In this document: positions 1 through 64,000 of the stretch, in pieces
Position numbering within the stretch: the first letter of the stretch is position 1
How the letters are laid out: every line of letters starts with the position of its first letter
Assembly (NCBI RefSeq): GCF_965214065.1
Contig: NZ_CBDCAT010000024.1
Coordinates: 5,345 to 69,344 of the forward strand
From: Candidatus Poriferisocius sp.
Lineage (GTDB): Bacteria; Actinomycetota; Acidimicrobiia; Acidimicrobiales; Bin134
DNA: 64,000 nt
Reading direction: 5' to 3'
Notes under the pieces: model-generated
What the model was told of the DNA's origin: nothing
Database searches by the model: none
Seen by the model: the letters and a program-made list of their open reading frames with translations, nothing else
Made by a program: the position numbers and the translations under genes

Positions 1-528
1 GATGAGGTGTACGTCGAGATGGGGTCGGTGGACATCTTGGTGAACAGCGCGGCGATCAACATCCAGGGCAGCATCTTCGACTTCGACCCCGAAGACTGGG
101 ACAACGTCATCGCCGTGGATCTCACCGCCTGCTGGTGGCTGATCTGGCGGTCTATCGGAGCCATGCGGGAACGCCAGTGGGGGCGCATTGTGAACGTGTC
201 CTCGGTGGCGGCCTATTTGGGGGGCAACGGCCGGGAGGGGCCGTACGCCGCGGCCAAGGCCGGCCTCAACGAGATCACCCGAGGATCCGCCATCGAGGGC
301 GGACCGCACAACATCAGGGTGAATGCGGTGGCCCCCGGCCTGGTGCGATCGAAGTGGGTGGACGCCCAGGCCGAGTACTACGAGTCGTTCCGGGCAGAGA
401 CCCCGCTGCGCCGACATGCCGAGCCTGAGGACGTGGCCAACACCATCGCCTTTCTGTGCAGTGACGAGTCGGCCCACGTCACCGGCCAAGTGATCAACAT
501 CTCCGGCGGGTGGTACCTCACCCCGTGA
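1..528 (+). CDS. SDR-family oxidoreductase, 5' end outside window
   Basis: Frame is open from nt 1. C-terminal half of a classical SDR: catalytic YAAAKAG (YxxxK) and IRVNAVAPG motifs. Confidence 0.85.
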   Translation, partial: DEVYVEMGSVDILVNSAAINIQGSIFDFDPEDWDNVIAVDLTACWWLIWRSIGAMRERQWGRIVNVSSVAAYLGGNGREGPYAAAKAGLNEITRGSAIEGGPHNIRVNAVAPGLVRSKWVDAQAEYYESFRAETPLRRHAEPEDVANTIAFLCSDESAHVTGQVINISGGWYLTP

Positions 529-544
529 CCCTGGCTCTCCGGCG

Positions 545-1324
545 ATGAGCGGGATCGGAGGCCGGATTCGGGCCGCAGGCCCAGCCCCGGGGGAGGTGGA
601 CCGCAACGCGGTCGTTCTGATCCTGCTGGCCATCGGCACGGTCATCGCCATTCGCTACGGCGGCCTGTCATCCACCACCGACTGGCTTACCGTCACCCTC
701 GACGGCGTGGCTCTCGACGGGCTGTCCGACCGCTTCGAGCGAGCCTTGGGCGAATCCGAACACGCCGGTTTCAACCGCCGCATGTACTGGGGCCTGTTCC
801 GCTGGGTGGTCTACGTGGTGCCCGCCGTTCTGGTGGCCCGCTTCGTGCTGCGCACTCGCCTCCGCGACCTCGGTCTCAAGGCCGGCCCTGAACTCCGCCG
901 CCACGCGCCCCTCTATTTGGGTCTCTATCTGGTGCTGCTGCCGTTCGTGGTGGCGGCCAGCTTCAACGGCGAATTCCAGGACACCTACCCGTTCTACGAG
1001 CCACCCCCCGGAATCGGCTACTGGCCCCGCTTCTACATCTGGCAAGCGGTGTACGCCGGGCAGTTCCTGGCCCTGGAGTTCTTCTTCCGCGGCGTGCTGG
1101 TTCACGGCCTCGCCCGCCGCTTCGGCGTCATGGCCGTGTTCATCGCCCTTATCCCCTACGTGATGATCCACTTGACTAAACCCCTGGCCGAAGCCCTCGG
1201 CTCCATCGTTGCTGGCACCGTCTTGGGCTTCCTCAGCCTCCGCACCGGCTCCGTCTATCTTGGCGCCGCCCTCCACTTCGCCGTCGCGTTGACGATCGAC
1301 TTGCTCGTCTTGGGCATCCAGTAG
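545..1324 (+). CDS. CPBP-family intramembrane protease (CAAX/Abi-like)
   Basis: Multi-TM protein with LALEFFFRGVL (ExxxR-type motif 1) and a late ALHFAVAL histidine motif. Confidence 0.7.
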   Translation: MSGIGGRIRAAGPAPGEVDRNAVVLILLAIGTVIAIRYGGLSSTTDWLTVTLDGVALDGLSDRFERALGESEHAGFNRRMYWGLFRWVVYVVPAVLVARFVLRTRLRDLGLKAGPELRRHAPLYLGLYLVLLPFVVAASFNGEFQDTYPFYEPPPGIGYWPRFYIWQAVYAGQFLALEFFFRGVLVHGLARRFGVMAVFIALIPYVMIHLTKPLAEALGSIVAGTVLGFLSLRTGSVYLGAALHFAVALTIDLLVLGIQ

Positions 1325-1371
1325 CCGCTGGGCTGCCCGTCACCTCACCACCAAAACCTAAGCTGAACCCC

Positions 1372-2565
1372 ATGGCCACCCTCGGCTACCGCACGTTCGA
1401 CTCCGACAACCACTATTACGAGGCACCCGACTGCTTCAGCCGCCACATCGAGTCCCGTTGCCAGGACAAGGCCATTACCGCTAGCCAAAGGGCCGACGGG
1501 GAGTGGGAAGTGAAGGTGGGGGACCGGCCCTACAACTTCATGCACGTGAAGTTCGACAAGACCAATGCGCCCGGCTCCATGTACGAGATGTTCAAGGCCA
1601 AGCGGGACAACCCCGACCTGAGCTGGGGCGACGCCTACACCGCAGAGAACATGCTTCCGGCTTACAAGCAGCCCGACGCCCGCCTCGACCTGCTCGATTC
1701 GCAGGGCGTGGAGTGGGCGATCTTGCTCCCCACCTTCGGGGTTTCGGTGGAGGAGTACATGGTGGACGACGTCGAGCAGACCTACGCCAACCTGCGGGCC
1801 TTCAACCGGTGGCTGGAAGACGACTGGGGATACGTCCACCAAGATCGCCTGTTCACCCCGCCGCTTTTGTCGCTGCTCGACCGGGAGCATGCCGTTGACG
1901 AGCTCGACCGGGTGCTCGAAGCCGGGGCCCGCATCGTACACCTGCGGCCGTGTCCGTGGGGCGGCGAGGGCCGCTCGATCGCCGACCCCTACTACGACCC
2001 GTTCTGGGCCCGCCTCAACGAGGCGCAGGTCCCGGTGGCGTTCCACATCTCCGATCTGCGCTACGGCGACCTGGCCGTGCGCATGGGCGACGACCCGGTA
2101 GCCAACGTGAGGGAGATGTCGGCCTTCCAGTGGGCCTTCCTCCACGGCGACCGCCCCATCATGGAGACGTTCGGGGCGCTTCTGTACGGCAACATGCACG
2201 CTCGCTTCCCCAACCTCAACTTCTTGAGCATCGAGAACGGCTCCGATTGGGTCCACTACCTGCTCACCTTGATGGACAAGAAGAAGGGCATGGCCCGCTT
2301 CGGCCCCTGGCCCGCCGGCCGCCCCGCCGGGCGCATCAGCGAGATCTTCAAGCAGTGCTGCTTCGTGTCCCCCTACCCCGAAGACGATGTAGAGGCCCTG
2401 GCTGACCGCATTGGCTCGACCCAGGTCTTGTTCGGCTCCGACCACCCCCACCCTGAAGGCATCGCCGACCCCAACAGCTTCATCAACCTCATCGCCAACC
2501 GCCCCGCCGAAGAGCAGCGCCAAATCATGCGCGAAAACGCCGCCACCCTGTTCAAAGTCGCCTAA
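1372..2565 (+). CDS. Amidohydrolase-family (amidohydrolase_2-like) metal-dependent hydrolase
   Basis: 397 aa. Has the C-terminal LFGSDHPHPEG signature. Non-biased composition, unlike the antisense shadow ORF 1345..2523. Confidence 0.8.
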   Translation: MATLGYRTFDSDNHYYEAPDCFSRHIESRCQDKAITASQRADGEWEVKVGDRPYNFMHVKFDKTNAPGSMYEMFKAKRDNPDLSWGDAYTAENMLPAYKQPDARLDLLDSQGVEWAILLPTFGVSVEEYMVDDVEQTYANLRAFNRWLEDDWGYVHQDRLFTPPLLSLLDREHAVDELDRVLEAGARIVHLRPCPWGGEGRSIADPYYDPFWARLNEAQVPVAFHISDLRYGDLAVRMGDDPVANVREMSAFQWAFLHGDRPIMETFGALLYGNMHARFPNLNFLSIENGSDWVHYLLTLMDKKKGMARFGPWPAGRPAGRISEIFKQCCFVSPYPEDDVEALADRIGSTQVLFGSDHPHPEGIADPNSFINLIANRPAEEQRQIMRENAATLFKVA

Positions 2566-2626
2566 CCCAAGCTCCGCTTAACTCTGCACAAATTGAAAGT
2601 AGTACTTGCAGAATGTCGCGCCTGTT

Positions 2627-3460
2627 TTACCTCGCGGGGATGAAGCCGCCGTCGACGATTATGCATTGGCCGGTGATGTAGCTGCCAGCGTCGGAAGCCA
2701 ACAACAGGGCGGCGCCGACTAACTCGTCGGGGTGGCCGATGCGGCCGATTTGGCTGAGGTCGGACATGCGGGCCATGGCCTCGGGGCCGGTGTTGCGGGT
2801 CATGGTGGTGTCTACGGTGCCGGGGGCTATGGCGTTCACCCGGATGCCTTGGGGCGAGTACACGCCGGCCATAGAGCGGGTGAACGACAACAGGCCAGCC
2901 TTGGCTGCGCCGTACATGGAGGTGTCGGCCGCCGGGATGTAGGCCCCCACGGAGATCACGTTGATGACCGAGGCATGGTCGGAATCCAACAGCGCGGGCA
3001 GGCAGCGCTGGAACAAGAAGAACGGCCCTCGCAGGTTCACGGTGAACGACTTTTCCCATGCTTCGGGGGTGATGTGCTCCATGGGCAGGCCCAGCGGGTT
3101 GGCCGCGTTGTTCACCACGATGTCGATCTGGCCGTAGTGCCCCAGGGTGGTGTCTACCAGCTGGTTAACGCTGTCGAGATCGCCCATGTGGACCGGCACG
3201 GCCAAGGCCTCCCCGCCGGCTTCGGCGATCTCGGCCACGGCTAGACTGCAGGCGTCGGCCTTGCGGCTGGCCACCACCACCTTGGCCCCCTGGGCAGCGA
3301 AGCCGTGGGCGATGGACAGGCCGATGCCCCGGCTGCCCCCGGTGACGATGGCCACCCGGCCCGACAGGTCGAACATCTGGGCGGCGTCCAGTGACGCGGC
3401 ATCAGGTCGGGGAGAAAAACTTGGATCGGTGGCGGGGTCGGAAGCGGGGGAGTCGGCCAT
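2627..3460 (-). CDS. SDR-family oxidoreductase
   Basis: VAIVTGGSRGIG (TGxxxGxG) NAD(P)-binding motif, YGAAKAG catalytic motif, IRVNAIAPG. Confidence 0.85.
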   Translation of the reverse strand: MADSPASDPATDPSFSPRPDAASLDAAQMFDLSGRVAIVTGGSRGIGLSIAHGFAAQGAKVVVASRKADACSLAVAEIAEAGGEALAVPVHMGDLDSVNQLVDTTLGHYGQIDIVVNNAANPLGLPMEHITPEAWEKSFTVNLRGPFFLFQRCLPALLDSDHASVINVISVGAYIPAADTSMYGAAKAGLLSFTRSMAGVYSPQGIRVNAIAPGTVDTTMTRNTGPEAMARMSDLSQIGRIGHPDELVGAALLLASDAGSYITGQCIIVDGGFIPAR

Positions 3461-3491
3461 GGCCGCACCCTAGAGCCAGTACAAGACCGAC

Positions 3492-4391
3492 CTAGAAGTG
3501 GTAAGGGAACTGGGAGAAATCGGCGTCGCGCTTTTCTAGGAACGAGTCCCGCCCCTCGGCAGCCTCGTCGGTGCCGTAGGCCAGGCGGGTGGCCTCGCCG
3601 GCGAACACCTGCTGGCCCACTAGGCCGTCGTCGATCAGGTTGAAGGCGAATTTCAGCATTCGCTGGGCGGTGGGGCTCTTGGCGTTCACCGCTGCGGACC
3701 ACTCCAGCGCGGTCTGCTCCAGCTCGGCGTGGGGCACCACCGCGTTGACCATGCCCATCTCATAGGCCTCGGCCGCGGTGTAGGCCCTGCCGACGAAGAA
3801 CACCTCCCGGGCCCGCTTCTGGCCCACTTGGCGGGCTAGGTAGGCCGATCCGAAACCGCCGTCGAAGCTGGCCACATCGGCGTCGGTCTGTTTGAACATG
3901 GCGTACTCGGCTGACGCCAGGGTCATGTCGGACACGACATGCAAGCTGTGGCCGCCGCCTGCTGCCCACCCTGGTACCACCGCTATCACCACCTTGGGCA
4001 TGAAGCGGATGAGCCGCTGCACCTCCAGGATGTGCAGCCGCCCGGTGCGGGCACCGTCAACCGTGTCGGACGTCTCCCCGCTGGCGTATTGGTAGCCGTC
4101 GGCTCCCCGGATTCGCTGGTCGCCCCCCGAGCTGAACGCCCAGCCGCCGTCGGTCGGCGAGGGACCATTTCCGGTGAGCAGCACGGTTCCCACATCTGGG
4201 CTCATGCGGGCGTGGTCCAGAGTGCGATACAGCTCGTCAACCGTGTGGGGCCGAAAGGCGTTTCGCACCTCCGGCCGGTCGAAGGCTATTCGCACGGTGG
4301 CCTGGTTCACGGCTCGGTGATAGGTCACGTCGGAGAGGTCGAACCCCTCCACCGGATTCCACAGCCCGGCGTCGAACAGCTCCGATACCAT
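3492..4391 (-). CDS. menB: 1,4-dihydroxy-2-naphthoyl-CoA synthase
   Basis: 299 aa crotonase fold with MenB-typical FRPHTV, AFSSGGDQRIRG and a C-terminal FLEKRDADFSQFPYHF tail. Confidence 0.9.
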   Translation of the reverse strand: MVSELFDAGLWNPVEGFDLSDVTYHRAVNQATVRIAFDRPEVRNAFRPHTVDELYRTLDHARMSPDVGTVLLTGNGPSPTDGGWAFSSGGDQRIRGADGYQYASGETSDTVDGARTGRLHILEVQRLIRFMPKVVIAVVPGWAAGGGHSLHVVSDMTLASAEYAMFKQTDADVASFDGGFGSAYLARQVGQKRAREVFFVGRAYTAAEAYEMGMVNAVVPHAELEQTALEWSAAVNAKSPTAQRMLKFAFNLIDDGLVGQQVFAGEATRLAYGTDEAAEGRDSFLEKRDADFSQFPYHF

Positions 4392-4400
4392 GAGACAAGC

Positions 4401-5504
4401 CTACGGGCGAGGCGGCTGGCGAAGGTACTCGAATCCGCCAGGCGAGTCGTCTCGCCAGTCCTGGTAGGTGTCTTTGGCCTTGTCGGTTGCCTTTTTCCGG
4501 ACGGTCTTGGACAGCTTCCTTTTGGCCTTGTCCGCCGACTGGGTGATTGTGTAGTACTGCATCTCCTTGAATGCCCGGCGGCGGCCCATCTCCACCAGCG
4601 CCCGAGCCGCGCTCAGCGTTTTGCCCGTCCCCAGCGGCATGGCCACCCTCCCGGCGAACACCAGAGCCGAGCGCCAGTCGCCCTGGCTCAGCGCGTACAG
4701 CGCTCGGGTGGTGTCCACGATCTCGCCCACCACCGGCAGTACCCCGGCCGCCTCCATGGCCCAGAACCCCACGTCGTCCCAGCCGAACCCGTCCTTGCGG
4801 TGGTAGGCGCCGTGGGCGATGACCGCAGCGGCCGCCTCCCGCACCTCCGGCGGCAGGCTCGCGTCGGCGGCGATAGCCTCGAAGTCGGCCTTGGACAAGA
4901 ACCGGTCGGCCTTTGACGGGTCGCCTTCGGCGGCGGTGTCGATGGCGGCCAGATAGGGCAACAAGGTGGTGTAGGCCGAAATCTTGGCCTCGAAGGCATC
5001 GAGATCGTCGAGGCTGATGCGCCCGTCGCCTCCGCTGGCATGGAAGCCCTCGTCGGGGTTGGCCAGGTAGTCGCGGTTGTTGCTGGCGGTGTCCACCATG
5101 GTGAACAGGGCGGGGTTGGTGAGCATAATCCGGGAGGCCTCCCCCAGCTCGTCGGTGCGGGTGACGAAGCCCTCCAAGTCGCCACGCGACACGATGTGGT
5201 CGCCGCCCCACGCCTCGGGAGCCTCCCGCAGAATCTCGATGGCCCACAGCGCCAGGTTCAGCCCCTCGGGACCGAGCAGGATCATCTGGGCTCGTTGGGA
5301 GATGTCGCCAGAGTCGATCCGAAGCTGCTGGGCGATCCCGCCCAGCGACAGCTCCACAGGGTACTGCTCGCCGCCTAGCCAGTACTCGACCTCGGCTACC
5401 ACCGCGGCCCAACGCTGGCGCCGCAGGTCGATCTCGTCGGCGGCTGCCAGATAGTCAACGGCCAGATCAAAGGCCGCCTCGGCATCCATCCCCACAGTGG
5501 GCAT
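4401..5504 (-). CDS. Hypothetical protein (EF-hand-like loop; TG-rich pre-toxin-like segment; short basic C-terminus)
   Basis: Start moved to ATG 5504 (MPTVGMDAE...), because the upstream part of ORF 4401..5732 is W/R/P-rich noise. Contains GGDGRISLDDLDAF and GDWRSALVFAGRVAMPLGTGKT. Confidence 0.5.
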   Translation of the reverse strand: MPTVGMDAEAAFDLAVDYLAAADEIDLRRQRWAAVVAEVEYWLGGEQYPVELSLGGIAQQLRIDSGDISQRAQMILLGPEGLNLALWAIEILREAPEAWGGDHIVSRGDLEGFVTRTDELGEASRIMLTNPALFTMVDTASNNRDYLANPDEGFHASGGDGRISLDDLDAFEAKISAYTTLLPYLAAIDTAAEGDPSKADRFLSKADFEAIAADASLPPEVREAAAAVIAHGAYHRKDGFGWDDVGFWAMEAAGVLPVVGEIVDTTRALYALSQGDWRSALVFAGRVAMPLGTGKTLSAARALVEMGRRRAFKEMQYYTITQSADKAKRKLSKTVRKKATDKAKDTYQDWRDDSPGGFEYLRQPPRP

Positions 5505-5550
5505 ACATGGAATATAGGGAAAATATTTGAAACAAGCTACAGATAAATGG

Positions 5551-6897
5551 TCAGGCGACCTTGCCGGGGCCAGACCCGCCGTTTCTGGTGAAGGGCCGCG
5601 GCGGGCGGCGAAGCAGATTAACTGCCATAGCCGACGCCCGCATGGGCCACGGTGCCCACTCGCCCTGCTCGTCAACCGGCACGCCTTCTCGGGCCACAAT
5701 CCGCCACCCGGTATAGGCCACCACCACCGCATGGGCGCCCACCAGCACCAGGAAGAATGTCCAGGGAGCGGTCAGCGCCATGACCACACCACCGATCACC
5801 GGTCCGAGAATCGAGCCGACTCCGGCGGTTCGCACCAGCGCGGCGCTGGCGCCGTTGAGCTGTGATGTCGGCACCCGGTCGCCGGCAAAGGCAAGGGCCA
5901 GCGAGTATAGGGGGAAGGTGGCGCCTCCGAAGCAGAACATGAGCACCAGCGACAGAGCCGACCCTGGTTCAACCAAGGGCATAATCCCGGCAATGGATGC
6001 GGCCGCGGCGGCAACCACGAAGATCACTGCGCGGCGCGACACCCGATCAGACAACGACCCCAGCGGCCACTGGAAGGCCATGGCCCCGGCAGTGGCCGAC
6101 ACCAGGAACAGGGCGATCCGAGACGTTGGCAGTCCCTCGTTGGCGGCGTAGACCGCGCCCAACCCGAGCAGTGTTCCGTGGCTGATGCCAGCACACAGGG
6201 CGGTGAGCACGCCGAGGGGCGCCAAGGAGATGAGCTGGCGCATCGACAGCGGCTCGGGCACGGTGAGGGGGGGAGCGCTGGTGGCCGACAACGTGATGGG
6301 AACCAGCGCGGCGGAGATGAGCACCGAGGAGATCACGAACAGCTCGAAGCCCTCGGGGTCGGCGCCGTTCAGCAGCAACTGGCCGAGGGTGAGCCCGCCC
6401 ATCGACGAAACCATGTACATCGAGAGCAGTCGCCCCCGGGTGGAGTTGGTGGCCATGTCGTTGAGCCACGACTCCACCACCACCAAGACACCGGCTATGC
6501 ACACGCCGAATACCAACCGCAAAAGGGCCCAGGCGGTGGGGTTGATCCACAAGAGGTGGAGGATGGACACCGCGGAGGCCGTCGAGGCCAGCGCCGCGAA
6601 CACCCGGATGTGGCCCACCGCGGCCAGAAAATGCTCGGCCAGGCGGGTCCCGACCAAGAATCCGAAGAAGAAGCTGGCCATGACGATGCCGCTCACGGCC
6701 AGGCCGAATCCCTCCGATTCGGTTCGCACACCGAGCAGCACTCCCTGGAGGCCGCCGCCCACCTGTATGAACAGCATTCCGAACAGCAAGGCTCGGGCCG
6801 CACCCAGGCCGCGCCCTTGCGGCCCAGCCTCGATCAAGGGACCGCCCACGACTCCACCGTCGTCATCTTCTAGCCACCCGACGGCGTTCTCGGCCAC
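5551..6897 (-). CDS. MFS transporter
   Basis: 448 aa, about 12 hydrophobic segments, MFS loop motif GSLSDRVSRR. Confidence 0.85.
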   Translation of the reverse strand: MAENAVGWLEDDDGGVVGGPLIEAGPQGRGLGAARALLFGMLFIQVGGGLQGVLLGVRTESEGFGLAVSGIVMASFFFGFLVGTRLAEHFLAAVGHIRVFAALASTASAVSILHLLWINPTAWALLRLVFGVCIAGVLVVVESWLNDMATNSTRGRLLSMYMVSSMGGLTLGQLLLNGADPEGFELFVISSVLISAALVPITLSATSAPPLTVPEPLSMRQLISLAPLGVLTALCAGISHGTLLGLGAVYAANEGLPTSRIALFLVSATAGAMAFQWPLGSLSDRVSRRAVIFVVAAAAASIAGIMPLVEPGSALSLVLMFCFGGATFPLYSLALAFAGDRVPTSQLNGASAALVRTAGVGSILGPVIGGVVMALTAPWTFFLVLVGAHAVVVAYTGWRIVAREGVPVDEQGEWAPWPMRASAMAVNLLRRPPRPFTRNGGSGPGKVA

Positions 6898-7125
6898 TGC
6901 CGATCAGCCTATCGGTGTGCTTGCGATTTCCAACCGGAAAACGCGGTGGGATTCAGCCATCTCGAGTCGGGCGACGGCCACCCCCTGCCTCACGATCCCG
7001 AGGACACCACTAGAGCCTTCACACCGGCCTCATGCACCAAAGTGAGGGTGCCAACGCCTTTGCCGCCTACGTCCCCAACGCTGTCATCGCCGTCCGGGGC
7101 ACCTCGGACTTGGGGTAGTAAGGCG

Positions 7126-7941
7126 TCAGTCCTCGAAGACTGGTGGGCGGTTCTCGGAACGGGCCAGCACCGCCTCCTCGAAGTTGCGGGTGGTCATTCG
7201 CACTAGCAGTTGGGCATTCATCTCCGAGCGGATGTGGGCCGCGTAACTGGATGCCTCCAAACCGGCCCAGAGCATCCGCTTGGTGAGCTCGGTGCCGGGT
7301 CTGCTGAAGGCGGCAATGCGGGTGCCGATCTCGTAGCAGCGCTCTAGCAGGTCGGCAGGCGGCACCGTCTCGCTAACGAGGCCGATGCGGGACGCTTCGT
7401 CGGCATCTACGTCTCGTCCGGTGAGCATGATCTCGAAGGCACGCGACGACCCGATCGCCCGGGGCAGAGTGAAGCTGAGACCCAGTTCGGCCGCAGTGAG
7501 GCCGTTATTGATGCCGGCAGCCCGGAAGTAGGCCTTGGTTGACGCTATGCGTATGTCACAGGCCAAAGCGAGACACATCCCCCCGCCTATGGCCGCGCCG
7601 TTGATGGCCGCGATCACTGGCTGGTGCAGGTCGCCGATCAGCTCGATGACCTCGTGGAGACGGTCGGCGGCCCGGTGGGCGATCGTCGAAACAGTGAGGC
7701 CTTCGATGTAGGGGACCCGGCCCGAGCTGACCAAGTCGGCACCGGAGCAAAAGCCGTGACCGGCGCCGGTGACCACCACCGCTCTAACGTTGTTGTCGTT
7801 GTTGACCTCCCGCAGGGCATCGGCGAGGGGCAGCATCACGTCGAAGGCCATGGCGTTCATGCGCTCGGGCCGGTTCAGCGTGACCAGCGCGATTTCGGGC
7901 CGAGGGTGGTCGATCAGTACGAATTCGTCTGCGGAGGTCAC
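7126..7941 (-). CDS. Enoyl-CoA hydratase/isomerase family protein
   Basis: 271 aa crotonase fold: VVVTGAGHGFCSGADL oxyanion motif and AAINGAAIGGG. Confidence 0.85.
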   Translation of the reverse strand: MTSADEFVLIDHPRPEIALVTLNRPERMNAMAFDVMLPLADALREVNNDNNVRAVVVTGAGHGFCSGADLVSSGRVPYIEGLTVSTIAHRAADRLHEVIELIGDLHQPVIAAINGAAIGGGMCLALACDIRIASTKAYFRAAGINNGLTAAELGLSFTLPRAIGSSRAFEIMLTGRDVDADEASRIGLVSETVPPADLLERCYEIGTRIAAFSRPGTELTKRMLWAGLEASSYAAHIRSEMNAQLLVRMTTRNFEEAVLARSENRPPVFED

Positions 7942-8290
7942 AGCAGGCGACGGTATCAGCCGCTGGCTCCGGGCGGAATCTCAGCCCCCATACCCAAGAC
8001 AAACAGCCGCGCCCAAGGTGGCTGCCGCCGGCATCGTCTGGCCCCGCGGGAGCGAGGAGGCAGAAGACGGCAACGGCGAACGGTGGTATCTGCCGCTTCG
8101 GCGCGCCAACACTACAGTCAAGCCGGGCAAAACCAAGAAAAGCGGCGGCAAAGGCCCCGCCCGCATCTACGGCACGTTTGCGCCAATCGACTGGCCAATC
8201 ACCCCTGAGGCCCTAAACCGAACCCCACACCCCCAAAACCAGCCGCCGCCTTGCTACCGTTCCAATACGCGCCACACAACGCGCCAGCCC

Positions 8291-8365
8291 GCCCACGTAG
8301 CTCAGTCAGGACAGAGCAGGGACCTCCTAAGTCCAAGGTCGCAGGTTCGAATCCTGCCGTGGGCG
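8291..8365 (+). tRNA. tRNA-Arg (anticodon CCT)
   Basis: Hand-folded cloverleaf. Acceptor GCCCACG/CGTGGGC, D stem GCTC/GAGC, anticodon loop CTCCTAA, T arm GCAGG-TTCGAAT-CCTGC. No encoded CCA. Confidence 0.9.
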
Positions 8366-8368
8366 CTT
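8346..8368 (+). repeat. attL core (tRNA 3' end) of GI-1
   Basis: Identical 23-mer recurs at 21480-21502. Confidence 0.85.
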
Positions 8369-8492
8369 CCGGGTGTTCTCAGCAGTTGCTCGATGGTCCC
8401 AGTTGATCTCTGTTGTCCCAGCTTAGCGACCGTTTCTGTCAGTTCAGGGTGGTAGGCTGTTCTCAGCAATTGCCGGGCTATCCCCCAGAAAG

Positions 8493-8512
8493 TGGGGGAT
8501 GGATTGGGGGAT
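8493..8512 (+). promoter_or_regulatory. Direct TGGGGGAT repeats (12-bp phase), candidate integrase arm-type sites
   Basis: TGGGGGAT at 8493 and 8505, immediately 5' of the integrase ATG. The same motif pair occurs at 21408/21420 and 44652/44664. A diverged triplet TGTGGGAC/TGTGGGAC/TGGAGGAC lies at 27418/27430/27442. Confidence 0.5.
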
Positions 8513-8516
8513 GGGA

Positions 8517-9669
8517 ATGTCGCTTTTGACCGCTGTAGAAGTCAAGAACGCCGGTGTGGGAAAGCGCCATGACGGGCGCGGATTATTTCTGCGGGTGTAC
8601 AAATCGGGGTCGAGGTGCTGGGTTCTGCGCCTGACCGTGGACGGGCGCCGCCGAGAGATCGGCTTGGGCGGCTGGCCCGCGGTGGGCCTGGCCGATGCCC
8701 GCCGCAAAGCGCACGAGCACCGCGTGGCCGCCGCCGACGGGCGCGATCCGCTCGCCGACAGGCGCCGCTGCGACGTGCCGGTGTTCAGAGAGGCGGCGAG
8801 GATCGTGTGGGAGGCGAACAGGGCCCGGTGGCGCAACGAGCGGACCGCGACTTTGTGGTGGGCGTCGCTGGAGAACCACGCCTTTGCGGCCATCGGCGAC
8901 ATGGCCGTGGACCGCATCACCCAGTCCGACGTTTTGGGGTGTGTGGAGCCGATCTGGACGACGCGCACTGAGACGGCCCGCAAGGTCCGCCAGAGGATCC
9001 GCACCGTGTTGCGCTGGTGCCAGGCCCACGGCTATGTAACAGTGAACGTGGCCGGCGAGGTCATCGACGGCGCACTGCCGCCCATGCCGCGCGTAAAGGC
9101 CCACTTCCGCTCCCTGCCCTATGTCGAGGTCGCCGACGCGCTCGGCGTGGTGGACCGCACCGGAGCATCGGCGTCGGCCAAGCTGTGCCTGCGCTTCGCC
9201 GTGTTGACCGCGGCCCGCTCTGGGGAGGCCCGCAACGCCTCATGGTCAGAGATCGACTTTGCCGCCAGCGAGTGGCGCATCCCCGCCGACAAGATGAAAG
9301 CCGCAACCGAGCACCGGGTGCCCCTCAGCGACGCCGCCCTCGACCTGCTCGACCGCGCCAAAGACAACCACGACGGCTCCGATCTGGTGTTCCCCTCCCC
9401 CCCTCAGAGCCGGCCGCCCACTGTCGAACATGACGCTCACGAAAATCCTTCGCGACGCCGGCCTCGCCGACCGTGCCACCGTCCACGGATTCAGAGCCAG
9501 CTTCCGCACCTGGGCACTGGAGCAAACCGACACCCCCTGGGCAGTCGCAGAAGCCGCACTGGCCCACGCCCTCGGCGACTCAACCCAACAGGCCTACATC
9601 CGAGGCGACGCCTACACCAAACGCCGCCAGCTCATGGACCAATGGGCCCAATACCTGCAACAGCCATAG
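8517..9669 (+). pseudogene. P4-type tyrosine integrase (DUF4102 arm-binding N-terminus), frameshifted
   Basis: Collinear with the intact paralog at 27453..28610. The frame breaks at a C7 run (9397-9403); with C6 it would read FPSPLRAGRPLSNMTLTKIL like the paralog. The C-terminal catalytic part (HGFRASFRTW, QQAYIRGD) lies in frame +1 (9430..9669). Confidence 0.85.
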
Positions 9670-9690
9670 AAGGGCCCCGGCGGGCTGACC

Positions 9691-11094
9691 GGGTCTGTCA
9701 GATTTTTTGTGTATGCGGGCGTGATGGTTTTCATTTGATGTGGTCGGCGATCCGGTCGCCGTAGTGGACGGTCAGCGTGTTCAGTATGGCCTTCCAGCCG
9801 TTGGTCTTGCCGGTGAGGTTGCTGCGGTTCTTTCGTTTGGCGGTGGCGACAAGGTAGAGGATCTTCATCGCGGCCTGCTCGTTGGGGAAGTGCCCTCTGT
9901 GCCGGACCGCTCGTCGGAACCGGGCGTTGAGGCTCTCGACGGCGTTGGTGGTGTAGACGACGCGGCGCAGCTCGGCGGGGAACTCCAGGAACGGTGTGAA
10001 CTCGGTCCAGCTGTTGCGCCAGGCTCGGATCATGGCCGGGTAGGTGTCCTCCCAGTCTTCGGCGAAGGCCTCGAAGAGTGCCTCGGCGGCCCCGACGGTG
10101 GGGGCGGTGTAGATCTCCCGCATTGATCGGGTGATCGGCCCCCTGTGCGTCTTGGACGCGTACCTGAGGCTGTTGCGGACCATGTGCACCACGCAGGTCT
10201 GCACCACCGCGTCGGGCCAGGTGGCGCGGATCGAGTCGGGCAGGCCTTTGAGCCCGTCGCAGCACACGATCAACGCGTCGGCCAGGCCCCGGTTGCGGAG
10301 CTCGCCCAGCATGGCCGCCCACTGCTTGGCGCCCTCGCCGCCCGATGGGCCCAGCCACAGGCCCAAGACGTCGCGCTCGCCTTGGAGATCGACGCCGATG
10401 GCGACATAGACGGGCCGGTTCGCGACCTGCGAGTCGCGGACCTTGACCACTATCGCGTCGATCAGCAGAACCGCATAGACCGCGTCGAGGGGGCGGTTCT
10501 GCCACACGGCCATGTCGGAGACGATCTCGTCGGTGATCTTCGAAATCGTCTCCCTGCTCACCGAGGTGTCGTAGATCTCGGCCAGGTGCGCCTGGATCTC
10601 GCCGGTGGTGAGCCCCTTCGCATAGAGACTGATCACGTTGCCCGACAAACCGTCCAAGCGGCGCCGGTGCTTGGGCACCGTGACGGGCTCGAACGTCCCC
10701 GCCCGGTCGCGCGGCACCCGAAGGTCGATCTCGCCGATCTCGGTGGTGACCCGCTTGGGCGAAGAGCCGTTGCGCGAGTTCCCCGACCCCCGGCCCTCCG
10801 GGGCGTGGCGCTCATAGCCCAAATGGTCGGCCATCTCGACCTCCAAGCCCGTCTGGAGGACCTGGCGGACAAGCCCCGTCAACAGCCCCCCGTCGCCGGT
10901 CAGATCCACGCCATCGGCGCGGGCCCGCTCGACCAACAGCTCGGCCCAGTCCTGCATCGCCGCCTCACCGGCGGCCTCGTCCGCCGACACCGCCGGCATA
11001 TCCTGATCAGTCATAGACATGATCCTTCCCGGCCCGCAGCACCAAACCGCGGACCCTCAGATCACGCCCGATACACAAAATTCCTGACAGACCC
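9691..11094 (-). mobile_element. IS256-family insertion sequence
   Basis: Imperfect terminal inverted repeats of about 34 bp: GGGTCTGTCAGATTTTTTGTGTATGCGGGCGTGAT (9691-9725) versus the reverse complement of 11061-11094. No obvious 8-bp target duplication. Confidence 0.85.
9731..11020 (-). CDS. IS256-family (Mutator-type) transposase
   Basis: 429 aa, typical IS256 transposase layout including CCDGLKGLPDSI. Confidence 0.9.
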   Translation of the reverse strand: MSMTDQDMPAVSADEAAGEAAMQDWAELLVERARADGVDLTGDGGLLTGLVRQVLQTGLEVEMADHLGYERHAPEGRGSGNSRNGSSPKRVTTEIGEIDLRVPRDRAGTFEPVTVPKHRRRLDGLSGNVISLYAKGLTTGEIQAHLAEIYDTSVSRETISKITDEIVSDMAVWQNRPLDAVYAVLLIDAIVVKVRDSQVANRPVYVAIGVDLQGERDVLGLWLGPSGGEGAKQWAAMLGELRNRGLADALIVCCDGLKGLPDSIRATWPDAVVQTCVVHMVRNSLRYASKTHRGPITRSMREIYTAPTVGAAEALFEAFAEDWEDTYPAMIRAWRNSWTEFTPFLEFPAELRRVVYTTNAVESLNARFRRAVRHRGHFPNEQAAMKILYLVATAKRKNRSNLTGKTNGWKAILNTLTVHYGDRIADHIK

Positions 11095-11246
11095 CAGCAC
11101 AGAGCCGAATCCCCAACAGCCAACCAGCAAAGACCGCTCAAGCCCCCAACCCGCAGCGAACAGCGAGCCGAATCAGTTCCACACGTTTGCACTAAAGTCC
11201 CCGCCATACACTGCATATCCCAACGGCGAATAGCTATACTGTTCAG

Positions 11247-11543
11247 ATGGAGCCGATACGGATACTCAGCGATTCCGAGCTCGCCGCGGCCGAGAAGGAG
11301 CTTCGCCGGCGGGAGCGCCAGCGCCGGCTGGAGGGGTCGTCTCAGCTCAGGGATTTGGAGGCGAACTCCAAGGCTGTGACGCAGCTGCAGTCCCGCCTTG
11401 ACGATGCCCGCGCCCATCGCGCCAAGCTCATCGAGCAGGCCCTCAAAGCGGGCCACAGCCGCTTCGAGGTCGCGGACGCGGCCGGGATCACGGTTCGGCG
11501 CCTCGATGCCATTCGCTTCTCAGCTGCACAGAGCCCTCGCTAA
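11247..11543 (+). CDS. Hypothetical coiled-coil/HTH-like small protein
   Basis: 98-aa ORF with non-biased composition. No recognisable family. Confidence 0.4.
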   Translation: MEPIRILSDSELAAAEKELRRRERQRRLEGSSQLRDLEANSKAVTQLQSRLDDARAHRAKLIEQALKAGHSRFEVADAAGITVRRLDAIRFSAAQSPR

Positions 11544-12060
11544 CAGGGCCCGCAAGCTGCACCCTGATCCAACAACACCGAATCGGCTCCTAGCCGCAGC
11601 GCCATAGATCGACGCAGCACCTTGGTGCAGGCGTGTGGACGGAAATCGCCCTCTGTTCGCTGCTGGTGCTCGATGGGAGCTTCGGCCTGTGGTGATTCTG
11701 TGTGCTGGGGTGTTTCAGGCTGGGCTGGGCACCTTGGTTGGCTCATTGAGGTCGTCGGTTCCAGGTTCGCTCTGTGCGGTTTCGTCGAATGGCTCATGGT
11801 TCGACATGGAGTGCGCCAGCGATTTTCTGGGGCTGGCAGACCTCCACCCTTCGAGGGCGACGGCCGCGGCGAATTCGACCCCAACGGCCAAATCAGTGCG
11901 ATGACCGCATGAGCCCAACCACAACAAATCCGAGTGTCACTGTTGGGTCTGCCGGGGCCCTCAGCCGGGGGGTTACGGTCCGGTCCTGCGCTCGGCGTTG
12001 ACTCCACAAGATATTGGCCTTGTGCCTGTTGTCAGACGTGTCGCGTCGAGTGTGGGGCCG

Positions 12061-12126
12061 GCAGGAGCGCTTTTGTCTTGAAGGGAGCCTGATCATCTCG
12101 ACTCGGTTGTGACGAAGCGCTCCTGC
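12061..12126 (+). ncRNA. Candidate structured RNA in the IS110 left end (bridge-RNA-like)
   Basis: Perfect 12-bp inverted repeat GCAGGAGCGCTT (12061-12072) / AAGCGCTCCTGC (12115-12126) encloses 42 nt. It ends 43 nt before the IS110 transposase ATG. Confidence 0.35.
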
Positions 12127-12169
12127 GGTTCCCGGACCACCGGAACATAACTTCCAGCAGGAGCACAGC

Positions 12170-13255
12170 ATGACATTTCCAGTCGGGGGCATCGACCCCC
12201 ACCAAGACACCTTCACCGTCGGCATCGTCAACCGCCACGGCGTCGAGATCGTCTGTGAGACCTTCTCGAACACCGCGGCCGGCTACGGCGAGGCGATCGA
12301 TTTGCTCGACTCTCACACCGTCCGCCAGGTCGGCGTCGAGGGCTCGGCCAAATGGGGAGCGCACGTCGCGATCGCGTTGTGCGCGGCAGGGTTCGACGCC
12401 CGCGAGGTCCCCGCGTCGCGCTCAGCGGCCCAGCGCCGCTCGCGGCGCCTGGAAAAGACCGACGCCGTCGACGCGGTCGCCTCAGCGCGCGCCTTGTTGG
12501 CCGAGCCCGAGCTGGGACCCGTCCAAGCACTGGAGGTCTACGACCCGCTCGTCGCCGAGATCGAAGCGGTGCTCGAGCACCGCCGAGCCCTGGTAGCAGC
12601 CAGAACACTCATGCTGCACCACACCGCCGACCAGATCTCCAAGCTCCCCACCGAGGTCCGCGACCAGCTCGACACCGGCGGCAAGATCGAAGGCCGGCTA
12701 CGGCGCCTCGAACACATCGACCCCGCTTGTGCGGCCACCCCCTCGGGCGCGTACCGGCTCGCATGGCTCCAGAACTTCATCGACCAAGACCGCGCCGCCC
12801 GCAGCGAGATCCGCCGATTGGAACGGCTCATCGACGAGCTGCTCGACCGTCACGGCACCACCCTGCGCGACGAACCAGGCATCGGCCCCATCTCAGCAGC
12901 CACCCTGGTGTGCGAGGTCGGAGACCCCCACCGGTTCGGCAGCGAGTCCAAATTCGCCCGCTGGTGCGGCACCGGCGCCGTCGCGCTTTCCTCCGGTGAA
13001 GGCACAGGCAACCCAATCAAACACCGCCGCGACTTTCGGGGCAACCGGCGCATCAACAGCGTGCTCCACATCGCGTCGGTCACCCAGGCCCGACAACAGC
13101 CTGACGCGGTCGCCTACCTCGCCCGCAAAGCCGCCGAAGGCAAGACCCGACGCGAAGCCCGCCGAGCCCACAAACGCCACCTCGCCAACCGCGTCATACG
13201 CCGAATGTGGCGCGACGAACAAACCCGAAAACAACCCCTCGCACACGCCGCTTGA
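12170..13255 (+). CDS. IS110-family transposase (DEDD recombinase)
   Basis: 361 aa. N-terminal GIDPHQDTFTV DEDD motif and a C-terminal Transposase_20-like region (IPGIGP-type EPGIGPISAATLV). Confidence 0.9.
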   Translation: MTFPVGGIDPHQDTFTVGIVNRHGVEIVCETFSNTAAGYGEAIDLLDSHTVRQVGVEGSAKWGAHVAIALCAAGFDAREVPASRSAAQRRSRRLEKTDAVDAVASARALLAEPELGPVQALEVYDPLVAEIEAVLEHRRALVAARTLMLHHTADQISKLPTEVRDQLDTGGKIEGRLRRLEHIDPACAATPSGAYRLAWLQNFIDQDRAARSEIRRLERLIDELLDRHGTTLRDEPGIGPISAATLVCEVGDPHRFGSESKFARWCGTGAVALSSGEGTGNPIKHRRDFRGNRRINSVLHIASVTQARQQPDAVAYLARKAAEGKTRREARRAHKRHLANRVIRRMWRDEQTRKQPLAHAA

Positions 13256-13310
13256 CAAGGGAGCGTCCGACAGACCCCTTCCCTCGGTTTGTCCAGCGGG
13301 ACCTAAGGAG

Positions 13311-13505
13311 CTACGAGTCCTTTCGGCGTCCCAAGCGTAGTTTGCTGTGTTTGGTTCTTGTCTCCAGCCGGTACAAATAAGCGGCGACCAAAAGCGACAT
13401 GGCAATGGCGGACAGAATGAACGGTGTCGGTGGCCAACTCGATATGGTAGAGACTGCCGCTATGACCAGAACGCTCTGGTAGGGCTTAGGCTTGGGGACC
13501 CTCAT
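13311..13505 (-). CDS. Small 2-TM membrane protein, hypothetical
   Basis: ATG 13505 preceded by AAGGAAG. 64 aa with two hydrophobic helices. ATGA overlap with the upstream ORF. Confidence 0.35.
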   Translation of the reverse strand: MRVPKPKPYQSVLVIAAVSTISSWPPTPFILSAIAMSLLVAAYLYRLETRTKHSKLRLGRRKDS

Positions 13506-13750
13506 TTCTTCCTTCTTGCCCACATGGGCGGGCGTGTGGCAGCCCCGTAGCGGGCTTTGTTGTAGCGGTGAACCACCGCCGCCAAAGGCACGCCTACGCC
13601 GACCCAAATGACCAAATCCCACGGGCCCGACAGGGGTATAAACCAAAGCCCCACCCGCAAGCTGGCCAAAACAACAACGACTTGAACGAGGCTCACGAGC
13701 GGCGGAGGCCCGAGCGGGCCTCTATCGCTGCTGCTTCCAGATGATTCCAC
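13502..13750 (-). CDS. Small 2-TM membrane protein, hypothetical
   Basis: 82-aa ORF (GTG start) with two hydrophobic helices. Confidence 0.35.
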   Translation of the reverse strand: MESSGSSSDRGPLGPPPLVSLVQVVVVLASLRVGLWFIPLSGPWDLVIWVGVGVPLAAVVHRYNKARYGAATRPPMWARRKK

Positions 13751-14146
13751 CGATTGCTCCCAACATTTCCTAAATCACTTTGCAATAGCAGCTGGCCCTT
13801 ACTGCCTTCTACACTATATCAACGAGAGTCTGTCCGTATAGCATCGCAATCTGCCAGCTGCTGAAGACACCCCTTGTTAAGCTCTCCCAGCATACGTCGA
13901 ACAGCAGATTCAGTTGTGGCCTCCGTTGGCCGGGAGTCAATCATATAAGGAACGGCTCCCGGCGAGGTGCCCGGTCCAGGGATCAAGCGGCAGGGCAGTC
14001 CGCTTTGTCTGACAGGACGCTGGAAGTATCACAAGTCAAGATCGGAAATTGTGGACAGGTATGGTGAGCCAAGAGCAGGGTATGGTCACCACCGTACCGG
14101 CCTTTACGACCTCGAAGCTCTATCTCCTCGGCAATCAAGTAGAAGT

Positions 14147-17080
14147 TCAGCTGCAGCGCTCCACCTCGGTATCGCCTATTTTGTTCTTCTCGCCCTTAGG
14201 CTTTGCCTGAGTGCCGATGTCATACCAACCGGCGCTGGGAACTTCGAACTCCGCCGACGCGCCAGCAGCTTCAGGCCTGTTCTCGTGATGCCCGCCGCTC
14301 TTGATCTCCGTCACCCACACCTGAACCGGCAGGTTCGCCGGAGACTTGGCCCAAGACACAGAGATTACCCAAGCAGAACTCGTCCGCGAACACGAGACCG
14401 ACTCGAATACCAGTGACGCCCTAGGCGTCGGTGTCGGCGTAGCGGTTGGCGTCGGCTTGGCCGGAGAAGCGGTACCGTCTATCCAATTCGAGAACCCTCC
14501 GGCGTTGAAAGCCGCCACTCTCACCTCATAGGGCGAACCGTTGGAAAGCCCCGTAATCGTGTGCGAAGTGGCCAGATCCGAGCCGTACTCTAGATCCTTG
14601 TATTGGGCGGCTGCCTCGGCCTGGTCCCACGTCTGGGAGGCCTGCTTCCACTGCACCTGATATCCGAACTCCGCAGCCGGCGTATCCGACGACGCCGTCC
14701 AAGAAACCTTTATCTGCTTGTCTCCAGCAGTCAGCAACAAATCCGAAGCAGGTCCAGGAGGGTTCGAAACTGTATCATGCTTGGAATCCCCAGAAGTGTC
14801 GTCAGGATTAGGGGTTGGGGTTGGGGTTGGCGTGCGGAATGGAGGCGGCGGTGTAGGCGTAGCGTCTGGGTTGGTGCTAAGTGCATCGCAGGCCTTTTCA
14901 AGGAACTCGCCCAAGAACAGGCTGCCTGCAAGTTCGTAGAGAGTCTTATAGGGGCTATTGCTAACGTAGTTGATGGACATGCCAGTAACATTCGATGCAG
15001 TGAACTTGCCGTCTGAAGTACAACCCGACTTGAGTATCGCGTCTTGATGTGTGCCGTAGTTGCTTCGCCGTCGCGAACACTGATATTCGAGCGCTTTGTC
15101 AATTATGTACGATGTTCCTATAGCGACGTAAGCGTTTCCACCAGTGAACACTGTAGCTCCTAGTGTAACCAAGTTTTCTGTTAGGAATTGCCCTGTCTCG
15201 GTGCAGATAGCCTTCATTGTTGCGTCATATGCTGTTTTCAAACCGTCCGAGATGGTCTCGCCTATGTCAATGAACACATTTAGGATATTTCCAGTTGTAC
15301 CCTTGTCTTCTATGGCCTTATAGCAATCATGGTTATTGTCTAGTTGTTCCCACTCACCAGGATTGGCAGAGGCAACTTTTCCGCTCTTGTAAAATTCGTT
15401 CAGTTGTTCGTGTGTCATGACTTCAGGAGTTGCAGATGTATACACGAAGTAAATTAATGGTAGTGGTAGTGACAAGTTTTGGTATCCCGCTGGGCAGTTG
15501 TGCGGGTCGTGTTTGGTGGTGGTTGTGTGTGGTTTGCGGTCTGTGGTGGTTGTGACGCATTTGTTGTCGGCGTTGGGGGGTGTTTCGTCGTCGCATGTGT
15601 AGGTGACTCGTTGTCTGTGTATGCATTTGGTGCCTGACAATCTACTGTCTTCGTCACAGGTGTAGGCGGGCCGGGTTTTGCATTTGGTGCCTGACCGGGT
15701 GCTGCCTTCGTTGCATGTGTAGGCGGGCCGGGTTTTGGTGGTGCATTCGTTGTCGGTGTTGGGGGTCGAGTTGTCGGCGCATGTGTAGGTCACCGACGAG
15801 GGAGGGCGCGTGTGGACGCATTTGCCGGCCGACTCGTCTCCTATTTTGCATTCCGGGTCGGTGTAGGTGGTCTTGATGCAGTAGTCGCCCTGGAGGGTTT
15901 CGCCGCTGTCGCAGTCCGGGTCGGTGTAGGTGGTCTTGACGCAGTAGTTGCCCTGGAGGGTTTCGCCGCTGTCGCAGTCCGGGTCGGTGAGGGCTGTGTC
16001 TGTGCATCTATTGCCCGACAGGGACCCTTTCGCGCATGTCGGGTTTGTCCGGCTGGTGGTCGTGCAGGTGCCCCGGTTGGAGTCGAGGGCAGCCGCGCTC
16101 GACGTGCAGTAGGGGGTGGCGACGGTGTGCCGGTAGCAGAAGTCGCCTTTCTTGCTGTAGCCGCTGGGGCAGACCTTGCTGGTTGAGGTTTGAGCGGACA
16201 CGTTGATGCAGGCTCCCCAAAGAAGAACGTATCCCGCTGGGCATTGGGCCACCTGAGTTTCTACGCAAACGGGGATGCCGAAAGCCCCGGTGCCGAGCTT
16301 GCCCGAGGCGCACCGCCATGACGCCGCGGTGGTCGTGGTGGTGACGCACTTGCCGTTTCGCAGGCTGCCGCTGGCGCAGATCGGAGTTCCGGTATCTACG
16401 GTGGTTGCACACTTGCCGAACACCAAGTTGCCGCTGGCGCACGTGGCGACCTCGGAGGTGGTGGTGGCGCACTTGCCGTTTCGCGGGCGGCCGCTGGCGC
16501 AGGTCGCTATCTCGGAGGTGGTGGTGGCGCACTTGTTGTTGGAGTTGGGGGGCGACCCGTCGCCGCAGGCCGGTGTTCCCACGGTGCGCTCGCATACTTC
16601 CAAGACGCTCTGGCCGACGAGGGTGTACCTCTTCAAGTCATAGCCGGTATCGCAGACCGGCGTGGAGATTGCAGGCCTCGTCGTCACGCACCACCCGCTC
16701 TGGTCCGGCACACAACTCGCCTCAGCGTCCGTCACGCACCACCCGTCCTGGTCCGGCACACAACTCGCCTCGGCGTCCGTCTCGGTGACGCACACCAAGC
16801 CATAGTCCGGCACACAACTCGCCTCAGCGTCCGTCACGGTAGTCGTCGTCTTTACACACCGCTCGGCGACCCCAGACGACGGGGCGCTGTCCTCCAGGTC
16901 GTACCCATCGGGGCACGTCGTCACAGTCTCGGGCTCGTGGGCCTGGGCGGCGGGAACAGCGATCGCGCTGAACAAAACAGCAGCCACAACGAACACGACA
17001 AGCCCTCCGGCCCGCCGTTTCCTGAACCCGGCCCCGCTAGCAGTCGGATACGGACGGTGAGGCTTTGTCGATGCGGACAT
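14147..17080 (-). CDS. Large secreted Cys-rich modular repeat protein with FN3 domain
   Basis: Start set at ATG 17080 (AGGAGG RBS). The N-terminal signal/anchor is GGLVVFVVAAVLFSAIAVPAAQA. Three families of Cys-pair repeats are present: TDAEASCVPDxxGWCV, GKCATTTSExATCASG and TYTDPDCDSGETLQGxYC. There is a low-GC central domain, a P/T linker, and an FN3-like region (IKVSWTAS...YEVRVAAFNAGG). Confidence 0.8.
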   Translation of the reverse strand: MSASTKPHRPYPTASGAGFRKRRAGGLVVFVVAAVLFSAIAVPAAQAHEPETVTTCPDGYDLEDSAPSSGVAERCVKTTTTVTDAEASCVPDYGLVCVTETDAEASCVPDQDGWCVTDAEASCVPDQSGWCVTTRPAISTPVCDTGYDLKRYTLVGQSVLEVCERTVGTPACGDGSPPNSNNKCATTTSEIATCASGRPRNGKCATTTSEVATCASGNLVFGKCATTVDTGTPICASGSLRNGKCVTTTTTAASWRCASGKLGTGAFGIPVCVETQVAQCPAGYVLLWGACINVSAQTSTSKVCPSGYSKKGDFCYRHTVATPYCTSSAAALDSNRGTCTTTSRTNPTCAKGSLSGNRCTDTALTDPDCDSGETLQGNYCVKTTYTDPDCDSGETLQGDYCIKTTYTDPECKIGDESAGKCVHTRPPSSVTYTCADNSTPNTDNECTTKTRPAYTCNEGSTRSGTKCKTRPAYTCDEDSRLSGTKCIHRQRVTYTCDDETPPNADNKCVTTTTDRKPHTTTTKHDPHNCPAGYQNLSLPLPLIYFVYTSATPEVMTHEQLNEFYKSGKVASANPGEWEQLDNNHDCYKAIEDKGTTGNILNVFIDIGETISDGLKTAYDATMKAICTETGQFLTENLVTLGATVFTGGNAYVAIGTSYIIDKALEYQCSRRRSNYGTHQDAILKSGCTSDGKFTASNVTGMSINYVSNSPYKTLYELAGSLFLGEFLEKACDALSTNPDATPTPPPPFRTPTPTPTPNPDDTSGDSKHDTVSNPPGPASDLLLTAGDKQIKVSWTASSDTPAAEFGYQVQWKQASQTWDQAEAAAQYKDLEYGSDLATSHTITGLSNGSPYEVRVAAFNAGGFSNWIDGTASPAKPTPTATPTPTPRASLVFESVSCSRTSSAWVISVSWAKSPANLPVQVWVTEIKSGGHHENRPEAAGASAEFEVPSAGWYDIGTQAKPKGEKNKIGDTEVERCS
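15852..15990 (-). repeat. 63-bp in-frame tandem repeat (2.2 copies) inside the surface protein gene
   Basis: Units at 15852-15914 and 15915-15977 differ at 2 positions, plus a partial third copy. They encode the TYTDPDCDSGETLQGxYC modules. Confidence 0.8.
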
Positions 17081-17110
17081 GAGGCGGCCCTCCTGAAGGG
17101 ATCGGAAATG

Positions 17111-17131
17111 CGGCGGATATATGCCTTTATT
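17111..17131. repeat. IR-L of candidate invertible segment
   Basis: CGGCGGATATATGCCTTTATT. Its reverse complement occurs at 17463-17483 with 1 mismatch (20/21). Confidence 0.75.
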
Positions 17132-17462
17132 CGCCGCGTTCAGGCCCCTTGGGATGTGGAAGAGGTCGCTGGGGTTGCGGGCGCGGGACCCGCGCCCAAG
17201 CTGGGGATTCGCCAGACCGAGACGAGCAGCCGGAGCGGTGAGGCGTTCTTGGTCCTGGCTCTGCGGCGGCTGTGCTCTTGGCACCGGCCCCGTGCCGGTC
17301 GGCGTCTTGTGCGTGGCGGGGGGCCTCTTCGCCCAGCGGAGTCGGCCTGCTGGCTCGGTCCCTGTTTTGCCTGGTCGGCGGGGGTATTGCATGTTCGCCG
17401 TTGGGGCTGTGCCGTGTGGTGTTTGGGGAGGGGTTGACAGCATCTCTGGTTCTGAGCTAGGC

Positions 17463-17483
17463 AATAAAGGCATTTATCCGCCG
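17463..17483. repeat. IR-R of candidate invertible segment
   Basis: AATAAAGGCATTTATCCGCCG, the reverse complement of IR-L with 1 mismatch. Both arms translate to NKGIYPP in the ORF track. Confidence 0.75.
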
Positions 17484-17529
17484 GGTTGCAAGCTGTTGAC
17501 CAGGCTTTTCTCCTGGTTGTCGGCTGGGC

Positions 17530-18621
17530 TTGCACAGCGGGTGTGGGCTAGACATCGGCGGTGAATCCAACCACCACCCCCCCCCCGGCCATATGTGCTC
17601 GCATAGCGCCTCGGATGCCGGTGCTGGTCTTTGCTGTGTCAAGGGGCTGATCGCCCGGGCCGACGCCTCAGCGTTGTCTTTGAACACCCGAAAGACCTAT
17701 GAGACCGGGTGGAACAGCTGGGCCCGGTGGGCGGCGTCGAACGGTTACCGGGTTTCCAAGCCGACAGTCGAGAGGCTCCGGGACTGGCTGGCCTGCCTGC
17801 ATTTGGAGGGGAAGAAGCCCTCTACTTTGCGCACCTACCTGGCCGCTGTCGCCCACCGCCTACGCGGCCGCCGCGGCCCCAACCCGGCCCGCCACCCCCG
17901 CGTTAGCCTGCTGCTGGCAGGGCTTGCCCGCTACGCCGCTGAGCGCGGCGTCGCAACCCGGCAGGCCCAAGGGCTGCGCTGGGAGCGCATACTGCTGATC
18001 GAGGCCGCCGCACCCGCCTCGAGGCGCAATCAGCCCGGCGGGCGGCTGGAAACCCCCCAACAAGCCCGAAAACGCGCTGACACAGACATCGCCATGGCCG
18101 CCGTGGGCCACAACGGCGCCCTCAGGTGCTCGGAGCTGTTGGCCCTCACCTGGGGCGCTGTCGACTTCTCCGAAGGGCCGGGGCTGGCCACCATATGGAT
18201 CGGCCGCTCCAAGACCGACCAGAACGGCAAAGGCGCGGCCGTTCCCATCTCCGAATACGCCGCCCAAGCCCTCGCCCGATTGAGGCCAGAGGACTTCGAT
18301 CCCGACGCCCGCATATTCGATTTCTCGCCCAGCACCGCCCGCCGGCGCCTAAAAGCCGCCGCGAAAGCCGCAGGCATCGACCCCGCCGGGATCTCCACCC
18401 ACTCCCTGCGCGTCGGCATGGCCCAAGACCTCGCCGCCTCAGGAACAGGCACAATCGGCCTCATGCTCGCAGGCCGATGGGACACCACCGAAACCGCCGC
18501 CCAATACGCCCGCCGCCTCCAAGCCCAACACACCCCCGCCGCCCAATACCTCAAAACCCAACTCGCCGTGACAACAGGCCAATCCGAGCCCGGCGAAACC
18601 CGCAGACCGCAGGCAGCGTGA
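17530..18621 (+). CDS. Tyrosine recombinase (XerC/D / phage-integrase family); start uncertain
   Basis: N-terminal SAM-like core-binding region (LSLNTRKTYETGWNSW) and catalytic HSLRVGMAQDL and AAQYARRL (Tyr). Alternative start at ATG 17593. A C10 tract lies at 17577-17586. Confidence 0.8.
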   Translation: MHSGCGLDIGGESNHHPPPGHMCSHSASDAGAGLCCVKGLIARADASALSLNTRKTYETGWNSWARWAASNGYRVSKPTVERLRDWLACLHLEGKKPSTLRTYLAAVAHRLRGRRGPNPARHPRVSLLLAGLARYAAERGVATRQAQGLRWERILLIEAAAPASRRNQPGGRLETPQQARKRADTDIAMAAVGHNGALRCSELLALTWGAVDFSEGPGLATIWIGRSKTDQNGKGAAVPISEYAAQALARLRPEDFDPDARIFDFSPSTARRRLKAAAKAAGIDPAGISTHSLRVGMAQDLAASGTGTIGLMLAGRWDTTETAAQYARRLQAQHTPAAQYLKTQLAVTTGQSEPGETRRPQAA

Positions 18622-18917
18622 CACCCAGCGGCACTGAGTAGGCGGCCGATGGTCTGCAGATTCGCCTGCAAGAACGGGGTCTGGGACGGCTGGGACAACA
18701 TCGATCGAGCTATTGTCGAAGGCGCTGACCGCGTCGCCGCAGCCGCTCTCGCGGAACGCCTCAAGATGGCGAACGCAGGAATCTTCGGTGTCGACTCGGA
18801 AGGCGAGCGATCAGGCAGTCGAGCCCGCGGCGAGGCGGTGGAAGCCGTGCGGAGCCTTGCGTTGGCCCAAAAGAGCGGTCAACACCGAATCGGCTGGTGC
18901 TAGCGCGTCCGCGTCCG

Positions 18918-18966
18918 GACCGGTCGCGTCGCAGGTTGCGCCGGTTTGCGACCGGTTGCGACCGGT
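18918..18966 (+). promoter_or_regulatory. TTGCG(A/C)CCGG repeat cluster upstream of the AlpA-like gene
   Basis: Three tandem direct copies (18936-18944, 18946-18955, 18956-18965) plus one inverted copy (18920-28). Homologous clusters lie at 21179-21259 and 44496-44530. Confidence 0.5.
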
Positions 18967-18979
18967 ATTGCATTGCAGG

Positions 18980-19330
18980 ATGGTGGCCATGGAAGCCGAT
19001 GCTCGTGAAATCCATGAAATCCTGTCGACCCGCCGTCAGGTCGAGGCGCGTGGCGGGCTGTCCACCAGTTCTATCTACCGGTTCATGCGATATGGCCTGT
19101 TCCCAAATCCGGTCCGCGTCGGCAGGCGCGCTGTGCGCTGGCATGTGTCGGAGACCGACGCATGGGTCTCATCGCGCCCCCGCGCCGCCGGCGGCCGCCC
19201 CGCCGCACGGGCAACCGGTTATCCGTGTCGAATCCCGGCGCTAGTGCCGCAAGAGGCGGCCAAGGGCTGGGCTGTGGGGTGGGCAGGCAGCGGCAGCCGC
19301 CAACGGGGAGGCAGTCGGATATGGGCGTGA
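18980..19330 (+). CDS. AlpA/excisionase-family HTH DNA-binding protein
   Basis: MVAMEADAREIHEILSTRRQVEARGGLSTSSIYRFMRYGLFPNPVRVGRRAVRWHVSETDAWV matches the AlpA/Xis winged-HTH pattern (GLSxSxIYR...G.FP.P...G.R.v.W...E...W). Confidence 0.7.
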   Translation: MVAMEADAREIHEILSTRRQVEARGGLSTSSIYRFMRYGLFPNPVRVGRRAVRWHVSETDAWVSSRPRAAGGRPAARATGYPCRIPALVPQEAAKGWAVGWAGSGSRQRGGSRIWA

Positions 19331-19758
19331 GGCGCTCATCGGCGCAGCGGAAGCGCTTGGCGTTGGAGGCGAAGAGGCGCGGCGTTGATGCCGTGGCCAG
19401 ACAGGCTGGCGTCGAGCCCGGCACTGTGCGGGTCTGGCGTGCCGAGTTCGGCGTGGGCATTGGTACCAGGGGCAGCAGCCAGGCTGCGGCCGCTCCTGGT
19501 CACGAGGTTGACTTGCTTGAGGCAGCGGCTTGCGGCCTCGACGACTTCGCGGATTCCAATAGCATCCAAGAAATGGGCGGTTTGGTCAAAAAGGCGGGGG
19601 ACGCGCTGTCTTGTGAGCTGTCGGCTTGGCTTGGCGATGCCGACAGCAGGGAGCTTGCCTCAAAGAGGCTGGGAGAAGTGATCTCCGACTGGGAGGCTGA
19701 GCACGGCGCGGTTACCGCCGAAGAGCTTGACGAGGCGCGGGCCCAGCTCTTTGGATGA
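19321..19758 (+). CDS. HTH protein / putative antitoxin of a degraded PIN toxin pair
   Basis: 145 aa with an N-terminal HTH (VARQAGVEPGTVRVWRAEFG). Its stop overlaps the following PIN ORF start by ATGA (19755-19758). Confidence 0.5.
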   Translation: MGVRRSSAQRKRLALEAKRRGVDAVARQAGVEPGTVRVWRAEFGVGIGTRGSSQAAAAPGHEVDLLEAAACGLDDFADSNSIQEMGGLVKKAGDALSCELSAWLGDADSRELASKRLGEVISDWEAEHGAVTAEELDEARAQLFG

Positions 19759-20202
19759 CGGTCTTCGTTTTAGACGCCGGTGAGCTGATCGGACTCGACA
19801 ACGACAGCCGGACTGCTTGGGCGAGGCTCCATTCGGCGCGCGGGAATTCCGATGGGTCGGCCACCCCGACGGCCAGGGCCACGTCCGCCTCCATTCGGCG
19901 CGCGGGAATTCCGATGGTCTCGTTGTCCCGACCGGGGTGATCGGGCAAGCCTGGCGCGGCACTCCCCAGCAGGCGAGGCTCAGTCAGGCGCTCAAGCAAT
20001 GCAGGCCAATACCGCTGGACGAGGACACGGCACGCCTAGCCGGCTGTCTGTACGGGCGCGCCGGCACCTCCGATGTTGATAGATGCCGTCGTCGCTGAGT
20101 GCTGTCAGACACGGCGAGGCGTCGGTCCTAACCTCAGATCCCGAAGGCGTCAGCGCGCTGCTCGCGATTTTGAACTCAACGGTGAAGGTCGTGCCGGTCT
20201 GA
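19755..20202 (+). pseudogene. PIN-domain (VapC-like) toxin, disrupted
   Basis: N-terminus is MTVFVLDAGELIGLD. It is interrupted by a 62-bp insertion delimited by 29-bp direct repeats (19827-19855, 19889-19917), plus at least 2 further frameshifts. The C-terminus VLTSDPEGVSALLAILNSTVKVVPV is only recoverable in other frames. Confidence 0.7.
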
Positions 20203-20496
20203 CGCGAGAGCGGACGGCCTACCGGACACGGGTGCTCAAGACGAGCCACAAGGGCTATCCAAGAACCTTGCCCCTGGCGGTTCCAAGGCAGAATCGGGTG
20301 TCGTGGCATGGGCACGGCGGTTCGCTCCGGCGTTCCCCGCTCTATTCCCCCGGGGCCTCGGCGCTTCTGGCAGTGCGGGTCTAGTCGGCGCTTGGTCCTT
20401 CGGGTGTGCCGTGGGTGTGGCTGCCCATCTCCGGGGTCTGCTGGCACCGGGGATGTCCGCTGGCGCGCTGGTTGTCGGGGGTGCGACGGTGGTCCG

Positions 20497-20939
20497 GTGG
20501 GCAGGTGGTACACGTCCAACCACCATTTCGGGCATACCAGCATCATCGGATACTGCGGGCGCCCGTTCGCCGATGCCGACGCCATGGGCAAGGAGATGGC
20601 CGCCCGCTGGAACGATGTGGTGGCCGACCAAGACGAGGTGTGGATCCTGGGGGACCTGGTGATGGGCGGCAAGGCGCAGGGCCTCGCCGGGCACGTCGCG
20701 CGCCTCAGCCATTTCACCTATGTGCTCGACGCCCGCCACGACATGAATTACGACCAATGGCACCCAAAGAGGATGCTGACTGGCTGCTACACGGCCACGT
20801 CCACGAGAAATGGCGCCAACAACACCGGCAGATAAACGTCGGCGTCGACGCCTGGCGCTTCGCCCCCGTCCCAAAGCACACCATCGCCGACCTCGTCACA
20901 AAAGGCCCCTCGAATAGTCCAATCCCCGACTACGCGTGA
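20497..20939 (+). pseudogene. Metallophosphoesterase-family protein, frameshifted
   Basis: WYTSNHHFGHTSIIGYCGRPF...WNDVVADQDEVWILGD lies in one frame (from GTG 20497). The C-terminal GHVHEKW...NVGVDAW lies in another frame (to 20939). Confidence 0.6.
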
Positions 20940-21479
20940 GTTTGTTGCTATCAGCGGCTCACCGATCGCCTCCGAGCCGCCGACCAGCCGACCCCGAACC
21001 ACCCCGCGAAATCGACGGTGCAAGAGCCCCGGTCTGGCCAGCCGCCACGACCCACGGACCGCGATGGCATCGACGGGAAGACAGACCGCCGGGCAGGACT
21101 AGACGGCCCGCCCTTCCCGGTCGGTGACGCGGTGGCCACCTGATCGAGGCAACCGGCCAAACAGGCGAAACACAGGGGCTGCGACCGCTAGCGACCGGTG
21201 TGGGGTTGGCTTCCATGCCCGCAACCATGCGACACCACACCGGTCGCAACCGGTCGCAAGCACACTGAGGATCGGTCGGAAACCTCAGGAAGTGACCGCC
21301 CGGTGTGGGGCAGAGATAGTCGATTGCCGCTGGCCCGCAATGCCCGCCCTCTGATGCCTTACGCTCTTGCCTAGGAACCACCGAAACCTCAATAGCCGGG
21401 ACACCAATGGGGGATAAAGTGGGGGAAGAGCAAGATGCCAGCGCCCGCTTGACTTCTCTACCAGGGTGTTTAGCTAATA

Positions 21480-21502
21480 TTCGAATCCTGCCGTGGGCGC
21501 TT
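21480..21502 (+). repeat. attR core of GI-1 (copy of tRNA-Arg 3' end)
   Basis: Perfect 23/23 match to 8346-8368. Confidence 0.85.
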
Positions 21503-21537
21503 GGCTGATTCAAAATTGAATTTAGAATCAGCCAACT

Positions 21538-22725
21538 TTGGCTAGACTTATGGTCTTGACGATTGACCGGGATCTGGCCCCGAGACTGGAGCAGGCGGCG
21601 CGGAATGCGCCAACGGTCATACTCGCCGGTCCACGCCAGAGCGGGAAGACCACTCTCTGCCGGTCGGTGTTTCCCGACCATCCCTACGTCAGCCTGGAGG
21701 CGACCGATGTTCGTTCGTTTGCGACTGATGATCCCAGGGCATTCTTAGCCCAGTACCCGACGGGGGCGATTATCGACGAAGTCCAGAGGGCACCCGACCT
21801 ACCGTCGTATCTCCAAGGTCTCATCGACGCTCATCCCGCAGCTGGACGTTGGATTCTTACCGGCTCCCAGCATTTCTCCCTGCTTGAGTCGGTCAATCAG
21901 TCGCTGGCTGGCCGTACTTCAATTCACCACCTGCTGCCGCTCAGCCGCGGCGAGGCGATCCGCTTTCCCCGCTACCCCCAGAGCTTGGAGGAGGCGCTCA
22001 TCACCGGGGGCTATCCCCGCATCTATGACCGAGGCCTCGATCCAACCGAGTGGATCAGTTCGTACATCGCCACCTACCTCGAGCGCGATGTGCGAACGCT
22101 GCGGAACGTGGGAGACCTCTCTGCGTTCGCACGGTTCGTCCAGCTCTGCGCCGGTCGCACCGCACAGCTGGCCAATCTTTCTTCGTTGGCCAACGACTGC
22201 GGGGTGTCTCAGCCGACGGCAAAAGCCTGGCTCAGCATTCTGGAAGCCAGCTTCGTGGTGTTCTTGCTCCCGCCGTTTCACTCCAACCAGCGAAAGCGCC
22301 TGGTCAAGATGCCCAAGATGCATTTCTACGACACTGGCCTCGTCTGCCACCTTCTGGGCATCCGCTCTCCCCAGCAGCTCGTCTCGCACCCGCTCAGGGG
22401 TCCGATATTCGAGACGTGGGTCGTTTCAGAGATTGCCAAGCAGCGTACGCATCAAGGGTTGACCCGGGGCCTGTCGTTTTACCGCGATCGCAGCGGGACT
22501 GAAGTCGAGTTGATCATAGAGCACCCTGAGCGAGTCTCCCTGATAGAGGCAAAGTCCGCTGCAACCCCATCAATCAGCTTTCTCAAGACCGCCCGTCGGG
22601 TAGCTGCCCATCTTCAAGGCCTGCACTCGTGCGACCTGACTGCGGTGTACGGAGGCGACCAGCTTCAAAAGCGAAGCGAGGAGAGCTTGGTTCCCTGGGC
22701 ACAATTGTACGAAGCAAGCCTTTAG
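21538..22725 (+). CDS. AAA-type ATPase with DUF4143-like C-terminal domain
   Basis: 395 aa. Walker A is LAGPRQSGKTTL. Architecture is typical of the AAA_14/DUF4143 family. Confidence 0.8.
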   Translation: MARLMVLTIDRDLAPRLEQAARNAPTVILAGPRQSGKTTLCRSVFPDHPYVSLEATDVRSFATDDPRAFLAQYPTGAIIDEVQRAPDLPSYLQGLIDAHPAAGRWILTGSQHFSLLESVNQSLAGRTSIHHLLPLSRGEAIRFPRYPQSLEEALITGGYPRIYDRGLDPTEWISSYIATYLERDVRTLRNVGDLSAFARFVQLCAGRTAQLANLSSLANDCGVSQPTAKAWLSILEASFVVFLLPPFHSNQRKRLVKMPKMHFYDTGLVCHLLGIRSPQQLVSHPLRGPIFETWVVSEIAKQRTHQGLTRGLSFYRDRSGTEVELIIEHPERVSLIEAKSAATPSISFLKTARRVAAHLQGLHSCDLTAVYGGDQLQKRSEESLVPWAQLYEASL

Positions 22726-22872
22726 GATCTGGCCGTGGGCGCATTCTGTCGAGGGCGCCAATCTTGCACTGCGGAGGCGGTGGAACGTCGGGCTATGAAC
22801 TCGATTCGACCTGCAAGACATAGCCGGCGCCGTCGGCGGTTCGGCCCGTAATCTGAATGCGAGCGTTGCCTA

Positions 22873-24111
22873 TCACCGCGCTTTCCCCGACGCGGTACAC
22901 GTGCCTGGCGTCTCCGGCGAGGATTCCACCGTATGGGGGTGGATTTCGACTTCGCCGATCGATATCCATCCGGCTGCGTACCTGTTGATGGCCGGAGTGC
23001 CGAATGCCAGTGTTTGCCCATTGCCCATAACGTCCATCAGATTGGTTCCAAAGTGCCTGTCGGGCCGGTCGTAGCTGTGGGGCCAGCTCAGGGCGTGGCC
23101 CAGCTCATGAGCGAGGAAGAAGCCGGTGGGGGTCGGGGGGATGTGGCCGGGCACCGAGGTGATTCCCAAGGTGCTGAGCCGGATCTCCCTGGAGTTCTCG
23201 GGCCATTGGGGAGAGCACTCATTCGGTATCCGCTCTTCCAAGTGACGGTTGTAGCAGTTGCCGGGACCTCCTCCTCCGATCCGGCAATCTGCTGGGGTTC
23301 CGCAGTCAATCATTGCCAGGTCGATGACGATAACCGCGCCGTTGGCCTCTTGAGGTGAGGGAGTATTGCGAATGTTGTCGTAGCAGTCCTGCTCGTTCTC
23401 GGCCTTCACCGTTCCGCCGGCAATGAACTCAGCGAGATATGAACCGCCGGACAGCCATGAGAAATAGGGCTGGACCCAGCTTGTAAATCGCTCAGCCATC
23501 TCAACCGGGTCGTTCTCCAACGTTCCGGCCTCGGTATCGCAAGCCCAAACCACCCAGGTGTCTGTCCCAATGGTGTAAGCCCGGTCAATGTTGGCGAATG
23601 CGATCAGTCCGGACGGGTCGCTGCGATAGATCAATTCGGTTCGAATTTCCAGGAACTCCGCGATGGCTTCTTCACTGTTTGGAGCATCCGCCTGACCGTC
23701 GTCGTTGGCCCCCCAGCAGCTGATGGCTTCGTCAGCCCCGATAGCGCAGGAGTGCGTGCGACCAGCGGTGACATCAAGATCGAGGGTGGGGGCGGGGGTG
23801 GCGATAGGCTCAGGGGTCGGAGCGGGCGCGCCGTCGGCACAGCCGCCGGGGACGATCTGGGTGTCGATGTCGAATCGACAGCGGTACACGTTCAGTAGGG
23901 CTTCTTGGTTGGCAATCAGGCTGTCGCGGGCCTCTATATCTGCCGTGGGCGCTGAATGACGACTTATTCCATTTCTGAATTGTGGCGGTATCCCGTCAAG
24001 TCGGTAGGCGGGGAGAGGGTGGAGAGGCTGGAGCTTCGGGGCCTTCGCCTGCTTCGGTACAAACGCCGAAGTCACTGCGGCAGGCAGTATCAGCGTTGGC
24101 GAGATGCTCAC
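22873..24111 (-). CDS. Secreted zinc metalloprotease-like protein with RCC1-like repeat
   Basis: HExxH (FLAHELGHALSWPH), RCC1-like THSCAIGADEAISCWGANDDGQADAP, and an N-terminal NQEALLNVYRC...VPGGC module. Confidence 0.65.
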   Translation of the reverse strand: MSISPTLILPAAVTSAFVPKQAKAPKLQPLHPLPAYRLDGIPPQFRNGISRHSAPTADIEARDSLIANQEALLNVYRCRFDIDTQIVPGGCADGAPAPTPEPIATPAPTLDLDVTAGRTHSCAIGADEAISCWGANDDGQADAPNSEEAIAEFLEIRTELIYRSDPSGLIAFANIDRAYTIGTDTWVVWACDTEAGTLENDPVEMAERFTSWVQPYFSWLSGGSYLAEFIAGGTVKAENEQDCYDNIRNTPSPQEANGAVIVIDLAMIDCGTPADCRIGGGGPGNCYNRHLEERIPNECSPQWPENSREIRLSTLGITSVPGHIPPTPTGFFLAHELGHALSWPHSYDRPDRHFGTNLMDVMGNGQTLAFGTPAINRYAAGWISIGEVEIHPHTVESSPETPGTCTASGKAR

Positions 24112-24162
24112 CGTCTCGGACTTACTTCTAGTCCTGGGACGATCCCGTCTCTTGCAGGGGGC

Positions 24163-25023
24163 TCAGAGCTCGCCGGCGGCGAGCATGTCGGCGGGGATCT
24201 TCATGTCTAGGGCGCCGAGGTAGCCGCCTCCTTCGTTGGTGGCGTCGTGGACGTCATAGCCGAGCAGCTCTTGGGCCCGGCGGGGGAGGGTGCGGGCGAT
24301 GTCGGGGGGTGTGGCCAGGCAGTTGTTCTCCTCCGATCGCAGCCAGCCCAGCATGTAGCTGAGGTGGAAGGCTGGTCGGTGCTGGTCGGCAGTGGAGTTG
24401 GCCCCGGCGCCGTGGATGGTTGAGCCCAAATAGATCACCCGCGATCCGGCGGGCATCTCGGCATGGGCGAACTCGTGGGGCTCGGGCTTGCGGTCGAGCC
24501 CCCAGCGGTGGCTTCCGGGCACTACACGGGTGGCCCCGAGCTCGCGGGTGAAGTCGCACAGCGCAGTCACCGACGACAGCTCAATCTCGGGGCTGGGCTG
24601 GGGCATGTGCGGCCACACGTCCTCGTCGCGGTGGGGGAACTGGGCCTCGGCTCCCGGCCCCACCACCAGCATGTGGGCCACGTTAACCCCGAAGTCGGCG
24701 CAGTTGGGTCCCAGCACGGCGTCGGCGATGTCGAGCATCAGGGGGTGCAACAGCACCTCGGACACGAACGTGGGCGATTTGGAGGCCAGTCCGGTCACAT
24801 GGCGCATGTTCTCGCCGAAGAATGCTGCGATCATGGGGTTGATGAAGGTCCGGTTGGAGTCGGGCTTTTCCACGTAGGGCATCAGCTCGGCGAGGATCTG
24901 GTTGATCACCTGGTCGCTGAAGCAATCCTCCACGATCACCGCCCCGTCGGCGTCGAGCACCTCCAGAACATGCTCGAGCGGCTCGTCGTTCTTCAGGTGG
25001 ACCAATTCGGCTTGGGTTGCCAT
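24163..25023 (-). CDS. Phytanoyl-CoA dioxygenase (PhyH) family Fe(II)/2OG oxygenase
   Basis: 286 aa. HRD (FPHRDEDVW) and distal STIHGAGAN iron-binding residues in PhyH spacing. Confidence 0.85.
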   Translation of the reverse strand: MATQAELVHLKNDEPLEHVLEVLDADGAVIVEDCFSDQVINQILAELMPYVEKPDSNRTFINPMIAAFFGENMRHVTGLASKSPTFVSEVLLHPLMLDIADAVLGPNCADFGVNVAHMLVVGPGAEAQFPHRDEDVWPHMPQPSPEIELSSVTALCDFTRELGATRVVPGSHRWGLDRKPEPHEFAHAEMPAGSRVIYLGSTIHGAGANSTADQHRPAFHLSYMLGWLRSEENNCLATPPDIARTLPRRAQELLGYDVHDATNEGGGYLGALDMKIPADMLAAGEL

Positions 25024-25065
25024 GCCCCACTGTATTCCGAGATTGTGCGTCTCGGTCGTGCTCGC

Positions 25066-26400
25066 TTAGGCCTTCTGGAGGAGCCAGAGGCCGACCACGC
25101 TGTAGAAGACCATGACCAGGAGCATGGGGCGCTGTGCCCAGGCGGCTTCGCTGGCGTCGCTGGTCTCCACGGCCCGGTCGTGGGCCACCAGCACCGCGGC
25201 GATGTGGCCGATGACGATGGCCGAGAACTGCACCCAGGCGATGGCGTCGGTGGACACCAGAAGGAAGTTCACCGCCCAATCGGCGGTTCCGAACCAGTTG
25301 GAGCCGCGGTCGAACGGGTTGGACAAAAGGCGCAGGAAGTTCTGGCCACCGTCAAGAACCAGCAGCGAGAAGTAGTGGGCCACTGTGTATCCCAAAACGA
25401 TGGGAACCAAAGAGTGCGCGAAGCGCCGGGCCACCTCTGCTGCGGTCTGGTCGGTGAACCAGCCCACGGCCAGCGAACCCAGGTAGTAGAGCGCCGCCAT
25501 GATGGCGATGACGGCGACCATCCCCAGGGTATTGATCCCGGTGGCGGTCCAGCCCCGGTGGGTGCCCACCAGATCGGGCCACAGGGTGCTTCCGGCCAGT
25601 GAGTCGAACGTGGTTCCGCCGAGCACCAGCAGCAGCACGGCCAGCAGGTCGAGGCGGAGGGCAACCGTCGTCAGCCCCGACAATGGCGCCCGCAGCCGAA
25701 CCGCCCCGGTGTCGTCTCGATACAGGGGCGACAGTTTGGCCAGGAGCGAGAACAGCACCCCGAAACCGTCGGCCTGGCGCAGCCAGCGTCGCCCGTACAC
25801 CGCCGATCCGCCCACCATCCCCACCGTGTAGGCGACCATGGCCCCGCCCACTGCCGAGTTGGTGGTGCCGTCGTGGTAGCAGAGCTCGAAGAACAAGAAC
25901 CATCCCAGCGCGACCACAGCCGGCCAGTACCCGCCGGGGATCTCGCCGGAGTCGTCTATCTGGGGCAGGCCCAGCTTGCCCGCGGCCCACTCGATGGCCG
26001 AGGCGATGGTCTCGAAGGGGTTGAGCACCCGCCACACATCGCCGAACACAGCGGCCACCATCGCCATGCCCACCCACAGCGCCACATACACCGTGAGCGG
26101 CCCGAATCGCTGGCTCCCCACCTGTGCACCGCTGAGGCTGCTGGCCAGGGCCAGCACGAACAACCCCAGCGAGATCAAACGGGCGGGCACCGCCGCCACA
26201 TCCAGCAGCCGGCCGAATGCCATGCCCAGACTCCGGCCCGTTGCGGCCCCCGGCAGCCAAGCCCGATGCCAGAAGAAGCTCAGGCTGACAAATGTTGCCA
26301 TGAGGGCGACGGCTGCACCGATGCCGAACAGATAGAAGGGCAGGGGGAGATCGCCCCGCGACCCCACCCCGTGGGCCAAGACGGTATTGAGCATGGTCAC
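25066..26400 (-). CDS. Polytopic membrane protein, unknown function
   Basis: 444 aa with 10 or more hydrophobic segments. The other frames over this region are R/G/P-rich shadows. Confidence 0.7.
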   Translation of the reverse strand: MTMLNTVLAHGVGSRGDLPLPFYLFGIGAAVALMATFVSLSFFWHRAWLPGAATGRSLGMAFGRLLDVAAVPARLISLGLFVLALASSLSGAQVGSQRFGPLTVYVALWVGMAMVAAVFGDVWRVLNPFETIASAIEWAAGKLGLPQIDDSGEIPGGYWPAVVALGWFLFFELCYHDGTTNSAVGGAMVAYTVGMVGGSAVYGRRWLRQADGFGVLFSLLAKLSPLYRDDTGAVRLRAPLSGLTTVALRLDLLAVLLLVLGGTTFDSLAGSTLWPDLVGTHRGWTATGINTLGMVAVIAIMAALYYLGSLAVGWFTDQTAAEVARRFAHSLVPIVLGYTVAHYFSLLVLDGGQNFLRLLSNPFDRGSNWFGTADWAVNFLLVSTDAIAWVQFSAIVIGHIAAVLVAHDRAVETSDASEAAWAQRPMLLVMVFYSVVGLWLLQKA

Positions 26401-26448
26401 GTCAGATCTATCCCACTGGGTGCTCCATCACGATCCCTGCGATTGGGT

Positions 26449-27114
26449 TCATGAGATTGGCGCGGTGACTTTGGGGATGTCATTGGATGCCGAGTTGACC
26501 AGGCCCGACACCTCGTAGGCTTCCAAAGCGTCTTTGGAGTAGGGCTCCAGGAGCTGCGTCAACGCGTCGCTGTCGTCGAGGGCGGTGTCCAGCCAGAGAT
26601 CCTCTGCCTGTTCGGGCAAGATGACCGGCATCCGGTGGTGGATCGGCCTGAGCAGGTCGTTGGCCTCAGTGGTGATGATGGCGCATGACGGGGTGCGATT
26701 GCCCTCCGGATCGGTCCACACCGACCAGAGTCCGGCGAAAGCGAAGGGCTCGCCCGATCGCATTGCGACCCTCATAGGGCGCTTGGTGTCACCTGTCCTC
26801 TGCCACTCGTAGAAGCCGTCGGCGAGCACCAGGCACCGCCGCTTCTTCAGCGAGCTGCGGAACGAGGGCTTCTCGGCCACCGTTTCCGCTCTGGCGTTGA
26901 TGAGGGGGCGGCTGGAGGGCCCGTCTTTGGACCACGGTGGGATCAGGCCCCAGCGCATGAAGCCGGCTCGACGGGAGTCGCCGCCGACCACGGCCAACAC
27001 CTGCTGGGTGGGGGCGACGTTGTAGCGAGGGCTGAAGTCGTCTCGGTGGCCGTCGAAGTCGAATCGTTTGGCCAACTCCTCCAGGCTGGCTGTAATGCTG
27101 TACCGACCGCACAT
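26449..27114 (-). CDS. SOS-response-associated peptidase (SRAP/YedK family)
   Basis: N-terminal MCGRYS with catalytic Cys2, and conserved PRYNVAPTQ and FYEW motifs. Confidence 0.9.
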   Translation of the reverse strand: MCGRYSITASLEELAKRFDFDGHRDDFSPRYNVAPTQQVLAVVGGDSRRAGFMRWGLIPPWSKDGPSSRPLINARAETVAEKPSFRSSLKKRRCLVLADGFYEWQRTGDTKRPMRVAMRSGEPFAFAGLWSVWTDPEGNRTPSCAIITTEANDLLRPIHHRMPVILPEQAEDLWLDTALDDSDALTQLLEPYSKDALEAYEVSGLVNSASNDIPKVTAPIS

Positions 27115-27217
27115 CTAGATCCCATTATGAGTCTGAAGAAGACGAACAACCAATCCCCGCTGCCGACCTTGCCTCGGTGGGCAATACACTCGGAACAACA
27201 GGCCAAAGCGCCAGCCA

Positions 27218-27292
27218 GCCCCTGTAGCTCAGTCAGGACAGAGCAGTTGACTTCTAATCATCAGGCCGCAGGTTCGAATCCTGCCGGGGGCG
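27218..27292 (+). tRNA. tRNA-Arg (anticodon TCT)
   Basis: Hand-folded. Acceptor GCCCCTG/CGGGGGC (one G-U), D stem GCTC/GAGC, anticodon loop CTTCTAA, T arm GCAGG-TTCGAAT-CCTGC. The T arm is identical to the tRNA at 8291. Confidence 0.9.
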
Positions 27293-27452
27293 CTTTTTGA
27301 TGTTGCCGGGCTTTTCCGAATGCCCCCGCTAGTGCCCGAAGTCCCAGCGTATCCAGGGTTTTGTCGCTTCGTGGTGGTACACTGTTCCCAGGCTTAACTG
27401 CACAATCCCGCCAAAAGTGTGGGACAGATTGTGGGACGGATTGGAGGACAGG

Positions 27453-28610
27453 ATGGGACATCTCACCGCTGCGAAGGTCAAGGCAGCCGGGCCGGGGAAA
27501 TATCACGACGGGCAGGGCTTGCACCTTCGCGTGACCAACACCGGGTCCAAGTCTTGGTTTTTGCGCCTCACTGTGGACGGGCGGCGACGCGACATGGGTC
27601 TGGGCGGCTGGCCGGAGGTGAGCCTTGTCGATGCCCGCCGCAAGGCTCTGGAGCACCGCACCGCCGCCGCCGACGGTCGCGATCCCGTTGCCGACAACCG
27701 CCGGGGCGAGGCCCCCGTTTTCCGAGAGGCGGCCAAGGCGGTGCTCGAGGCGAACCGGCCGCGGTGGAGGGGCGAGCGCCAGGCGAGTCTGTGGTGGAGG
27801 TCGCTTGAGAACCACGCTTTCCCGGTGATCGGCGACATGAGGGTGGACCGCATCACCCAGTCCGACGTGCTGGGGGCTCTGACCCCGATCTGGACCACCC
27901 GCCCCGAGACGGCCCGCAAGGTCCGCCAGAGAATCCGGGCCGTGCTGCGCTGGGCGATGGCGCACGGCTACGTCGTGTTCAACGTCGCCGGAGAGGTGAT
28001 CGACGGCGCTCTGCCGCCGATGCCCAAGGTGCAGTCGCATTTCCGGTCGCTGCCCTATTTCGAGGTCGCCGACGCGCTCGCCGTCGTGGACCAGACCAAG
28101 GCGTCGCCTTCGGCCAAGCTGTGCTTGCGGTTCTTGGTGTTGAACGCGGCCCGCTCCGGCGAGGCCCGGAACGCAACCTGGGACGAGATCGAGTTCGGGG
28201 CCTGCGAGTGGCGGATACCAGCAGAGCGGATGAAGGCAGCGAGCGAGCACCGGGTTCCGCTGTCGGAGGCCGCAATGGCCGTGCTGGATCAGGCCAAAGA
28301 CCACCACGACGGCTCCGATCTGGTCTTCCCGTCGCCGCTCAAACCGGGACATCCGCTCAGCAACATGACCCTGACGAAAATCCTTCGCGATGTCGGGCTC
28401 GCCGACCGGGCAACCGTCCACGGCTTCCGGGCATCATTCCGCACCTGGGCGCTGGAGGAGACAGACACGCCCTGGGCGGTGTGCGAGGCGGCTTTAGCCC
28501 ACAGCCTGGGCGACTCGGTGCAGCAGGCATACATCCGCGGCGACGCGTTCGCCAAGCGCCGAAAGCTAATGGACCGGTGGGCGCAGTACCTGGAACAGCG
28601 ACAGGGATGA
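27453..28610 (+). CDS. int: P4-type tyrosine integrase (DUF4102 N-terminus), intact
   Basis: Start set at ATG 27453 (GGAGGA RBS). N-terminal arm-binding region is HLTAAKVKAAGPGKYHDGQGLHLRV. Catalytic motifs are HGFRASFRTW and QQAYIRGD. Paralog of 8517..9669. Confidence 0.9.
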   Translation: MGHLTAAKVKAAGPGKYHDGQGLHLRVTNTGSKSWFLRLTVDGRRRDMGLGGWPEVSLVDARRKALEHRTAAADGRDPVADNRRGEAPVFREAAKAVLEANRPRWRGERQASLWWRSLENHAFPVIGDMRVDRITQSDVLGALTPIWTTRPETARKVRQRIRAVLRWAMAHGYVVFNVAGEVIDGALPPMPKVQSHFRSLPYFEVADALAVVDQTKASPSAKLCLRFLVLNAARSGEARNATWDEIEFGACEWRIPAERMKAASEHRVPLSEAAMAVLDQAKDHHDGSDLVFPSPLKPGHPLSNMTLTKILRDVGLADRATVHGFRASFRTWALEETDTPWAVCEAALAHSLGDSVQQAYIRGDAFAKRRKLMDRWAQYLEQRQG

Positions 28611-28793
28611 TGGGCCTCGATGAAGACACGCGGCCCTGTGCCCACGAGCGCGGCTGAGCTTGGCGCCGGCGCATCCGCGACTTGCGGTCGCTTCGCTGGC
28701 CGCTCTACTGAAGCTCTCTGTGCTCGCCCAGCAAGTTGTCGACGCTCCGAAATCTGTATATGTCCATGGCGGTCCTCTTGTGCGAAACAGGGG

Positions 28794-29894
28794 TTACGAC
28801 GTGCAGGCTCCACCGTCGCCGTCGCGGTCTAGCCGGTAGGGGTCTACGCCCGGGACTAGAACGGTGACGGGCTTCTGGTCTGATGTGAGGTCGCCGCAGT
28901 TCAAGGCATCGCCAGACAGGCTGGGCAGGCACGGGCTGTAGGCGGGATGGCAGTCCGAGACGCTTGTTGTCTCGGCGGCTGTTTCCGTTGGCGGCGGTTG
29001 GATCGGCTCTGTTTGGAGGCTGGAGGGGCCTGACGGCTGCATGGGCCCGTCGGCGGGGCAGGCCTGGAGCACCTGTTCCAACGCGTTCTTCTCGGCTTGG
29101 TCTACCGACAGGTCGAATGCGGCTTTTACCTCGACCGTCTTCCAGGCCATGAAGCAGCGGCCCTGTGCAGTTGTCATAAGCCCTTGACATGTTCCGCTGC
29201 CGATCCGCCCGGACCATTCAGCCATGTCCCGCGAACCCTTGGATCGGTTGACGCAGTCGCGTGTCGCCACGAGGTTCAGAGCATCGTTGCCGAACGACTG
29301 GCGGCGGGCGGCGTTCCACTCCCACCCTCCTGACTCGAATGCTTCTTGAGCGGCGACGATGTGGTCGACGTCGCAGGTGGAGGCATCGAAAGCGACCCCC
29401 GTGTAGGGGTCTACGCCTGACGCGTTGCACAGATACCCTCGGTCATGCTCGAAATCGGACCGCTCGTAGCCTGATCCCCCGTACTCAGGCTCGACAGACA
29501 GACTGTCGAGAACGCCCAGCGCTGTTGAACCAGTCGAGGGGATAGCCGCTGCCGAAGGTGTGGCCGGAACAGGCGTCGAGGGGGCGGCTGTAGGGGCAGT
29601 CGCCCCCTCGGTTGGCTCTGCGGTCGGGATCGGTGCTGTCGCGGCGGGAGACGCGGTGGGCGCAGCGGTCGGCTGGGCTGGCGCGGGGGTAGCAGTGGAT
29701 GACGGGGTTGCGGGGGCAACAGCGCCCGGTGTTGGGGCAGCACTTGGAGTCGCAGAGGCGGGCTGGTCAACATCGGCGGTGTCGGCGGCGGTGGCAGTGA
29801 CAGGCAAGGCGGTCGGATCGGGCGCGCCGGTGTCGTCGCTGGTGCCGCAGGCGAACGCAATGAGCGCCGCGAAAGCCGCTGCCGCCATGGTCAT
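28794..29894 (-). CDS. Secreted DUF1524/HNH-like nuclease with C-terminal Excalibur Ca-binding domain
   Basis: Signal/lipoprotein-like MTMAAAAFAALIAFACGTS (start uncertain), a P/A/T linker, CDVDHIVAAQEA...NLVATRDCVNRSKGSRD, and Excalibur DPYRLDRDGDGGAC. Paralog of 39678..40817. Confidence 0.75.
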   Translation of the reverse strand: MTMAAAAFAALIAFACGTSDDTGAPDPTALPVTATAADTADVDQPASATPSAAPTPGAVAPATPSSTATPAPAQPTAAPTASPAATAPIPTAEPTEGATAPTAAPSTPVPATPSAAAIPSTGSTALGVLDSLSVEPEYGGSGYERSDFEHDRGYLCNASGVDPYTGVAFDASTCDVDHIVAAQEAFESGGWEWNAARRQSFGNDALNLVATRDCVNRSKGSRDMAEWSGRIGSGTCQGLMTTAQGRCFMAWKTVEVKAAFDLSVDQAEKNALEQVLQACPADGPMQPSGPSSLQTEPIQPPPTETAAETTSVSDCHPAYSPCLPSLSGDALNCGDLTSDQKPVTVLVPGVDPYRLDRDGDGGACTS

Positions 29895-30060
29895 CCGGGT
29901 TGTTCTCACGAACAGCAAGCTAGAGCCCAGCAGCCACTCGTCTCTCATCACGCAGGCACCACCTTGCCCTGCGAGTTCTCCAGGACTGCGCCACACAGCC
30001 TGGGTTATGCCGCGGGGGTTCATATCGTCTCGAGTTCCCCAGTTCTGTCGGTAGGCTGCA

Positions 30061-31017
30061 TTGGCGCGTCGCCCCGATTTCGTGAGCGATCTGGCTGATG
30101 AGATCGAGCAGTATTTCGACAAGGAGGGCATCCGGCACGAACGAGGCGAGTCGCCAAGTCCTGCGGACCTGCTGGAGCGGTATCTCTATCACTTCGACAA
30201 GGTGATCGTGCCGGGCCCGCGCCGTGTGCATTTCTCGGCTGAGCTCCGCGCCGCACTGGGGACGCTAGACGGCCGCTATGGGACCGCGATCGAGGCCATC
30301 AAGAGCCGCTTCGAAGCGGGAGGCGACCTCGCAGAGTTCCTTAGCAGGAAGGCGGCCGACGCCGGTTTCAAAGACAGGCTGCCGAGCGATTTCGGCATCC
30401 ATCATTTCCATCTCGGAGCAAAATCCGCCCTTAGCGAACGGCATGTGCGGCGCACAGGCGACTTGCTGTTCGTGTTCGTCCAACCCCTCGACGCGTAATT
30501 CCTCGACGTCAGGAAGCACCCAAACGACAGCGATCCCTGCGATTTCGGCTGGTGCGATGTCGACCTGCTGAACATCATCGACTCGAATTGGCCCGAAGCG
30601 TTGGAGCGCTACACCGCGCCCGGCGTCAAAGGAAGCACGCTCACCGACGAGCAGAGAAAAGTGCTGCGCAGCAAGAACACGAACGTCGCCACACAAGTCG
30701 GCGACAAGGTGATCGCGCCGCCAGGGGGCGGCCTTATGGCTTATGGCTCCAACCTCAAGTGCAAATCCCAGGCCATGAGGTTGCTGACCGAGATACGCCG
30801 CATCGAAAAGATATTCGAGGACCACTGGGACGAACGCGAGGGCGCGTTACGGAGTGCCGGCTTCGAAGACCCCGACAGCGCAGACTTGCGACTTGCGCGA
30901 ATCGCCGACTCCAGCGTCCCGCCTTCCCAGCTCAGATCAATGAATGGGGATTTGAGCTGGATCGGCTGGGCGATCGTAGAAGTCTCGACTGGAACCCTCA
31001 TCGACTGGAGCTTCTAG
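30061..31017 (+). pseudogene. Hypothetical 318-codon gene interrupted by one in-frame TAA
   Basis: ORFs 30061..30498 and 30601..31017 are in the same frame. The only stop between them is TAA at 30496-30498, and the readthrough ...FVQPLDA*FLDVRKHPNDSDPCDFGWCDVDLLNIIDSNWPEALERY looks coding. Confidence 0.6.
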
Positions 31018-31556
31018 CGCCAGGAGCGTCTCAACACTCCGGGTCGCTGCAACCCGGCTGATCTGATCCAAATCGCAGGAAGATCATGGGAGTCCTTCCG
31101 CACTTTGGTCCAGGTCGCCGGGGATCTGCTCTACGGGGGCTTCTGGCGTTAGCCAGCCCGGCTGGAGTTGCCAGCTGACGGAAGGAGGGAAGGCATCTGC
31201 GCTCCCCGCACCCCCTGGCAGGACATACCAGCGACGGTCTCAACTACGGCGATCCCACCGCCGACGAAAGGCTTTCGGCCGTTCTTGCACGAGGGGTCGG
31301 CCCGCTTCGGCTCGACTAGGGCGGCGATGGCAGGGCCTGCGATCCTTTAGTCGGTATCGACGCTCAGCGGCAACGAGTGCGGGGTCGTGCGCGGCCTGAC
31401 CGAGAGTTGTCATAGGCCGCTGGTATGTTTCATCGCCCGTGACGCACAGCGCAGCGAGCCCGGCAGGCAGGCCGACGGCCGGCGATCTGCGGGGCCCTGC
31501 CTGCCTGGGCCGAAGCGTCATCGTCTGGGCCGGCCAGCCCGCACCAGAGGGGTGGG

Positions 31557-34068
31557 ATGGGTGCCGCAGGGTCCGGGTTGGAGATGTCGTCCGGCCCAAA
31601 GTTGCGGGACGCCTGGGCTGCTCGGGAGCCGTTTGTCATCGAGGTCGCCGAAGGCGGCGGCCTGCCCGACTCCGACTGGTCGAGGAACCTCCGCTGGTGG
31701 GAGCTCGACGCGAAATTCAATATCGGCGGCGAGTCGCTGCGGTTCCTGGCCGAGTCGAACGCCGTCGACGCCCGCAATGCCGCCGATCCCAGGTTCGCCC
31801 CGCTGGTGCAGGCGGTCCACCTCGGCGCCCGCCGGTCGCCTCCCGAAAACCCGGGGGACGCTGTGTCGCCGTCCGGCTGGCCCATTTGGTGCGACGGAGG
31901 CCCGCTCGCGCCGTTCGCAGCCGAAGACCTACAGGCCGGCCAAGACGAGGCTGGCGACGGGCGGGTCGGGGTGGTGCCCGCGGCGAACCTCGCCGTCGGC
32001 AGCCTCGTCCCGATCTTCCCGTCAGATCCCGAGGCCGAGCTGGCCGCAGACCAGATGGCTGCGGTCGCCCATATCGGCGGCGGCGCTCGCATCGTCGCTC
32101 CGGCCGGGTCCGGCAAGACACGGGTCCTGACCGAGAGGGCCCGCCACTTGGTGCGCGGCCTCGGCGTCGACCCGAAGGCGGTGTGTCTGGTGGCCTACAA
32201 CAAGCGGGCACAGGAGGAGATGCAAGACAGGCTCTCCGATGTGGGCGGCTTGCAGGTGCGGACGCTCAACAGCCTGGGGCTGGCCATCTGCAACGGGTGG
32301 GGCCGTTCGCCCGCCCCCGCGGATTCGAGAGGGTCAGAACGGCTGCGGAACGCGAAGTGCGGGATCTGCTGGACGGCCTTGTGCCCCCGGCGCCCCACAG
32401 GGCGATGGTGGACCGAATCGGCCCCTACATCGACGCCCTCGCCGCTACTCGCCTCGGGCTGCGCGACCCGTCCTCGGTTGAAGCTGAATACGACCCCGAT
32501 GCCGACGGGTTCGCCGCGGTCGCCGCGGCATATGCCGACCTCCTCGGCGAGCGGGGCCTCGTCGATTTCGACCATCAGATAATCCGGGCGATAGAGGTAC
32601 TGCTCGCTGACCCGCACGCCCGCCTTGCAGCCCGCCGAGTGTGCTCGGTGATGCTCGTCGACGAGTTCCAAGACCTCACGCCCGCCCATCTGCTGCTGGT
32701 CCGTCTCCTCGCCGGGCCTCGGGCCGACGTGTTCGCCGTCGGCGACGACGACCAGACAATCTACGGGTATTCGGGGGCGTCGCCCCGGTGGCTCATCGAC
32801 TACGACCAATACTTCCCCCGCGCCGCCCGCCACGACCTGCACGTCAACTACCGATGCCCCCCAGAAGTCGTGGACGCGGCCGTGAGCCTCCTGTCGCACA
32901 ACGCCGACCGCCTCGACAAGCGGATAGCGGCCCGCCCCGGACTCGAGCAGCGTCCCCGCAACAGCCCCGACGGCCCCGCCATCCGCGCAAAGACCGCCGA
33001 AGACCCGGCCTTGCAGGTGAGACCCCACATCGAGCGTCTGCTGGGCCGGGGCGCCCAGCCAGGCGACATCGCCGTCCTCAGCCGGGTCAACAGCACCCTG
33101 CTCGCACCCCAGCTCGCCCTGGCTGACATGGGAGTCCCCTCGGACCGGCCCGTGGGCCCCCCATTCCTGTCCCGCAACGGAGTGGCCGCCGCTCTCGCCT
33201 GGGTCGAAGCGGCCACCGCAGCCGACAGGGTCGGACCGGACACCATGGAGATCATCGCCCGCCGCCCCCGCGGAGCATCCCGCCCGATCTGGTCCGAATG
33301 GCGGCCCAGCAGCGCACAGCGGAACAGCTCCGCGAGCTGGCCGAACATCTCGACAACCCCGAAGCGGCCTACAAGATCAACAAGCTGGCCGGCGACATCT
33401 CCGCCCTCCGCCACCTCGCCGCCAGACCCGCCACCACAACCGCCCGGCTGCTCGAAGCGGTCCGCGACGACATCGGCCTGGGCGAAGCGCTCGAAGAACG
33501 GCTCGACGCTTCCCGCCACACAGCGAACCGCCCATCACACGGCGACGACCTTCGCGCCCTCATCTCCGTCGCCGGCCTACACCCCCGGCCCGCCGGGTTC
33601 GCCCACTGGCTCACGCAACATCTCTCAGAACCGGCCGAGAACACACCGGGAGGGGTGCGGCTGGCAACCGTACACAAGGTCAAAGGGCTCGAATGGCCCC
33701 ATGTGATCGTCTACGACGCCACAGAAGGGCTCATGCCCCACATCCTCGCCGAAGACCTCGAAGAAGAAAGGAGAGTGTTCCACGTGGCGATCACCCGCTG
33801 CTCCGAATCGGTCACCGTCATCTGCGGCGAAGACTCCTCCCCTTACCCCGCCGAAACTCGCTCTCCCGCTCGCAAGACCCGCACACCGGGCCCCGCCGGG
33901 CCGCCTGCCCCCGCCGGCTCGCGCCGCACCCCCGGAAAACAGCCAACGACGGCCGCCCCAGTATCAGAACGCGTGCAGCCGACCCACCCGGGCACCAGCT
34001 GGCCTGTCCCAACCGGCCAGAAAAAGCCTCGACAGGACGGGAGCCGCAGCCGTAGGACCAGGCGATGA
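31557..34068 (+). pseudogene. UvrD/Rep-type SF1 helicase with unknown 170-aa N-terminal domain; at least 2 frameshifts
   Basis: Walker A (IVAPAGSGKTRVLTER) lies in frame 0. Motifs LVDEFQDLTP, AVGDDDQTIYGY and VNYRCP lie in frame 2. The C-terminal LATVHKVKGLEWPHVIVY...EERRVFHVAITR lies in frame 1. The shifts are near 32290-32300 and at the C5 run 33265-33269. Confidence 0.8.
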
Positions 34069-34237
34069 CCTCAACCAGGGGAACACCGGGCGGGCGGCTC
34101 CGGGAAGATCCTGTGGTGGTACTGCAATTCGCGAGCTCCGACCTCTGTCGGCTGGGCCGCGGCTGGTGGGAAAGTGCCGGTATTGTCGGGCTGGCTGCCG
34201 ATATCGTGCAGAAGTGCCCGGTTTTTTCGATTAGAAC

Positions 34238-34651
34238 TCAGGAGCTAACGACGTGGAGCCACTTCCCGGTCTCACATGTTGGGCACACCGAACCCAAGAC
34301 GGGGAGCGTCTCGCATCGGAGGCACATGACGCGGAACTCGCCGCCATCTCCCGGGCTGTCCTCAACGAAGTCGAATCGGTGCCGAAGCCGCAAGGCGATC
34401 ATCTCGTACTCGTCCACCATCGCCTGCTGATGGTCCGTGGGACCGTCGGCCCAAAGCTCTCTCAGCCTTCCGGCCAATTCCGTTTTACTGGTCTGCAACT
34501 CGTCTGCCTGCTCGTCGCTCAGCATCCTCACCGCATCCCACAGCACTGTGCGCGTGGCGATCAGCTGGCCGACCAAACCCTCGCCGGTGGACACTCGCCC
34601 ACCCACAGGCACCGGCTCACCATCCATGCGAACCCCTCCTCCGCTCCCCAA
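34238..34651 (-). CDS. Hypothetical protein with C-terminal CxxC...CxxC zinc-ribbon
   Basis: 137-aa ORF. The C-terminus carries CLRC...CPTC. Confidence 0.45.
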   Translation of the reverse strand: MGSGGGVRMDGEPVPVGGRVSTGEGLVGQLIATRTVLWDAVRMLSDEQADELQTSKTELAGRLRELWADGPTDHQQAMVDEYEMIALRLRHRFDFVEDSPGDGGEFRVMCLRCETLPVLGSVCPTCETGKWLHVVSS

Positions 34652-34828
34652 CAGCCAACTTCGGAAGATACCTGCGGCTATCCCAGCAGCAGCGCATCAA
34701 ACAGCATCATGGGCCGCAGCAGACATCCCCCCGCAAACCGGACAACCGCCCGAGCCAAAAGCCGCAACCGTGCGACCCGTGGGCGCTGACCGGCAAACTG
34801 GGGGTCGCTATCTCACAGGGGGCACAAC

Positions 34829-35824
34829 ATGGCTGATAATCCCGACACTGCCAACGACCGGGAGGGGCCTTCAGAGTTGAGGGCTTGGGTTGTGCGCGCT
34901 GGCCGTAAGGGAGAACAGGTTGCACACAACCTCCAACACGGTGTGGCGAGTATCGGTTGGGACGAGTGGGATGCCCCTGACCTCTCATCGTTTGCGGACA
35001 GGAACGCCTATGGGGAGTACATAGAGCGGGACTTCCAGCACGAACCACCCAGCGAAAGAGGAAGCTCCCGCGATCAGGTTTGGCGCTTCTACCACGAAAT
35101 CAGCGTGGGCGACCTCGTGGTCCTGCCGTTGAAGAACCACGGCACCGCCGAGGACTGGATCGCTATCGGCCGAGTGACTAGCGCAGCAGCCTTCGACCCA
35201 TCCCAACCCGTAGGTGGCCATCACCACCGATCTGTCCGGTGGCTGGCATCAAGTGTCCCCAAGTCTGCTGCACCCGAAGACCTGCAAAACTCAATCGTGT
35301 ACTCACGTCAGACCGTCTCCATGCCGAGGTCTAGCGAAGCAACCCGCATAATCCAGGAGTTAGCCGACGAACATTTTGATGCTGCATCAGATGATACCCA
35401 AGAGATTGAACATGACCCAGGCAACCATCAGTTTTCCGCCCTATCCGGCGACGAGGCCGGTGCATTCGACGAGGACGGCAGATTCGTAGAAGGGGCCACC
35501 AAGAAGGTCCCAGTCGTCGTGTACGAGAGGGACCCGGAAGCCCGCCGGATTTGCGTCAAGCATCATGGCGCGAAGTGCCGAGTCTGCGGCATCGACTTCG
35601 GAGAGGAATACGGGGACTTCGCAAACGGCTTCATCCATGTCCACCACAAGACCCCGGTGGCCCGAGCAGCCAAAGACGGCGAGTACAAGGTGGACCCGAA
35701 AGAAGACCTCGTGCCCGTGTGCCCGAACTGCCACGCCATGCTCCACCGCCACGAAGACAAGCCATGCACCGTCGAAACCCTGAGAGAGACACGACATACG
35801 AAGAAACAAACCGACAAAGGGTGA
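34829..35824 (+). CDS. HNH endonuclease with uncharacterised N-terminal domain
   Basis: C-terminal CRVCG...HVHHKTPV...VPVCPNCHAMLH (HNH/His-Me finger with Zn cysteines). The roughly 130-aa N-terminal domain (WVVRAGRKGEQ...GDLVVLPL...IGRV) belongs to no family I can name. Confidence 0.8.
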   Translation: MADNPDTANDREGPSELRAWVVRAGRKGEQVAHNLQHGVASIGWDEWDAPDLSSFADRNAYGEYIERDFQHEPPSERGSSRDQVWRFYHEISVGDLVVLPLKNHGTAEDWIAIGRVTSAAAFDPSQPVGGHHHRSVRWLASSVPKSAAPEDLQNSIVYSRQTVSMPRSSEATRIIQELADEHFDAASDDTQEIEHDPGNHQFSALSGDEAGAFDEDGRFVEGATKKVPVVVYERDPEARRICVKHHGAKCRVCGIDFGEEYGDFANGFIHVHHKTPVARAAKDGEYKVDPKEDLVPVCPNCHAMLHRHEDKPCTVETLRETRHTKKQTDKG

Positions 35825-36048
35825 CAACCACCAAAACAGCCTGCCGGTGATGGTTCCGAACGGGTAAAGGAGCCGTTGTCCTCACGGTCTCTCCAAGAAG
35901 GAGCAGACTTGCCCAGTCGCATTCTCCCAATCCGCGTCAAGCCCCCCGCCGAAGCAGGTCCGCCGTGTGATGGCCGCCGACTTGACCTAGGTTTCTGGCG
36001 CCTGTCCCCACCAGGGTTGGCTTCTGTGGGGGCTGCTGGCCGCTGTGG

Positions 36049-36438
36049 TCAGACCTGATACCAGAAGTCGCCGTTGTTTTTCGGCCACCAGGGCGGCTGC
36101 ACCAGGTGGAAGTCCGTCGGCCATGAGAAATGTCTTGAGTAGCCGCCGTAGTGTTTTGCGCTGATCGTTTCATTCGAGCCTACGAGCATCCTGCATTTGG
36201 TGACGGCCGAGCCCGAAAACGTCAGCGCCGGAATGGTGCACGGTTCATAGCTGCTGGCCAGCGAATAGGGCGCTGCCCCCGGCGTGTTGGCCCACACAGG
36301 GGGGCTGTCCGGCATGGCACAGTTCCCGACGGGCATATCGAAGTCGAGCGCCCACAGGCCGCTGTAGGGAACGAAGACGACGGCGTTGGCGATGGTGATG
36401 CAGTCCACCGGGGGAAGGCTGATGATCTTCGCCCGCAA
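36049..36438 (-). CDS. Hypothetical protein (N-terminus unresolved)
   Basis: The frame stays open upstream to 36660 and looks coding (GTISFYGGQSFPENDHTLTG), but has no ATG/GTG/TTG before TTG 36438. Possible truncation or unusual start. Confidence 0.35.
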   Translation of the reverse strand: MRAKIISLPPVDCITIANAVVFVPYSGLWALDFDMPVGNCAMPDSPPVWANTPGAAPYSLASSYEPCTIPALTFSGSAVTKCRMLVGSNETISAKHYGGYSRHFSWPTDFHLVQPPWWPKNNGDFWYQV

Positions 36439-36892
36439 GTCGGCGATGGCCGCTGCGCCGGTGAGAGTGTGGTCGTTCTCGGGGAAGGACTGGCCTCCAT
36501 AGAACGAGATTGTGCCTACCCTGGTGACAGGGGCCTCCCGGTTCGGGGGCAGTGGCTCCGGGCAGTCAGGGTCGTTCCATGTGTCCGGCGGCGGCAGGAA
36601 AGCGAAACAAGGCCGCCACTCCGGGAGACAGCACCTCCGGCAATAGGCGCAGACGCTTGCTCAGGTGTGGCGGAGTGCCACCACCCAAGAAGCCAAGTCC
36701 GACCCGGCCGGCCGACACTCGCCCACCCCTTGAACACGCTTCTCGCCAAGCCACAGCCGTCCTGACTGGCCCTCCGCGGCATCGCCTCAAACTGTCACCG
36801 CGCGCCAATACACTCGCCGCGGAACTGCTAGCCGCCTATAGCCGGATCACTGGCAGGCGAGAGGTGAAATCCGACGACGGGCAAGGAGTCTG

Positions 36893-38290
36893 ATGTCCAA
36901 GCAGCAAGAGCAGGAGAAGGTGGATGAGGGAGTCAGGATAGCTGTTCCCGAGTTTGTCGCAGACAAAGACAACCCCTTTGCCGGTGACTTGTTGGGCCGC
37001 GGGCCGCGGGTGAAGCTGCTGTGCGATTTCGCCAGATCGGTTTCCGACCATGTAGTCATCGCCGTCGATGGGGAGTGGGGAACTGGCAAGACAGCGTTCC
37101 TGAGGATGTGCAGGGCATACCTAGAGCAGCAGGAAGTCCGGGTTGCCGAGTTCAACGCCTGGACCGAGAGCTACACCACGGACCCCGTGTTCAATCTTGC
37201 TTCGGCGCTGGCCGAAGTGGTGGAAGGGGACCGACTTACCAAGATCATTGAGGCAGCGAAGGTCATTGGTGTGGCTGCTGGAAAGAGCCTGCCGTTCAAG
37301 GTCGGGGACGTTGTATCTGAGGCGGCAGAGATGATTGCCCAGAACCAAGCATTCCCAAACGGTCTACCTGAGTACCGCGATTGTGTTCGTGGATTCAAAG
37401 AGGCCCTGGAACAGGAAGCAGCCAGAGCAGACGGCCCGCTGTTGGTGCTGGTCGACGAGATGGATCGCTGTTTGCCCCAGCAGGTAGTCGAATACCTGGG
37501 GGCCGTCCACAACTTGCTGGCAGTGCCGGGGGTGGTTGTAGTGCTGGCGATCAACCTGGAGCAGACGGCAAGGGGGCTGGAAGCTGTCTATGGAAGTGCA
37601 TACGGTTCCAAGCGGTACTTGCAGCGGTTCTTCTCTCTGAGGATGACCCTTGATGGGGCTATTGAAACCGATGGACTCCTGCCGCTGATCCGCCTGTTGC
37701 GAGGCCACTTCGGGGATGATGTGGAATCGGCAGGGAGCGCCGACTTCATCGACTACTTATTGAGCATCCCCGCAATGGCCTCCCGTGGCTCCCTCAGGGA
37801 CCTTCAACGTGTGGGCCAGGCCCTTCAGCTGACGGCAGCGGTTGGTTTCGGTCAGAAAACGGGATTGAACACCAGCGACCAAGGGAACCTCACCCAGCTC
37901 TTGCTTGTGGCCTTGGCACTGCTGGTCTTGAGCCAGCTAGACGAAAAGCTCTACCGGGAGTTCATGGAAGGCAAGAAGAGTGCCTCCGAGGTCATGCTGG
38001 GCTTGCGTAACCGGCTCCCCGCCGACGACAGGGATCTGCCTATTGTGGCCCGCGCGGTAGCAGCCTATTTGGACGTTCTCGGAGATGCGCTCGGCACACC
38101 CGCAATCACCGAAGACCAGTACCAGGAGGTTGCAGGCCGCTATGGCCTTCAAAGAGGCGCGGGGGGCTACGAAGACTATTGCAGGTTCGTGGACAGTGTC
38201 CGGGGGCACCTCCGGGCCGGGATGTCCCGCCAGGTGTTGGCAGCAGTCGAGATGGCCAACGATTGGCCGAACATTCATTTGCGAGCCTGA
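36893..38290 (+). CDS. KAP-family P-loop NTPase
   Basis: 465 aa. Walker A is IAVDGEWGTGKTAFLR, Walker B is LLVLVDEMDRC. AAGGAG RBS. Confidence 0.85.
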   Translation: MSKQQEQEKVDEGVRIAVPEFVADKDNPFAGDLLGRGPRVKLLCDFARSVSDHVVIAVDGEWGTGKTAFLRMCRAYLEQQEVRVAEFNAWTESYTTDPVFNLASALAEVVEGDRLTKIIEAAKVIGVAAGKSLPFKVGDVVSEAAEMIAQNQAFPNGLPEYRDCVRGFKEALEQEAARADGPLLVLVDEMDRCLPQQVVEYLGAVHNLLAVPGVVVVLAINLEQTARGLEAVYGSAYGSKRYLQRFFSLRMTLDGAIETDGLLPLIRLLRGHFGDDVESAGSADFIDYLLSIPAMASRGSLRDLQRVGQALQLTAAVGFGQKTGLNTSDQGNLTQLLLVALALLVLSQLDEKLYREFMEGKKSASEVMLGLRNRLPADDRDLPIVARAVAAYLDVLGDALGTPAITEDQYQEVAGRYGLQRGAGGYEDYCRFVDSVRGHLRAGMSRQVLAAVEMANDWPNIHLRA

Positions 38291-38515
38291 TTCGAGATTG
38301 CAAATGGCTTGTTGATCTGAACGTGACTGCTGCCGATACCCAGGCCAATGACCGCCCCGAGATCCATGCCTCATGGGCTGCTGCCCGACCGGCTTTGGAT
38401 TTCTTCATAGCGGATCAAAGAAGGTCCGAGTTGTCGAACCCGCTCACTAAAATTGTGATGTTTGCCAGCTAGCCGCCTGCCCTCAGAACACCGGCAGGCA
38501 AGAGAGGAGACCGCG

Positions 38516-38743
38516 ATGAGCAAGAAACCCCCGGCACACACAGTCCTGCACGGCGACCAGTGGGCCAACCGGCGCGAAGGGTCGGAACGGGTCAGCAGAA
38601 AATTTCCCACCAAGAAGCAAGCCCAACAGGCGGGGCGCAACACCGCCAGGCGGGAAAACACCGAACACCTCATCCACAAAATAGACGGCACAATCGGCGA
38701 GCGGAACAGCTACGGCAACGACCCGCACCCGCCGAAGGGCTAA
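38516..38743 (+). CDS. DUF2188-like small protein
   Basis: Start ATG 38516 (GAGGAG RBS). HTVLHGDQWANRREGSERVSRKFPTKKQAQQAGRNTARRENTEHLIHKIDGTI fits the DUF2188 pattern. Confidence 0.65.
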   Translation: MSKKPPAHTVLHGDQWANRREGSERVSRKFPTKKQAQQAGRNTARRENTEHLIHKIDGTIGERNSYGNDPHPPKG

Positions 38744-38745
38744 CG

Positions 38746-39078
38746 ATGTCGGACCCACTAGCAAGCGCAGCAGCTAGCGCCATAGGTCCGAAGCTCTTTG
38801 GGAGGAGGGCGGCGAAGCGCCTTTCAGGTGCGGTGATGCAAATTGTTATGCGGATCGGGCTGTCGGGTGCTGACCGGGACCGGGCTCTACGCCAGCTCTC
38901 CCGTGAGATGTCAAGAGAAATCCGCTCCCTGAACCACACCCTCGCCGCCATAGCCATGTGCGATGAGTCCCCGGCAGCACGCCGCTATCTGTCGCAGATT
39001 GTCGAAGAAGGCATATCCGCGCACGACGAGAGGACATACAAGGAGCGGATGTGGGAACGGCTCGAAGCCATCCCATGA
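38746..39078 (+). CDS. Hypothetical protein
   Basis: ATG lies 2 nt after the previous stop. 110 aa with non-biased composition. Confidence 0.5.
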   Translation: MSDPLASAAASAIGPKLFGRRAAKRLSGAVMQIVMRIGLSGADRDRALRQLSREMSREIRSLNHTLAAIAMCDESPAARRYLSQIVEEGISAHDERTYKERMWERLEAIP

Positions 39079-39088
39079 GTAGGGTCCG

Positions 39089-39577
39089 ATGAGCTTCGTT
39101 GTTGCTGCCACCGCGGCTGCTGTCGGTTCTCTGCTTTCGGTTGTCCTTGTCGGCATCGGCAAGTACATGCGGGAAAACCGGATACGGCTCCGTTTCTGGG
39201 TTTCTGGCTTCTTCTCAGAACAGACCCCAGTCCGGTCAGACGGGCTTGCCTCTTCTCCAGATACGTCAGTGGGCACGACGGACTGGAGAGTGGTGTGCCC
39301 TCCCCTTTCAAGGATGTTGAAGGTGTGCAGAGCGGCCTTCAAGAAGGACTGTGAGACCACCATCGAAGCCATCGACCTGATGTACGGAAGGTTGGACAGC
39401 AGCAAGCAGGAGATGCTCCTAAGAATTTGTGCAACAGGTGTTGATCCGGGACCTCAAGGTAGGCGACATCCTTGGTCTAGGGGGATCCAACAACGTCGTC
39501 CAAGCCATCGAACCAGAAGGAAACGACCACTACGTCGTCACCTTCAACGAGCACAATGTCCAGCACTGGGCTGGTAG
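39089..39577 (+). CDS. Hypothetical membrane-anchored protein (3' end uncertain)
   Basis: N-terminal TM is FVVAATAAAVGSLLSVVLVGIG. The last roughly 50 codons are R-rich and overlap ORF 39429..39614, so the true end may be earlier. Confidence 0.35.
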   Translation: MSFVVAATAAAVGSLLSVVLVGIGKYMRENRIRLRFWVSGFFSEQTPVRSDGLASSPDTSVGTTDWRVVCPPLSRMLKVCRAAFKKDCETTIEAIDLMYGRLDSSKQEMLLRICATGVDPGPQGRRHPWSRGIQQRRPSHRTRRKRPLRRHLQRAQCPALGW

Positions 39578-39614
39578 TGGGAGCAAGGTGGCAGTCAAGA
39601 GGCATCTGGATTGA
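39429..39614 (+). CDS. Hypothetical small protein
   Basis: 61-aa GTG-start ORF with balanced composition (LKVGDILGLGGSNNVVQAIEPEGNDHYVVTF). Confidence 0.35.
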   Translation: MQQVLIRDLKVGDILGLGGSNNVVQAIEPEGNDHYVVTFNEHNVQHWAGSGSKVAVKRHLD

Positions 39615-39677
39615 ACACTTGTCCTCCTGCTCCGCCGCCCCTGTGGCCAAATCAGCGCCCCAAGTAGCCTGCCTCTC

Positions 39678-40817
39678 ATGCGAGCCATCCTGAGTTTCCG
39701 CTCCTTTACCTTGCTCGCTGGTGTGATCGCGTTGATCGCTGTGCTGCTTGGGCCAGTTGTGTCGGCGCAGACCCAAAGCGATTTTGAAGTGAGGGATCAG
39801 CTGATTGCGGACCAGGAGAACCTGTTGAACACCTACCGCTGCCTGTTCGGCGTGGAAACCGATGTGGTTCCAAGCGGGTGCCCGACCCCTGATGTGATCG
39901 AGCCTGGTCCTGCCCCTGCGAACCCCACACAGAACGACATCGACGTGCGGGACCGACTGATCCAGAACCAAGAAGCCCTGCTGAACGTCTACCGATGCCA
40001 GTTCGACGTTGACACCCAGCTCGTGCCCGGAGGTTGCGCCGCAGACGACGGTGAAAGCGACCAATCGACAGGGGAGGGCAGCACTAGCACCACGGTGATC
40101 GACGTGCTCAACAGCCTCACCGTCGAAGCCGAGTACACAGGGTCGGGATATGTGCGAGCCGACTTCGACCATGATCGGGGCTACCTCTGCAACGACTCTG
40201 GCATCGATCCCTACACCGGCATCGGCTTCGACCCGTCTACCTGTGACGTAGACCACATCGTAGCTGCGCAAGAGGCACACGAGTCCGGGGCATGGAAATG
40301 GGAAGTCGCCCGCCGCCAGGCGTTCGGCAACGACGCTTTGAACCTCGTGCCTAGCCGTGATTGCGTCAACCGATCCAAAGGAGCGCGGGACATAGCCGAA
40401 TGGTCAGGTCGGATCGGCAGCGGGGTGTGCAAAGGGGTGGAGACAACCGCCCAGGGGCTGTGCTATCTGGCCAGGAAGACAGTCGAGGTCAAAGCCGCCT
40501 ACTCCCTGTCAGTTGACCAGGCCGAGAAGAACGCGCTCACCCAGGTGCTAGACGGCTGTCCCGCCGACGGGGCTACGCAGCCTTCTGGCCCAGTCGACAC
40601 TCAGCCCACGCCCGGGCCGACTCCCTCGACCCAGGCCGACACAACAGGCGACTCCGACTGCCACCCCGCCTACAGCCCATGCCTTCCCGACCTTGCTGGT
40701 GACGCTCTGAACTGCGGTGATCTCACCTCAGACCAGAAACCAGTGCAGGTGCTCGTCGCCGGAGTGGACCCGTACCGGCTGGACCGGGACGGGGACGGGT
40801 GGGGCTGTACCTCCTAG
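39678..40817 (+). CDS. Secreted DUF1524/HNH-like nuclease with Excalibur domain and duplicated N-terminal Cys-pair module
   Basis: Signal peptide is LLAGVIALIAVLLGPVVSAQ. Carries two copies of the NQExLLNxYRC...VPxGC module, then CDVDHIVAAQEA...NLVPSRDCVNRSKGARD and DPYRLDRDGDGWGC. Confidence 0.8.
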   Translation: MRAILSFRSFTLLAGVIALIAVLLGPVVSAQTQSDFEVRDQLIADQENLLNTYRCLFGVETDVVPSGCPTPDVIEPGPAPANPTQNDIDVRDRLIQNQEALLNVYRCQFDVDTQLVPGGCAADDGESDQSTGEGSTSTTVIDVLNSLTVEAEYTGSGYVRADFDHDRGYLCNDSGIDPYTGIGFDPSTCDVDHIVAAQEAHESGAWKWEVARRQAFGNDALNLVPSRDCVNRSKGARDIAEWSGRIGSGVCKGVETTAQGLCYLARKTVEVKAAYSLSVDQAEKNALTQVLDGCPADGATQPSGPVDTQPTPGPTPSTQADTTGDSDCHPAYSPCLPDLAGDALNCGDLTSDQKPVQVLVAGVDPYRLDRDGDGWGCTS

Positions 40818-40874
40818 CCTTCCAGTCGGGTGGTTATCGCTGGCTGATAGTGGCCTGTGCTGGTCTGTCCCAGT

Positions 40875-43800
40875 TCACAGAAGGGTGGTGCTGTTAGGGA
40901 CCGTTGGTTTCTTTGCTGCTTTCGCGGTGACGGGAATGATGCCGTTGTCTTCAAGTTCTGCTGTGGAGATCAGCGGGCCAGAGAGCACGCGGTCGAGAAG
41001 GTTTGCCTGCTTGGTCTCCAGGTCGGCGAGCATTGTCAGCACGTTGATGAGTTGGAGCAGTTCTGTTGTGAATTCCGCCGTCCAAGTTCTCTGTGTGATC
41101 TTGTCGAGATCGGAGGAAGGATTTCCCTCAGGTTCCTTCTTTCGGGAGCGGAACCAGTTCCTTAGGGCGTTCACGCCCGACACTTCGTAGGTCCAGGCTG
41201 ATTCTTCGACGGGGCCTATGGTGCCCTCCCCGACAATGAGTTCCTTGCTTAAGGGGTTGTAGTCGATCTCGTTCGGCATTTCTTGTTCAGAGGTTGGTAT
41301 CGACTTGAGCACCTTGGGTCGACGCGGAGGCTCCAGATGTGGTGGCCTGCGGGGCCTGCTGCCGCTGTCATCGACGAATCGCTCGCCATATGTGTGGAGC
41401 CAGATGACTTCGGCTCCGATGTTCGCTGCCTCTCGATACAGCGCTCTGTCTCCGGTGAGGGGAACTCTTAGGCCAGGGGTTTGGAGGCCGACAAGTAGCC
41501 GCTCTGTATATGCGGGGGCACCGGCAATTGCAGCGACATAGGCAAACAGTTCCCGTGGTGAGGTGGTCTCGTTATGGACCGTGGCAATGAAGTCGAGGAG
41601 TCCGGGTGCAATGTTCGGGGAGGATGCACTGGGATCGCGCCAAAGGGGGAACACCCTGCCGCCGCGACCGTGATAGTGGTCTAGGTCTGGGACCAGCCCG
41701 GAGAACGTGATCGCCGGGCCGGACTTGGGAACCGTGCGGTGAATGGCGGTCAGATACACCTGGTTGTCGCCGCGCACATACCAGAGGGACGGGTTGGGCT
41801 GGTTGATTACCCGCTTGTCGGCGATCAGGTGTTGGCGGTCGAATGACCGAAACGCGATTGGCTCGGTCGGGCAATTAGCATCTTTCTCGTGGCCGAGTGA
41901 GGTCTTCGGGGGGTCGTATCCCCATAGGTTGTCCTCCAATCTCGTGTCCAGAGTCCTGTCTCGGGGGTGGGGGTCGAGAAGTTCGGATTTCTCCTCGCGG
42001 TCCGTTTCCCCGATGAGTTTTGACCAGCGGGCTTTGAGAACTTTGCTGTTGGGTCCGATCACCCATCTTCGTCCGGGCATGGTTCCTGAGCCGGACCAGG
42101 GGAAGAGGTCGTCCAGCGCTGGGTAGGATGCCCAATCTGGCGACCCTTCGGGCGTGAGTGGTGCCTTCCACTCGGTTGGCGCGAGGAACCATTGGGAGTT
42201 GTCGTCCGGGTCTAGTGATGACAGCTCTAGGAACTTTTCTGTGCGGTGGCCGGGATTGAGCTGTCTGAAGTGGACGGGGGCGGGGGTGTCCGAGTCTGTT
42301 GTCCCGTCTTTGAGGGCTATGACGACGCAGATCGGCTGCTGGACTCCTGGGAATACCCTGGTTGGAATATTTGGCTGGTGGCCTTCGGGGGTCGTGTCTA
42401 TGACCCATAGTTCGTCGGCTGTGCGCCTCAGGTAGTCGCGCATTTTGGCGAAGCCCGGCCCGCCCAAAAACCCCGAAGCGGTGACAAAGGAGATGATGCC
42501 GTTGGGGCTGTCCTCGTGGCGGTCAAACACCTTCCAAGATGCCCAGCGCCAGAAGTAGACGTAGGGGTTGTACAGGTGTTTGACATGTGTAGAGAGTTTC
42601 CACTCTGCGGGTGGCAGGAAGTCCTTGAGCGGCGGTTCGCTCGCCGACTTGTCGCCGGATTCGACCCATCCTCCCTTCCCCTTCGATCTCTCCTTGTAGG
42701 GGGGATTGCCGATGACCACGACGACAGGTTCGTCTGCCTTCACATTGTTGGCGTTGCGGCGCGATTGGGCGATGGGTTCGTACAGCGAGCCCAGCCGAGT
42801 CACCTCCACGAACGGGTCGTCGAGGGTGTTCGCGACGTAGAGCCGCAAGTCCTCCTCGGGTACATCGGCTCCCCGCCTGCGGTACTCCTCTGAAAGCCTG
42901 AGTTCCGCGACGCTGTACGGACCGGTCTGCAACTCGAAGCCGATGAGTCTCTTGGCTGCTGCTTCGAGCTGCGGCCCCACAGCCCCAGGTCCTTCTGAAT
43001 CTTCTACGGTTTGTGCTATCCGGTCGATGACCCGGAACAGGAAAGTGCCCGTTCCGCAGGCTGGATCGACAACGGTGACGCCTGGCGATGCGAGCCCTTG
43101 TTGAATCTTGAGGCGTGAGCGGAGAAGTCCGTCGGTGAGCTTCACCATTGAGTCGACCACCTCTACCGGGGTGTAGTAGCTCCCGGACTGCTTGCGTAGC
43201 TCGTTGTCGTACTCGGCCAGGAAGTCCTCGTAGAACAACAGCCATTTGTCGGGGTCGCCGTCGGACAGCCGGTCCCAGTCAACGACCGACAGGACCCGCA
43301 CGAGTGCCCAGACCGAGGTTGCGAGGCTGTCGAGGACTGTCTGGTCGGTGAGGAGCGACAGAGCCGTGCCGATCAGACCATGCCTGGTGTTGAGGTGCTT
43401 CGCTATCGAGTTGAAGTTTGGATTCTCCCCGTTCAGTGTGGCGGCGTTCAGGTCAATCCCTTCGACTCGCGCGAGGAGCAGAGCGAAAGTGATTGTTTGG
43501 GCGTATTGGTCTGCAAACTGCTTGTCTGTCGCCTCGGGATAGAGCAGGTCACGCCAGTCTGCCTGCAAGCTCTTCAATCCCGAGGAGCCGCCAATCAGCT
43601 CCAGCACCTCCAGCCTCAGGAGTCGGCACAGACGCGCCGTCGTCTCAGCCAGTTGCCGCACAGAAACAGGTGCAACGGGTTCCCACCCGAGGAAGTTGGA
43701 CAGCAGGAGTGCTAGCTCGGAGTCATCAGCGCTCAGGTCCGGGCCTGACTGGTCTACGTCACCCTGCAACCTCACGAGGCCGCCGACTCGATCGCCTTCC

Positions 43801-44177
43801 CGGTACAGGCCCCACTCGTTTCCGTCGGTGTACAAGATGTTTGGAAGCGCCGATAGGCGTTTCCACTGCTCCTTGTCATGCGCTTCTCGGAACCGCCTCG
43901 TGTCGGCCCCCTTGCCCGGAGCCTTCACCTCGATATGGCCCACAAGCAGTTGATCCACAAGCACGGCAAAGTCAGGCTTGACTCTCAAATCGCTAAGGGC
44001 GCTCTCACCCGCCAGCACGGGCACACCAATCCCAAGGGAGACCGCTATCCCGGTGACCAGGACTTCGACAGGAGCGCGAAGCTGCTCCTCCGGCTCTCCC
44101 AGCCCACTCTCTGACTTCTCTGTGACTGCGCGTCCGAATTCTGAGACGAGAGGCTGAAGTTCTGAAAGAGAGATCAA
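40875..44177 (-). CDS. Type IIG/IIL single-chain restriction-modification enzyme (PD-(D/E)xK nuclease + N6-adenine methyltransferase + specificity domain)
   Basis: 1100 aa. N-terminal KPDFAV...GHIEVKAPG nuclease motif, SAM motif I VVDPACGTGTFL, motif IV VIGNPPYKE. The long C-terminal region resembles MmeI/type-ISP-like specificity domains. GC is visibly lower than in the neighbours. Confidence 0.85.
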   Translation of the reverse strand: MISLSELQPLVSEFGRAVTEKSESGLGEPEEQLRAPVEVLVTGIAVSLGIGVPVLAGESALSDLRVKPDFAVLVDQLLVGHIEVKAPGKGADTRRFREAHDKEQWKRLSALPNILYTDGNEWGLYREGDRVGGLVRLQGDVDQSGPDLSADDSELALLLSNFLGWEPVAPVSVRQLAETTARLCRLLRLEVLELIGGSSGLKSLQADWRDLLYPEATDKQFADQYAQTITFALLLARVEGIDLNAATLNGENPNFNSIAKHLNTRHGLIGTALSLLTDQTVLDSLATSVWALVRVLSVVDWDRLSDGDPDKWLLFYEDFLAEYDNELRKQSGSYYTPVEVVDSMVKLTDGLLRSRLKIQQGLASPGVTVVDPACGTGTFLFRVIDRIAQTVEDSEGPGAVGPQLEAAAKRLIGFELQTGPYSVAELRLSEEYRRRGADVPEEDLRLYVANTLDDPFVEVTRLGSLYEPIAQSRRNANNVKADEPVVVVIGNPPYKERSKGKGGWVESGDKSASEPPLKDFLPPAEWKLSTHVKHLYNPYVYFWRWASWKVFDRHEDSPNGIISFVTASGFLGGPGFAKMRDYLRRTADELWVIDTTPEGHQPNIPTRVFPGVQQPICVVIALKDGTTDSDTPAPVHFRQLNPGHRTEKFLELSSLDPDDNSQWFLAPTEWKAPLTPEGSPDWASYPALDDLFPWSGSGTMPGRRWVIGPNSKVLKARWSKLIGETDREEKSELLDPHPRDRTLDTRLEDNLWGYDPPKTSLGHEKDANCPTEPIAFRSFDRQHLIADKRVINQPNPSLWYVRGDNQVYLTAIHRTVPKSGPAITFSGLVPDLDHYHGRGGRVFPLWRDPSASSPNIAPGLLDFIATVHNETTSPRELFAYVAAIAGAPAYTERLLVGLQTPGLRVPLTGDRALYREAANIGAEVIWLHTYGERFVDDSGSRPRRPPHLEPPRRPKVLKSIPTSEQEMPNEIDYNPLSKELIVGEGTIGPVEESAWTYEVSGVNALRNWFRSRKKEPEGNPSSDLDKITQRTWTAEFTTELLQLINVLTMLADLETKQANLLDRVLSGPLISTAELEDNGIIPVTAKAAKKPTVPNSTTLL

Positions 44178-44264
44178 TTCATTGGCCTTTCGGATCAGGG
44201 AACTTCACAGCCGACCACATCCAAGATCGCTGCTGGCGGTGTAAAGAGACTACTGGTGTCCTAT

Positions 44265-44289
44265 GGGACGTTCCTATAGACGTCAAGTG
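44265..44289 (+). repeat. Left direct repeat of internal att-flanked remnant
   Basis: GGGACGTTCCTATAGACGTCAAGTG matches 44737-44761 at 22/25. Confidence 0.6.
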
Positions 44290-44329
44290 AGCATCCCCCC
44301 TTTGGCCGGTCGCCTCGATTGGGAGGTAA

Positions 44330-44482
44330 TTATGTCATTGATGGAAAAGGAGAGGCCGCCGGGCAGGGCCAGACCCAATGTCCAGCCAACAGGAGGAAGC
44401 CCAGCCCACAGCGCGCCTCAAGCCAACGGCGGGCCGACAAGACGATTTGGCAATCACGAATATCGGTTTCCATGGCCACCAT
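44330..44482 (-). pseudogene. AlpA-like gene remnant
   Basis: MVAMETDIRDCQIVLSARRWLEARCGLG matches the N-terminus of 18980..19330. The HTH continuation (SSCWLDIGSG-P) is only in another frame and is truncated. Confidence 0.5.
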
Positions 44483-44736
44483 CCTGCAACGCCATACCGG
44501 TCGCGACCCATCCGCCGACCGGTCGCAAGCCGCCCGATCCCCACTACCAGAAGCACAGCCGCGTCAGCGGGCTCCAGTTCTTCACCGACTGCGGCAGATT
44601 TCGAGGCTCCCTCGGCTTGCCGCCGCCGGCGTCCGGATTACCCCGATAAAATGGGGGATGGATTGGGGGATAGAAGAAACTTTTTGCCGACTCTGGTGGC
44701 TCTACCAGGGATTTTGTCAACTGTTCAAGTCCCAGG

Positions 44737-44761
44737 GGGACGTTCCTGTATATGTCAAGTG
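44737..44761 (+). repeat. Right direct repeat of internal att-flanked remnant
   Basis: GGGACGTTCCTGTATATGTCAAGTG. It is preceded by a tRNA-3'-end-like TTCAAGTCCCAGGGGGACG at the same offset from CTCTACCAGGG as the GI-1 attR core. Confidence 0.6.
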
Positions 44762-44797
44762 CGGGTTGTGAGGGTGGGATGGGATGGTGTTCTGCGG

Positions 44798-45271
44798 ATG
44801 AGAAAATTGCTTGAGAGTGGGTTCTGGGCGGGGAGAACATTACGGAGTCACCCGCCACAGCAATTCGCCGATCTGACAGGCCGTGAGGCTGAAGCGGTCA
44901 TCGAGGGGCTCACTGTCCACCAGAGCCGGCTCCTAGACAACGACCCCTACGCGCATGGGATCAGCGTGGACCATTTGCTGGGCCGCATCGGCGAGCAGCC
45001 ACCACCAGAGCCAGTCCTGTGGGTGTGGCACGAGATCGACCTGCCGCTGCTGGACTGGAAGCTTGTGAGGGGACGGGAGAACCTTGGAGACGCGTACCGG
45101 CTTCTCGCCGACATCGCTTGCAGCATCGGAGCAGTGCCCGGCATGGTGAACATCGGAGATGGCTATTGCTGGGCAAGCAAGTTCGGGTTGCGGGTTACCT
45201 TCGTAGTTGCCAGCCCGGTCCCGTCGGGCGGTCTGCTGCTTCTATCTGTCGAGACGGTCGGAAGCACCTGA
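44798..45271 (+). CDS. Hypothetical protein
   Basis: 157-aa ORF from ATG 44798 with balanced composition. Confidence 0.5.
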   Translation: MRKLLESGFWAGRTLRSHPPQQFADLTGREAEAVIEGLTVHQSRLLDNDPYAHGISVDHLLGRIGEQPPPEPVLWVWHEIDLPLLDWKLVRGRENLGDAYRLLADIACSIGAVPGMVNIGDGYCWASKFGLRVTFVVASPVPSGGLLLLSVETVGST

Positions 45272-45298
45272 CATCTGCCATTGGGTCTGACAGCCCTG

Positions 45299-46366
45299 TT
45301 AGTCGTGTTCGTAGAGGCGGTCGGTGGCGGCGAGCCAGGCGGGGTTTTGGGGCCATTGGTCGGCGGCGGCGTTGAGGATTTCTGCGGCGGCGAGGCGTAG
45401 TTCTTTTCGGGGGGTGGGGTCGGCGATGAGCTGGTCGAGCCATTCGTCGGTGACGGTGGGCAGGGGTGGTCCGATGGTGGCGGCGATGGCTTCGGCGGTT
45501 TGTTCGTCGTTTTGGTCTACGGCGTCGACGAGCAGGGCGATGTCGGTTTTGACTTGTGGGGCGAGGGCCCAGTCGGCGGGGCTCTCGCGGATGACCCAGC
45601 CGTCTTTTTCGGCTCGTCTCATGAGGCTGCGGACGTTCTCTGGGGTGGAGCGGAGGATGCCGGCTACCTCGTCGGTTTTGGCCCGGTTGGCGCCGGCGGC
45701 GACGAGCACGGCGAGCAGCGACTCGCGGGCTTTGCGCATGGGCTTGTTGGAGCAGTACAGGTTGAACGCTTTTCCGCAGCGGGCTTTGATACCGTCGGCT
45801 CGGGCGAGCAGCTCTTCGCGGGTTGCAGGGGGTTGGGCGGGGGTTTCGGCGCGGTGTTCGGGCTGTGGGGATCCGCCGGTGTGGTCTGCGGCGGGCCGGG
45901 TCGGCGCGGGGGGCTCTGAAGGGTCGGGGTCGGGGTCGGGTTGGGCGTCGGGGTCGGGTTGGAGGGGCGTGAAGTAGGGGGGTGGGATGGGCTGGTTGCG
46001 GGGGCGGGGCAGGTCCCACACGGGGGAGGACAGGTGCAGTCCGCCGCTGTGGGGCCTCCAGGGCCTTCGCCGGACGATCCAGGACAGGGCAGGTGCGGCG
46101 ATCAGCGCCCAGATGGCGGCGGCGGTGGTGGCCGCGCATCTGGCGGCTTGTTCGCCGAGGTCGTTTTGGGCGATCTGGTGGTAGGCGGCGGTCCATGTTT
46201 CGGGGTCGGTTTCGAGCAGCCCGGTTTTGGCGGTCCAGGCGGTGTAGGCGCAGAATCCGGCCAGCGAGACGACTGAGCGGGCCCATTTGCGTATTTCGCG
46301 GCGGCCGGTGGGGGTGGCTTTGCGCCGGGTGTAGTAGACGGCTCTGGTGGCCTCGATGCCGGTCAT
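45299..46366 (-). CDS. Membrane protein with P-rich linker and C-terminal wHTH-like domain (last gene of transfer operon)
   Basis: 355 aa. Two TM segments, a PDPD/P-rich linker, and a C-terminal region (DEVAGILRSTPENVRSLMRRAEKDGWV) resembling a winged HTH. Confidence 0.6.
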   Translation of the reverse strand: MTGIEATRAVYYTRRKATPTGRREIRKWARSVVSLAGFCAYTAWTAKTGLLETDPETWTAAYHQIAQNDLGEQAARCAATTAAAIWALIAAPALSWIVRRRPWRPHSGGLHLSSPVWDLPRPRNQPIPPPYFTPLQPDPDAQPDPDPDPSEPPAPTRPAADHTGGSPQPEHRAETPAQPPATREELLARADGIKARCGKAFNLYCSNKPMRKARESLLAVLVAAGANRAKTDEVAGILRSTPENVRSLMRRAEKDGWVIRESPADWALAPQVKTDIALLVDAVDQNDEQTAEAIAATIGPPLPTVTDEWLDQLIADPTPRKELRLAAAEILNAAADQWPQNPAWLAATDRLYEHD

Positions 46367-46373
46367 TTCTGTT

Positions 46374-46736
46374 TCACGTCGGGCAGGCGGGCAGGTTGGC
46401 GGTTGCGCCTTCGTTGAGGACTTCGGCTATGCGTGCTGTGCCGGTCTTGTGGGCGATCCACAGCCGGGGTTTGACGGGGATGGACACGTCGATGACGAGG
46501 GCGTTGCCGGCGAGGCAGCCTTGGATGGCGGTGCCGGGGGCGTCGTCGTCTGCGGTGGTGAGCACTGCGTTGTCGCAGGTGCCGGTGGCGCAGCTCGCGG
46601 TGTAGGCGTCGGCGGTCTGCTCGGCTCGGATGGCGGCGAGGTTGCGGGCCGATATGAGCTCGGCCTGGTCGCCGATGGCCGTCGCGGTGAATCCGCACGC
46701 CCAGATCAATGACAGGTACACGATGGCGGTGTACAC
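46374..46736 (-). CDS. Small secreted/lipoprotein-like protein
   Basis: GTG 46736 gives VYTAIVYLSLIWACGF as a signal with Cys. The upstream part of ORF 46374..46964 is off-frame over the preceding gene. Confidence 0.45.
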   Translation of the reverse strand: MYTAIVYLSLIWACGFTATAIGDQAELISARNLAAIRAEQTADAYTASCATGTCDNAVLTTADDDAPGTAIQGCLAGNALVIDVSIPVKPRLWIAHKTGTARIAEVLNEGATANLPACPT

Positions 46737-46744
46737 GGCGGGTC

Positions 46745-47137
46745 CTAGCGGATGCGGCGCACCGACATCGCGGTGACGGTGTCGTCGGCCAGCACCGCGC
46801 TGGTGTGGATGGGGCAGACAACCAGCACCGCGACCGATGAGGGCGGGGCGGGCGGTTCGGGCTGGGCGTGGAGGCCGATGTCGAACCGGGGGTCTGATTG
46901 CACGCAGTCGCCCCAGACCGAGAGGCGCCCGTTGGCTTCGACGGCTTGGGCGGTCTGGGCCCACAGGGCCGCGTTTAGGGGGTCGGCGGCGATCTGGTCG
47001 GCGGCGTGGTCGGCTGCCAGCACAGCGTAGTTGGAGGCGCGGTAGCTGGCCGTCCCGCGGTCGCCGGCGGCGTCGGCGAAGACCATGGCCAGCAAAAGGC
47101 CGGGCAGGATCAAAAGCAGCGTCACCGCGTCGCTCAT
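46745..47137 (-). CDS. TadE/pseudopilin-like protein
   Basis: 130 aa. N-terminal hydrophobic helix AVTLLLILPGLLLAMVF followed by an Ala-rich segment. Sits in the Tad cluster. Confidence 0.55.
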   Translation of the reverse strand: MSDAVTLLLILPGLLLAMVFADAAGDRGTASYRASNYAVLAADHAADQIAADPLNAALWAQTAQAVEANGRLSVWGDCVQSDPRFDIGLHAQPEPPAPPSSVAVLVVCPIHTSAVLADDTVTAMSVRRIR

Positions 47138-47147
47138 CGCCTTTCCC

Positions 47148-47555
47148 TCAGCATCTGCCCGCTGCGGCGAGCGGGCCGCTCGCGCTGGGGGCCGAGCAGG
47201 CGACGGCGGTGTGCTCCAGGGCGGGCCAGCGGGCCGACAGGCCGCCGACGGTGACGGTGGCCGCGATGTTGCAGTCCGCCGCGGTCACGGTGACGGCCTT
47301 GGGCTTGACGCCGCCTTGGCCGAGGCGGGCTGCGACCGCCCGGTGCGCCTGGTTTTGGCCCGCGCCCAAAAGGGCGGGGTGGTCGGGGTCGCAGCCCCAG
47401 TCGCTGGGCACTTGTGCGGCGGCGGCAGCAGCGGCGGACTGGGCGGCGGCGTCCGCGGCGAGGCGGGTGGTGTGGCTGGCGTATTGCCACACCACCAGCA
47501 AAAAGGCGATGAGGAACAGCACTGATGTGCGCAGCACGATGATCGGCGTCTCCAT
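47148..47555 (-). CDS. TadE/TadG-like pseudopilin
   Basis: 135 aa. N-terminal helix SVLFLIAFLLVVW then AADAAAQSAAAAAAA, typical of TadE-like proteins. Confidence 0.55.
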   Translation of the reverse strand: METPIIVLRTSVLFLIAFLLVVWQYASHTTRLAADAAAQSAAAAAAAQVPSDWGCDPDHPALLGAGQNQAHRAVAARLGQGGVKPKAVTVTAADCNIAATVTVGGLSARWPALEHTAVACSAPSASGPLAAAGRC

Positions 47556-47564
47556 CGCCTCTGC

Positions 47565-47813
47565 CTATCGGCCCGCGGGGGTGCAAGCCCCGGCGCTGAG
47601 CCCTTGCAGTCCCGCCGGCGGCGTCCACTGCCCGCCGGCGGCGCCGCAGAGGCCGGCGGTGGAGATGAGCGCCCACTGGGGGTCGGCCAGCTCTCCTGTC
47701 CTGCCGGCGCGCTCGGCCCCGACCCGGGCCACGCTGAACGCGGCCATCGACACCAAAGCGGCGACCGCGACCATCACGGCCAAAAACCGGATCTCGATGA
47801 TGGCCTCAACCAC
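47565..47813 (-). CDS. TadE-like pseudopilin
   Basis: 82 aa with N-terminal EAIIEIRFLAVMVAVAALVSMAAF. Confidence 0.5.
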   Translation of the reverse strand: MVEAIIEIRFLAVMVAVAALVSMAAFSVARVGAERAGRTGELADPQWALISTAGLCGAAGGQWTPPAGLQGLSAGACTPAGR

Positions 47814-47858
47814 GGGGGGTCACCGCCTCGGGGGCGCCGGGGGCCGCGGGGGGCCGTC

Positions 47859-48074
47859 CTATTCCGCGCACGTGCTGTCTCCGGAGTTCCAGGTGCCGCC
47901 GACGGCTTCGCACAGGGTCTGGTTGGTGATGGTGTCGTAGTCGTAGATGACGTCGGTCTGCTCGTTGACTGTACCGGCCCGGTCGGTGACCTGGTTGTAG
48001 ACGACGATGCTCACGATGGCCGCCACTGCGATGCCGACCACGATGAGGATCATTTGGACTATGGCGCTTTGCAT
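47859..48074 (-). CDS. Small hydrophobic pilin-like protein (Flp position)
   Basis: ATG 48074 with AAGGAAA RBS. 71 aa with N-terminal helix MILIVVGIAVAAIVSIVVY. It occupies the flp slot after tadC but has no canonical G/XXXXEY motif. Confidence 0.45.
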   Translation of the reverse strand: MQSAIVQMILIVVGIAVAAIVSIVVYNQVTDRAGTVNEQTDVIYDYDTITNQTLCEAVGGTWNSGDSTCAE

Positions 48075-48127
48075 GGTTTTTTCCTTTCGGGTTTCTTGTT
48101 TGTCTTGTTCGGGGCTCATTTCTGGGG

Positions 48128-48838
48128 TCAGAGGCTCGACATGACGGCCAGCATCACGACGAGGCCGGTGACCACTGAGGTGAGCGTGGCGGTGATCCCG
48201 ACGGATCGGGCGATGCCGTCGACGGCTTGGCGGCGGTCGGCCTCGAAGGCGCGCACTGTGCGGGCCAGGGTGCGGTCCAACAGGCCGGTGGACGCGGCCC
48301 CGGAGCGCTCCGCGGAGATCACGGCCCGCAGCAGCGGCTCGGCCGGGGACCCGGAGATGGTGTCGACGACGACGGCGAGGGGGTCTGTGCCCGCAGCGAG
48401 CGCGGCGCTGATGCGGCCCTGGGCGGGGGTGAATCCCCGCCCGGTGATCGACATCGACGCGTCGACGGCCGCGGCGTTGATGGGGAGGCCGGTGGCGGAC
48501 AGGAGCCGCATGCGGCGGAACCACTCGAGCAGGTTCATGTCGCGCTCTAGGCCATAGGAGTTCAAGACCGCGGCGCGCAGCACGCCGGGCGCGAGCCAGG
48601 GAAGCCACATGGCCGCCAGCGCCGCCGCGGCGACCCCCGCGGCGGCGCCGGCGAAGATCGACGCCACCGCCCCGCACAGCGCCGCTCCGCCCGCCGAGCC
48701 CGCCCAGCCGGCCGCGGCCACCCGCCGCGGCGGCCATCCCATCGCGGCCGCGTCCACCGCCGCGGCCGGGCCGCGGGGGCTGGTCAACAACAGCAGCGCC
48801 GCGCACACCGTTCCGGACAGGGCGACGAGCGCGCTCAC
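48128..48838 (-). CDS. TadC-like platform protein (T2SS F-domain)
   Basis: GTG 48838 overlaps the upstream stop (GTGA). N-terminal TMs, a soluble T2SSF-like helical domain and a C-terminal TM (ITATLTSVVTGLVVMLAVM). Confidence 0.7.
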   Translation of the reverse strand: MSALVALSGTVCAALLLLTSPRGPAAAVDAAAMGWPPRRVAAAGWAGSAGGAALCGAVASIFAGAAAGVAAAALAAMWLPWLAPGVLRAAVLNSYGLERDMNLLEWFRRMRLLSATGLPINAAAVDASMSITGRGFTPAQGRISAALAAGTDPLAVVVDTISGSPAEPLLRAVISAERSGAASTGLLDRTLARTVRAFEADRRQAVDGIARSVGITATLTSVVTGLVVMLAVMSSL

Positions 48839-49647
48839 CTGAGCTCCCTTTGCGCCCGGCCCAGCACCCACACGTGCAGCAGCCCCAGCAGGGCCGCGGC
48901 TGCCAGCAGGATCGTCTGGCCGTCGCCGGAGACCAGCCAGGCCCCGGCGGTGTCGGCCAGCGTTCCGGTGATCGCCACCACGCCGACTGCCATGGCGAGC
49001 GTCGAGACGATCTGGCCCATCATCTGCCCTACGTGGCGGTGGAAGTGCCGGGCGGTCTCCGCGGCCTCTGCCGCCTCGGTGTCGAGGATGTGGACGAGCT
49101 GCGCCCACTGGATGCCCCCGGAGTGGGCCTCTACCAGGACGTTGGCGCACATCGCGGCCAGCGGCCGTCCCACGGTGGCGGCGAAGCGGTCGGCGGCCAC
49201 GGGAAGGCTGCCGATCCACACTTCCTCGGCCATCGTCCTAGCCGCCTGCCCCACCCGGCCCGGCACCAGCGGCGCCGCGTCCTTGATGGCCTCCACCACG
49301 GTCGGGGCGACGGCGGCCTGGTTGGCCAGCCCGCTGGTGAACTGGGCTATCTGCGTGGCCTCGGCCACTCTCAGCGCGGAGCGTGCCCTGATCGCCAGCG
49401 ACCATCCCCCCAGCGCGGCGATGATGGCCGCGGCGAGGCCGATGCCCGCCCCCCAGACTGCGGTGCCCGCGCCGAAGGCGGCTGCGGGCGCCGCGGCCCG
49501 GGCCAGGCTGCCCGGCGACACCCGTTCGGCCACAGCCGCGGCGCCGCGTCTCGCGAAGCGGCGGGGGACGCGGGGCCGCACGGGCCACAGCAGCACCGCG
49601 GCGAGCGCGACCCCGCCGGCGGCGACGGTGACAGCGGCAGCGCCCAT
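48835..49647 (-). CDS. TadB-like platform protein (T2SS F-domain)
   Basis: ATG 49647 overlaps the ATPase stop (TGATG). 270 aa with a TM - T2SSF-like domain - TM layout. Confidence 0.7.
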   Translation of the reverse strand: MGAAAVTVAAGGVALAAVLLWPVRPRVPRRFARRGAAAVAERVSPGSLARAAAPAAAFGAGTAVWGAGIGLAAAIIAALGGWSLAIRARSALRVAEATQIAQFTSGLANQAAVAPTVVEAIKDAAPLVPGRVGQAARTMAEEVWIGSLPVAADRFAATVGRPLAAMCANVLVEAHSGGIQWAQLVHILDTEAAEAAETARHFHRHVGQMMGQIVSTLAMAVGVVAITGTLADTAGAWLVSGDGQTILLAAAALLGLLHVWVLGRAQRELR

Positions 49648-51209
49648 CAGCCGGCCCCGGCGCCGGTCTCGGCGGCCACGCCGGCTGAGCGGTACACGTC
49701 GGCGACGAGGCCGACCGGCTCGTTGACGGGCTGCGCCCACCGCTGGCCGGGCCGAAGCGCCCAAAGCGGCAGGGTGGACACCGTGTCGCTGCGCTCGTCG
49801 TAGCCGGTCAGCTGGGACACGTCGGCTATCACCCGCTCGCCCTCGTCGTTTCGGCCCATCCATACCAGCAGGTGGACGGCCATGGCGATCTGCTGGCGGG
49901 CGTAGCGCGGGTCGGCGCCCTCCATGCAGGCGTAGGCGGTCAGCTTGGACATCACGCCGGGGCCCGGCCGCGAGTGGAGGGTGACGAGGCAGCCGTCTAG
50001 ACCGGAGGTCATGGCGTCGAGCACGTCGAGGGTTCCCTCGCCCCGGGTCTCGCCGATCACGAGCTTGGTGGAGTTGGCCCGCTTGGCGTCGCGGATGTGG
50101 TCGCCCATGCTCACCTTTCCCACCCCGTCGGCGTTCTCGTCGCGGGTGAGACGCTCGTAGGTGTTGGCGTGGATGCCGTATTGGGACAGGCGCAGCTCCG
50201 GGGTGTCCTCGATGGTGTCGATCCGCTCGTTCGCGTCGACGTGCGACAGCAGCGCCTGAACCAGGGTGGTCTTGCCGCCGCCCATCGCCGCGGCGACGAC
50301 CGCGTTGGCCCGCACCGCCCCCGACACCGACTCCACGAGGACCGCCTGGAGCTGCGGGTCGGACACGCCGAGCGATTCGAGGCTGGCCATGCCGGCCATG
50401 TTCGAGCGCAGGACCATGGTGGGCGGCTGGCACATGAACGCCTCGGCGTGCAGCCTCCACCGCTCGCCGACCCTGATGTCGAGCCGGTAGTCGAGCTTGT
50501 CGAACCGCTGGGGCATCCCCCCGGAGAAGCTGGCCAGGTGCCGGGTGGTCTCTATGAGCTCGTCGTCGGAGGTGAACGGCGAGTGCCGCCTCTCGAACCG
50601 GCCGCTGGTCCTTTGCACCAGCATGAACTCGCCGCCGCGTATCTGGTACTCCTCCACGCCGGTGTCGGCCAACAAGTCCTCGATGCGGGACATCGCGGCG
50701 TGCGCGGCCGACAGCCTGTGCGTCTCCTTGTCGAGCTGGTCCAGCCGCCTCGGCCGCGACGCGGCCGAGCTGTGGGACCGGCCGAGCCTATTGAGCGTCT
50801 TCAGCGGCTTGGGGCCCGACACCGGCGACACCCAGACCACCTTGATGCCTCCGCTGGCCGCCTCCTTGGCGTCGGGCTCGGCGTCGGCCAAAGCCACCAC
50901 CGTCACCGGGATCGCCCACCGGCCCACCGCGTCGAGCCGCAGCCTCGACCGCACGCCCGCCCCGGCGGTGGTCGACACCCACACGACCGCAGCCGCAGAC
51001 GCCGCCGCGGCCTCCAGGCGCACGGCGGGCTCGTCGGTGCGCAGCGACAGCACCACCGGGCGCCCCGAGCGGGCAGCCTCGTCGGTCTCCACCGCGTTCG
51101 CCGCGATCACCGCGGTCGGCGCTGTGGAGGTCACCCCCTCGAACAGAGCCGCCGTCACCCACTCCGCGACCTCGTCGTCGATCTTGTGGTCCCGAACCAA
51201 CAACAGCAT
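49647..51209 (-). CDS. CpaF/TadA-family secretion ATPase (VirB11/GspE superfamily)
   Basis: 520 aa. Walker A AAMGGGKTTL, Asp box, Walker B KLVIGETRG, His box GCLVTLHS. About 170-aa N-terminal extension. Confidence 0.85.
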   Translation of the reverse strand: MLLLVRDHKIDDEVAEWVTAALFEGVTSTAPTAVIAANAVETDEAARSGRPVVLSLRTDEPAVRLEAAAASAAAVVWVSTTAGAGVRSRLRLDAVGRWAIPVTVVALADAEPDAKEAASGGIKVVWVSPVSGPKPLKTLNRLGRSHSSAASRPRRLDQLDKETHRLSAAHAAMSRIEDLLADTGVEEYQIRGGEFMLVQRTSGRFERRHSPFTSDDELIETTRHLASFSGGMPQRFDKLDYRLDIRVGERWRLHAEAFMCQPPTMVLRSNMAGMASLESLGVSDPQLQAVLVESVSGAVRANAVVAAAMGGGKTTLVQALLSHVDANERIDTIEDTPELRLSQYGIHANTYERLTRDENADGVGKVSMGDHIRDAKRANSTKLVIGETRGEGTLDVLDAMTSGLDGCLVTLHSRPGPGVMSKLTAYACMEGADPRYARQQIAMAVHLLVWMGRNDEGERVIADVSQLTGYDERSDTVSTLPLWALRPGQRWAQPVNEPVGLVADVYRSAGVAAETGAGAG

Positions 51210-51904
51210 CAGCCCGCCCCCTCAGTCGCCTCGGAATCGCTCTGGGGCCCGGCGCTCCCCCCCTCGGCGCCTGCCTCACCGGTATTAGAACCTGCTTCGG
51301 GGTCAGCCTCATCGGGGTCTGCTTCGGGGTCTGCTGCCTCGGCGGGGCACCGGTCTTCCCAGCCCGCCGCGGGGGAGGCCCACACGGTCCACGGCTCGCC
51401 CTCGACCAGCGCGGCGAACAGGGCGGGGCCGGCCTCGACGGCTACCTGGCCGGTCTCGACGTCGACCAGCTCCAGCTCCAGGGCGGCGCAGCCGGCGGGC
51501 TCGAACGCGAACACGGCCAGCTCCCCCGCTGCGGGACCGCCGTGCCACCGCCCGGTGTCCGCGGCCACCCAGACCGTGGACGCGGTGTCGTCGGCGATCC
51601 CGGCACCCGGCGGGCGCAGCATCTCGGCGGTGACGATCGTCCCGGCGGGCAAGTCGAAGGCGGCGATCCTTTCGACGCCCAACTCGGCGGGGGCCGCGGC
51701 GAAAGCCGCCGCCTCGGCGGGAACCTCGACGGGCACCCACCCGCCGGCTTCCCGACCGGCCTGCCATTCCTCGGTCGTGACGGGCACCGGCGCGCGCTGC
51801 ACGCCGCCCCCGCCGCCGGTTGCAACCAGCACGACCACGACCGCAACCAGCACACCTGCGGCCCCGGCGAGCCGCAGCTTGAACGGGAGAGGCCAGTCGT
51901 TCAT
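51209..51904 (-). CDS. CpaB/RcpC-like (SAF-domain) pilus assembly protein
   Basis: Start set at ATG 51904 (MNDWPLPFKLRLAGAAGVLVAVVVVLV gives a TM). SAF-like IAAFDLPAGTIVTAEMLRPPG and an acidic tail. Its stop overlaps the ATPase start. Confidence 0.55.
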   Translation of the reverse strand: MNDWPLPFKLRLAGAAGVLVAVVVVLVATGGGGGVQRAPVPVTTEEWQAGREAGGWVPVEVPAEAAAFAAAPAELGVERIAAFDLPAGTIVTAEMLRPPGAGIADDTASTVWVAADTGRWHGGPAAGELAVFAFEPAGCAALELELVDVETGQVAVEAGPALFAALVEGEPWTVWASPAAGWEDRCPAEAADPEADPDEADPEAGSNTGEAGAEGGSAGPQSDSEATEGAG

Positions 51905-52005
51905 CGGACAGCTCCAGCGGGTGTCGGCCACGTGGTCACAGAAGGCACCTTCCTCGTCTCGCACTGGGTTCAAAGGCCCGTCGGGGCGACAGGCCTGCCC
52001 GCCTC

Positions 52006-52176
52006 TTGCAAGCGAGCGGAGAGAACATATTGCAAGCGGGCGGAAGAATGCAAAATCGTCGACCGCACCGGGCGGAAACCACCTTTCCGGTATCTAGGCA
52101 GGTCATTGGCTTTTCTTTCTCGCACATCGCTCGAATATGTCAAGCGAGCGAACCTTTTGTGATGTTCCGCTCGCTT
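52006..52176. promoter_or_regulatory. Four copies of AAGCGAGCGGA-type motif in the intergenic region upstream of the Tad module
   Basis: TTGCAAGCGAGCGGA (52006-52020), TTGCAAGCGGGCGGA (52030-52044), GTCAAGCGAGCGAA (52139-52152) and an inverted TTCCGCTCGCTT (52165-52176). The last two form a hairpin of about 12 bp. Confidence 0.45.
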
Positions 52177-52208
52177 CCAGGGCCGCGGAGTTGGGGTGCC
52201 CGGGCGGC

Positions 52209-55200
52209 TCATAGCCCGATGCCCGCACCGCCCGTGGAGACCCCGCGGCCGCGGCTGGTGGCCGACAGGCCCTCGGCGGCGGCGGAGCCGTCTGCGCTGA
52301 GGCCGTTGTCGCCGGGGCTGTCTGCGCTGAGGCCGTTGTCGCCGGGGCTGTCTGCGCTGAGGCCGTTGTCGCTGGGGCTGTCTGCGCTGAGGCCGTTGTC
52401 GCCGAGTTGGGGCGGGGGTGCGGGCCGGTGGGCGAACTCCCCGAGGTTGACGAGGGTGCTGGCCGACTTGCGCTTCTCGGGCTGGTCGAGGAGGGCTTTG
52501 TAGAAGCCCTCGTCCTTGTCGCGCTCGATGGGGTTGGCGTAGAGGTCGGCCTCGACTCTTTTGAGCTCGGTCTTCTTGTCCCTCAGCTCTTGGGCGTGGG
52601 GCCAGTCCTGGTGGATTTGCTTCTCGGCTATGGGGATGGACTGGGTGATGCGGTCGATGTCGGCGGCTGTGCCGGCGGCTGTGTCGGGGACCTTGTTGAC
52701 GGTGTTGGCGACGCGGGTGGCGGGCCGCAGCCGGCCCGCCGCGATGTCGCGGCCCTCTATGGTGAAGCCGATGCCTGCCTCTGGCGGGCCGATGCGCACC
52801 TCGACGGCCCGCATGTCGTCGTCGACGACGTGGCGGGCGGCCACTTCGAGGCCGGCGACCTCGGCGACGCGGGTGTCGGCGTCCTCCCGTCGGTGGTAGA
52901 CGGCTTCGAGCTCGCAGCGGAGCTGCTCGTCGGGCGAGTCGCCGCTGCCGGCGGGCAGGCTGCGGCCCGGGGTGACCCGGACCGACCCGGCTGTCTGCGC
53001 GGGAACGGCGAGGGGTTTGAGGGCTTCGAGCTTGGCTCGCTTCGCCGGCAGGGACTGGTGCCAGAACTTGAGCCGGGTGGAGGTGCGCCACCGCTCGATG
53101 TCGTGGGCCTCTTGGAGCAGCTCGAGCTCGCGTATGTCGTGGGTCAGCTCGGCGCGCCGGACCACCCTGGGGTCGCCGGAGGACACGGCCATGGCCGCGG
53201 CGAAGTCGTCGGTGCCCATCGCCTCGCCGCTGTCCTCGTATTCCATGGTGCGCCCGTGGTGGCGCCCCGACAGGAACTGGGCTATGAACTGCGCCTTGGA
53301 GTCCAGCGTCGAGTACATGAAGGTGTCGAAGCTGCTCTCTTGGCAGTACCTGATGACCTGAACCTCGTCGAACTGGTTGCCCGACCGCACGATGCGCCCC
53401 TCGCGCTGCTCCATGCTCGCCGGCGTCCACGCCGGGTCGAGGTGGTGCAAAGCGGCGAGCCGGGTCTGGATGTTCACGCCGGTGCCCGCCTTGGCGGTCG
53501 AGGCGACCAGCACGGACACGTCGCCCTGGCGGCACCGGCGGAACAGGGCGTCTTTGGCGGCGGGGCTGTCGTGGTCGTGGACGAACTCGATCTCGGCGCG
53601 CGGCACCCCGCGGGCCTCCAGCTCGGCGCCCAGCGCGTCGTACACGGTGAACGCCTTGTGCTCGCCGGGCGTGCCGAGATCGCAGAACACGATCTGGCAC
53701 GCGCCCGGCGCCCGGTGCTCGGTGCCGGTGGCGGGGTCCAGGAACCGCCGCCGCGCGTGGGCGTCTCTGATTCGGGCGACGCGCTCGGCGCAGGCTTGGA
53801 CCTTGGAGGGGCTGGGCTGGTCGACGCCGACGAGGCGCAGGTCGAGGGTGGCTTTGCGCCCGTCGTTGCAGATGCTGAGCATGTTGTCCCACTGGGGGTT
53901 CTCGCCCAGGTTCTCGGAGCGCCGCTGGAGCCACTCCTGGTACGCCACCATCCGCGGAGAGCCGGGCACCAGCACCGTCTCGGGTGCGCTGCCGGCGATC
54001 GCGGGCCGGTCGAGGTCCAGGTCGCCGGCGGTCTTGATGTCGCAGCACAGCGACAGGAGCCCGGCCAGCTCGGGTAGGTTCTTGTAGGCCCGCAGCCGGC
54101 TCTTGACCTTCCAGTCTGCGCCCCGCGGCGACGGCTCGGCGCGCAGGACGGACTCCGCGAACGCGGCGGCCCAGGAGTCGAACGACCACAGCCGGCGCTG
54201 GCGCAGCAGCCCGGGCTGCAAAAAGCGCTGCATCACGTATATCTCCCAGGGCGCGTTGGTGACCGGCGTGCCCGTCGCGAACGTCAGCGCGCCCCGGTTG
54301 ACGCCGAGCTCGCGGTTGCGGGCCCGCAGCGCGAACGCCTTGACCTCCATGGCCTGCGCCCAGATCGACGGGCTGGACTGCGCTAAGTCGCGGTTCTGGC
54401 TGACCAGCGGCAAATTCTTGAAGCAGTGCGCCTCGTCGATCATGACGTAGTCCACGCCGAGCTCCTCGAATGCGACGCCTTGTTGGTGCCACAGCGCCAT
54501 CTGGCGGTGGGCGAGGTCCCTGTTCTCCTGGCGCCGGTTCTCCAGCACCTGCTCGATGACCTTCTGGCGGGCCTTGGCCGCGCCAGCGGCGGCTTCGCCG
54601 TCGCGCTCGCCACGCAACTGGGCCTCGAGGTCTTCGATGCGCTGCGCGTTGAACGCGGCGACGGCGCTGGGCGATGCGGGCAACCGGTTGAAGAACGACA
54701 GGGGGATGACGATGGCGTCCCAGTCGCCGTTCATGGCCCTGGCGATGAACTCCTTGCGCCGGCGCTGGCCGGTCGGGGTGGCCCCGCCGTCGGGCATGAG
54801 GATCGACGCGTTCGGGTACAGGGTCTGCATATCCCGGCAGAACTGGGCGACGAGGTGGTTGGGGACGGCGATCAGCGGCTTGGCGCAGATCCCCAGCCGG
54901 CGCATCTCCATCGCCGCGGTGGCCATGACCGCGGTCTTGCCCGCCCCCACGGTGTGGGCCAACAAGACGTCGCCCTCGTGCAGAATGCGGCACACCGCGG
55001 AGGCCTGGTGGTCGCGGAGGGTGAACGAGTCGATCAGCCCGGCGGGGTGGCCGAGCCACTCCGGCGGGTACTGGGGGGCTATGAAGCAGTTGTAGGTGTC
55101 GTTGTACAATGCGGCGAGGCGGTCGCAGCGCTCGGGGTCGGTGTCGAACGCCCACCGGCGCAGCTCGGCGTTCCACTTGTCGATTTTGGCGCGGGCCGCG

Positions 55201-57656
55201 GCTATGGCGGGGTGGTTGGGCTCGCGGGTTCCGTCGGGGGAGGTCTGGGTGATCTCGATTTTCTTGTTGGCCCACGCGGCCTGCAACAGCTTGGGGGCGG
55301 GCCGCTCGGAGGTGCCCCACACCGAGACCATGGCCTCTCCCTGGGTGGCCAGGGTGCCGGCGAACCCGATGGCCCAGCCGCTGTCGGGCGAGTAGGACAC
55401 CTCCACGTCGCAGCTCTGTATGTCCAGGGTGTCGCAGATGAACTCGGCCACGTCCTCAGCGGGCAGCCACGGCGCGCCGCAGCACAGCGCGATGTCCGTC
55501 GGCGCGATGTCGGCGGGCACCGCCGCGGCCAGCGCCTCCGCGTTGGGGGCGTACTTTTCGCCGCCGTCTTCGGCTGCGGCCCGCCGGGCCAGGCGCAGCT
55601 TGGCCCGCACGTCGCCGCTCAAATAGCGGGGCGCGGCCTCCCACCGGGGCGGCCCGCCCCCGTCGGGGAACGGGTCCAGGTAGGCGACGCCCTGTTCGGC
55701 GAGGTCGTCGGGCGACCACTCGAACGAGGTGATGCCGGCCATGTACTCCAAGTCGAGGCGGCCGCGCCGCCCCATCGACGCGGCCGCGGCTTCGGCCAGG
55801 GTGGCGACCTCCACCGCGGCCTCGGGCGGCGTGTTGACCCGCCGCGACAAGATGTCGGCCTCGACGCACTCGCCGGTCTCGTGGCTGTAGTCGTCCAAGG
55901 CGATCACCCGCAGGTAATCGGGGTCGGCGGGCGACCCGGCCCACCCGGCGAACCCGCCGAGCTTGGGGTACACGCGGCGCAGCCCGCCCGACGCGACGGG
56001 CTCCTCGGCGTCGTCGGCGCGGCTGCGCGCTTGGACCTTGTAGTGGCTCAGCGGCCTGCCGGTGTGCGCTATGAACGACCGCCGGCGCGCCGCGAGGGTG
56101 TGCCGCAGCCGGTCAAGGTCGGCGTCTGGGAGGTTGGCGGCCTCTGCGGCGGTGAGGTCGCGGTGGGCGTCGCGCATGGCGCACACCAGGGCCAGCTCCA
56201 AGCGGGCGCCGATGTTCGACTCGGCCGGGCCGGCGTGCTCCGCGAGCCTCCCCTGCTCGACGCGGGCGAACCGGAACCGGGGCTTTTTGGTGCGGGTTCC
56301 GCTCTGGGTCTTCCAGGCGAAGATGCTCCCCTCCTGCGCCCAGGCCGGCCGCTGCCAGCCCGGCGGCGGCTCGCACACCTCGGCGTATCCCGCGTCGGTC
56401 TCGAGGGCGGGGGCGGGAAGGCGGCGGGCCAGCTCGATCCTTTCGGCCAGCCGGTCCACTGCCGCCTCCAGGTCGCCTCGCAGGTCGTCGCCGTCGTAGC
56501 GGACGACGAGCTGGTCGGCGGCGTAGAGGCCGCCGGACTCCCAGCGGCCCAGCACCAGGTCGGGGTGGTCCGCGTACCACCGGTTGTGCCAGTGCGCCTC
56601 GGCGGGGACCTTGGCGCCGTCGTCTGCGGTCCGGGCCGGCTTCATGAACGGCCCGCCGTCGGGGCGGACGGCCTCCACCGTGTCCTTCCACGGGGCCATG
56701 AGCCGGTTGGTGTCGGCCTCGATCTCGGCGCTGGTGGGCGCGGCGCCCTCGCCGTCGTGGCCGCGGCGCTGGAACACCACGATGTCGGTGGTCACGCCGG
56801 TGCCGGACTGGCGCTCGAACGCCGATCCCGGCAGGCGGATCGCGCCGAGGAAGCAGCCCAGCTCGCCGAGCCTTTGGCGCTGGGAGGGATTGAGGGCGTC
56901 GAGCGTCCCGGTGGAGGTGATCGCGATGAGGAGACCACCGGGCCGCAGCGTCCACAGCGCCTTGGCCAGCGCGTAGTTGTGCAGGCTCAGGCCCCGGTCC
57001 GCGGAGATCACCGGGTCGTACGGCTTGACGATCCCCGAGAACGGCACGTTGCCCACCGCCAGCTCGAAGCTGCCGGGGAGGGCTACCCCGGCCAGATCGG
57101 CGGTGATGACGGTGTGGCCGGGGTGGGCGGCCCTGCAGATCGCCGCGGTGGTCGGGTCCTTCTCGACGCCGGTTATGCGGGCGCCGTCGGGGGCGGTGGC
57201 CATGAACACGCCCGGCCCGCAGCCCGGCTCGATAGCGGCGCCCTGCTCGAAGCCGAGCTTTCGGGCCAGCCGCCAGATGGCCTCGGCGGCCATCGGGGAG
57301 GTGTAGTGGGCGTTGGGGGTGGTCGCCGACGCCAGCGCCATCTCCTCGCCGTCCAACAGCTCGGCCAGCTTCGGCCCGAACCGCTCGGCCAGCTCCGAGC
57401 CGGGCTCGAACAGGCTGGGCACCGCCCCCCACCCCGACCACCGCGCCAGCTCGCGCAGCTCTTCGTCGTTGGCGGGACCGCCCGCCTTGGCGATCTCGAT
57501 GGCGCGGAGGTTGGCGTTGATCCTCCCTATGTCCCCGCTGGGCGGGGCGTAGTCCCGGCCCCGAAGGCGGGTCAGTACGCCGGTATCGGATAGGCCAGAA
57601 GGCCCCTCAGCCCCTCCGGTGCGGTCTGGGTGCTCTTGGTGGCCCTGCGGGCCCAC
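52209..57656 (-). CDS. Giant N6-adenine DNA methyltransferase / SNF2-type helicase fusion (conjugative-element type); start uncertain
   Basis: MTase motif I is IEPGCGPGVFM and motif IV is AVGNVPFSG. Helicase Walker A is HTVGAGKTAVMATAAME, DEAH box is VMIDEAHCFKN, and the helicase-C region is STAKAGTGVNIQ...REGRIVRSGN. The track ORF extends to 58310, but that part is G/P/R-rich and overlaps the real gene 57572..58243. GTG 57656 is the nearest in-frame start. Confidence 0.85.
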   Translation of the reverse strand: MGPQGHQEHPDRTGGAEGPSGLSDTGVLTRLRGRDYAPPSGDIGRINANLRAIEIAKAGGPANDEELRELARWSGWGAVPSLFEPGSELAERFGPKLAELLDGEEMALASATTPNAHYTSPMAAEAIWRLARKLGFEQGAAIEPGCGPGVFMATAPDGARITGVEKDPTTAAICRAAHPGHTVITADLAGVALPGSFELAVGNVPFSGIVKPYDPVISADRGLSLHNYALAKALWTLRPGGLLIAITSTGTLDALNPSQRQRLGELGCFLGAIRLPGSAFERQSGTGVTTDIVVFQRRGHDGEGAAPTSAEIEADTNRLMAPWKDTVEAVRPDGGPFMKPARTADDGAKVPAEAHWHNRWYADHPDLVLGRWESGGLYAADQLVVRYDGDDLRGDLEAAVDRLAERIELARRLPAPALETDAGYAEVCEPPPGWQRPAWAQEGSIFAWKTQSGTRTKKPRFRFARVEQGRLAEHAGPAESNIGARLELALVCAMRDAHRDLTAAEAANLPDADLDRLRHTLAARRRSFIAHTGRPLSHYKVQARSRADDAEEPVASGGLRRVYPKLGGFAGWAGSPADPDYLRVIALDDYSHETGECVEADILSRRVNTPPEAAVEVATLAEAAAASMGRRGRLDLEYMAGITSFEWSPDDLAEQGVAYLDPFPDGGGPPRWEAAPRYLSGDVRAKLRLARRAAAEDGGEKYAPNAEALAAAVPADIAPTDIALCCGAPWLPAEDVAEFICDTLDIQSCDVEVSYSPDSGWAIGFAGTLATQGEAMVSVWGTSERPAPKLLQAAWANKKIEITQTSPDGTREPNHPAIAAARAKIDKWNAELRRWAFDTDPERCDRLAALYNDTYNCFIAPQYPPEWLGHPAGLIDSFTLRDHQASAVCRILHEGDVLLAHTVGAGKTAVMATAAMEMRRLGICAKPLIAVPNHLVAQFCRDMQTLYPNASILMPDGGATPTGQRRRKEFIARAMNGDWDAIVIPLSFFNRLPASPSAVAAFNAQRIEDLEAQLRGERDGEAAAGAAKARQKVIEQVLENRRQENRDLAHRQMALWHQQGVAFEELGVDYVMIDEAHCFKNLPLVSQNRDLAQSSPSIWAQAMEVKAFALRARNRELGVNRGALTFATGTPVTNAPWEIYVMQRFLQPGLLRQRRLWSFDSWAAAFAESVLRAEPSPRGADWKVKSRLRAYKNLPELAGLLSLCCDIKTAGDLDLDRPAIAGSAPETVLVPGSPRMVAYQEWLQRRSENLGENPQWDNMLSICNDGRKATLDLRLVGVDQPSPSKVQACAERVARIRDAHARRRFLDPATGTEHRAPGACQIVFCDLGTPGEHKAFTVYDALGAELEARGVPRAEIEFVHDHDSPAAKDALFRRCRQGDVSVLVASTAKAGTGVNIQTRLAALHHLDPAWTPASMEQREGRIVRSGNQFDEVQVIRYCQESSFDTFMYSTLDSKAQFIAQFLSGRHHGRTMEYEDSGEAMGTDDFAAAMAVSSGDPRVVRRAELTHDIRELELLQEAHDIERWRTSTRLKFWHQSLPAKRAKLEALKPLAVPAQTAGSVRVTPGRSLPAGSGDSPDEQLRCELEAVYHRREDADTRVAEVAGLEVAARHVVDDDMRAVEVRIGPPEAGIGFTIEGRDIAAGRLRPATRVANTVNKVPDTAAGTAADIDRITQSIPIAEKQIHQDWPHAQELRDKKTELKRVEADLYANPIERDKDEGFYKALLDQPEKRKSASTLVNLGEFAHRPAPPPQLGDNGLSADSPSDNGLSADSPGDNGLSADSPGDNGLSADGSAAAEGLSATSRGRGVSTGGAGIGL
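52281..52400 (-). repeat. 30-bp in-frame tandem repeat (about 3.9 copies) at the 3' end of the giant gene
   Basis: Unit GTCTGCGCTGAGGCCGTTGTCGCCGGGGCT at 52281, 52311, 52341 (1 mismatch) and 52371 (partial). It encodes DNGLSADSP(G/S) repeats. Confidence 0.9.
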
Positions 57657-58243
57657 TGGGCCGCCTGGGTGAACACCAGATGGCGCTCCGCTCGGCTGAT
57701 CCTGTGGTCCAGGGTGTGCTGGAGGTCGGCCACCGTCATCTGCGCGGGGGTCCGCTGGTGCGGGCCGGTCGCCTGCGTCGCCGCCCAGATCACCCCGTCG
57801 GCCAGCTCGGCCCGGCCCAGGTACTCCAGACCCGAGATCTCGAACATCTCGCAGTCCAGGGCCGGGTCGTAGGCCGGGTAGTCCACTTCCTTGGGGATCT
57901 GGACCCACTCGGCCCGCACCATCTGCGCGGCCTGCCGTTCGATCTCCCGCTCCGCGTGGCGCGTCTGCTGGCCGCCCAGCCCCGGCGGCAGGGCTCGCGT
58001 CTGGTGGTCTTTGATCTGGGCCCACATCGCCCAGCACCGGTCCCCGACCTCGTTGAAGTGCGCGGTCACGTGGTCCTGCGTCGCCGTGCCGGCCGGGGTG
58101 CGGCGCATCAGCTTGCCCAGGCTGTACGGCGTCCACATCGCCTGCCACTCCCACGCCGCCAGCGCCCATTCCTCCAGCGCCGGCACCGGTTCCAGGTGGC
58201 GCAAGGGGGCCACCTCCGGCGCTGGGAGCGTCAGCTGGATCAT
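57572..58243 (-). CDS. Hypothetical transfer-operon protein
   Basis: ATG 58243 with AGGAGG RBS. 223 aa with balanced W/Y/E/K-containing composition. Confidence 0.55.
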   Translation of the reverse strand: MIQLTLPAPEVAPLRHLEPVPALEEWALAAWEWQAMWTPYSLGKLMRRTPAGTATQDHVTAHFNEVGDRCWAMWAQIKDHQTRALPPGLGGQQTRHAEREIERQAAQMVRAEWVQIPKEVDYPAYDPALDCEMFEISGLEYLGRAELADGVIWAATQATGPHQRTPAQMTVADLQHTLDHRISRAERHLVFTQAAQWARRATKSTQTAPEGLRGLLAYPIPAY

Positions 58244-58328
58244 CGGGGGCCTCCTGGTCGGGGCCGAACAGGCAGAGCTGGTCGGCGCTGGCGCGGTCTC
58301 TGCGGACCATTTTACGGGCGCCTGCGAC

Positions 58329-59069
58329 CTATTCTTCCCCCAGCGCGGGGGGCGGGGGCCGGTGAGCGAGGGCGGTGACGCCGATCTGCCCGTCGGCATC
58401 GGCCCGCACGGCCACCCAGAACCGGTACCGGCGCTGCGCGCCGCCCGCCGCGGCGGCGTCCACGTCTACGGGCAGCACCGCTATCGGCGCTCCGGGCACC
58501 GCCAGGGGCTGGCCGGCCCCGGCGATCGACCACTCGGGGTAGGCCACCGCGGGCGGGTCGGGGCGGAACCCGGCATGGGTCCACCGCCACGGGTCGTCGC
58601 CGGCCAACCACGCCCCCAGAAAGCCCACCGCGGTCTGCCACCGCACGTCGCCGGCGGCCGCGGGCGGGATGTCCGCGTACGCCTCGACCGGGACGACCGG
58701 GGCTGCCGCGACTGCGGCCGGGGGCCACGGGGCCTGCCATCCCGCGGGGGTGCGGACCACGGTGATCGCGACGTGCTCGCCGCCGGGCAGAGCGGCGGTC
58801 ACCGCCGCCGCGTCGGCGTCGAGCCATTCCACGCCCGCCACCGCGACGCGCTGGCCGGCCCATTCGTCGAGGCGGGCCTGCGCCACCGCCGCCGCGTTCA
58901 CCGGCGCCGACGCCTCCTGCGGAGAGGGGCCCTGCGCCGGGGCGGTGACGACTTGCGACGGCGACGAGCACTTGGCCGCCACGACGGTGGCTGTGACGAT
59001 TGCCAGCAGCGCGGCCGCGGCCGCGAGCGCCCTGCGGAGCCGGGTGGTGTCGATGCTGTTGTTGCCCAT
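58329..59069 (-). CDS. Membrane-anchored/lipoprotein-like conjugation-associated protein
   Basis: ATG 59069 with AAGGAG RBS. Signal/anchor is ALAAAAALLAIVTATVVAAKCSS. Lies between the ArdC-like gene and the giant MTase-helicase. Confidence 0.55.
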   Translation of the reverse strand: MGNNSIDTTRLRRALAAAAALLAIVTATVVAAKCSSPSQVVTAPAQGPSPQEASAPVNAAAVAQARLDEWAGQRVAVAGVEWLDADAAAVTAALPGGEHVAITVVRTPAGWQAPWPPAAVAAAPVVPVEAYADIPPAAAGDVRWQTAVGFLGAWLAGDDPWRWTHAGFRPDPPAVAYPEWSIAGAGQPLAVPGAPIAVLPVDVDAAAAGGAQRRYRFWVAVRADADGQIGVTALAHRPPPPALGEE

Positions 59070-59080
59070 GGGGTTCTCCT

Positions 59081-59914
59081 TCAGTCGATGAACGGGTGCG
59101 GATATCCGGCGTCGAGGGCGGCCGCGCCTTGATGCGGGGCTTCGAGCTGGTGCGCGGCGATCTGCTCGACCACCGACGCGGCCAGCCGGGCCGCGTCTGC
59201 GGTGGCCGCCAGCGCGGCCCCGCCGCCGTCGGGGCCGCGCAACAGCTCCGACCACTCCTCGACCACGTCGGGGGCCGGGCGGTCGGGCCAGTACGCAAAT
59301 CCCAGCGCGTTGACCGCCACCTGCGACGCCAGCACGCCCACGAGGCTCTCCCGGGCGTCCTGCCAGCCCGCCGGGCGGCCCAGCGCCGCGCCGGTCTGGG
59401 CGACGGCGACCTCCGCGAGCTGCGACGCCCGGCGCTCCGGGTCCTCCTCGGTGCTCGCCACCCCGCCGCCGGCGAAGAGGCGGTCGATGTCGGCGGCCTC
59501 CAGCGGCGGCGGGGCCGCGAACCGCTCGTCGGGGGCTGCGGGCTCGGCAAGCTGGCAGGCGTTGTACACCGTCACCGCCCGCAGCCCGCCGAGGCCGGCG
59601 TGAAGCGTGACGATTCCCGGCTCCCCTGCCCGCAGGGCGCGCCCGGCGCCCTGCCAGGACTCCTCGGTCGCCCACGCGCCGGTGGGCGCCCCGCCGATGG
59701 CGGTGCGGCCTGCCGCCAGCGCGTACCGGTTGATGCCCGACCACACCGTGTTGTTGACCGGGTCGTGCGGCTGGGCCGGCCCGATGGCGTCCCAGCACCC
59801 GCTCCAGCGCTCGTCCGCATGGGACCGCTCCGCGCTGGCCGCCAGCGCCGCCGCGATGTGCGCGGCGACGCTCTCGGCCCGCTCCGTCTCATACACCGCA
59901 GAGCTCGTGCCCAT
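59081..59914 (-). CDS. ArdC-like ssDNA-binding (DUF1738 N-terminal domain) protein
   Basis: NTVWSGINRYALA...WATEESWQGAGRALRAGEPGIV matches the ArdC N-domain pattern (YsGiN.llL...W.Tf.Qa..lG..vrkGe.g). No HExxH protease domain. Confidence 0.65.
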   Translation of the reverse strand: MGTSSAVYETERAESVAAHIAAALAASAERSHADERWSGCWDAIGPAQPHDPVNNTVWSGINRYALAAGRTAIGGAPTGAWATEESWQGAGRALRAGEPGIVTLHAGLGGLRAVTVYNACQLAEPAAPDERFAAPPPLEAADIDRLFAGGGVASTEEDPERRASQLAEVAVAQTGAALGRPAGWQDARESLVGVLASQVAVNALGFAYWPDRPAPDVVEEWSELLRGPDGGGAALAATADAARLAASVVEQIAAHQLEAPHQGAAALDAGYPHPFID

Positions 59915-62222
59915 GGCGCACCTCCTCCTGTTGTGTTCCCGAAAGGTCGACCACGCAGCCCGACGGGTGCAGGCCGAACGCGCCGTCCGCGTCCTCGAAC
60001 GTCAACATCTCGTATTGCGGGGCGGCCTCGGACCGCCGCGCCTTGACGCCCTCCACGCTGATCCCCAGCGCGTTGTCCGCCTCCAGCACCGGAGGCGGCA
60101 GCCACCCGCCGGCACCGCCGGCACCGCCGGCACCGCCGTCGCTGGCCTCGGCGGGTTCCGCAGCCTCGGCGAAGGGGACGGCCTGGGCCAGCCGGGCCCT
60201 GATGTTCTCGTGGGCCTCGGCCAGCTCGTCCCGGTCGATGCCGGCGAGCAGGCTCGCGCCCGCGAACCTGTCGAGGGCGTCGACGTCGGGGCTCTCATAG
60301 AGCACCTCGTAGGGCGGCACATCCGGCGCCTCCGGGGGGTAGTCGAACAGCCGCCCGGGGCCCTCGGAGGCGGGCTGCCCGCCGCCGTCTCCCGCCACGG
60401 CCTCCGCGATGCCCGGGGCCTCGAAAGGCTCCAACTCGCCGGGCGCCTCGCCGGGAGGCCCCGGCGGGCCTTCCGCCTCCGGCCGCGGATCGCCCGCTTC
60501 CTCGGGGGCGCCGCCGAGCCAGCGGTCGGCGTCGGCGAGCCGGAACTTGAAGGGCTTGCGGTTGCCGGCCACCGCCATCGCGTAGCCGTCTTCGATCATC
60601 CGCCAGCCCGCCGCGGTCGCCACCGCCGACTCGTCGTCATCGTCGTCGGTGAGGGTCACGAACGTCTGCAGCGCCGCCGAGTCCGACGATCCGGGCAGCA
60701 CGACCTTCACCGCGCAGTTGTCCATGATCGTCGTGGCGTGCTCCCTGCCCCAGCTCGCGGCGAGCTGCGCGGGGGTCTGTATGCCGATGATGACCTGCGC
60801 GCGGGACCGGATCGTCGAGATCAGCTTCGGCATGTCGTTCAAGCGGGCGAGATTGGCGAACTCGTCGAGGGCGAACAGCGGGCGGGTGTGGGACACGTCG
60901 GGGTCGAGCACCGCGGTCTCAGCGACGTGGAACAGATGGCGCAGCACCGCGCCGAACAGCGCTTCGTGGGTGGACTGCGACGAGTGGTCGGCGATCAGAA
61001 ACAGCGTGTCCGACCCGCCGTTGACGGTCACGTCCACCGGCACCGGCGCCACCTTGGCGCCGGCTCTGGCCGTCCACTTCAGGCTGCGGGTCAGCTCGTG
61101 CGCGGTCGCCTCGATGGACCCCGCGATGCGGGAGTCCTTCTTCGCGTCGCTGGCGAGCTGGTCGAGGGCCTCTTTGGCCTCCGGCGACAGCTTCTTGCGC
61201 AGCGCCGCGTCTTCGGCGATCTCGGCGAACACCGACAGCTTCGTCATCCAGCCGACCACCGTCGACAGCTGCGCGCCGATCTCCGAGGCGATCAAAAGCA
61301 TGTCGCTCAGCGCGGCCTGCACCAGGTTCGGCCACACCGCCTGGTTTCCCTGGCCCGCCGCGCTGGCCTGGCCGGCGAGGAACTGCGCCAGCATGTCGGC
61401 GTTCTCGCGGGTCGGGTCGGCGGCCATGTAGCGCACCGGGTCCCACGACACCGGGGTGATCCCGTTGGCGGCCATCCAGCCGTGCAGCCGCCCGGTCGGC
61501 TCGAACCCGTACACCCTGCCCTTGGCCCTGCGGTGCTCAAGCGCCAGCTCGGCCAAGTCCTGCTTCACCGACGTTGCGACCACCGGGCCGGGATAGTGCG
61601 CCGTGTTCGGCCCCAGGAACCGGCGGGTCTTGCCCGAGCCCGTCGATCCCACCACCAGCACCGGCAAGCCGTCCGCGGCCACCAGATGGCGCCGCCGCCA
61701 GCGTCCGATGAGCACGCCCGGGCCCGGGCACCGGTAGTCGTAGGGGGCGGGCACCGGCCACCGCCGCCGGATGAAGTCCCGCTCGGGCCGCTCCGGGTTC
61801 TTGCGCCCCGCCAAAAGCCCCGCGGGCGCCCCGGCGGGCATCGACGGCATCGGCCAGCCCGCGGCCCGCCACTCCACCGCCAGCGCGCCCAGCGCCACCG
61901 GCACTGCCACCGCCAACACGGCGAACACCGCCAGCCACCACGCGGTCGCAATCGCCGTGACGTCGCCGCCGGCCATCAGCCACGCCACGTCCAAGCGCCG
62001 GCCCTGGGCCAGACCCCATACCGCCCGCAGCAGCACCGTGGTGGCGGGCCAGCCCATCGAGCGGCCCGCAGCCCACGTGCCCAGCACGAACGACACGCCC
62101 ATCGACCACCACAGCACCGGCACCCCGATGGCCGGCACCGCCAGCCACCACATGTTCGGCGCCTCGAACCACCACTCGCGCCCCGCCCCTCCCGCGGCCG
62201 GCCGGGTTTCCCGCTCACCCAT
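59889..62222 (-). CDS. Type IV secretion coupling protein (VirD4/TraG/TraD family)
   Basis: 777 aa. N-terminal TMs, Walker A VLVVGSTGSGKTRRF, Walker B-like LFALDEFANL and an acidic C-terminal tail. Confidence 0.85.
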   Translation of the reverse strand: MGERETRPAAGGAGREWWFEAPNMWWLAVPAIGVPVLWWSMGVSFVLGTWAAGRSMGWPATTVLLRAVWGLAQGRRLDVAWLMAGGDVTAIATAWWLAVFAVLAVAVPVALGALAVEWRAAGWPMPSMPAGAPAGLLAGRKNPERPERDFIRRRWPVPAPYDYRCPGPGVLIGRWRRRHLVAADGLPVLVVGSTGSGKTRRFLGPNTAHYPGPVVATSVKQDLAELALEHRRAKGRVYGFEPTGRLHGWMAANGITPVSWDPVRYMAADPTRENADMLAQFLAGQASAAGQGNQAVWPNLVQAALSDMLLIASEIGAQLSTVVGWMTKLSVFAEIAEDAALRKKLSPEAKEALDQLASDAKKDSRIAGSIEATAHELTRSLKWTARAGAKVAPVPVDVTVNGGSDTLFLIADHSSQSTHEALFGAVLRHLFHVAETAVLDPDVSHTRPLFALDEFANLARLNDMPKLISTIRSRAQVIIGIQTPAQLAASWGREHATTIMDNCAVKVVLPGSSDSAALQTFVTLTDDDDDESAVATAAGWRMIEDGYAMAVAGNRKPFKFRLADADRWLGGAPEEAGDPRPEAEGPPGPPGEAPGELEPFEAPGIAEAVAGDGGGQPASEGPGRLFDYPPEAPDVPPYEVLYESPDVDALDRFAGASLLAGIDRDELAEAHENIRARLAQAVPFAEAAEPAEASDGGAGGAGGAGGWLPPPVLEADNALGISVEGVKARRSEAAPQYEMLTFEDADGAFGLHPSGCVVDLSGTQQEEVRHGHELCGV

Positions 62223-63864
62223 GGGCGCACTCCCTGATCGGATTCGGACCGGACTCCGATCCCCGCCCGCCCTCGGCCGCCCCGTCGTCTGAGGCGGCGT
62301 AGGCGTCGTCGATTGCCTGCGGCGACCAGGGCTTCCCGCCCGCCCAGTGGGCGAACACCGCTCCGGGGCACGCCGGGCGCCCGTCGGGCGCCAGCAGCGC
62401 CACCGCCACCTCGCCGCCCGCGGCGGTCCCGATCATCTGCCCGGCCCGCACCGGGCCGCCGGCGTGGCGGCGGGGCTCGATGCCGCACAGCTGCCACGCC
62501 CAGCCGTGTTCGTCGGCGACGCTCACGCAGTCTTTCGCCGTCGCAGCGGCGTCGCCGCCAGCCGGCGACGCGACCACTGCGCCCGCGACGGCGGGCAGCG
62601 CCAGCACCGGCGACGGGGCCGACCATGCCGGATCTCCGGCGGGCAGGTGGTAGGGCCACCACCGGGGCGCGACCGTGTGCTCGGGCGCCGCCCCGTCGAT
62701 GTCGGGCGACGCCGCCAACGGCGGCGGGTTCACGGCCAGCGGCCAGCCCAGCCCGGCGCCGGCGGCGAGCCGGGGAAGCTGCGCCCAGCGCGCCGTGTCT
62801 CCGGCGAACAGCACTTTGCCCTCGGCGACGACCGGCCCCTCAGAGCCGATGCCGGCCAGGGCGTCCTGCCAGGCGGCGACGATCTCTGGGGCCTCGTCCA
62901 CCGCCCACGCGCACCGGCCCCCGACGCAGTGGGGCTCCACGTCGGCGCGAAAGCCGCTCAGCGCCGCCCAGCGGGCTACCACCGACGCCATCATCGGCTG
63001 CGCCTGCTCCAGCGGCGACCCCTCGGGCACCGCGGCGTGTCCCAGCGGCAGCCCATCGGGCAAAAGCGCCGCCTCGTCCTCGTCGAATTCCGCGACCAGC
63101 GCCACGTACTCGGCGGTCACGTCGGCCGCGTACTGCTCGGAGCGGTTGTAAGCCAAGATCGCCCCGCGCGCGTCGGGGCCGGCCAGGCACAAAAGGCGGG
63201 CCGCGGTCAGCGCCGCGTCCCATGCGTTGTGCGGGTCGGCTGTGCCGTCGCGGTTGGCGTCTGCGCCGAGTCGGGCCATCGTCGAGGGGAGGATCTGCAT
63301 CGGCCCGACAGCCCGGTCGCCGGACACGTCGAGGTCCCATGTGCCCGCGTCGGTGTCGGCGACCACCTCGTACTGCGGGTTCGCGCCGTCGAGCGCCGGC
63401 CCGACGATCCACGGCGACACATCCCCGAACGCGTTGATGTCCGCTGCGGCTGCGTGGCGCGACTCGATCTTGCCCACGGCCGCCACCAGCCGCCAGTCCG
63501 CCCGGTGCCAGCCGCCGCCGTCTTCGTCGCGCCCCTGCGGATCGCCGTCCGCGCCCGCCATCCACACCGCGCCCGACGCCGGATGGCACCACAGCCGCGA
63601 CGAGTGCTGGTACGCCGCCCACAGCTGCGCTGGCACCCCGCCTCGGCGGGCCTGCTCGGCTGTGCCGGCCGCAGCGCCCGACCCTGCGGTGTCCAAGGCC
63701 GCGCCGGCCATGAGCGCCAACAGCGCCGCCGCCGCGGCGAACCACGGCCACCGGCGGCGGACGACCCGCCCGATGCGCCCAGCCGCCCGAACGCCCCGCA
63801 GCGCGACCTGGGCGTTGGGGGGCAGGGCCCTGCCGATCAGCTTCGACGCCTTCTTCGCGCTCAT
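62215..63864 (-). CDS. Conjugation cell-wall hydrolase: lytic transglycosylase (SLT) + M23-like peptidase domain
   Basis: N-terminal TM. SLT core is AVGKIESRHAA...GPMQILPSTMARLGADANRDGTADPHNAWDAALTAARLL. The C-terminal region resembles M23/LytM (GGPVRAGQMIGTAAGGEVAV). Confidence 0.75.
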   Translation of the reverse strand: MSAKKASKLIGRALPPNAQVALRGVRAAGRIGRVVRRRWPWFAAAAALLALMAGAALDTAGSGAAAGTAEQARRGGVPAQLWAAYQHSSRLWCHPASGAVWMAGADGDPQGRDEDGGGWHRADWRLVAAVGKIESRHAAAADINAFGDVSPWIVGPALDGANPQYEVVADTDAGTWDLDVSGDRAVGPMQILPSTMARLGADANRDGTADPHNAWDAALTAARLLCLAGPDARGAILAYNRSEQYAADVTAEYVALVAEFDEDEAALLPDGLPLGHAAVPEGSPLEQAQPMMASVVARWAALSGFRADVEPHCVGGRCAWAVDEAPEIVAAWQDALAGIGSEGPVVAEGKVLFAGDTARWAQLPRLAAGAGLGWPLAVNPPPLAASPDIDGAAPEHTVAPRWWPYHLPAGDPAWSAPSPVLALPAVAGAVVASPAGGDAAATAKDCVSVADEHGWAWQLCGIEPRRHAGGPVRAGQMIGTAAGGEVAVALLAPDGRPACPGAVFAHWAGGKPWSPQAIDDAYAASDDGAAEGGRGSESGPNPIRECAHG

Positions 63865-64000
63865 CGCCCCGGCCCCTCGCCTTTTGCGGGGTCTGCGCCT
63901 GTCCCGGTGCCTGTCCCGGTGCCTGATTCGGCGTCTGCGCGGGTCCGGGTGCCTGGTTCGGTGTCTGATGGGCGGTCCCCGCTGGCGTTTCGCTGTTCCC
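63861..64000 (-). CDS. 3' end of a further upstream operon gene (partial)
   Basis: The frame ending at TGA 63861-63863 (ATGA overlap with the next start) stays open to the window edge. It encodes a low-complexity G/T/A/D tail. Confidence 0.3.
   Translation of the reverse strand, partial: EQRNASGDRPSDTEPGTRTRADAESGTGTGTGTGADPAKGEGPGR

What the first reader, a model, noticed from the sequence alone, without database searches (positions are those of the whole stretch)
14147..17080. Mosaic 977-aa secreted protein: three Cys-pair repeat families, a sharply low-GC central domain, and FN3
The protein has several distinct parts in order. It begins with a signal/anchor. Next come short modules each containing paired cysteines: TDAEASCVPDxxGWCV x3-4, GKC(A/V)TT...C(A)SG x about 6, TYTDPDCDSGETLQGxYC x3 and RPAYTCxExSxxSGTKC x3. 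Some of these are encoded by near-identical DNA tandem repeats (63-bp units at 15852-15990; roughly 48-bp units at 16690-16830). A central domain of about 190 aa (roughly 14.9-15.5 kb) is conspicuously AT-rich compared with the rest of the gene. A P/T linker, an FN3-like domain and a C-terminal domain follow. The compositional break inside a single ORF suggests a recently grafted foreign domain, either an effector or an adhesin head. The repeat DNA allows length variation. I cannot assign the central domain to any family.
Basis: seen in the sequence. Interest (0 to 1): 0.6.

Follow-up and report, generated by a model that had tools for sequence, protein, structure and literature searches.

The report
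Recombinase-switched mosaic secreted protein cassette
The gene is real and encodes a secreted stalk-head-tail protein of a sponge-symbiont bacterium, and it probably belongs to a previously undescribed cassette in which a dedicated DNA recombinase flips a promoter to turn such swappable-head proteins on and off, although no flipped copy has yet been seen.

Summary
Window 14147-17080 (minus strand) is an intact 977-aa gene. It encodes a signal peptide, 21 Cys-bounded hairpin repeats, a novel roughly 210-aa central module, a P/T linker, FN3 and a C-terminal beta domain. GC3 falls from 0.8-0.95 to 0.33-0.6 in the central module.

The "recent foreign graft" reading is only partly right. The central "head" carries the same GC3 dip in all four homologues, although synonymous sites have largely diverged. 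Paralogous loci with other heads show the dip too. One paralogue shares the junction, linker, FN3 and C-terminal domain but has a different head. So heads are exchangeable modules in a polymorphic family of sponge-associated Acidimicrobiia (Ca. Poriferisocius).

New findings:
- The gene lies divergent from a dedicated tyrosine recombinase.
- A conserved inverted-repeat pair (window 17111-17131 / 17463-17483) brackets a 331-bp segment between them.
- That segment carries the only conserved promoter-like element, and it points away from the gene.
- Nine loci with different cargo proteins share this layout.
- The likely mechanism is a fimS-like invertible promoter, assembled OFF everywhere. No flipped copy was seen.
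- Two small membrane proteins downstream track this head type. They also occur as orphan pairs, which resembles immunity genes.
- The head fold remains unassigned.

The parts
14147..17080 (-). CDS of the 977-aa secreted mosaic protein. RefSeq calls only the C-terminal 684 aa (WP_420431794.1).
16940..17080 (-). Signal peptide (aa 1-47, predicted cleavage AQA|HEPE).
   Evidence: Hydropathy peak at aa 21-49. The mature N-terminus is conserved in homologues.
15557..16915 (-). Stalk of 21 Cys-bounded hairpin repeats (aa 56-508, 42 Cys), partly encoded by in-frame tandem DNA repeats.
15290..15511 (-). Pre-head junction (aa 524-597; H-x-C-P-x-G-Y...PLP...W-x-x-D-x-x-H-D-C-Y-K). It is shared with loci that carry other head types.
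   Evidence: tblastn hits to L007, L006 and L005; alignment
14876..15289 (-). Head core (aa 598-735). It is a novel, mostly helical, low-GC3 module with 4 conserved Cys and is the best-conserved part of the family.
   Evidence: AlphaFold pLDDT was 40.
14741..14875 (-). P/T-rich linker (aa 736-780), including the conserved PPPPFRTPTPTPTP.
14474..14740 (-). FN3 domain (aa 781-869).
   Evidence: PF00041, E=3.3e-10; 60-67% identical to the FN3 domains of L007
14150..14419 (-). C-terminal Cys...Cys beta-type domain (aa 888-977), shared with L001 and L007.
17089..17094 (-). Shine-Dalgarno AGGAGG, 8 nt before the ATG at 17080.
17111..17131 (.). Gene-proximal inverted-repeat arm (CGGCGGATATATGCCTTTATT), 30 nt from the start codon.
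17132..17462 (.). Putative invertible segment of 331 bp. Its interior is not conserved, but its length is (core-to-core distance 347-350 bp in six loci).
17434..17463 (+). Conserved promoter-like element TTGACA-18 nt-TAGGCA. It abuts the recombinase-proximal arm and reads toward the recombinase as assembled.
   Evidence: The TTGACA is invariant in all eight loci aligned or tabulated. It was not called by the strict sigma-70 scan.
17463..17483 (.). Recombinase-proximal inverted-repeat arm (AATAAAGGCATTTATCCGCCG).
17593..18621 (+). Dedicated tyrosine recombinase (342 aa from the ATG at 17593). The catalytic residues R, K, H-x-x-R, W and Y are conserved.
13502..13750 (-). TM1, an 82-aa protein with two hydrophobic helices and a conserved HRYNKARYGAATRPPMW tail. 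It co-occurs with this head type.
13311..13508 (-). TM2, a 65-aa membrane protein whose start overlaps the TM1 stop.

Best explanation
**What it is.** The 977-aa ORF is an intact gene for a Sec-exported protein with a stalk-head-tail build. In order it has a signal peptide, 21 disulfide hairpin repeats, a conserved pre-head junction, a novel roughly 140-aa helical head, a P/T linker, FN3 and a small beta domain. It belongs to a polymorphic family found only in sponge-associated Acidimicrobiia (Ca. Poriferisocius and relatives). In this family the stalks, heads and tails have been shuffled between loci. The low-GC3 stretch is the exchangeable head module, not a recent local graft.

**The cassette.** The gene is one part of a conserved cassette:
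- a dedicated tyrosine recombinase, transcribed divergently
- a segment of about 330 bp bracketed by 15-22-nt inverted repeats with the consensus GGCGGATAWWTGCCTTTAT
- the big gene, whose RBS and ATG lie about 30 nt outside one arm
- two small membrane proteins, TM1 and TM2

**How it most likely works (inferred).** The recombinase inverts the segment, as at fimS or ipuS. The only conserved promoter (TTGACA-18-TAnnnn) sits inside the segment against the recombinase-side arm and reads outward. In the assembled state it drives the recombinase, and the big gene is off or low. After inversion it would drive the big gene. Several such loci per genome would give phase-variable, mutually distinct surface or secreted proteins.

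**Role of TM1/TM2 (inferred, weaker).** They are cognate protective, immunity-like partners of this head type. That would make the head a membrane-directed effector, as in a polymorphic-toxin module.

**Shown versus inferred.**
- Shown: gene anatomy, the composition break, mosaicism, the conserved cassette layout, conservation and within-locus co-variation of the arms, and TM1/TM2 co-occurrence and orphan pairs.
- Inferred: actual inversion, the ON/OFF logic and toxin-immunity activity.
For: **Anatomy.**

**Family and dip.** An exhaustive HMMER search of 1.84 billion representatives finds only five proteins with the head. All come from Acidimicrobiia or sponge metagenomes. The GC3 dip is present in all four head homologues and in other head types.

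**Mosaicism.**

**Switch.**
- The window has a 21-nt IR with 20/21 matches and 331 nt between the arms.
- The arm consensus occurs exactly twice in 64 kb against 0.01 expected.
- The same IR pair lies between the recombinase and a large signal-peptide gene in L002, L004, L006, L007, L008, L009, L013 and L098-100.
- The inner core is identical between the two arms of each locus and co-varies between loci: GCCGTTAT twice in L007, CGCCTTTAT twice in L002, TTAATTGCCTTTAAAC twice in L004. The outer halves keep arm-specific differences.
- Core-to-core distance is 347-350 bp in six loci, although the interiors are unalignable.
- TTGACA is invariant and abuts one arm.
- The cargo ATG lies 28-37 nt from the other arm with only an RBS between.
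- L004 has a terminator hairpin inside the segment facing the gene.
- The recombinase catalytic residues are invariant.
- Recombinases lying next to their switch are described as typical of promoter-inversion systems (PMC6083910).
- Short-read contigs repeatedly end at the arms.

**Partner genes.** TM1 occurs with 4 of 4 W-type heads and 0 of 3 other heads. Intact orphan TM1-TM2 pairs exist without the big gene in L094 (beside a recombinase remnant) and in L095-97. Orphan immunity genes are a known feature of effector-immunity systems (PMC10539506).
Against: **Switch.**
- No flipped copy was seen. All nine loci, and all contigs that span the segment, have the promoter facing the recombinase.
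- The -10 element lacks the usual final T in four of the five loci inspected, and the strict scan calls no promoter.
- The Logan contig breaks lie 8 nt inside the arm rather than at its edge. They could reflect paralogous repeats rather than mixed orientations.
- A weak -35-like motif (GGGGCTTGAAC) inside the gene-side end could be a fixed promoter for the gene.

**Toxin-immunity reading.**
- The head is not C-terminal.
- Its most hydrophobic window scores only KD 1.28, so there is no pore-former-like hairpin.
- No known toxin fold or family matches.
- Two structure predictions failed with pLDDT 40.
- TM1 starts 396 nt after the big gene's stop.
Confidence: 0.55

Rival explanations
1. A foreign low-GC domain was recently grafted into an otherwise native gene of this genome.
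For: There is a sharp GC3 break inside one ORF. The locus sits in an island rich in integrases, IS elements and defence genes. Module shuffling in the family is real.
Against: The same head with the same dip occurs in three other genomes. Identity is 55-70% at the amino-acid level and 61-79% at the nucleotide level over the head core, and synonymous sites are largely diverged. The head is the most conserved part of the protein, not the newest. Other head types show the same dip.
Confidence: 0.12
2. There is no inversion. The recombinase is simply the integrase of a small mobile island that carries the secreted protein as cargo. The inverted repeats are recombinase or regulator binding sites flanking a fixed divergent promoter region. 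The protein is a constitutively made eukaryotic-like (FN3) surface protein for interaction with the sponge host.
For: In L004 the recombinase, gene and TM1 form a low-GC block of about 4 kb between uvrA and an ABC transporter gene. The loci sit at different chromosomal sites. All assemblies show one orientation. There is a semi-conserved -35-like motif on the gene side. Symbiotic Acidimicrobiia are enriched in eukaryotic-like proteins, a set that includes fn3 (PMC11706023).
Against: Integration leaves direct repeats at the element ends, not an inverted pair around 330 bp of non-coding DNA beside the recombinase gene. The arm motif has no third copy in the window or the loci. An exactly identical inner core within each locus, alongside arm-specific outer halves, is the pattern expected of crossover sites. 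The only invariant promoter element points away from the cargo gene.
Confidence: 0.25
3. The switch is real, but the head is an adhesin or receptor-binding domain for the host or for phage decoy, not a toxin. TM1/TM2 are membrane partners that anchor or assemble the protein on the cell.
For: The stalk, FN3 and beta-domain build is typical of adhesins. There is no LPXTG or other covalent anchor, so a membrane partner would be useful. The head has conserved Cys and no toxin signature.
Against: Intact TM1-TM2 pairs persist where the big gene is absent. An anchor that has lost the protein it anchors would be unlikely to be retained. TM1/TM2 track the head type rather than the FN3 or C-terminal domain shared with L007.
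Confidence: 0.25

Closest known systems
fimS / hyxS / ipuS promoter-inversion switches of E. coli (FimB/FimE, IpuA/IpuB tyrosine recombinases; ipuS controls the UpaE autotransporter adhesin; PMC6083910)
   Same: Both have a short promoter-bearing segment bracketed by inverted repeats, lying directly upstream of a surface-protein gene. Both have a tyrosine recombinase encoded next to its switch. Segment size is of the same order (from memory, fimS is about 314 bp).
   Different: The arms here are longer (15-22 nt). The recombinase is divergent, and the switch promoter would drive it in the OFF state. The recombinase clade is unrelated: it scores only 25-36 bits to Xer-type NCBIfam models. The host is an uncultured actinobacterial sponge symbiont. 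Inversion has not been demonstrated.
Recombinase-linked invertible promoters for outer surface proteins in Bacteroides fragilis (Weinacht et al. 2004, listed in the references of PMC11602134), and the cwpV switch of Clostridioides difficile (from memory; related review PMC5914908)
   Same: Both involve multiple paralogous switches per genome, each controlling a large variable surface or secreted protein. Most loci are OFF in most cells.
   Different: The phylum, the repeat sequences and the cargo proteins all differ. Here each locus has its own adjacent recombinase paralogue.
Polymorphic toxin systems with Sec or repeat-stalk delivery (Rhs/WapA-type; modular organisation reviewed in PMC8636562; orphan immunity in PMC10539506)
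   Same: Both have a conserved delivery or stalk part, a pre-effector junction and a variable module of lower GC. Both have small downstream genes specific to the module type and orphan copies of those genes. L008 even has its low-GC module at the C-terminus, followed by membrane-protein genes.
   Different: In the window protein the variable module is internal and is followed by a linker, FN3 and a beta domain. There are no Rhs/YD, LXG, PAAR or known toxin domains. Toxicity is untested. The recombinase-coupled promoter switch is not a described part of these systems.
Variable surface antigen loci of Mycoplasma and Ureaplasma with Xer-like recombinases (PMC3047005, PMC3599477)
   Same: A tyrosine recombinase beside repeat-rich surface antigen genes, with short inverted repeats as crossover sites.
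   Different: Those systems invert or shuffle coding segments among several genes. Here the inverted repeats bracket only a non-coding promoter segment.

Membership tests
Invertible-promoter (inverton) phase-variation switch | A pair of inverted repeats brackets a short DNA segment upstream of the regulated gene. | tested here: met
   Arms at 17111-17131 and 17463-17483 match at 20 of 21 positions. The consensus occurs twice in the window against 0.01 expected. It is conserved in nine loci.
Invertible-promoter (inverton) phase-variation switch | A promoter inside the segment reads outward through one arm. | tested here: inconclusive
   An invariant TTGACA, an 18-nt spacer and a TAnnnn element abut one arm in eight loci. 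The -10 is non-canonical and the strict scan found none. No transcript data are available.
Invertible-promoter (inverton) phase-variation switch | A site-specific recombinase with intact catalytic residues is encoded nearby. | tested here: met
   PF00589 and PF02899 match. R, K, H-x-x-R, W and Y are invariant or nearly so in 12 relatives. The adjacent divergent position is conserved.
Invertible-promoter (inverton) phase-variation switch | Both orientations exist in a population. | tested here: inconclusive
   Only one orientation is seen in nine loci and several independent contigs. These are consensus assemblies, and reads could not be accessed. Contig ends at the arms are suggestive only.
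Polymorphic toxin-immunity system | A variable effector module sits on a conserved delivery scaffold and is demarcated by a conserved junction. | tested here: met
   The junction is shared across head types. Heads differ while the linker, FN3 and C-terminal domain are shared. The low-GC3 module is present in every locus.
Polymorphic toxin-immunity system | The toxin domain is at the extreme C-terminus, with the immunity gene immediately downstream. | tested here: not met
   In the window protein the head is at aa ~598-735 of 977. TM1 starts 396 nt after the stop codon. The feature is met only in paralogue L008.
Polymorphic toxin-immunity system | A cognate small protein co-varies with the effector type, and orphan copies occur. 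| tested here: met
   TM1 occurs with 4 of 4 W-type heads and 0 of 3 other heads. Orphan TM1-TM2 pairs are found in L094-L097.
Polymorphic toxin-immunity system | A recognisable toxin fold or demonstrated toxicity. | tested here: not met
   There is no Pfam, NCBIfam or PDB hit to the head. AlphaFold gave pLDDT 40 twice. Toxicity cannot be tested with these tools.
Integron (IntI + attI + attC cassettes) | An IntI-type integrase and attC-like sites at cassette 3' ends. | tested here: not met
   The best NCBIfam hit is a generic XerA/integron-integrase model at 26-36 bits against a cut-off of 220. The arm motif has no third copy downstream of the cargo.
Colicin-type pore-forming domain | A hydrophobic helical hairpin of transmembrane-level hydropathy, or a family match. 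| tested here: not met
   The maximum 19-aa Kyte-Doolittle score in the head is 1.28. There is no Pfam hit.
Fibronectin type III domain (PF00041) | A profile match above the gathering score. | tested here: met
   40.5 bits against a cut-off of 25, aa 785-866.
Sortase-anchored (LPXTG) Gram-positive adhesins | A C-terminal LPXTG motif, hydrophobic segment and charged tail. | tested here: not met
   The protein ends ...GDTEVERCS. The only hydrophobic segment is the signal peptide.

The most novel reading that the evidence does not exclude
These loci are a new class of self-contained phase-variation cassettes in an uncultured animal symbiont. Each carries its own recombinase paralogue, a length-constrained invertible promoter of about 350 bp, and a polymorphic secreted protein whose low-GC head is a previously unknown membrane-directed effector. 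Dedicated two-helix membrane immunity proteins neutralise that effector. Sponge symbionts would then switch competitive or host-facing weapons on and off one locus at a time.
Probability: 0.3. Interest if true: 0.8.

Novelty: new variant of a known kind. Interest (0 to 1): 0.64.

Why it matters
Sponge-associated Acidimicrobiia are uncultured, and the way they manage their surface towards a phagocytic host, phages and competitors is mostly inferred from counts of eukaryotic-like domains. A conserved recombinase plus inverted-repeat promoter module in front of large, shuffled secreted proteins gives a concrete hypothesis. It can be tested by mapping public reads to both orientations. If confirmed, it would extend promoter-inversion phase variation to this lineage. 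It would also define a new head domain family and a new small membrane partner family. Finally, it would explain why these genes are mis-annotated (RefSeq of 977 aa) and why they break short-read assemblies.

Tried and rejected
**Assigning the head domain**
- Pfam, NCBIfam, PHROGs, PADLOC and PDB sequence searches found nothing beyond FN3.
- AlphaFold2 was run on 3- and 4-sequence alignments of the head. Both gave pLDDT 40, so no fold search was run.
- A JGI metagenome scan with head peptide patterns found no relative.
- The GTDB genome scan found only the Acidimicrobiia MAG contig already in hand.

**Looking for a flipped switch**
- The interiors of the switch segments are too diverged between distant loci to align.
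- Closer loci all align in one orientation.

**Other structure and sequence checks**
- RNAalifold on the recombinase 5' leader found no consensus structure across 7 loci.
- Alignment of the regions upstream of TM1, done to look for an independent promoter, was uninformative.
- Rfam found only two tRNAs in the window.

**Ideas rejected**
- Transmembrane anchor or pore-former hairpin in the head: hydropathy is too low.
- Integron: wrong integrase type and no attC-like site.
- A MITE-like insertion carrying the inverted repeats: the arms co-diverge with each locus and always sit at the same place.
Full report
**1. The observation**

Window 14147-17080 (minus strand) is an intact ORF of 977 codons. 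Three things support the start at 17080. An AGGAGG lies 8 nt upstream. A signal peptide follows immediately. The mature N-terminus, AxA|HEP...C-P-D-G-Y, is conserved in homologues. RefSeq annotates only the last 684 aa as an 'FN3 domain-containing protein' of Candidatus Poriferisocius sp., while another gene call gives 977 aa.

Tandem Repeats Finder confirms in-frame DNA repeats of 63, 48, 57 and 60 bp. At the protein level, the several Cys-pair 'families' are sub-types of one module. There are 21 consecutive C-x(7-19)-C hairpins joined by Thr-rich strands, holding 42 of the protein's 50 Cys. FN3 is confirmed.

The compositional break is real and lies at synonymous sites. GC3 is 0.33-0.60 for aa ~525-735 and 0.80-0.97 in the stalk. 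Credible genes of the window have GC3 of 0.70-0.95.

**2. The family**

The central module is very rare.
- A word-indexed search of 5.8 billion proteins found two relatives.
- An exhaustive profile search of 1.84 billion cluster representatives found five proteins, one being the window's own product.
- All come from Acidimicrobiia MAGs or sponge metagenomes.

The two short-read homologues were called as fragments only because assembly gaps sit in their repeat regions. Read across the gaps, both have the same overall build: signal peptide, Cys hairpins, junction, head and PT linker. Their tails differ. The long-read homologue P0004 (L004) has the same head behind completely different, Cys-free repeats and a different tail.

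The head is the best-conserved segment, at 55-70% identity. It carries the GC3 dip in every genome: core GC3 of 0.54, 0.52 and 0.49 in loci of 62-66% GC, and 0.35 in L004, whose host flanks are about 52-60% GC. Codons at conserved residues are identical in only 38-59% of cases.

**3. Mosaicism is nevertheless real**

Loci found through the neighbouring recombinase encode other large signal-peptide proteins.
- L007 shares four parts with the window protein: the pre-head junction (36%), the PPPPFRTPTPTPTP linker, FN3 (60-67%) and the C-terminal domain (50%). Its head is unrelated.
- L006 combines P0004-like repeats with yet another head.
- L008 has Cys hairpins, many FN3 domains and a C-terminal low-GC module.

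In each of them the non-repeat head or effector part has GC3 0.3-0.4 below the rest of the gene. So the dip marks an exchangeable module class, as in polymorphic toxins (PMC8636562). It does not mark a one-off insertion. One reading consistent with the numbers is that heads circulate in, or derive from, a lower-GC pool and are only partly ameliorated. In L004 the whole block is low-GC. This reading is an inference.

**4. The recombinase and the inverted-repeat segment**

The gene is divergent from a tyrosine recombinase at 17593-18621. Between them lie two arms, 17111-17131 and 17463-17483. They are 21 nt long, match at 20 of 21 positions and have 331 nt between them. The arm consensus GGCGGATAWWTGCCTTTAT occurs exactly twice in the 64-kb window, in inverted orientation, against 0.01 expected.

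The same arrangement is present in L002, L004, L006, L007, L008, L009, L013 and L098-100. It appears wherever a recombinase of at least about 50% identity has enough upstream sequence. More distant recombinases (33-40% identity) lack it.

Four features fit crossover sites of an invertible element.
- (a) The inner core is identical between the two arms of a locus and changes in both arms together between loci. Examples are GCCGTTAT in L007, CGCCTTTAT in L002 and TTAATTGCCTTTAAAC in L004. The outer halves keep arm-specific differences that are shared between loci.
- (b) Core-to-core distance is 347-350 bp in six loci, 328 bp in L013 and 122 bp in L004. The interiors are otherwise unalignable between distant loci.
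- (c) An invariant TTGACA, an 18-nt spacer and a TAnnnn element sit inside the segment, against the recombinase-side arm, reading outward.
- (d) The cargo gene's ATG is 28-37 nt outside the other arm with only an RBS between, which leaves no room for an external promoter. L004 also has a terminator-like hairpin inside the segment, aimed at the gene.

The recombinase keeps its catalytic residues. It is not XerC/D or an integron integrase by NCBIfam cut-offs. It has many paralogues, several of them per Ca. Poriferisocius genome judging from shared contig lengths. Recombinases encoded next to their target are described as typical of promoter-inversion systems (PMC6083910).

**5. What argues against the switch**

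- Every locus and every contig that spans the segment shows the same orientation, with the promoter toward the recombinase. That is expected if each of several loci is OFF in most cells, but it is not evidence for inversion.
- Contigs ending at the arms are suggestive. Five Logan assemblies all start 8 nt inside the arm. L101 starts within an arm. L010 and L011 end at the far end of the segment. These breaks could also come from paralogous repeats or homopolymers.
- The -10 element is non-canonical, and the strict promoter scan is negative.
- A semi-conserved -35-like motif at the gene-side end could be a fixed promoter.

I put the probability of a functional inverton at about 0.65.

**6. The downstream membrane proteins**

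TM1 (13502-13750) and TM2 (13311-13508) each have hydrophobic helices and overlap by 7 nt.
- TM1 is present downstream of all four W-type heads and of none of the three other head types. TM2 is present in three of the four.
- The TM1 family has 16 members in the database.
- In L094 an intact TM1-TM2 pair sits beside only a remnant of the recombinase N-terminus, with no big gene.
- In L095-97 the pair follows an IS element or small ORFs.

Retention of orphan partners is characteristic of immunity genes (PMC10539506). It is hard to reconcile with a pure anchor role. This is the basis for the weaker inference, at about 0.4, that the head is an effector countered at the membrane.

Several points count against that inference. 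The head is internal. It has no transmembrane-grade hydrophobic hairpin, with a maximum KD of 1.28. It carries conserved cysteines. It matches no toxin family. Its structure could not be predicted, with pLDDT 40 in two attempts.

**7. Setting**

The locus lies in a mobilome-rich stretch. It contains two P4-type integrases beside tRNA-Arg genes, of which one is cut by a Mutator-family transposase. It also contains an IS110 directly after TM2, a Type ISP restriction enzyme, GmrSD, a KAP NTPase and DUF4143 ATPases. A GC-rich conjugative element lies at 45-64 kb. Symbiotic Acidimicrobiia are reported to be enriched in defence systems and eukaryotic-like proteins, a set that includes fn3 (PMC11706023).

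**8. Verdict**

- The best account is a polymorphic, probably phase-variable, secreted protein cassette with a novel head and head-specific membrane partners.
- It is a new variant of known kinds (invertons and polymorphic effector loci) in a lineage where neither has been described, to judge from the literature searches.

Noticed in passing
window 17577-17586; L006 ~5965-5995; L089 ~115-135: A homopolymeric C tract lies immediately 5' of the recombinase ATG. Its length differs between loci: 10 in the window, at least 26 in L006 and 13 in L089. It could modulate recombinase translation or reading frame by slippage.
   Followed up: partly
L001 8557-8587: The homologue that lacks the recombinase and the inverted repeats has TTGACA-GGGAC-A(13)-G-TAATCA upstream of its start. 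A 13-nt poly-A inside a 19-nt promoter spacer resembles a slipped-strand phase-variation site, which would be an alternative switch.
   Followed up: no
window 14147-17080: RefSeq (WP_420431794.1) annotates only the C-terminal 684 aa from an internal GTG. This drops the signal peptide and 12 of the 21 hairpin repeats.
   Followed up: yes
L004 9536-9575 and 12262-12301: A 40-nt direct repeat (93% identical) has one copy inside the 5' end of the recombinase gene and the other just after TM1. It brackets the switch, the big gene and TM1. It may be a footprint of cassette exchange or of a lost tandem recombinase. L002 also has a second recombinase fragment at its contig start.
   Followed up: partly
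L001 11969-12211 and 10866-11024; L004 8318-8581: A third small membrane protein family (PWYEYL...RFPALKSxxVGYFD) is associated with some cassettes but is absent from the window. L001 also carries a duplicated fragment of the big protein's C-terminal domain (about 11780-11872).
   Followed up: partly
L007 5921-5960; L008 5920-5960; L089 30-70; window 17484-17525: Several loci have a short GC hairpin followed by a T-rich run between the switch promoter and the recombinase start. It may be an attenuator that keeps recombinase levels low. No consensus structure was found across all seven loci.
   Followed up: partly
window 45000-64000: GC rises to 0.70-0.77 here. The genes include a TraG/TrwB-type coupling protein, a VirB11-like ATPase, an SLT-like transglycosylase and a 2033-aa ResIII/helicase protein. 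This is probably an integrated conjugative element.
   Followed up: partly
window 8291-11020 and 27218-28610: Two tRNA-Arg genes are each followed by a P4-type integrase. The first integrase appears truncated where a Mutator-family transposase gene overlaps it. An IS110 transposase (12170-13255) ends 56 nt from the TM2 stop.
   Followed up: partly
window 57361-57440: ARAGORN calls a tRNA-Ser(cga) inside the 2033-aa helicase ORF, but Rfam's tRNA model does not reach its threshold there. It is probably a false positive.
   Followed up: partly
window 22873-24111, 28794-30131, 36893-38290, 39678-44177: This is a cluster of defence-type genes. It holds a Type ISP restriction-modification enzyme (1100 aa), two GmrSD-like nucleases, a KAP NTPase, an RCC1-repeat protein, and HNH and UvrD-like genes.
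   Followed up: no

Follow-up and report, generated by a model that had tools for sequence, protein, structure and literature searches.

A candidate lox-like promoter inverton between the genes for a fibronectin-III surface protein and a Cre-like recombinase in Candidatus Poriferisocius

Does the recombinase encoded beside a large secreted protein gene in Candidatus Poriferisocius switch that gene on and off by inverting the DNA between them? The two genes lie in a stretch of 64,000 nucleotides (the window), and a pair of inverted repeats, IR-L and IR-R, separates them. The source organism is an uncultured sponge symbiont of the Acidimicrobiia. We lean, with modest confidence, towards reading positions 17111-17483 (373 bp) as a lox-like promoter inverton that is run by the adjacent Cre-like recombinase and was assembled in the OFF orientation for the surface protein.

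IR-L (CGGCGGATATATGCCTTTATT, 17111-17131) and IR-R (AATAAAGGCATTTATCCGCCG, 17463-17483) are complementary at 20 of 21 positions and are 331 nt apart, and the coordinates, complementarity and spacing given in an earlier reading of the letters by themselves (the sequence-only reading) were all reproduced. With up to three mismatches allowed, the 21-mer has no further copy in the 64-kb window, and it had no match in 100 dinucleotide-preserving shuffles. The pair is unique in the window and non-random. The locus has two hallmarks of an inverton, namely inverted repeats flanking a short intergenic segment and an adjacent site-specific recombinase, whose activity is predicted.

To the left of IR-L, the minus-strand ORF at 14147-17080 encodes a 977-aa secreted modular protein, in which a signal peptide ending in AQAHEP is followed by Cys-rich repeats, a central hydrophobic region, a fibronectin-III domain (Pfam fn3, E=3e-10) and a conserved C-terminal domain of ~90 aa. 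The NCBI annotation of this gene is merely a 684-aa fn3 protein (P0121). The ATG at 17080 is exactly 30 nt from IR-L, and a minus-strand Shine-Dalgarno sequence, AGGAGG (17089-17094, CCTCCT on the plus strand), is located 8 nt 5' of it. The secreted Cys-rich gene with this start codon, this AGGAGG and this distance to IR-L had been described before and was found again in the sequence. A GGAG-type Shine-Dalgarno sequence is at the equivalent position in related loci, and no promoter is recognisable between the target gene and IR-L. Nearly all related loci have a paralogous or orthologous left gene with a common leader and C-terminal domain, and the reading frames of these genes are intact and reach 1486 aa. 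A homologue search with the 977-aa protein for more upstream regions returned only four matches, because the protein is too variable.

To the right of IR-R, the plus-strand gene at 17593-18621 encodes a tyrosine recombinase of 342 aa, counted from the annotated ATG. It is 100% identical to P0001, 'tyrosine-type recombinase/integrase [Candidatus Poriferisocius sp.]', and the SAM-like and catalytic domains detected by Pfam (PF00589 and PF02899) bear out the earlier identification of a tyrosine recombinase at this place. The catalytic set R-K-H-R-W-Y is complete (R178, K207, H270, R273, W296, and Y305). In an alignment of 44 sequences W296 is conserved to at least 90%, and the other five residues of the set do not vary. 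With this set and two domains the protein is predicted to be a simple tyrosine recombinase, and the closest solved relatives by sequence are Cre and Tre (E ~1e-9, partial-length match). Its catalytic residues are intact, and it might well be the enzyme that acts on the repeats. XerC/XerD chromosome dimer resolution was rejected as its role, since it scored 25-32 bits against NCBIfam XerC, XerD, and XerA cut-offs of 220-335 and the family is multi-copy per genome. An AlpA-like ORF (18713-19330) was rejected as a partner in the switch, since homology between loci stops at the recombinase stop codon and this ORF belongs to the surrounding island.

The start of the recombinase had been placed at 17530, which is merely the first TTG of the open frame, whereas the public annotation has the ATG at 17593. 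In relatives the conserved start is upstream of a poly-C tract, and its counterpart in the window is a GTG at 17561, which is out of frame. The leader (17484-17592, plus strand) contains a weak hairpin (17498-17518), the conserved ribosome-binding and start context GGCTAGACATCGGCG-GTG, and a poly-C tract that is interrupted in the window (CCAACCACCA plus C10 at 17577-17586). The upstream start in relatives is an ATG and their tracts range from C9 to C24. Tracts with identical flanks differ in length (C12/C16/C18; C10/C13/C14/C15), although these lengths were taken from assemblies and may include assembly error. The tract puts the upstream ATG in frame at 6 loci and out of frame at 16. It resembles a slipped-strand contingency locus in that a homopolymer longer than the usual minimum of about 8 nt lies near the 5' end of the coding sequence and changes the frame through length differences between loci.

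The bracketed segment that would invert (17132-17462, 331 bp) is conserved in length and poorly conserved in sequence. It is 323-335 bp long in most related loci and 318 bp in L023, and the interiors have diverged between loci to ~55-65% identity while length and position were kept. The conserved parts are two blocks, GCTGGGGATTCGC (17200-17212) and CTGTTTTGCCTGGTC (17362-17376), and a promoter-like element. No conserved ORF is apparent in the interior when close relatives are aligned, and an Rfam search of 16950-17750 gave nothing meaningful and no family match. The promoter-like element (17434-17463, plus strand) faces outward and is aimed at the recombinase. It consists of a -35 hexamer TTGACA (17434-17439), which had been reported to face the recombinase at present and does so, an 18-nt spacer, and a -10-like hexamer TAGGCA (17458-17463) that abuts IR-R. 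The latter is non-canonical (TAnnnA), with the final T missing. TTGACA is invariant in a 14-locus alignment and is at the same position, ~24 nt inside IR-R, in all type A loci; the hexamer 18 nt after it reads TAnnnA/nAnAAT across loci and also abuts IR-R. A simple sigma-70 consensus scan called no promoter in the window or in L001, and therefore we infer an active promoter from conservation alone. Inspection by eye found no conserved minus-strand -35/-10 pair that might serve as a leftward promoter in the present orientation.

The same module is carried by ~28 related loci in sponge-symbiont Acidimicrobiia, with several loci per genome. Their recombinases are 50-81% identical, and the order is always the start of a signal-peptide gene, 24-35 nt, IR-L, the segment, TTGACA, IR-R, and the recombinase. 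Across these loci the repeats are lox-like sites with arms of ~10-12 bp around a 6-bp asymmetric core. In the window, IR-L is a complete core site (17111-17136, plus strand) that consists of the outer arm CGGCGGATAT (17111-17120), the core ATGCCT (17121-17126), and the inner arm TTATTCGCCG (17127-17136). In relatives its two arms form a perfect palindrome (CGGCGGATAA-ATGCCT-TTATCCGCCG), and IR-L reads CGGCGGATA(A/T)-ATGCCT-TTAT(C/T)CGCCG. IR-R is the partner site in the inverted orientation (17463-17483, minus strand), with the core AGGCAT at 17468-17473. Its outer arm is good (17474-17483, identical to TTATCCGCCG), and the inner arm, which overlaps the -10 hexamer, is degenerate. The arms in the window mismatch at one position, which adjoins the core.

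The two sites of a locus have changed together. Among the arm positions, 88% of cells are paired, as against 84% in shuffles, and the observed value was reached in none of 500 shuffles. The pairing falls to 36-46% when the partner is slid, and in ten pairs both members have changed. At least seven forms of the central 6 bp occur between loci (ATGCCT, ATGCCG, TTGCCT, TTGTCT, TTGCCG, TCGCCT, and CTGCCG), and the first and last bases of these 6 bp change independently. Within a locus, the 6 bp is the same in both arms at 20 of 22 loci; core mismatches between the arms occur in L009, L023, and the L173 locus. A core that is matched within a locus and free between loci is expected for a strand-exchange overlap that must match its partner. 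The sites have the inverted arms and the partner-matched asymmetric core of a Cre/lox-type site. Part of the co-variation of the arms could stem from co-evolution with the sequences that the recombinase is specific for in binding DNA, instead of strand exchange.

On the preferred reading, IR-L and IR-R would be two core recombination sites in inverted orientation, with one conserved outward promoter between them that abuts IR-R. In the assembled orientation this promoter would drive the recombinase, and the gene of the 977-aa fn3 protein would have none; we infer that this state is OFF. Strand exchange between the cores would invert the 331-bp segment. The promoter would then be ~24 nt inside IR-L and would give the surface protein gene a leader of ~45 nt with the AGGAGG, which would be the ON state. 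The predicted junctions are left gene - IR-L - TGTCAA... on one side and ...GGATAAAGGCATTTATCC - recombinase leader on the other. Inversion would also strip the recombinase of its promoter. Slippage in the putatively hypermutable poly-C tract just after the upstream start may well be a second layer, which would put the recombinase in or out of frame; in the window, with its GTG start and interrupted C10, this gate would be out of frame. The arm mismatch, the GTG start, and the interrupted tract together indicate that the window copy may be sluggish or decaying.

The orientation of the related loci is the main difficulty. In the assembled sequences of the ~28 loci with the architecture of the window, the segment is inverted in none and the promoter is always beside IR-R. 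About half would be expected at an unbiased equilibrium, and flipping is therefore rare, biased, selected against, or absent. Moreover, since the recombinase would lose its promoter on flipping, the toggle predicts an absorbing ON state, which is the opposite of what the assemblies have. The sequence-only reading had proposed to abandon the switch if no read or related genome ever showed the inverted orientation, and so far 0 of ~28 related loci do. The phase-variation layout that it proposed is partly supported. The flanked segment between the promoter-less gene and the locus's own recombinase is real and strongly conserved and recurs at ~28 loci with co-varying arms, but no inverted copy is among them. 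As all ~28 copies are in one "off" orientation, flipping at such loci is still a presumed event.

Other collections were searched as well. A scan of a metagenome collection for the inverted-junction pattern gave no match, and it was uninformative because the collection holds no close relative (nearest at no more than 41-43% identity). The IR core was not matched in viral contigs, and blastn with 16800-19400 matched nothing in the plasmid collection. Candidate inverted junctions in Logan/ENA short contigs of identical recombinases were rejected. Five independent P0012 contigs begin 9 nt inside IR-R and one P0052 contig begins 6 nt inside it, but the bases retained at these ends are those of the normal orientation, and thus the ends are assembly breaks. 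The module is absent from ten P0071 contigs.

Both orientations were found only in distant relatives (36-39% identity), in which a homologous site pair flanks the recombinase gene itself (1.2-1.5 kb, multi-copy). One orientation is seen in L033, L036, and L043 and the other in L045, L046, and L047. At the IR cores, the outer flanks are reciprocally swapped between L033/L036 and L045/L046/L047. Since both outer flanks are swapped reciprocally at one chromosomal place, this is an inversion and not a transposition. In both L033 and L045, a Type IIG restriction-modification gene adjoins the site.

The relatedness of the loci is mosaic, with a junction at IR-L. The window and L160 are ~100% identical from 15485 to ~17140 and only 58-85% identical across the segment and the recombinase, and relatedness likewise breaks at IR-L in L002 and in L003/L007. 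This break raises another reading, in which the sites are real targets but IR-L is mainly a junction for exchange between loci and IR-R mainly an operator for autorepression of the recombinase. Large inversions or translocations between loci would then reassort surface-protein genes and switch modules. The same 6-bp core does occur at several loci of one genome (ATGCCT in L006 and L034), IR-R overlaps the -10 and start region, and the uniform orientation of the ~28 loci would also suit this reading. However, a Cre-like enzyme would, whenever it was made, flip the DNA between two matching sites that face each other over 331 bp, and an operator would need no core identity with IR-L. Exchange between loci would also leave the target gene without any promoter, and the maintained 323-335 bp spacing with a promoter against the repeat is a hallmark of promoter invertons. 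We regard this reading as unlikely, although it deserves some weight.

The locus might instead descend from an active inverton that no longer flips in this lineage or at this locus. The promoter would then drive the recombinase only, and the surface gene would be silent or read from an unrecognised promoter. The absence of inversion at ~28 loci is what such a fossil would leave, and the GTG start, interrupted poly-C tract, and single arm mismatch of the window, the mismatched cores in L009, L023, and the L173 locus, and the existence of degenerate relatives (L004 and L030) point the same way. On the other hand, compensated changes keep the cores of the two arms identical at loci whose remaining sequence is no more alike than background, and the catalytic residues are invariant. 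Target ORFs that are intact up to 1486 aa would be improbable if the genes were permanently silent. A fossil is thus rather doubtful, and we keep the active inverton as the preferred reading.

It is very improbable that the locus is an integron-like platform whose IR-L is an attI-type site capturing promoter-less surface-protein cassettes. The gene beside IR-L does lack a promoter and varies strongly, and relatedness breaks there, but a search of the loci with up to three mismatches revealed no attC analogue, neither 3' of the left genes nor elsewhere, each locus has one gene and no array, and the promoter faces away from the supposed cassette. An integron was rejected also on the weak match to the XerA/integron-integrase model, which is far under the cut-off, and on the lack of further sites around the single gene of each locus. 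The MITE that the sequence-only reading had named as an alternative, or a non-autonomous derivative of an IR-recombinase-IR element, deserves almost no credence, for although the distant relatives are superficially IS-like with multi-copy terminal inverted repeats, the window holds these two sites only, the segment was never seen outside its gene context, its interiors are ~55-65% identical while length and position stay, and the reciprocal flank swap in the distant relatives is an inversion.

A wider proposal built on the active inverton is possible, and we offer it tentatively. Sponge symbionts might share, as a family trait, a two-tier, self-limiting stochastic switch, in which a Cre-like recombinase gated by a hypermutable poly-C tract toggles its only promoter between its own gene and that of a hypervariable, secreted protein resembling an adhesin. 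In other sponge-symbiont lineages, sister systems might flip the recombinase gene beside Type IIG restriction-modification genes, and locus-specific 6-bp cores might keep the many switches of one genome independent.

Outer-surface proteins of Bacteroides fragilis are controlled by invertible promoters, on which tyrosine recombinases of the Tsr family that are encoded nearby act. The locus resembles these in its repeat-flanked segment with a putative promoter beside its own tyrosine recombinase, where a surface-protein gene would be driven in one orientation, and in the many such loci per genome of a host-associated bacterium. Invertons have been described in gut Bacteroidales in general (PMC7641763, PMC10403206). 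Unlike the B. fragilis loci, the window is from the Acidimicrobiia and has a Cre-like enzyme, full lox-like cores with a locus-specific 6 bp, and a poly-C tract in the 5' end of the recombinase. Its promoter in the other orientation appears to drive the recombinase, and its inversion is presumed.

The fimS segment of Escherichia coli is 314 bp long, carries a promoter, and is flipped by adjacent tyrosine recombinases. The window likewise has a ~300-bp segment with a putative promoter adjoining a tyrosine recombinase, whose expression would be coupled to orientation, and a strong OFF bias like that from FimE is possible. fimS differs in its 9-bp repeats, its need for IHF and Lrp, and its two upstream same-strand recombinases, FimB and FimE, whereas the window has one recombinase on the divergent side, longer lox-like sites, and a promoter that would be shared directly; the coupling of fimE expression to orientation is indirect.

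Cre inverts DNA between inverted lox-type sites without accessory factors. As in Cre-loxP of phage P1, W replaces the second His of the catalytic set and inverted arms surround an asymmetric core. However, the enzyme is no close relative of Cre (E ~1e-9, partial coverage), the arms are ~10-12 bp and the core apparently 6 bp instead of 13-8-13, one inner arm is degenerate, and the proposed role is gene switching and not plasmid dimer resolution. The segment of L033-L047 carries the recombinase gene and ends against the start of the gene under control, which is also how hin and fljBA are arranged in Salmonella. Hin, in contrast, belongs to the serine recombinases and depends on Fis and an enhancer, and the window recombinase is outside the segment.

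Simple-sequence-repeat contingency loci with homopolymer tracts are known from Neisseria, Haemophilus, and Campylobacter (reviewed in PMC11868660). The family shares with them a long homopolymer just 3' of the start codon that varies in length between otherwise identical sequences and shifts the frame, but the tract is in front of a site-specific recombinase and not directly in a surface or restriction-modification gene. A non-exhaustive literature search turned up no account of slippage and inversion combined in two tiers like this.

The sequence-only reading knew of nothing comparable in high-GC actinobacteria. This is too broad, because genome-wide inverton surveys name Actinobacteria among the main phyla (PMC11602134). 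For sponge symbionts, among them Poriferisocius and other sponge Acidimicrobiia, and for this gene family, the literature search found nothing on invertons or tyrosine recombinases. Phase variation by inversion is known mainly from culturable pathogens and gut commensals. If the switches are active, obligate uncultured sponge symbionts, here seen as Acidimicrobiia, would run many independent invertible switches on two gene classes, large fibronectin-III surface proteins and restriction-modification enzymes of phage defence. The former are "eukaryotic-like" proteins with a supposed role in host interaction, and both classes matter for life in a filter-feeding host. If the two-tier reading is true, surface and defence variation would be programmed in uncultured, high-GC, non-pathogenic marine symbionts, and one stochastic mechanism, repeat slippage, would control another, inversion. 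The family would also be a natural set of Cre-like enzymes whose lox-like cores are numerous and orthogonal. Relatives of the recombinase gene are also found in Dehalococcoidia, Gemmatimonadota, and other MAGs.

The two inverted arms, IR-L at 17111-17131 and IR-R at 17463-17483, are complementary at 20 of 21 positions and lie 331 nt apart, as the sequence-only reading had placed them. The ATG of the minus-strand ORF 14147-17080 is 30 nt from IR-L, with an AGGAGG 8 nt upstream of it, and translation and domain searches gave a product with a signal peptide, Cys-rich repeats, and an fn3 domain. This ORF of 977 aa has both a signal peptide and an SD, while the NCBI annotation there is only a 684-aa fn3 protein (P0121). 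The central part of the gene is unusually low in GC (52.5% at 15001-16000), and its 5' third contains tandem repeats of 48-54 nt (16683-16838). The right-hand gene encodes a tyrosine recombinase (PF00589/PF02899), which public annotation assigns to Candidatus Poriferisocius sp. (Acidimicrobiia, sponge-associated). Its start had been put at 17530, but the annotated gene begins at ATG 17593.

In most related loci IR-L reads CGGCGGATAA-ATGCCT-TTATCCGCCG, a palindrome whose centre is asymmetric. IR-R matches it in the outer arm and the centre, and its inner arm is degenerate and overlaps the -10 region. Arm pairing was counted over 22 loci, with 500 shuffles and sliding of the partner as controls. 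Paired cells made up 88% of the total, compared with 84% in the shuffles (none of the 500 reached the observed value) and 36-46% when the partner was slid, and both sides had changed at 10 positions. The central six positions occurred in at least seven forms across loci, yet they were identical between the arms in 20 of the 22. Core positions 1 and 6 vary independently of each other, which places them outside the binding palindrome. In tyrosine recombinases such as Cre, Flp, and lambda Int, the overlap region is a short asymmetric stretch, free to evolve as long as the two partner sites agree. IR-L and IR-R look like recombination sites rather than mere symmetry. Of the solved structures, Cre and Tre match the recombinase best by sequence (E about 1e-9), and R178, K207, H270, R273, W296, and Y305 are invariant or nearly so in an alignment of 44 homologues; against Xer models it scores far below the cut-offs. 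The recombinase fits the role of the enzyme for core-matched sites, and enzyme and site both resemble Cre/lox.

A scan of one genome per species with the alignment of 44 recombinase homologues gave 79 loci, all from MAGs and many under the names of sponge-symbiont candidate genera; extra loci were added from look-ups of single homologues. The anatomy was identical at about 28 distinct loci, namely all those with a recombinase at least 50% identical and an intact upstream region, and chromosome NZ_OZ244791.1 alone carries at least four of them. The order is left gene, IR-L, segment, TTGACA, IR-R, leader, and recombinase. The left gene is on the minus strand, starts 24-35 nt outside IR-L, and has an SD and a signal peptide ending in A-x-A-H-[D/E/P]. 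The segment mostly measures 323-335 bp (318 bp in L023), TTGACA is invariant about 24 nt before IR-R, and the leader is about 110-190 nt. In three more distant loci the layout is unchanged and the segments are shorter (104-306 bp). The left genes form one modular family with a common leader, hypervariable repeats, a hydrophobic centre, and one to five fn3 domains, and the products end in a shared domain of about 90 aa. The segment interior has kept its length, while its sequence is poorly conserved, with background similarity between clades. Two blocks, 17200-17212 (GCTGGGGATTCGC) and 17362-17376 (CTGTTTTGCCTGGTC), were kept though the interiors diverged otherwise, and they might be sites for accessory proteins or regulators. 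In two loci (L016, L019) the switch is present and the IR-R side has no recombinase. These orphan switches (8791-9156 and 11328-11692, respectively) keep the left gene and the IR-flanked segment, with AT-rich non-coding DNA past IR-R, and in L016 the recombinase gene lies beyond the left gene instead, at a distance of about 1.9 kb. The downstream AlpA-like ORF was rejected as part of the unit because homology between loci stops at the recombinase stop codon.

We infer the putative promoter from conservation only. The TTGACA reported earlier was found at 17434-17439, and the -10 is TAGGCA in the window and TAnnnA in most loci; a consensus promoter scan did not call TTGACA/TAGGCA.

In every close relative a conserved RBS and start (AGGAAAnCGGCG-ATG-AAR-CA-Cn) are followed directly by a poly-C tract (C9-C24), and the sequence reads M-K-H-P-P-P-P. 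The comparison covered 17561-17592 of the window, L001-L013, L034, L160, and L166-L172; within two groups of loci the flanks were identical and tract length alone differed (C12/C16/C18 in one group, C10/C13/C14/C15 in the other). Tract length decides the frame of the upstream ATG, which agrees with that of the recombinase in 6 loci and is shifted in 16. In one clade (L003, L006, L009, L010) no other ATG follows the tract, which must therefore be translated there. The window itself has a GTG start (17561) and an interrupted, out-of-frame tract (CCAACCACCA and C10, 17577-17586), and the ATG at 17593 after it has no SD. The tract looks like a slipped-strand gate on recombinase synthesis, and homopolymer assembly error may contribute to the length differences. 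A non-exhaustive literature search found no homopolymer-gated recombinase. A terminator-like hairpin can form in the leader of several loci (L001, 5857-5889; also L002, L021, and L161), where the outer arm of IR-R pairs with a CGGCGG(A/G)T copy downstream of it and a U-run is present; the hairpin of the window (17498-17518) is weak and lacks the U-run. The structure may attenuate recombinase expression, or the downstream copy may provide an additional half-site for binding.

In Ca. Poriferisodalis and further MAGs of the Acidimicrobiia, whose recombinases are 36-39% identical, the recombinase gene itself lies between homologous sites (AATTGCCGTTATCC / GGATAACGGCAATT), in a segment of 1.2-1.5 kb (about 5560-7080 in each locus). 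Its orientation in L033, L036, and L043 is opposite to that in L045, L046, and L047. Between L033/L036 and L045/L046/L047, where the flanks are readable across, the two outer flanks have exchanged places, and the breakpoints fall at the IR cores. Site pairs of this family therefore do invert DNA. The gene adjoining the site, identified in L033 and L045, encodes an Eco57I/MmeI-type (Type IIG) restriction-modification enzyme and in L033 starts about 38 nt from the site. Such loci are candidates for phase-variable RM in Ca. Poriferisodalis and MAGs related to it.

The best-supported reading, to which we give slightly better than even weight, is that of a lox-like promoter inverton whose assembled state is OFF for the surface protein and whose recombinase shares the invertible promoter and is gated by repeat slippage. 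One promoter would serve either the recombinase (OFF) or the surface protein, and slippage would gate recombinase synthesis. Such a system would work like the Bacteroides Tsr-type and fimS-type promoter invertons. Genome-wide surveys have reported invertons in Actinobacteria (PMC11602134); our literature search found nothing on invertons of sponge symbionts or of this surface-protein family. The reading is directly testable with existing long-read sponge metagenomes.

Relatedness between loci breaks at IR-L. The window is about 100% identical to L160 from 15485 to about 17140, and then 58-85% identical over the segment and recombinase. The identical block of about 1.65 kb covers the 5' end of the surface-protein gene and corresponds to 302 to about 1960 of L160, a contig of another assembly; its right edge is IR-L, and further 3' the gene is unrelated. 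Likewise, L002 has a left flank like L006 (87%) and a switch like L001 (94-98%), and L003 and L007 are alike in the left flank (92%) and not in the interior (56%). These abrupt changes at IR-L, together with the inversions in the distant relatives, show that such sites have undergone natural recombination.

In the assemblies compared, none of the loci built like that of the window (about 28) had the 331-bp segment inverted, and in short contigs breaking at or near IR-R the bases kept are in the normal orientation. The inverted-junction pattern had no match in a metagenome collection that has no close relative, a result without weight. Free equilibrium would put about half of consensus assemblies in each orientation; flipping has therefore either been lost or is infrequent, biased, or under negative selection in adult sponge tissue. 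A clearly less likely alternative to the inverton is a site-specific recombination module whose main product is inter-locus exchange, with IR-R as an operator. If flipping was lost, the locus would be a fossil switch, which we consider somewhat less likely still than inter-locus exchange; the single orientation speaks for it, and the core identity between arms and the near-invariant catalytic residues of the recombinase speak against it. The observation of the sequence-only reading stood. Its invertible promoter was partly supported: the conserved module fits it, but the second orientation that defines an inverton did not occur among the related genomes with this architecture, and the locus stays a candidate inverton. 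An integron-like platform is very improbable, and a MITE slightly more so; besides the two arms, the 21-mer has no match at three or fewer mismatches in the whole 64-kb window (0 in 100 shuffles).

The switch locus lies in a stretch of lower GC (8291-45000, about 52-69%, compared with 70-77% beyond 46 kb) that looks like an integrated defence island. It starts at a tRNA-Arg(CCT) (8291-8366) and contains a P4-type integrase (8499-9764), an IS256/Mutator transposase (9731-11020), an IS110 transposase (12170-13255), the AlpA-like ORF (18713-19330), and a Type ISP RM enzyme (40875-44177), as well as a DUF4143 ATPase, two GmrSD-like genes, a UvrD-like helicase, an HNH protein, and a KAP NTPase. A copy with 84% identity to the IS110-family element (11950-13277), which lies close to where the surface-protein gene ends, occurs at 11612-12946 of L023, from a different MAG (OZ224042.1), a few kb from another switch locus.

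Follow-up and report, generated by a model that had tools for sequence, protein, structure and literature searches.

The TTGCGACCGGT units ahead of the alpA gene of Candidatus Poriferisocius sp. would form a promoter-proximal operator, with AlpA, the product of the adjacent gene, as the likeliest binder and with a possible additional role in excision. We consider this the best explanation of the data as a whole and, on the sequence comparisons described below, a reasonably probable one. The units would be protein-binding sites, and AlpA belongs by prediction to the excisionase, or recombination-directionality-factor (RDF), class. Their arrangement before alpA is ordinary for elements of this kind.

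The window (the whole stretch of 64,000 nucleotides that was analysed, from a sponge-symbiont MAG of the Acidimicrobiia) holds three copies of one module, at about 18936-19060 on the plus strand (module A) and at 21205-21281 (module B) and 44402-44528 (module C) on the minus strand (Table 1). Each copy has the same layout: TTGCGACCGGT units in 10-bp phase, a 9-nt gap, a CAnnnT hexamer, and, 7 nt further on, ATGGAA. The initial annotation had reported three copies, and its identity of 39/42 agrees with our measurement of 40 identical bases among 43 between 18958-19000 and the reverse complement of 44462-44504. The wider match between 18936-19060 and 44402-44528 covers 127 nt at 77% identity (blastn, E 1e-21), while 18946-18997 and the reverse complement of 21208-21259 agree at 42 of 52 positions. 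It had also been stated correctly that a full AlpA-like ORF is retained at 18.9k only and that the other copies lie beside element right ends. The 18.9k gene matches Pfam PF05930; the other copies are stumps, next to the attR core at 21480-21500 and to a tRNA-like 3' fragment at 44724-44742. Some details needed revision. The ATG at 18980, which had been taken as the start of the AlpA-like gene, reads ATAGTG in relatives, and the second ATG, at 18989 (ATGGAA), is the conserved start. Two or three unit copies had been ascribed to each module; at 18.9k, two units are perfect, a third is degenerate, and a further, weak one is inverted. Module C lacks one 10-bp unit in the alignment with its closest relative (locus L001), and the unit pair at 21179-21199 is homologous to a distal pair located 32 nt upstream of the proximal pair in L024 and L011.

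Table 1. Features of the alpA modules and element ends in the window. Offsets are relative to the conserved ATG.
Feature	Position	Strand	Basis or remark
tRNA-Arg(CCT)	8291-8366	+	attL core at 8346-8366
Single unit TAGCGACCGTT between attL core and int	8424-8434	+	matrix, 13.8 bits
GGGGGAT-type repeats abutting int start	8482-8512	+	
P4-type tyrosine integrase, island 1	8499-9764	+	Arm-DNA-bind_3, Phage_int_M, partial catalytic domain
Weak inverted unit upstream of module A	18918-18928	-	holds GCGACCGG at 18920-18927; exact 8-mer match
Degenerate third tandem unit TTGCGCCGGT, -53	18936-18945	+	one base missing; sequence and relatives' alignment
Module A, perfect tandem units TTGCGACCGG-TTGCGACCGGT, -43 and -33	18946-18966	+	18.6 bits each
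Module A, -10-like hexamer CAGGAT (family CAnnnT)	18976-18981	+	9 nt past last unit, 7 nt before ATG
alpA from conserved ATGGAA start	18989-19330	+	Pfam PF05930
Distal unit pair CTGCGACCGCT-TAGCGACCGGT, end of alpA-downstream segment	21179-21199	+	about +2200 from alpA ATG
Module B, alpA stump	21205-21216	-	four codons (ATG GAA GCC AAC), then unrelated sequence
Module B, -10-like hexamer CATGGT	21224-21229	-	
Module B, perfect tandem unit pair, at -43 and -33	21239-21259	-	
Module B, site 1 TTCCGACCGAT, -65	21271-21281	-	14.7 bits and alignment
GGGGGAT-type repeats (ATGGGGGATAAAGTGGGGGAAG), attR arm	21407-21428	+	putative integrase arm-type sites
attR core of island 1, TTCGAATCCTGCCGTGGGCGC	21480-21500	+	duplicates tRNA-Arg(CCT) 3' end, 8346-8366
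Module C, truncated alpA 5' part	44402-44473	-	homology to 18.9k copy stops at 44402
Module C, -10-like hexamer CAGGAT	44481-44486	-	
Module C, units TCGCGACCGGT (44496-44506, -33) and TTGCGACCGGT (44518-44528, -55)	44496-44528	-	
GGGGGAT-type repeats	44641-44671	+	90% identical to 8482-8512
tRNA-like 3' fragment (TTCAAGTCCCAGGGGGACG), att-like end	44724-44761	+	

There are five exact copies of TTGCGACCGG in the window, all of them within the modules (18946, 18956, 21240(-), 21250(-), and 44519(-)). When one mismatch is allowed, the bare 10-mer is not enriched in the window (12 found vs 9.25 expected); the signal sits in the exact copies, their clustering, and their register. A weight matrix trained on the sites of relatives only, with the window left out, yielded 11 strong matches in the window, compared to 3.5 +/- 1.8 in shuffles. 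Nine of these fall inside the three modules and one at attL (8424-8434), and pairs of matches at most 35 nt apart number 10 in the window and 1.1 in shuffles. An Rfam search over the window returned two tRNA-Arg genes only, with no known RNA element at the modules.

Loci of relatives were gathered by AlpA protein similarity alone, from related Acidimicrobiia sponge MAGs. In 16/16 close AlpA homologues whose 5' end is intact, the units lie at precisely the same offsets from the ATG (-65, -43, and -33), a co-occurrence of AlpA and its sites that is partly built in, given that the loci were chosen via AlpA. These fixed offsets support the earlier proposal of a conserved operator/promoter module of alpA in this element family. 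Site 1 (-65) lies 22 nt, or about two helical turns, upstream of the tandem pair, whose period is exactly 10 bp; as at established RDF sites, the array is thus made of direct repeats about one helical turn apart (PMC7498355). The unit columns reach 1.65-1.67 bits of information, compared to 0.75-0.92 in the spacers and 0.37 further upstream, and they exceed codon positions 1 and 2 of alpA in conservation. The 14 remaining loci, which have no units, mostly encode homologues that are more distant (46-61% identity), with some close copies truncated at the 5' end among them, and at some of these loci other phased direct repeats are present, for example at L031 and L035. According to the initial annotation, a motif scattered genome-wide with no link to AlpA-like genes or element ends would refute the proposal; across the roughly 260 kb of related loci that were scanned, strong sites are almost confined to these cassettes. 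A hairpin around site 1 (CTGAGG...CCTCAG) was considered and discarded, as it is limited to the tRNA-Arg subgroup and displays, by eye, no compensatory changes.

Of 31 metagenome contigs selected by the motif as an exact 20-mer, 17 have a tRNA-derived fragment of the element-end kind no more than 260 nt away from it. In soil metagenomes, the 20-mer likewise occurs in att-like contexts with different flanks, and the arm repeats and the tRNA fragment that accompany the units there differ as well; beside the soil arrays, no full tRNA was detected with ARAGORN. Most of the contigs selected by the 20-mer are short or relic-like. None of them carries a Poriferisocius-type AlpA within 400 nt downstream (tblastn), and a custom HMM run on all ORFs of 61 motif-selected loci returned no credible AlpA match.

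Downstream of the units, the CAnnnT hexamer at -13 to -8 is conserved in the family, while the 9 nt preceding it are variable, and we consider the hexamer at 18976-18981 a candidate promoter element. It begins with C, whereas the actinobacterial TANNNT pattern begins with T. A scan of 18600-19400 for sigma-70 consensus elements and terminators found nothing. The units themselves were rejected as a -35 element, in which case TTGCGA would sit 14 or 24 nt from the hexamer. That the hexamer stays a constant 6-7 nt ahead of the start codon points to a leaderless mRNA, and the unit pair would then span the -35 region.

The combination of unit pair, 9 nt, (C/G)AnnnT, 6-7 nt, and ATG precedes alpA at all loci. 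The same unit-pair cassette also stands before a VanX-like M15 peptidase gene in L011, L012, and L015 (Pfam 7e-15), an AbiEi-like gene in L020, and, on the minus strand of L010, a TrwC relaxase gene whose ATG lies 13 nt past the hexamer. Given this placement before the M15 peptidase, AbiEi-like, and TrwC genes, the operator appears to tie several element genes to one regulator, and the TTGCGACCGGT cassette would be the promoter-proximal operator of an element regulon rather than exclusive to alpA. Such use before four unrelated gene types is also expected of a master regulator, and the units could instead serve as operators for a host factor, a regulator encoded further away, or a master repressor of the element, with alpA just one of the genes under its control. 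A weak HTH protein is encoded after alpA in the window (19162-19758), and the absence of an adjacent AlpA from the contigs selected by the 20-mer points the same way. However, alpA is the sole gene common to all loci within +/- 4 kb, that HTH protein (198 aa) is present in 5 loci only, the presence of units follows the AlpA clade, and the class to which AlpA belongs is known to bind such arrays and to autoregulate. We consider another regulator unlikely and favor AlpA as the binder.

The units might also have no binding function and simply reflect recent common descent of the copies, or slippage within a promoter sequence. All loci come from one bacterial class and their AlpA proteins are 65-80% identical, and the number of units varies, with one unit lost at 44.5k and extra units in L011. 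Against this, the spacers have diverged almost freely while units and register were kept, the cassette has been placed ahead of unrelated genes, and the soil copies of the 20-mer have different flanks in att-like contexts, which makes descent or slippage alone a very improbable account.

The product of alpA matches PF05930 at 47.3 bits (cutoff 21; E 1.9e-12), and an NCBI entry from Ca. Poriferisocius sp. has the same sequence (100% identity). From the conserved ATG, the ORF of the window encodes 113 aa, including an unconserved C-terminal tail, compared to 73-76 aa in homologues and about 60-90 aa expected for proteins of this family; the AlpA domain ends near 19207 and the 3' extension is not conserved. 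The protein also matches PHROG 66 and 2790 ('excisionase and transcriptional regulator') and, in the PDB, 8C3T ('AlpA family phage regulatory protein'; E 3e-5). The AF2 model (pLDDT 77 overall and about 88-91 over residues 11-60) comprises H15-22, H26-34, E49-52, and H53-62, and is predicted to adopt a small MerR-like winged helix-turn-helix fold. Its top structural match is the GIsul2 excisionase 8C3T (TM-score 0.86, normalised to target length; rmsd 0.9), followed by RdfS (8DGL, the second-best match), Pukovnik Xis, and BldC. The HTH residues of AlpA are invariant among homologues and only unit positions 2-4 vary, so that a covariation analysis of AlpA residues and unit variants was uninformative. 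Searches of IMG/VR found no AlpA relatives, the module was not found among PLSDB plasmids, and the sole AlpA match in the GenBank phage collection was a weak one, in Pseudomonas phage Itty13.

RDF operators consist of direct repeats one helical turn apart that are bound cooperatively and head to tail, and Apl, Cox, and Vis are RDFs and promoter regulators at once (PMC7498355). RdfS occupies attP as well as the -35/-10 region of its own promoter, with about one monomer per 10 bp (PMC11963761). By analogy to Apl, Cox, Vis, and RdfS, AlpA would bind the units head to tail, one monomer per unit, and thereby govern its own promoter. The geometry favors occlusion, and thus negative autoregulation, as the candidate sign of this control. 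The bound array may also help to assemble an excisive complex, which is the step of the model that we hold least firmly. Given that the ACCGGT core of the unit is palindromic, binding of a dimer to the core is possible, too.

Several known systems resemble this arrangement in part. Phage 186 Apl and P2 Cox are small HTH proteins that bind, cooperatively and head to tail, direct repeats about one turn apart at promoters and near att (PMC7498355); here, the period is 10 bp, and sites are found at predicted promoters as well as in attR arms. Apl and Cox are members of another sequence family, however, and regulate a face-to-face pair of lytic and lysogenic promoters, in contrast to the apparently leaderless promoter of the predicted RDF gene itself and those of cargo and transfer genes seen here. 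RdfS of ICEMlSymR7A (Mesorhizobium) is a winged-helix RDF that acts on attP and its own promoter and couples excision to transfer (PMC11963761), a point mirrored by the operator ahead of the TrwC relaxase gene in relatives. Yet RdfS has no clear consensus motif, whereas the 11-bp unit described here is sharply defined, and the sequence similarity between RdfS and AlpA is weak (E 0.14). CP4-57 AlpA and P4 Vis share the protein family (PF05930), the P4-type integrase partner, and the tRNA gene, but they are proteobacterial and have other site sequences; in the actinobacterial sponge symbiont, alpA is located at the element end opposite int and its operator is reused at other genes. The X1-X1.5-X2 sites of lambda Xis, on which a bent microfilament forms, are tandem as well, arranged head to tail, and located in the attR arm, and the Xis of mycobacteriophage Pukovnik (of the Pukovnik/L5 type) structurally matches the AlpA model. 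The lambda sites lie between arm-type site and core; the array described here is 200-250 bp away from the core, beyond the putative arm-type repeats, and keeps a fixed register to a predicted promoter. Finally, Streptomyces BldC is a small MerR-like protein that forms head-to-tail oligomers on direct repeats, with one turn per protomer, but it is a chromosomal developmental regulator and not a mobile-element factor.

The island at tRNA-Arg(CCT) that contains the intact alpA copy is decaying and riddled with IS elements. Its integrase (8499-9764) is probably defective, and the gene that follows it encodes an IS256-family transposase. As expected of an RDF array, the element thus also encodes a tyrosine integrase; integrases are also found near alpA in L017 and L026, and a second P4-type integrase (int2) of the window is located at 27417-28610, with TGTGGGAC-type repeats ahead of it (27407-27437). 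The att-like end at 44724-44761 forms an imperfect direct repeat of about 33 nt with 44258-44289, and its att type adjoins alpA in L001, L015, and L021. ATCGAGGCGACCGGCCAAA near 44302-44320, which was considered as element-end homology with 21146-21164, proved to belong to an IS3-family IS fragment, as its left inverted repeat. At 10 of the 16 loci and at both stumps of the window, the cassette is 259-292 nt from a tRNA-derived core; the order outward is core, putative arm repeats, about 130 nt, and units. The cassette also occurs kilobases from any att site. Both this and the order, which differs from that in lambda, speak against a role in excision.

This proximity to attachment sites raises the question of the integrase, which the initial annotation had named beside AlpA as a possible regulator. 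The units could be arm-type sites of the P4-type integrase: two copies are located in attR arms, a single unit is present in attL, and the integrases contain an arm-binding domain. However, separate repeats occupy both arms, as GGGGGAT at 8482-8512, 21407-21428, and 44641-44671 and as TGTGGGAC before int2, and the unit is essentially limited to one arm. The arm repeats (GGGGGAT, TGTGGGAC, and GCCCCCC) change with the att type, of which there are three in relatives, while the CGACCGG unit is constant, and integrase binding to the unit is therefore unlikely. The cassette is also present between TrwC and alpA and at predicted promoters that are 1.5-2.8 kb away from alpA, and its fixed register to hexamer and ATG suggests a promoter role. 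Taken together, we give an integrase arm-site function very little credence and retain AlpA from the original pair of candidates.

A 52-nt inverted repeat (18946-18997 vs 21208-21259) brackets a 2.2-kb segment with alpA and its downstream genes. At 21208-21259, an alpA stump close to attR is joined to the inverted end of the segment downstream of alpA. The idea that this copy arose when 57 bp of an L024-like arrangement were inverted in situ was rejected, as the right flank is an L013-type attR arm rather than alpA from codon 5 onward. Inverted duplicate modules around alpA would be explained if the units were recombination substrates, for example target or crossover sites of the second tyrosine recombinase (17530-18621), whose gene is located just upstream. 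In keeping with this, the junction at 21208-21217 falls on a short shared string, GTTGGCTT, and the modules of relatives occur in tandem and in rearranged orders. The palindrome arms are 31 nt apart, however, unlike in a recombinase core site, the recombinase is missing from most unit-bearing loci, and the rearrangements could have arisen equally well by illegitimate or homologous recombination, given that the island is decaying and rich in IS elements, or reflect a MAG assembly error. We find recombination substrates highly unlikely and operator sites of AlpA the better description of the units.

A more far-reaching proposal is that the unit pair and the leaderless promoter form a portable cassette through which an AlpA-type RDF runs a regulon of excision control, TrwC, VanX-like, and AbiEi-like genes, and that the CGACCGG unit acts as a 'code' common to the ends of integrative elements across distant high-GC bacteria. 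We offer this tentatively and regard it as doubtful in its full extent. If true, it would imply an RDF recognition system conserved across many otherwise unrelated elements, and relics consisting of att sites without genes would still be mobilisable by such an RDF.

The existing picture of how such elements work is unchanged by these findings. They provide a precise cis-element for the mobile elements of an uncultivated sponge symbiont, composed of an 11-bp unit at fixed offsets and a candidate leaderless promoter. With the weight matrix, element ends of the alpA type and genes under element control can be flagged in related MAGs, and the unusually sharp motif could be well suited to study how winged-helix RDFs read DNA.

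The repeat module at 18.9 kb, an array of 10-base CGACCGG units upstream of alpA, recurs on the minus strand at 44.5 kb (40/43 identities over the stretch first noticed, 77% over 127 nt) and at 21.2 kb (42/52), which bears out the three copies described in the initial annotation. Exact TTGCGACCGG occurs five times in the 64 kb, always inside the modules. A weight matrix derived solely from sites of related loci gave 11 strong hits in the window, compared to 3.5 ± 1.8 in shuffles; nine lie inside the modules and one at attL (8424-8434). As previously proposed, only the 18.9-kb copy retains an AlpA ORF (Pfam PF05930, 47.3 bits), and its product (18989-19330) matches, at 100% identity, an NCBI protein of the sponge symbiont Candidatus Poriferisocius sp. 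(Acidimicrobiia). At 21.2 kb, alpA ends after four codons and at 44.5 kb its homology is lost after ~24, and both stumps indeed adjoin element ends (Table); the GGGGGAT-type repeats beside the 44.5-kb stump share 90% identity with the set directly at int1 (8482-8512). The start codon had been placed too early: the first ATG, at 18980, reads ATAGTG in relatives and alpA therefore starts at 18989, matching the NCBI annotation.

A protein search recovered 14 homologues of the window protein (64-73% identity), all from metagenomes or MAGs; most measure 73-76 aa and a few are called with longer N-terminal extensions. In a scan with each species represented by one genome, 30 loci were recovered; 16 of them, all in Acidimicrobiia and Poriferisocius MAGs, carry close homologues whose 5′ end is intact. 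When aligned gap-free and anchored at the ATG, all 16 share an identical upstream layout, with matrix hits at exactly -65, -43 and -33 in one locus after another. Unit columns hold 1.65-1.67 bits; the two spacers reach 0.75-0.92 and the sequence farther upstream 0.37. The unit columns also exceed codon positions 1 and 2 of alpA in information, and this conservation is a classic phylogenetic footprint. The units are absent from the remaining 14 of the 30 loci: the majority of these encode AlpA homologues at a greater distance (46-61% identity; Vicinamibacterales, Gammaproteobacteria and others), next to a few incomplete alpA copies in Acidimicrobiia MAGs that are truncated at the 5′ end. Two distant loci (L031 and L035, 46% identity) contain other phased direct repeats upstream of alpA, namely GGCCGCCGGCC(G/C)GTTTC at 21-nt spacing (L031, ~3865-3905) and CGCGGC(G/A)GAAAATCCC at 32-nt spacing (L035, ~3880-3930).

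Coordinates of features in the window, in related loci (L001 onwards) and in metagenome or viral contigs
Feature	Position	Strand	Remarks
Island 1	tRNA-Arg(CCT) 8291-8366 to 21480-21500		End repeats the last 21 nt of the tRNA exactly
IS256-family (Mutator) transposase	within 8499-11020	-	After island-1 integrase
IS110-family transposase	12170-13255		Island 1, 1.1 kb beyond the IS256-family transposase
1108-aa Cys-rich repeat protein ORF	14147-17473	-	Island 1, low-GC patch (0.52-0.57)
Second tyrosine recombinase	17530-18621		Island 1
attR core	21480-21500		Beside 21.2-kb stump; GGGGGAT-type repeats 21407-21428
Island 2	from tRNA-Arg(TCT) 27218-27293
GmrSD_C-like genes	28794-30131; 39678-40817	-; +	Flank core of island-2 defence cluster
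Type ISP restriction-modification gene	40875-44177		Island 2
tRNA-like 3′ fragment	44724-44742		Beside 44.5-kb stump; GGGGGAT-type repeats 44641-44671
Site 1	-65 from ATG		(T)TCCGACCGG
Tandem pair	-43 and -33 from ATG		TTGCGACCGG-TTGCGACCGGT, then 9 variable nt
Hexamer	-13 to -8 from ATG		CAnnnT, then G-rich 7-mer and ATGGA(A/T)
VanX-like Peptidase_M15 gene, 256 aa	L011, L012, L015		Cassette upstream; Pfam 7e-15
AbiEi-like gene, 324 aa	L020		Cassette upstream
TrwC relaxase/primase gene, 1542 aa	L002-L006 and L010 element		Cassette upstream, divergent from alpA
~250-bp soil units, examples	L073 4400-4620; L091 700-960; L074 1380-1600		JGI metagenome contigs (L070-L100)
Viral contigs L050/L055			TAACGACCGG ~five times
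Viral contig L067 (=L076/L079)			TTGTTACCGG/TTGCGACCGG six times; adjoins Cro/YdaS-like HTH gene

Relatives carry second unit clusters 1.5-2.3 kb downstream of alpA or, in L020, 2.8 kb upstream, in which a unit pair, 9 nt, (C/G)AnnnT and 6-7 nt precede the ATG of genes other than alpA; in the TrwC cassette, the gap from hexamer to ATG is 13 nt. The homologous distal pair persists in the window (21179-21199, ~+2200 from alpA), adjoining the inverted alpA stump where relatives have a gene. Judged by this sequence context, the cassette would be a promoter-proximal operator serving more than alpA alone. Hexamer positions A2 and T6 are conserved, and the 6-7-nt gap to the start codon is constant across unrelated genes. 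Leaderless actinobacterial promoters follow a TANNNT pattern with the same short, constant spacing, although their first base is T and here it is C. Since the first base differs and a sigma-70 consensus scan of 18600-19400 gave no match, the leaderless promoter at the cassette hexamer is a prediction.

Within ±4 kb, AlpA is the sole gene that all loci have in common. Its helix-turn-helix residues show no variation, and unit presence tracks the AlpA clade. The protein matches PHROG families 'excisionase and transcriptional regulator', and its AF2 model (pLDDT 77) most resembles 8C3T, the excisionase of GIsul2 (TM-score 0.86, normalised by target length), followed by RdfS, Pukovnik Xis and BldC. 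Operators of recombination-directionality factors (RDFs) consist of direct repeats with a period of one helical turn, on which the proteins assemble cooperatively head to tail, and the RDFs Apl, Cox and Vis also act as promoter regulators (PMC7498355); RdfS binds attP and, in its own promoter, the -35/-10 region, with roughly one protomer for every 10 bp (PMC11963761). According to this literature, such systems display exactly the repeat grammar of the CGACCGG arrays. The integrase, which the initial annotation had offered alongside AlpA as a possible binding protein, fits poorly: both att arms are filled by another family of repeats, which varies with att type (TGGGGGAT, TGTGGGAC and, in relatives, GCCCCCC-type), whereas the CGACCGG unit is unchanged and also found far from att. 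A regulator encoded further off, or by the host, may bind the units; AlpA is the likeliest candidate.

The tRNA-derived core is followed by arm-type repeats (~-200), ~130 poorly conserved nucleotides, the units and inward-reading alpA in 10 of the 16 loci and at both window stumps, with 259-292 nt from core to ATG. As int lies at attL, the array occupies the arm distant from int, as do the Xis sites of prophage lambda; here it is on the far side of the arm repeats, and not between these and the core. An architectural role of the array in excision is plausible, and forms the weakest step of our interpretation.

The window is high in GC, and a genomic island begins at each of its two tRNA-Arg genes; both islands encode a tyrosine integrase of P4 type (Arm-DNA-bind_3, Phage_int_M and Phage_integrase domains). 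Island 1 is in decay, and its integrase (8499-11020 region) appears truncated or degenerate after ~residue 301, beyond which similarity to intact relatives is gone. The 1108-aa ORF of this island holds many Cys-codon-rich internal tandem repeats of 54-63 nt and one fn3 domain, and its product may be island cargo, a repeat protein that is secreted or exposed on the surface. No attR matching island 2 was found within the 64-kb window. The defence genes of island 2 comprise two GmrSD-like genes, forming an inverted repeat (75% complementary over >500 nt), a UvrD-like gene apparently split into 31439-33706 and 33298-34068, an HNH endonuclease gene, a KAP NTPase gene and the Type ISP gene. The HNH gene (34850-35783) shares 92% DNA identity with L028 5221-6153, a gene that interrupts the alpA-downstream segment in a different MAG (OZ246892.1), which argues that cargo modules are exchanged between these elements. 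A tRNA-Ser(CGA) called by ARAGORN at 57361-57440 (-), inside a 2033-aa high-GC3 ORF (52209-58310), is unreported by Rfam at gathering score and likely a false positive.

Loci L007 and L013 preserve the intact ancestral arrangement of island 1. L007 5881-6143 matches window 21500-21239 (87%) and its continuation, 6126-6394, matches 18949-19217 (77%); a single stretch is thus split in the window, leaving the attR-proximal cassette with its four alpA codons. The end of the alpA-downstream segment, in inverted orientation, adjoins this stump at the short common string GTTGGCTT, so that two inverted cassettes (52 nt, 81% identical) bracket alpA and ~2.2 kb. Because the inverted stump joined the distal unit pair, window 21180-21258 forms an imperfect palindrome with 25-nt arms (two units and GTGTGG each) 31 nt apart; together with 18946-18997, it brackets the 2.2-kb segment with 52-nt inverted repeats, making inversion by recombination conceivable. 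The bracketing cassettes may result from recombination in the decaying island, constitute an invertible segment, or stem from MAG assembly error. The 44.5-kb stump is laid out nearly identically to the intact L001 end, minus one 10-bp unit, and lies inside a ~470-bp relic between imperfect direct repeats of ~33 nt (44258-44289 and 44729-44761). This relic includes the left end (left inverted repeat) of an IS3-family element and the start of orfA (44288-44370; first codons MSLMEKERPPGRA...), 89% identical to L021 3848-3930. On complete MAG chromosomes, several full and truncated alpA cassettes are clustered within 6-12 kb (L015/L038 on OZ242356.1, ~1.2186-1.2281 Mb; L024/L028 on OZ246892.1), which suggests tandem accretion or repeated rearrangement of small elements.

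Strong sites that fall outside the cassettes are rare singletons in the related loci, which total ~260 kb. The exact 20-mer TTGCGACCGGTTGCGACCGG is found in 31 JGI metagenome contigs, the majority of them soil-derived. A Poriferisocius-type AlpA adjoins it in none of the 31; in 17, a tRNA-like 3′ fragment lies no more than 260 nt away, and a full tRNA gene is absent. In the ~250 bp of each metagenome unit, the tRNA-like 3′ fragment ATGGTAAGGAGGGGGTCGACGGTTCGAGTCCGTCAGAGGGCT is accompanied by a pair of repeat units, then, after ~55 nt, by 2-3 inverted ones and by ATGGAGCC-type repeats. Their flanking genes are unrelated between contigs, with no adjacent AlpA or integrase; they look like ends of other integrative elements and could represent relics reduced to att, or else small non-autonomous elements. 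Viral contigs contain longer arrays of 10-bp period sharing the ACCGG core. Arrays in related loci, metagenomes and viral contigs argue that the motif is non-random and still tied to element ends, rather than scattered without link to AlpA or element ends, the distribution that the initial annotation had set against its operator proposal. By sequence comparison the module is real and conserved, and we consider it a probable cis-regulatory array of a type already familiar, in which the lineage and the sharply defined motif, and no more, are new.
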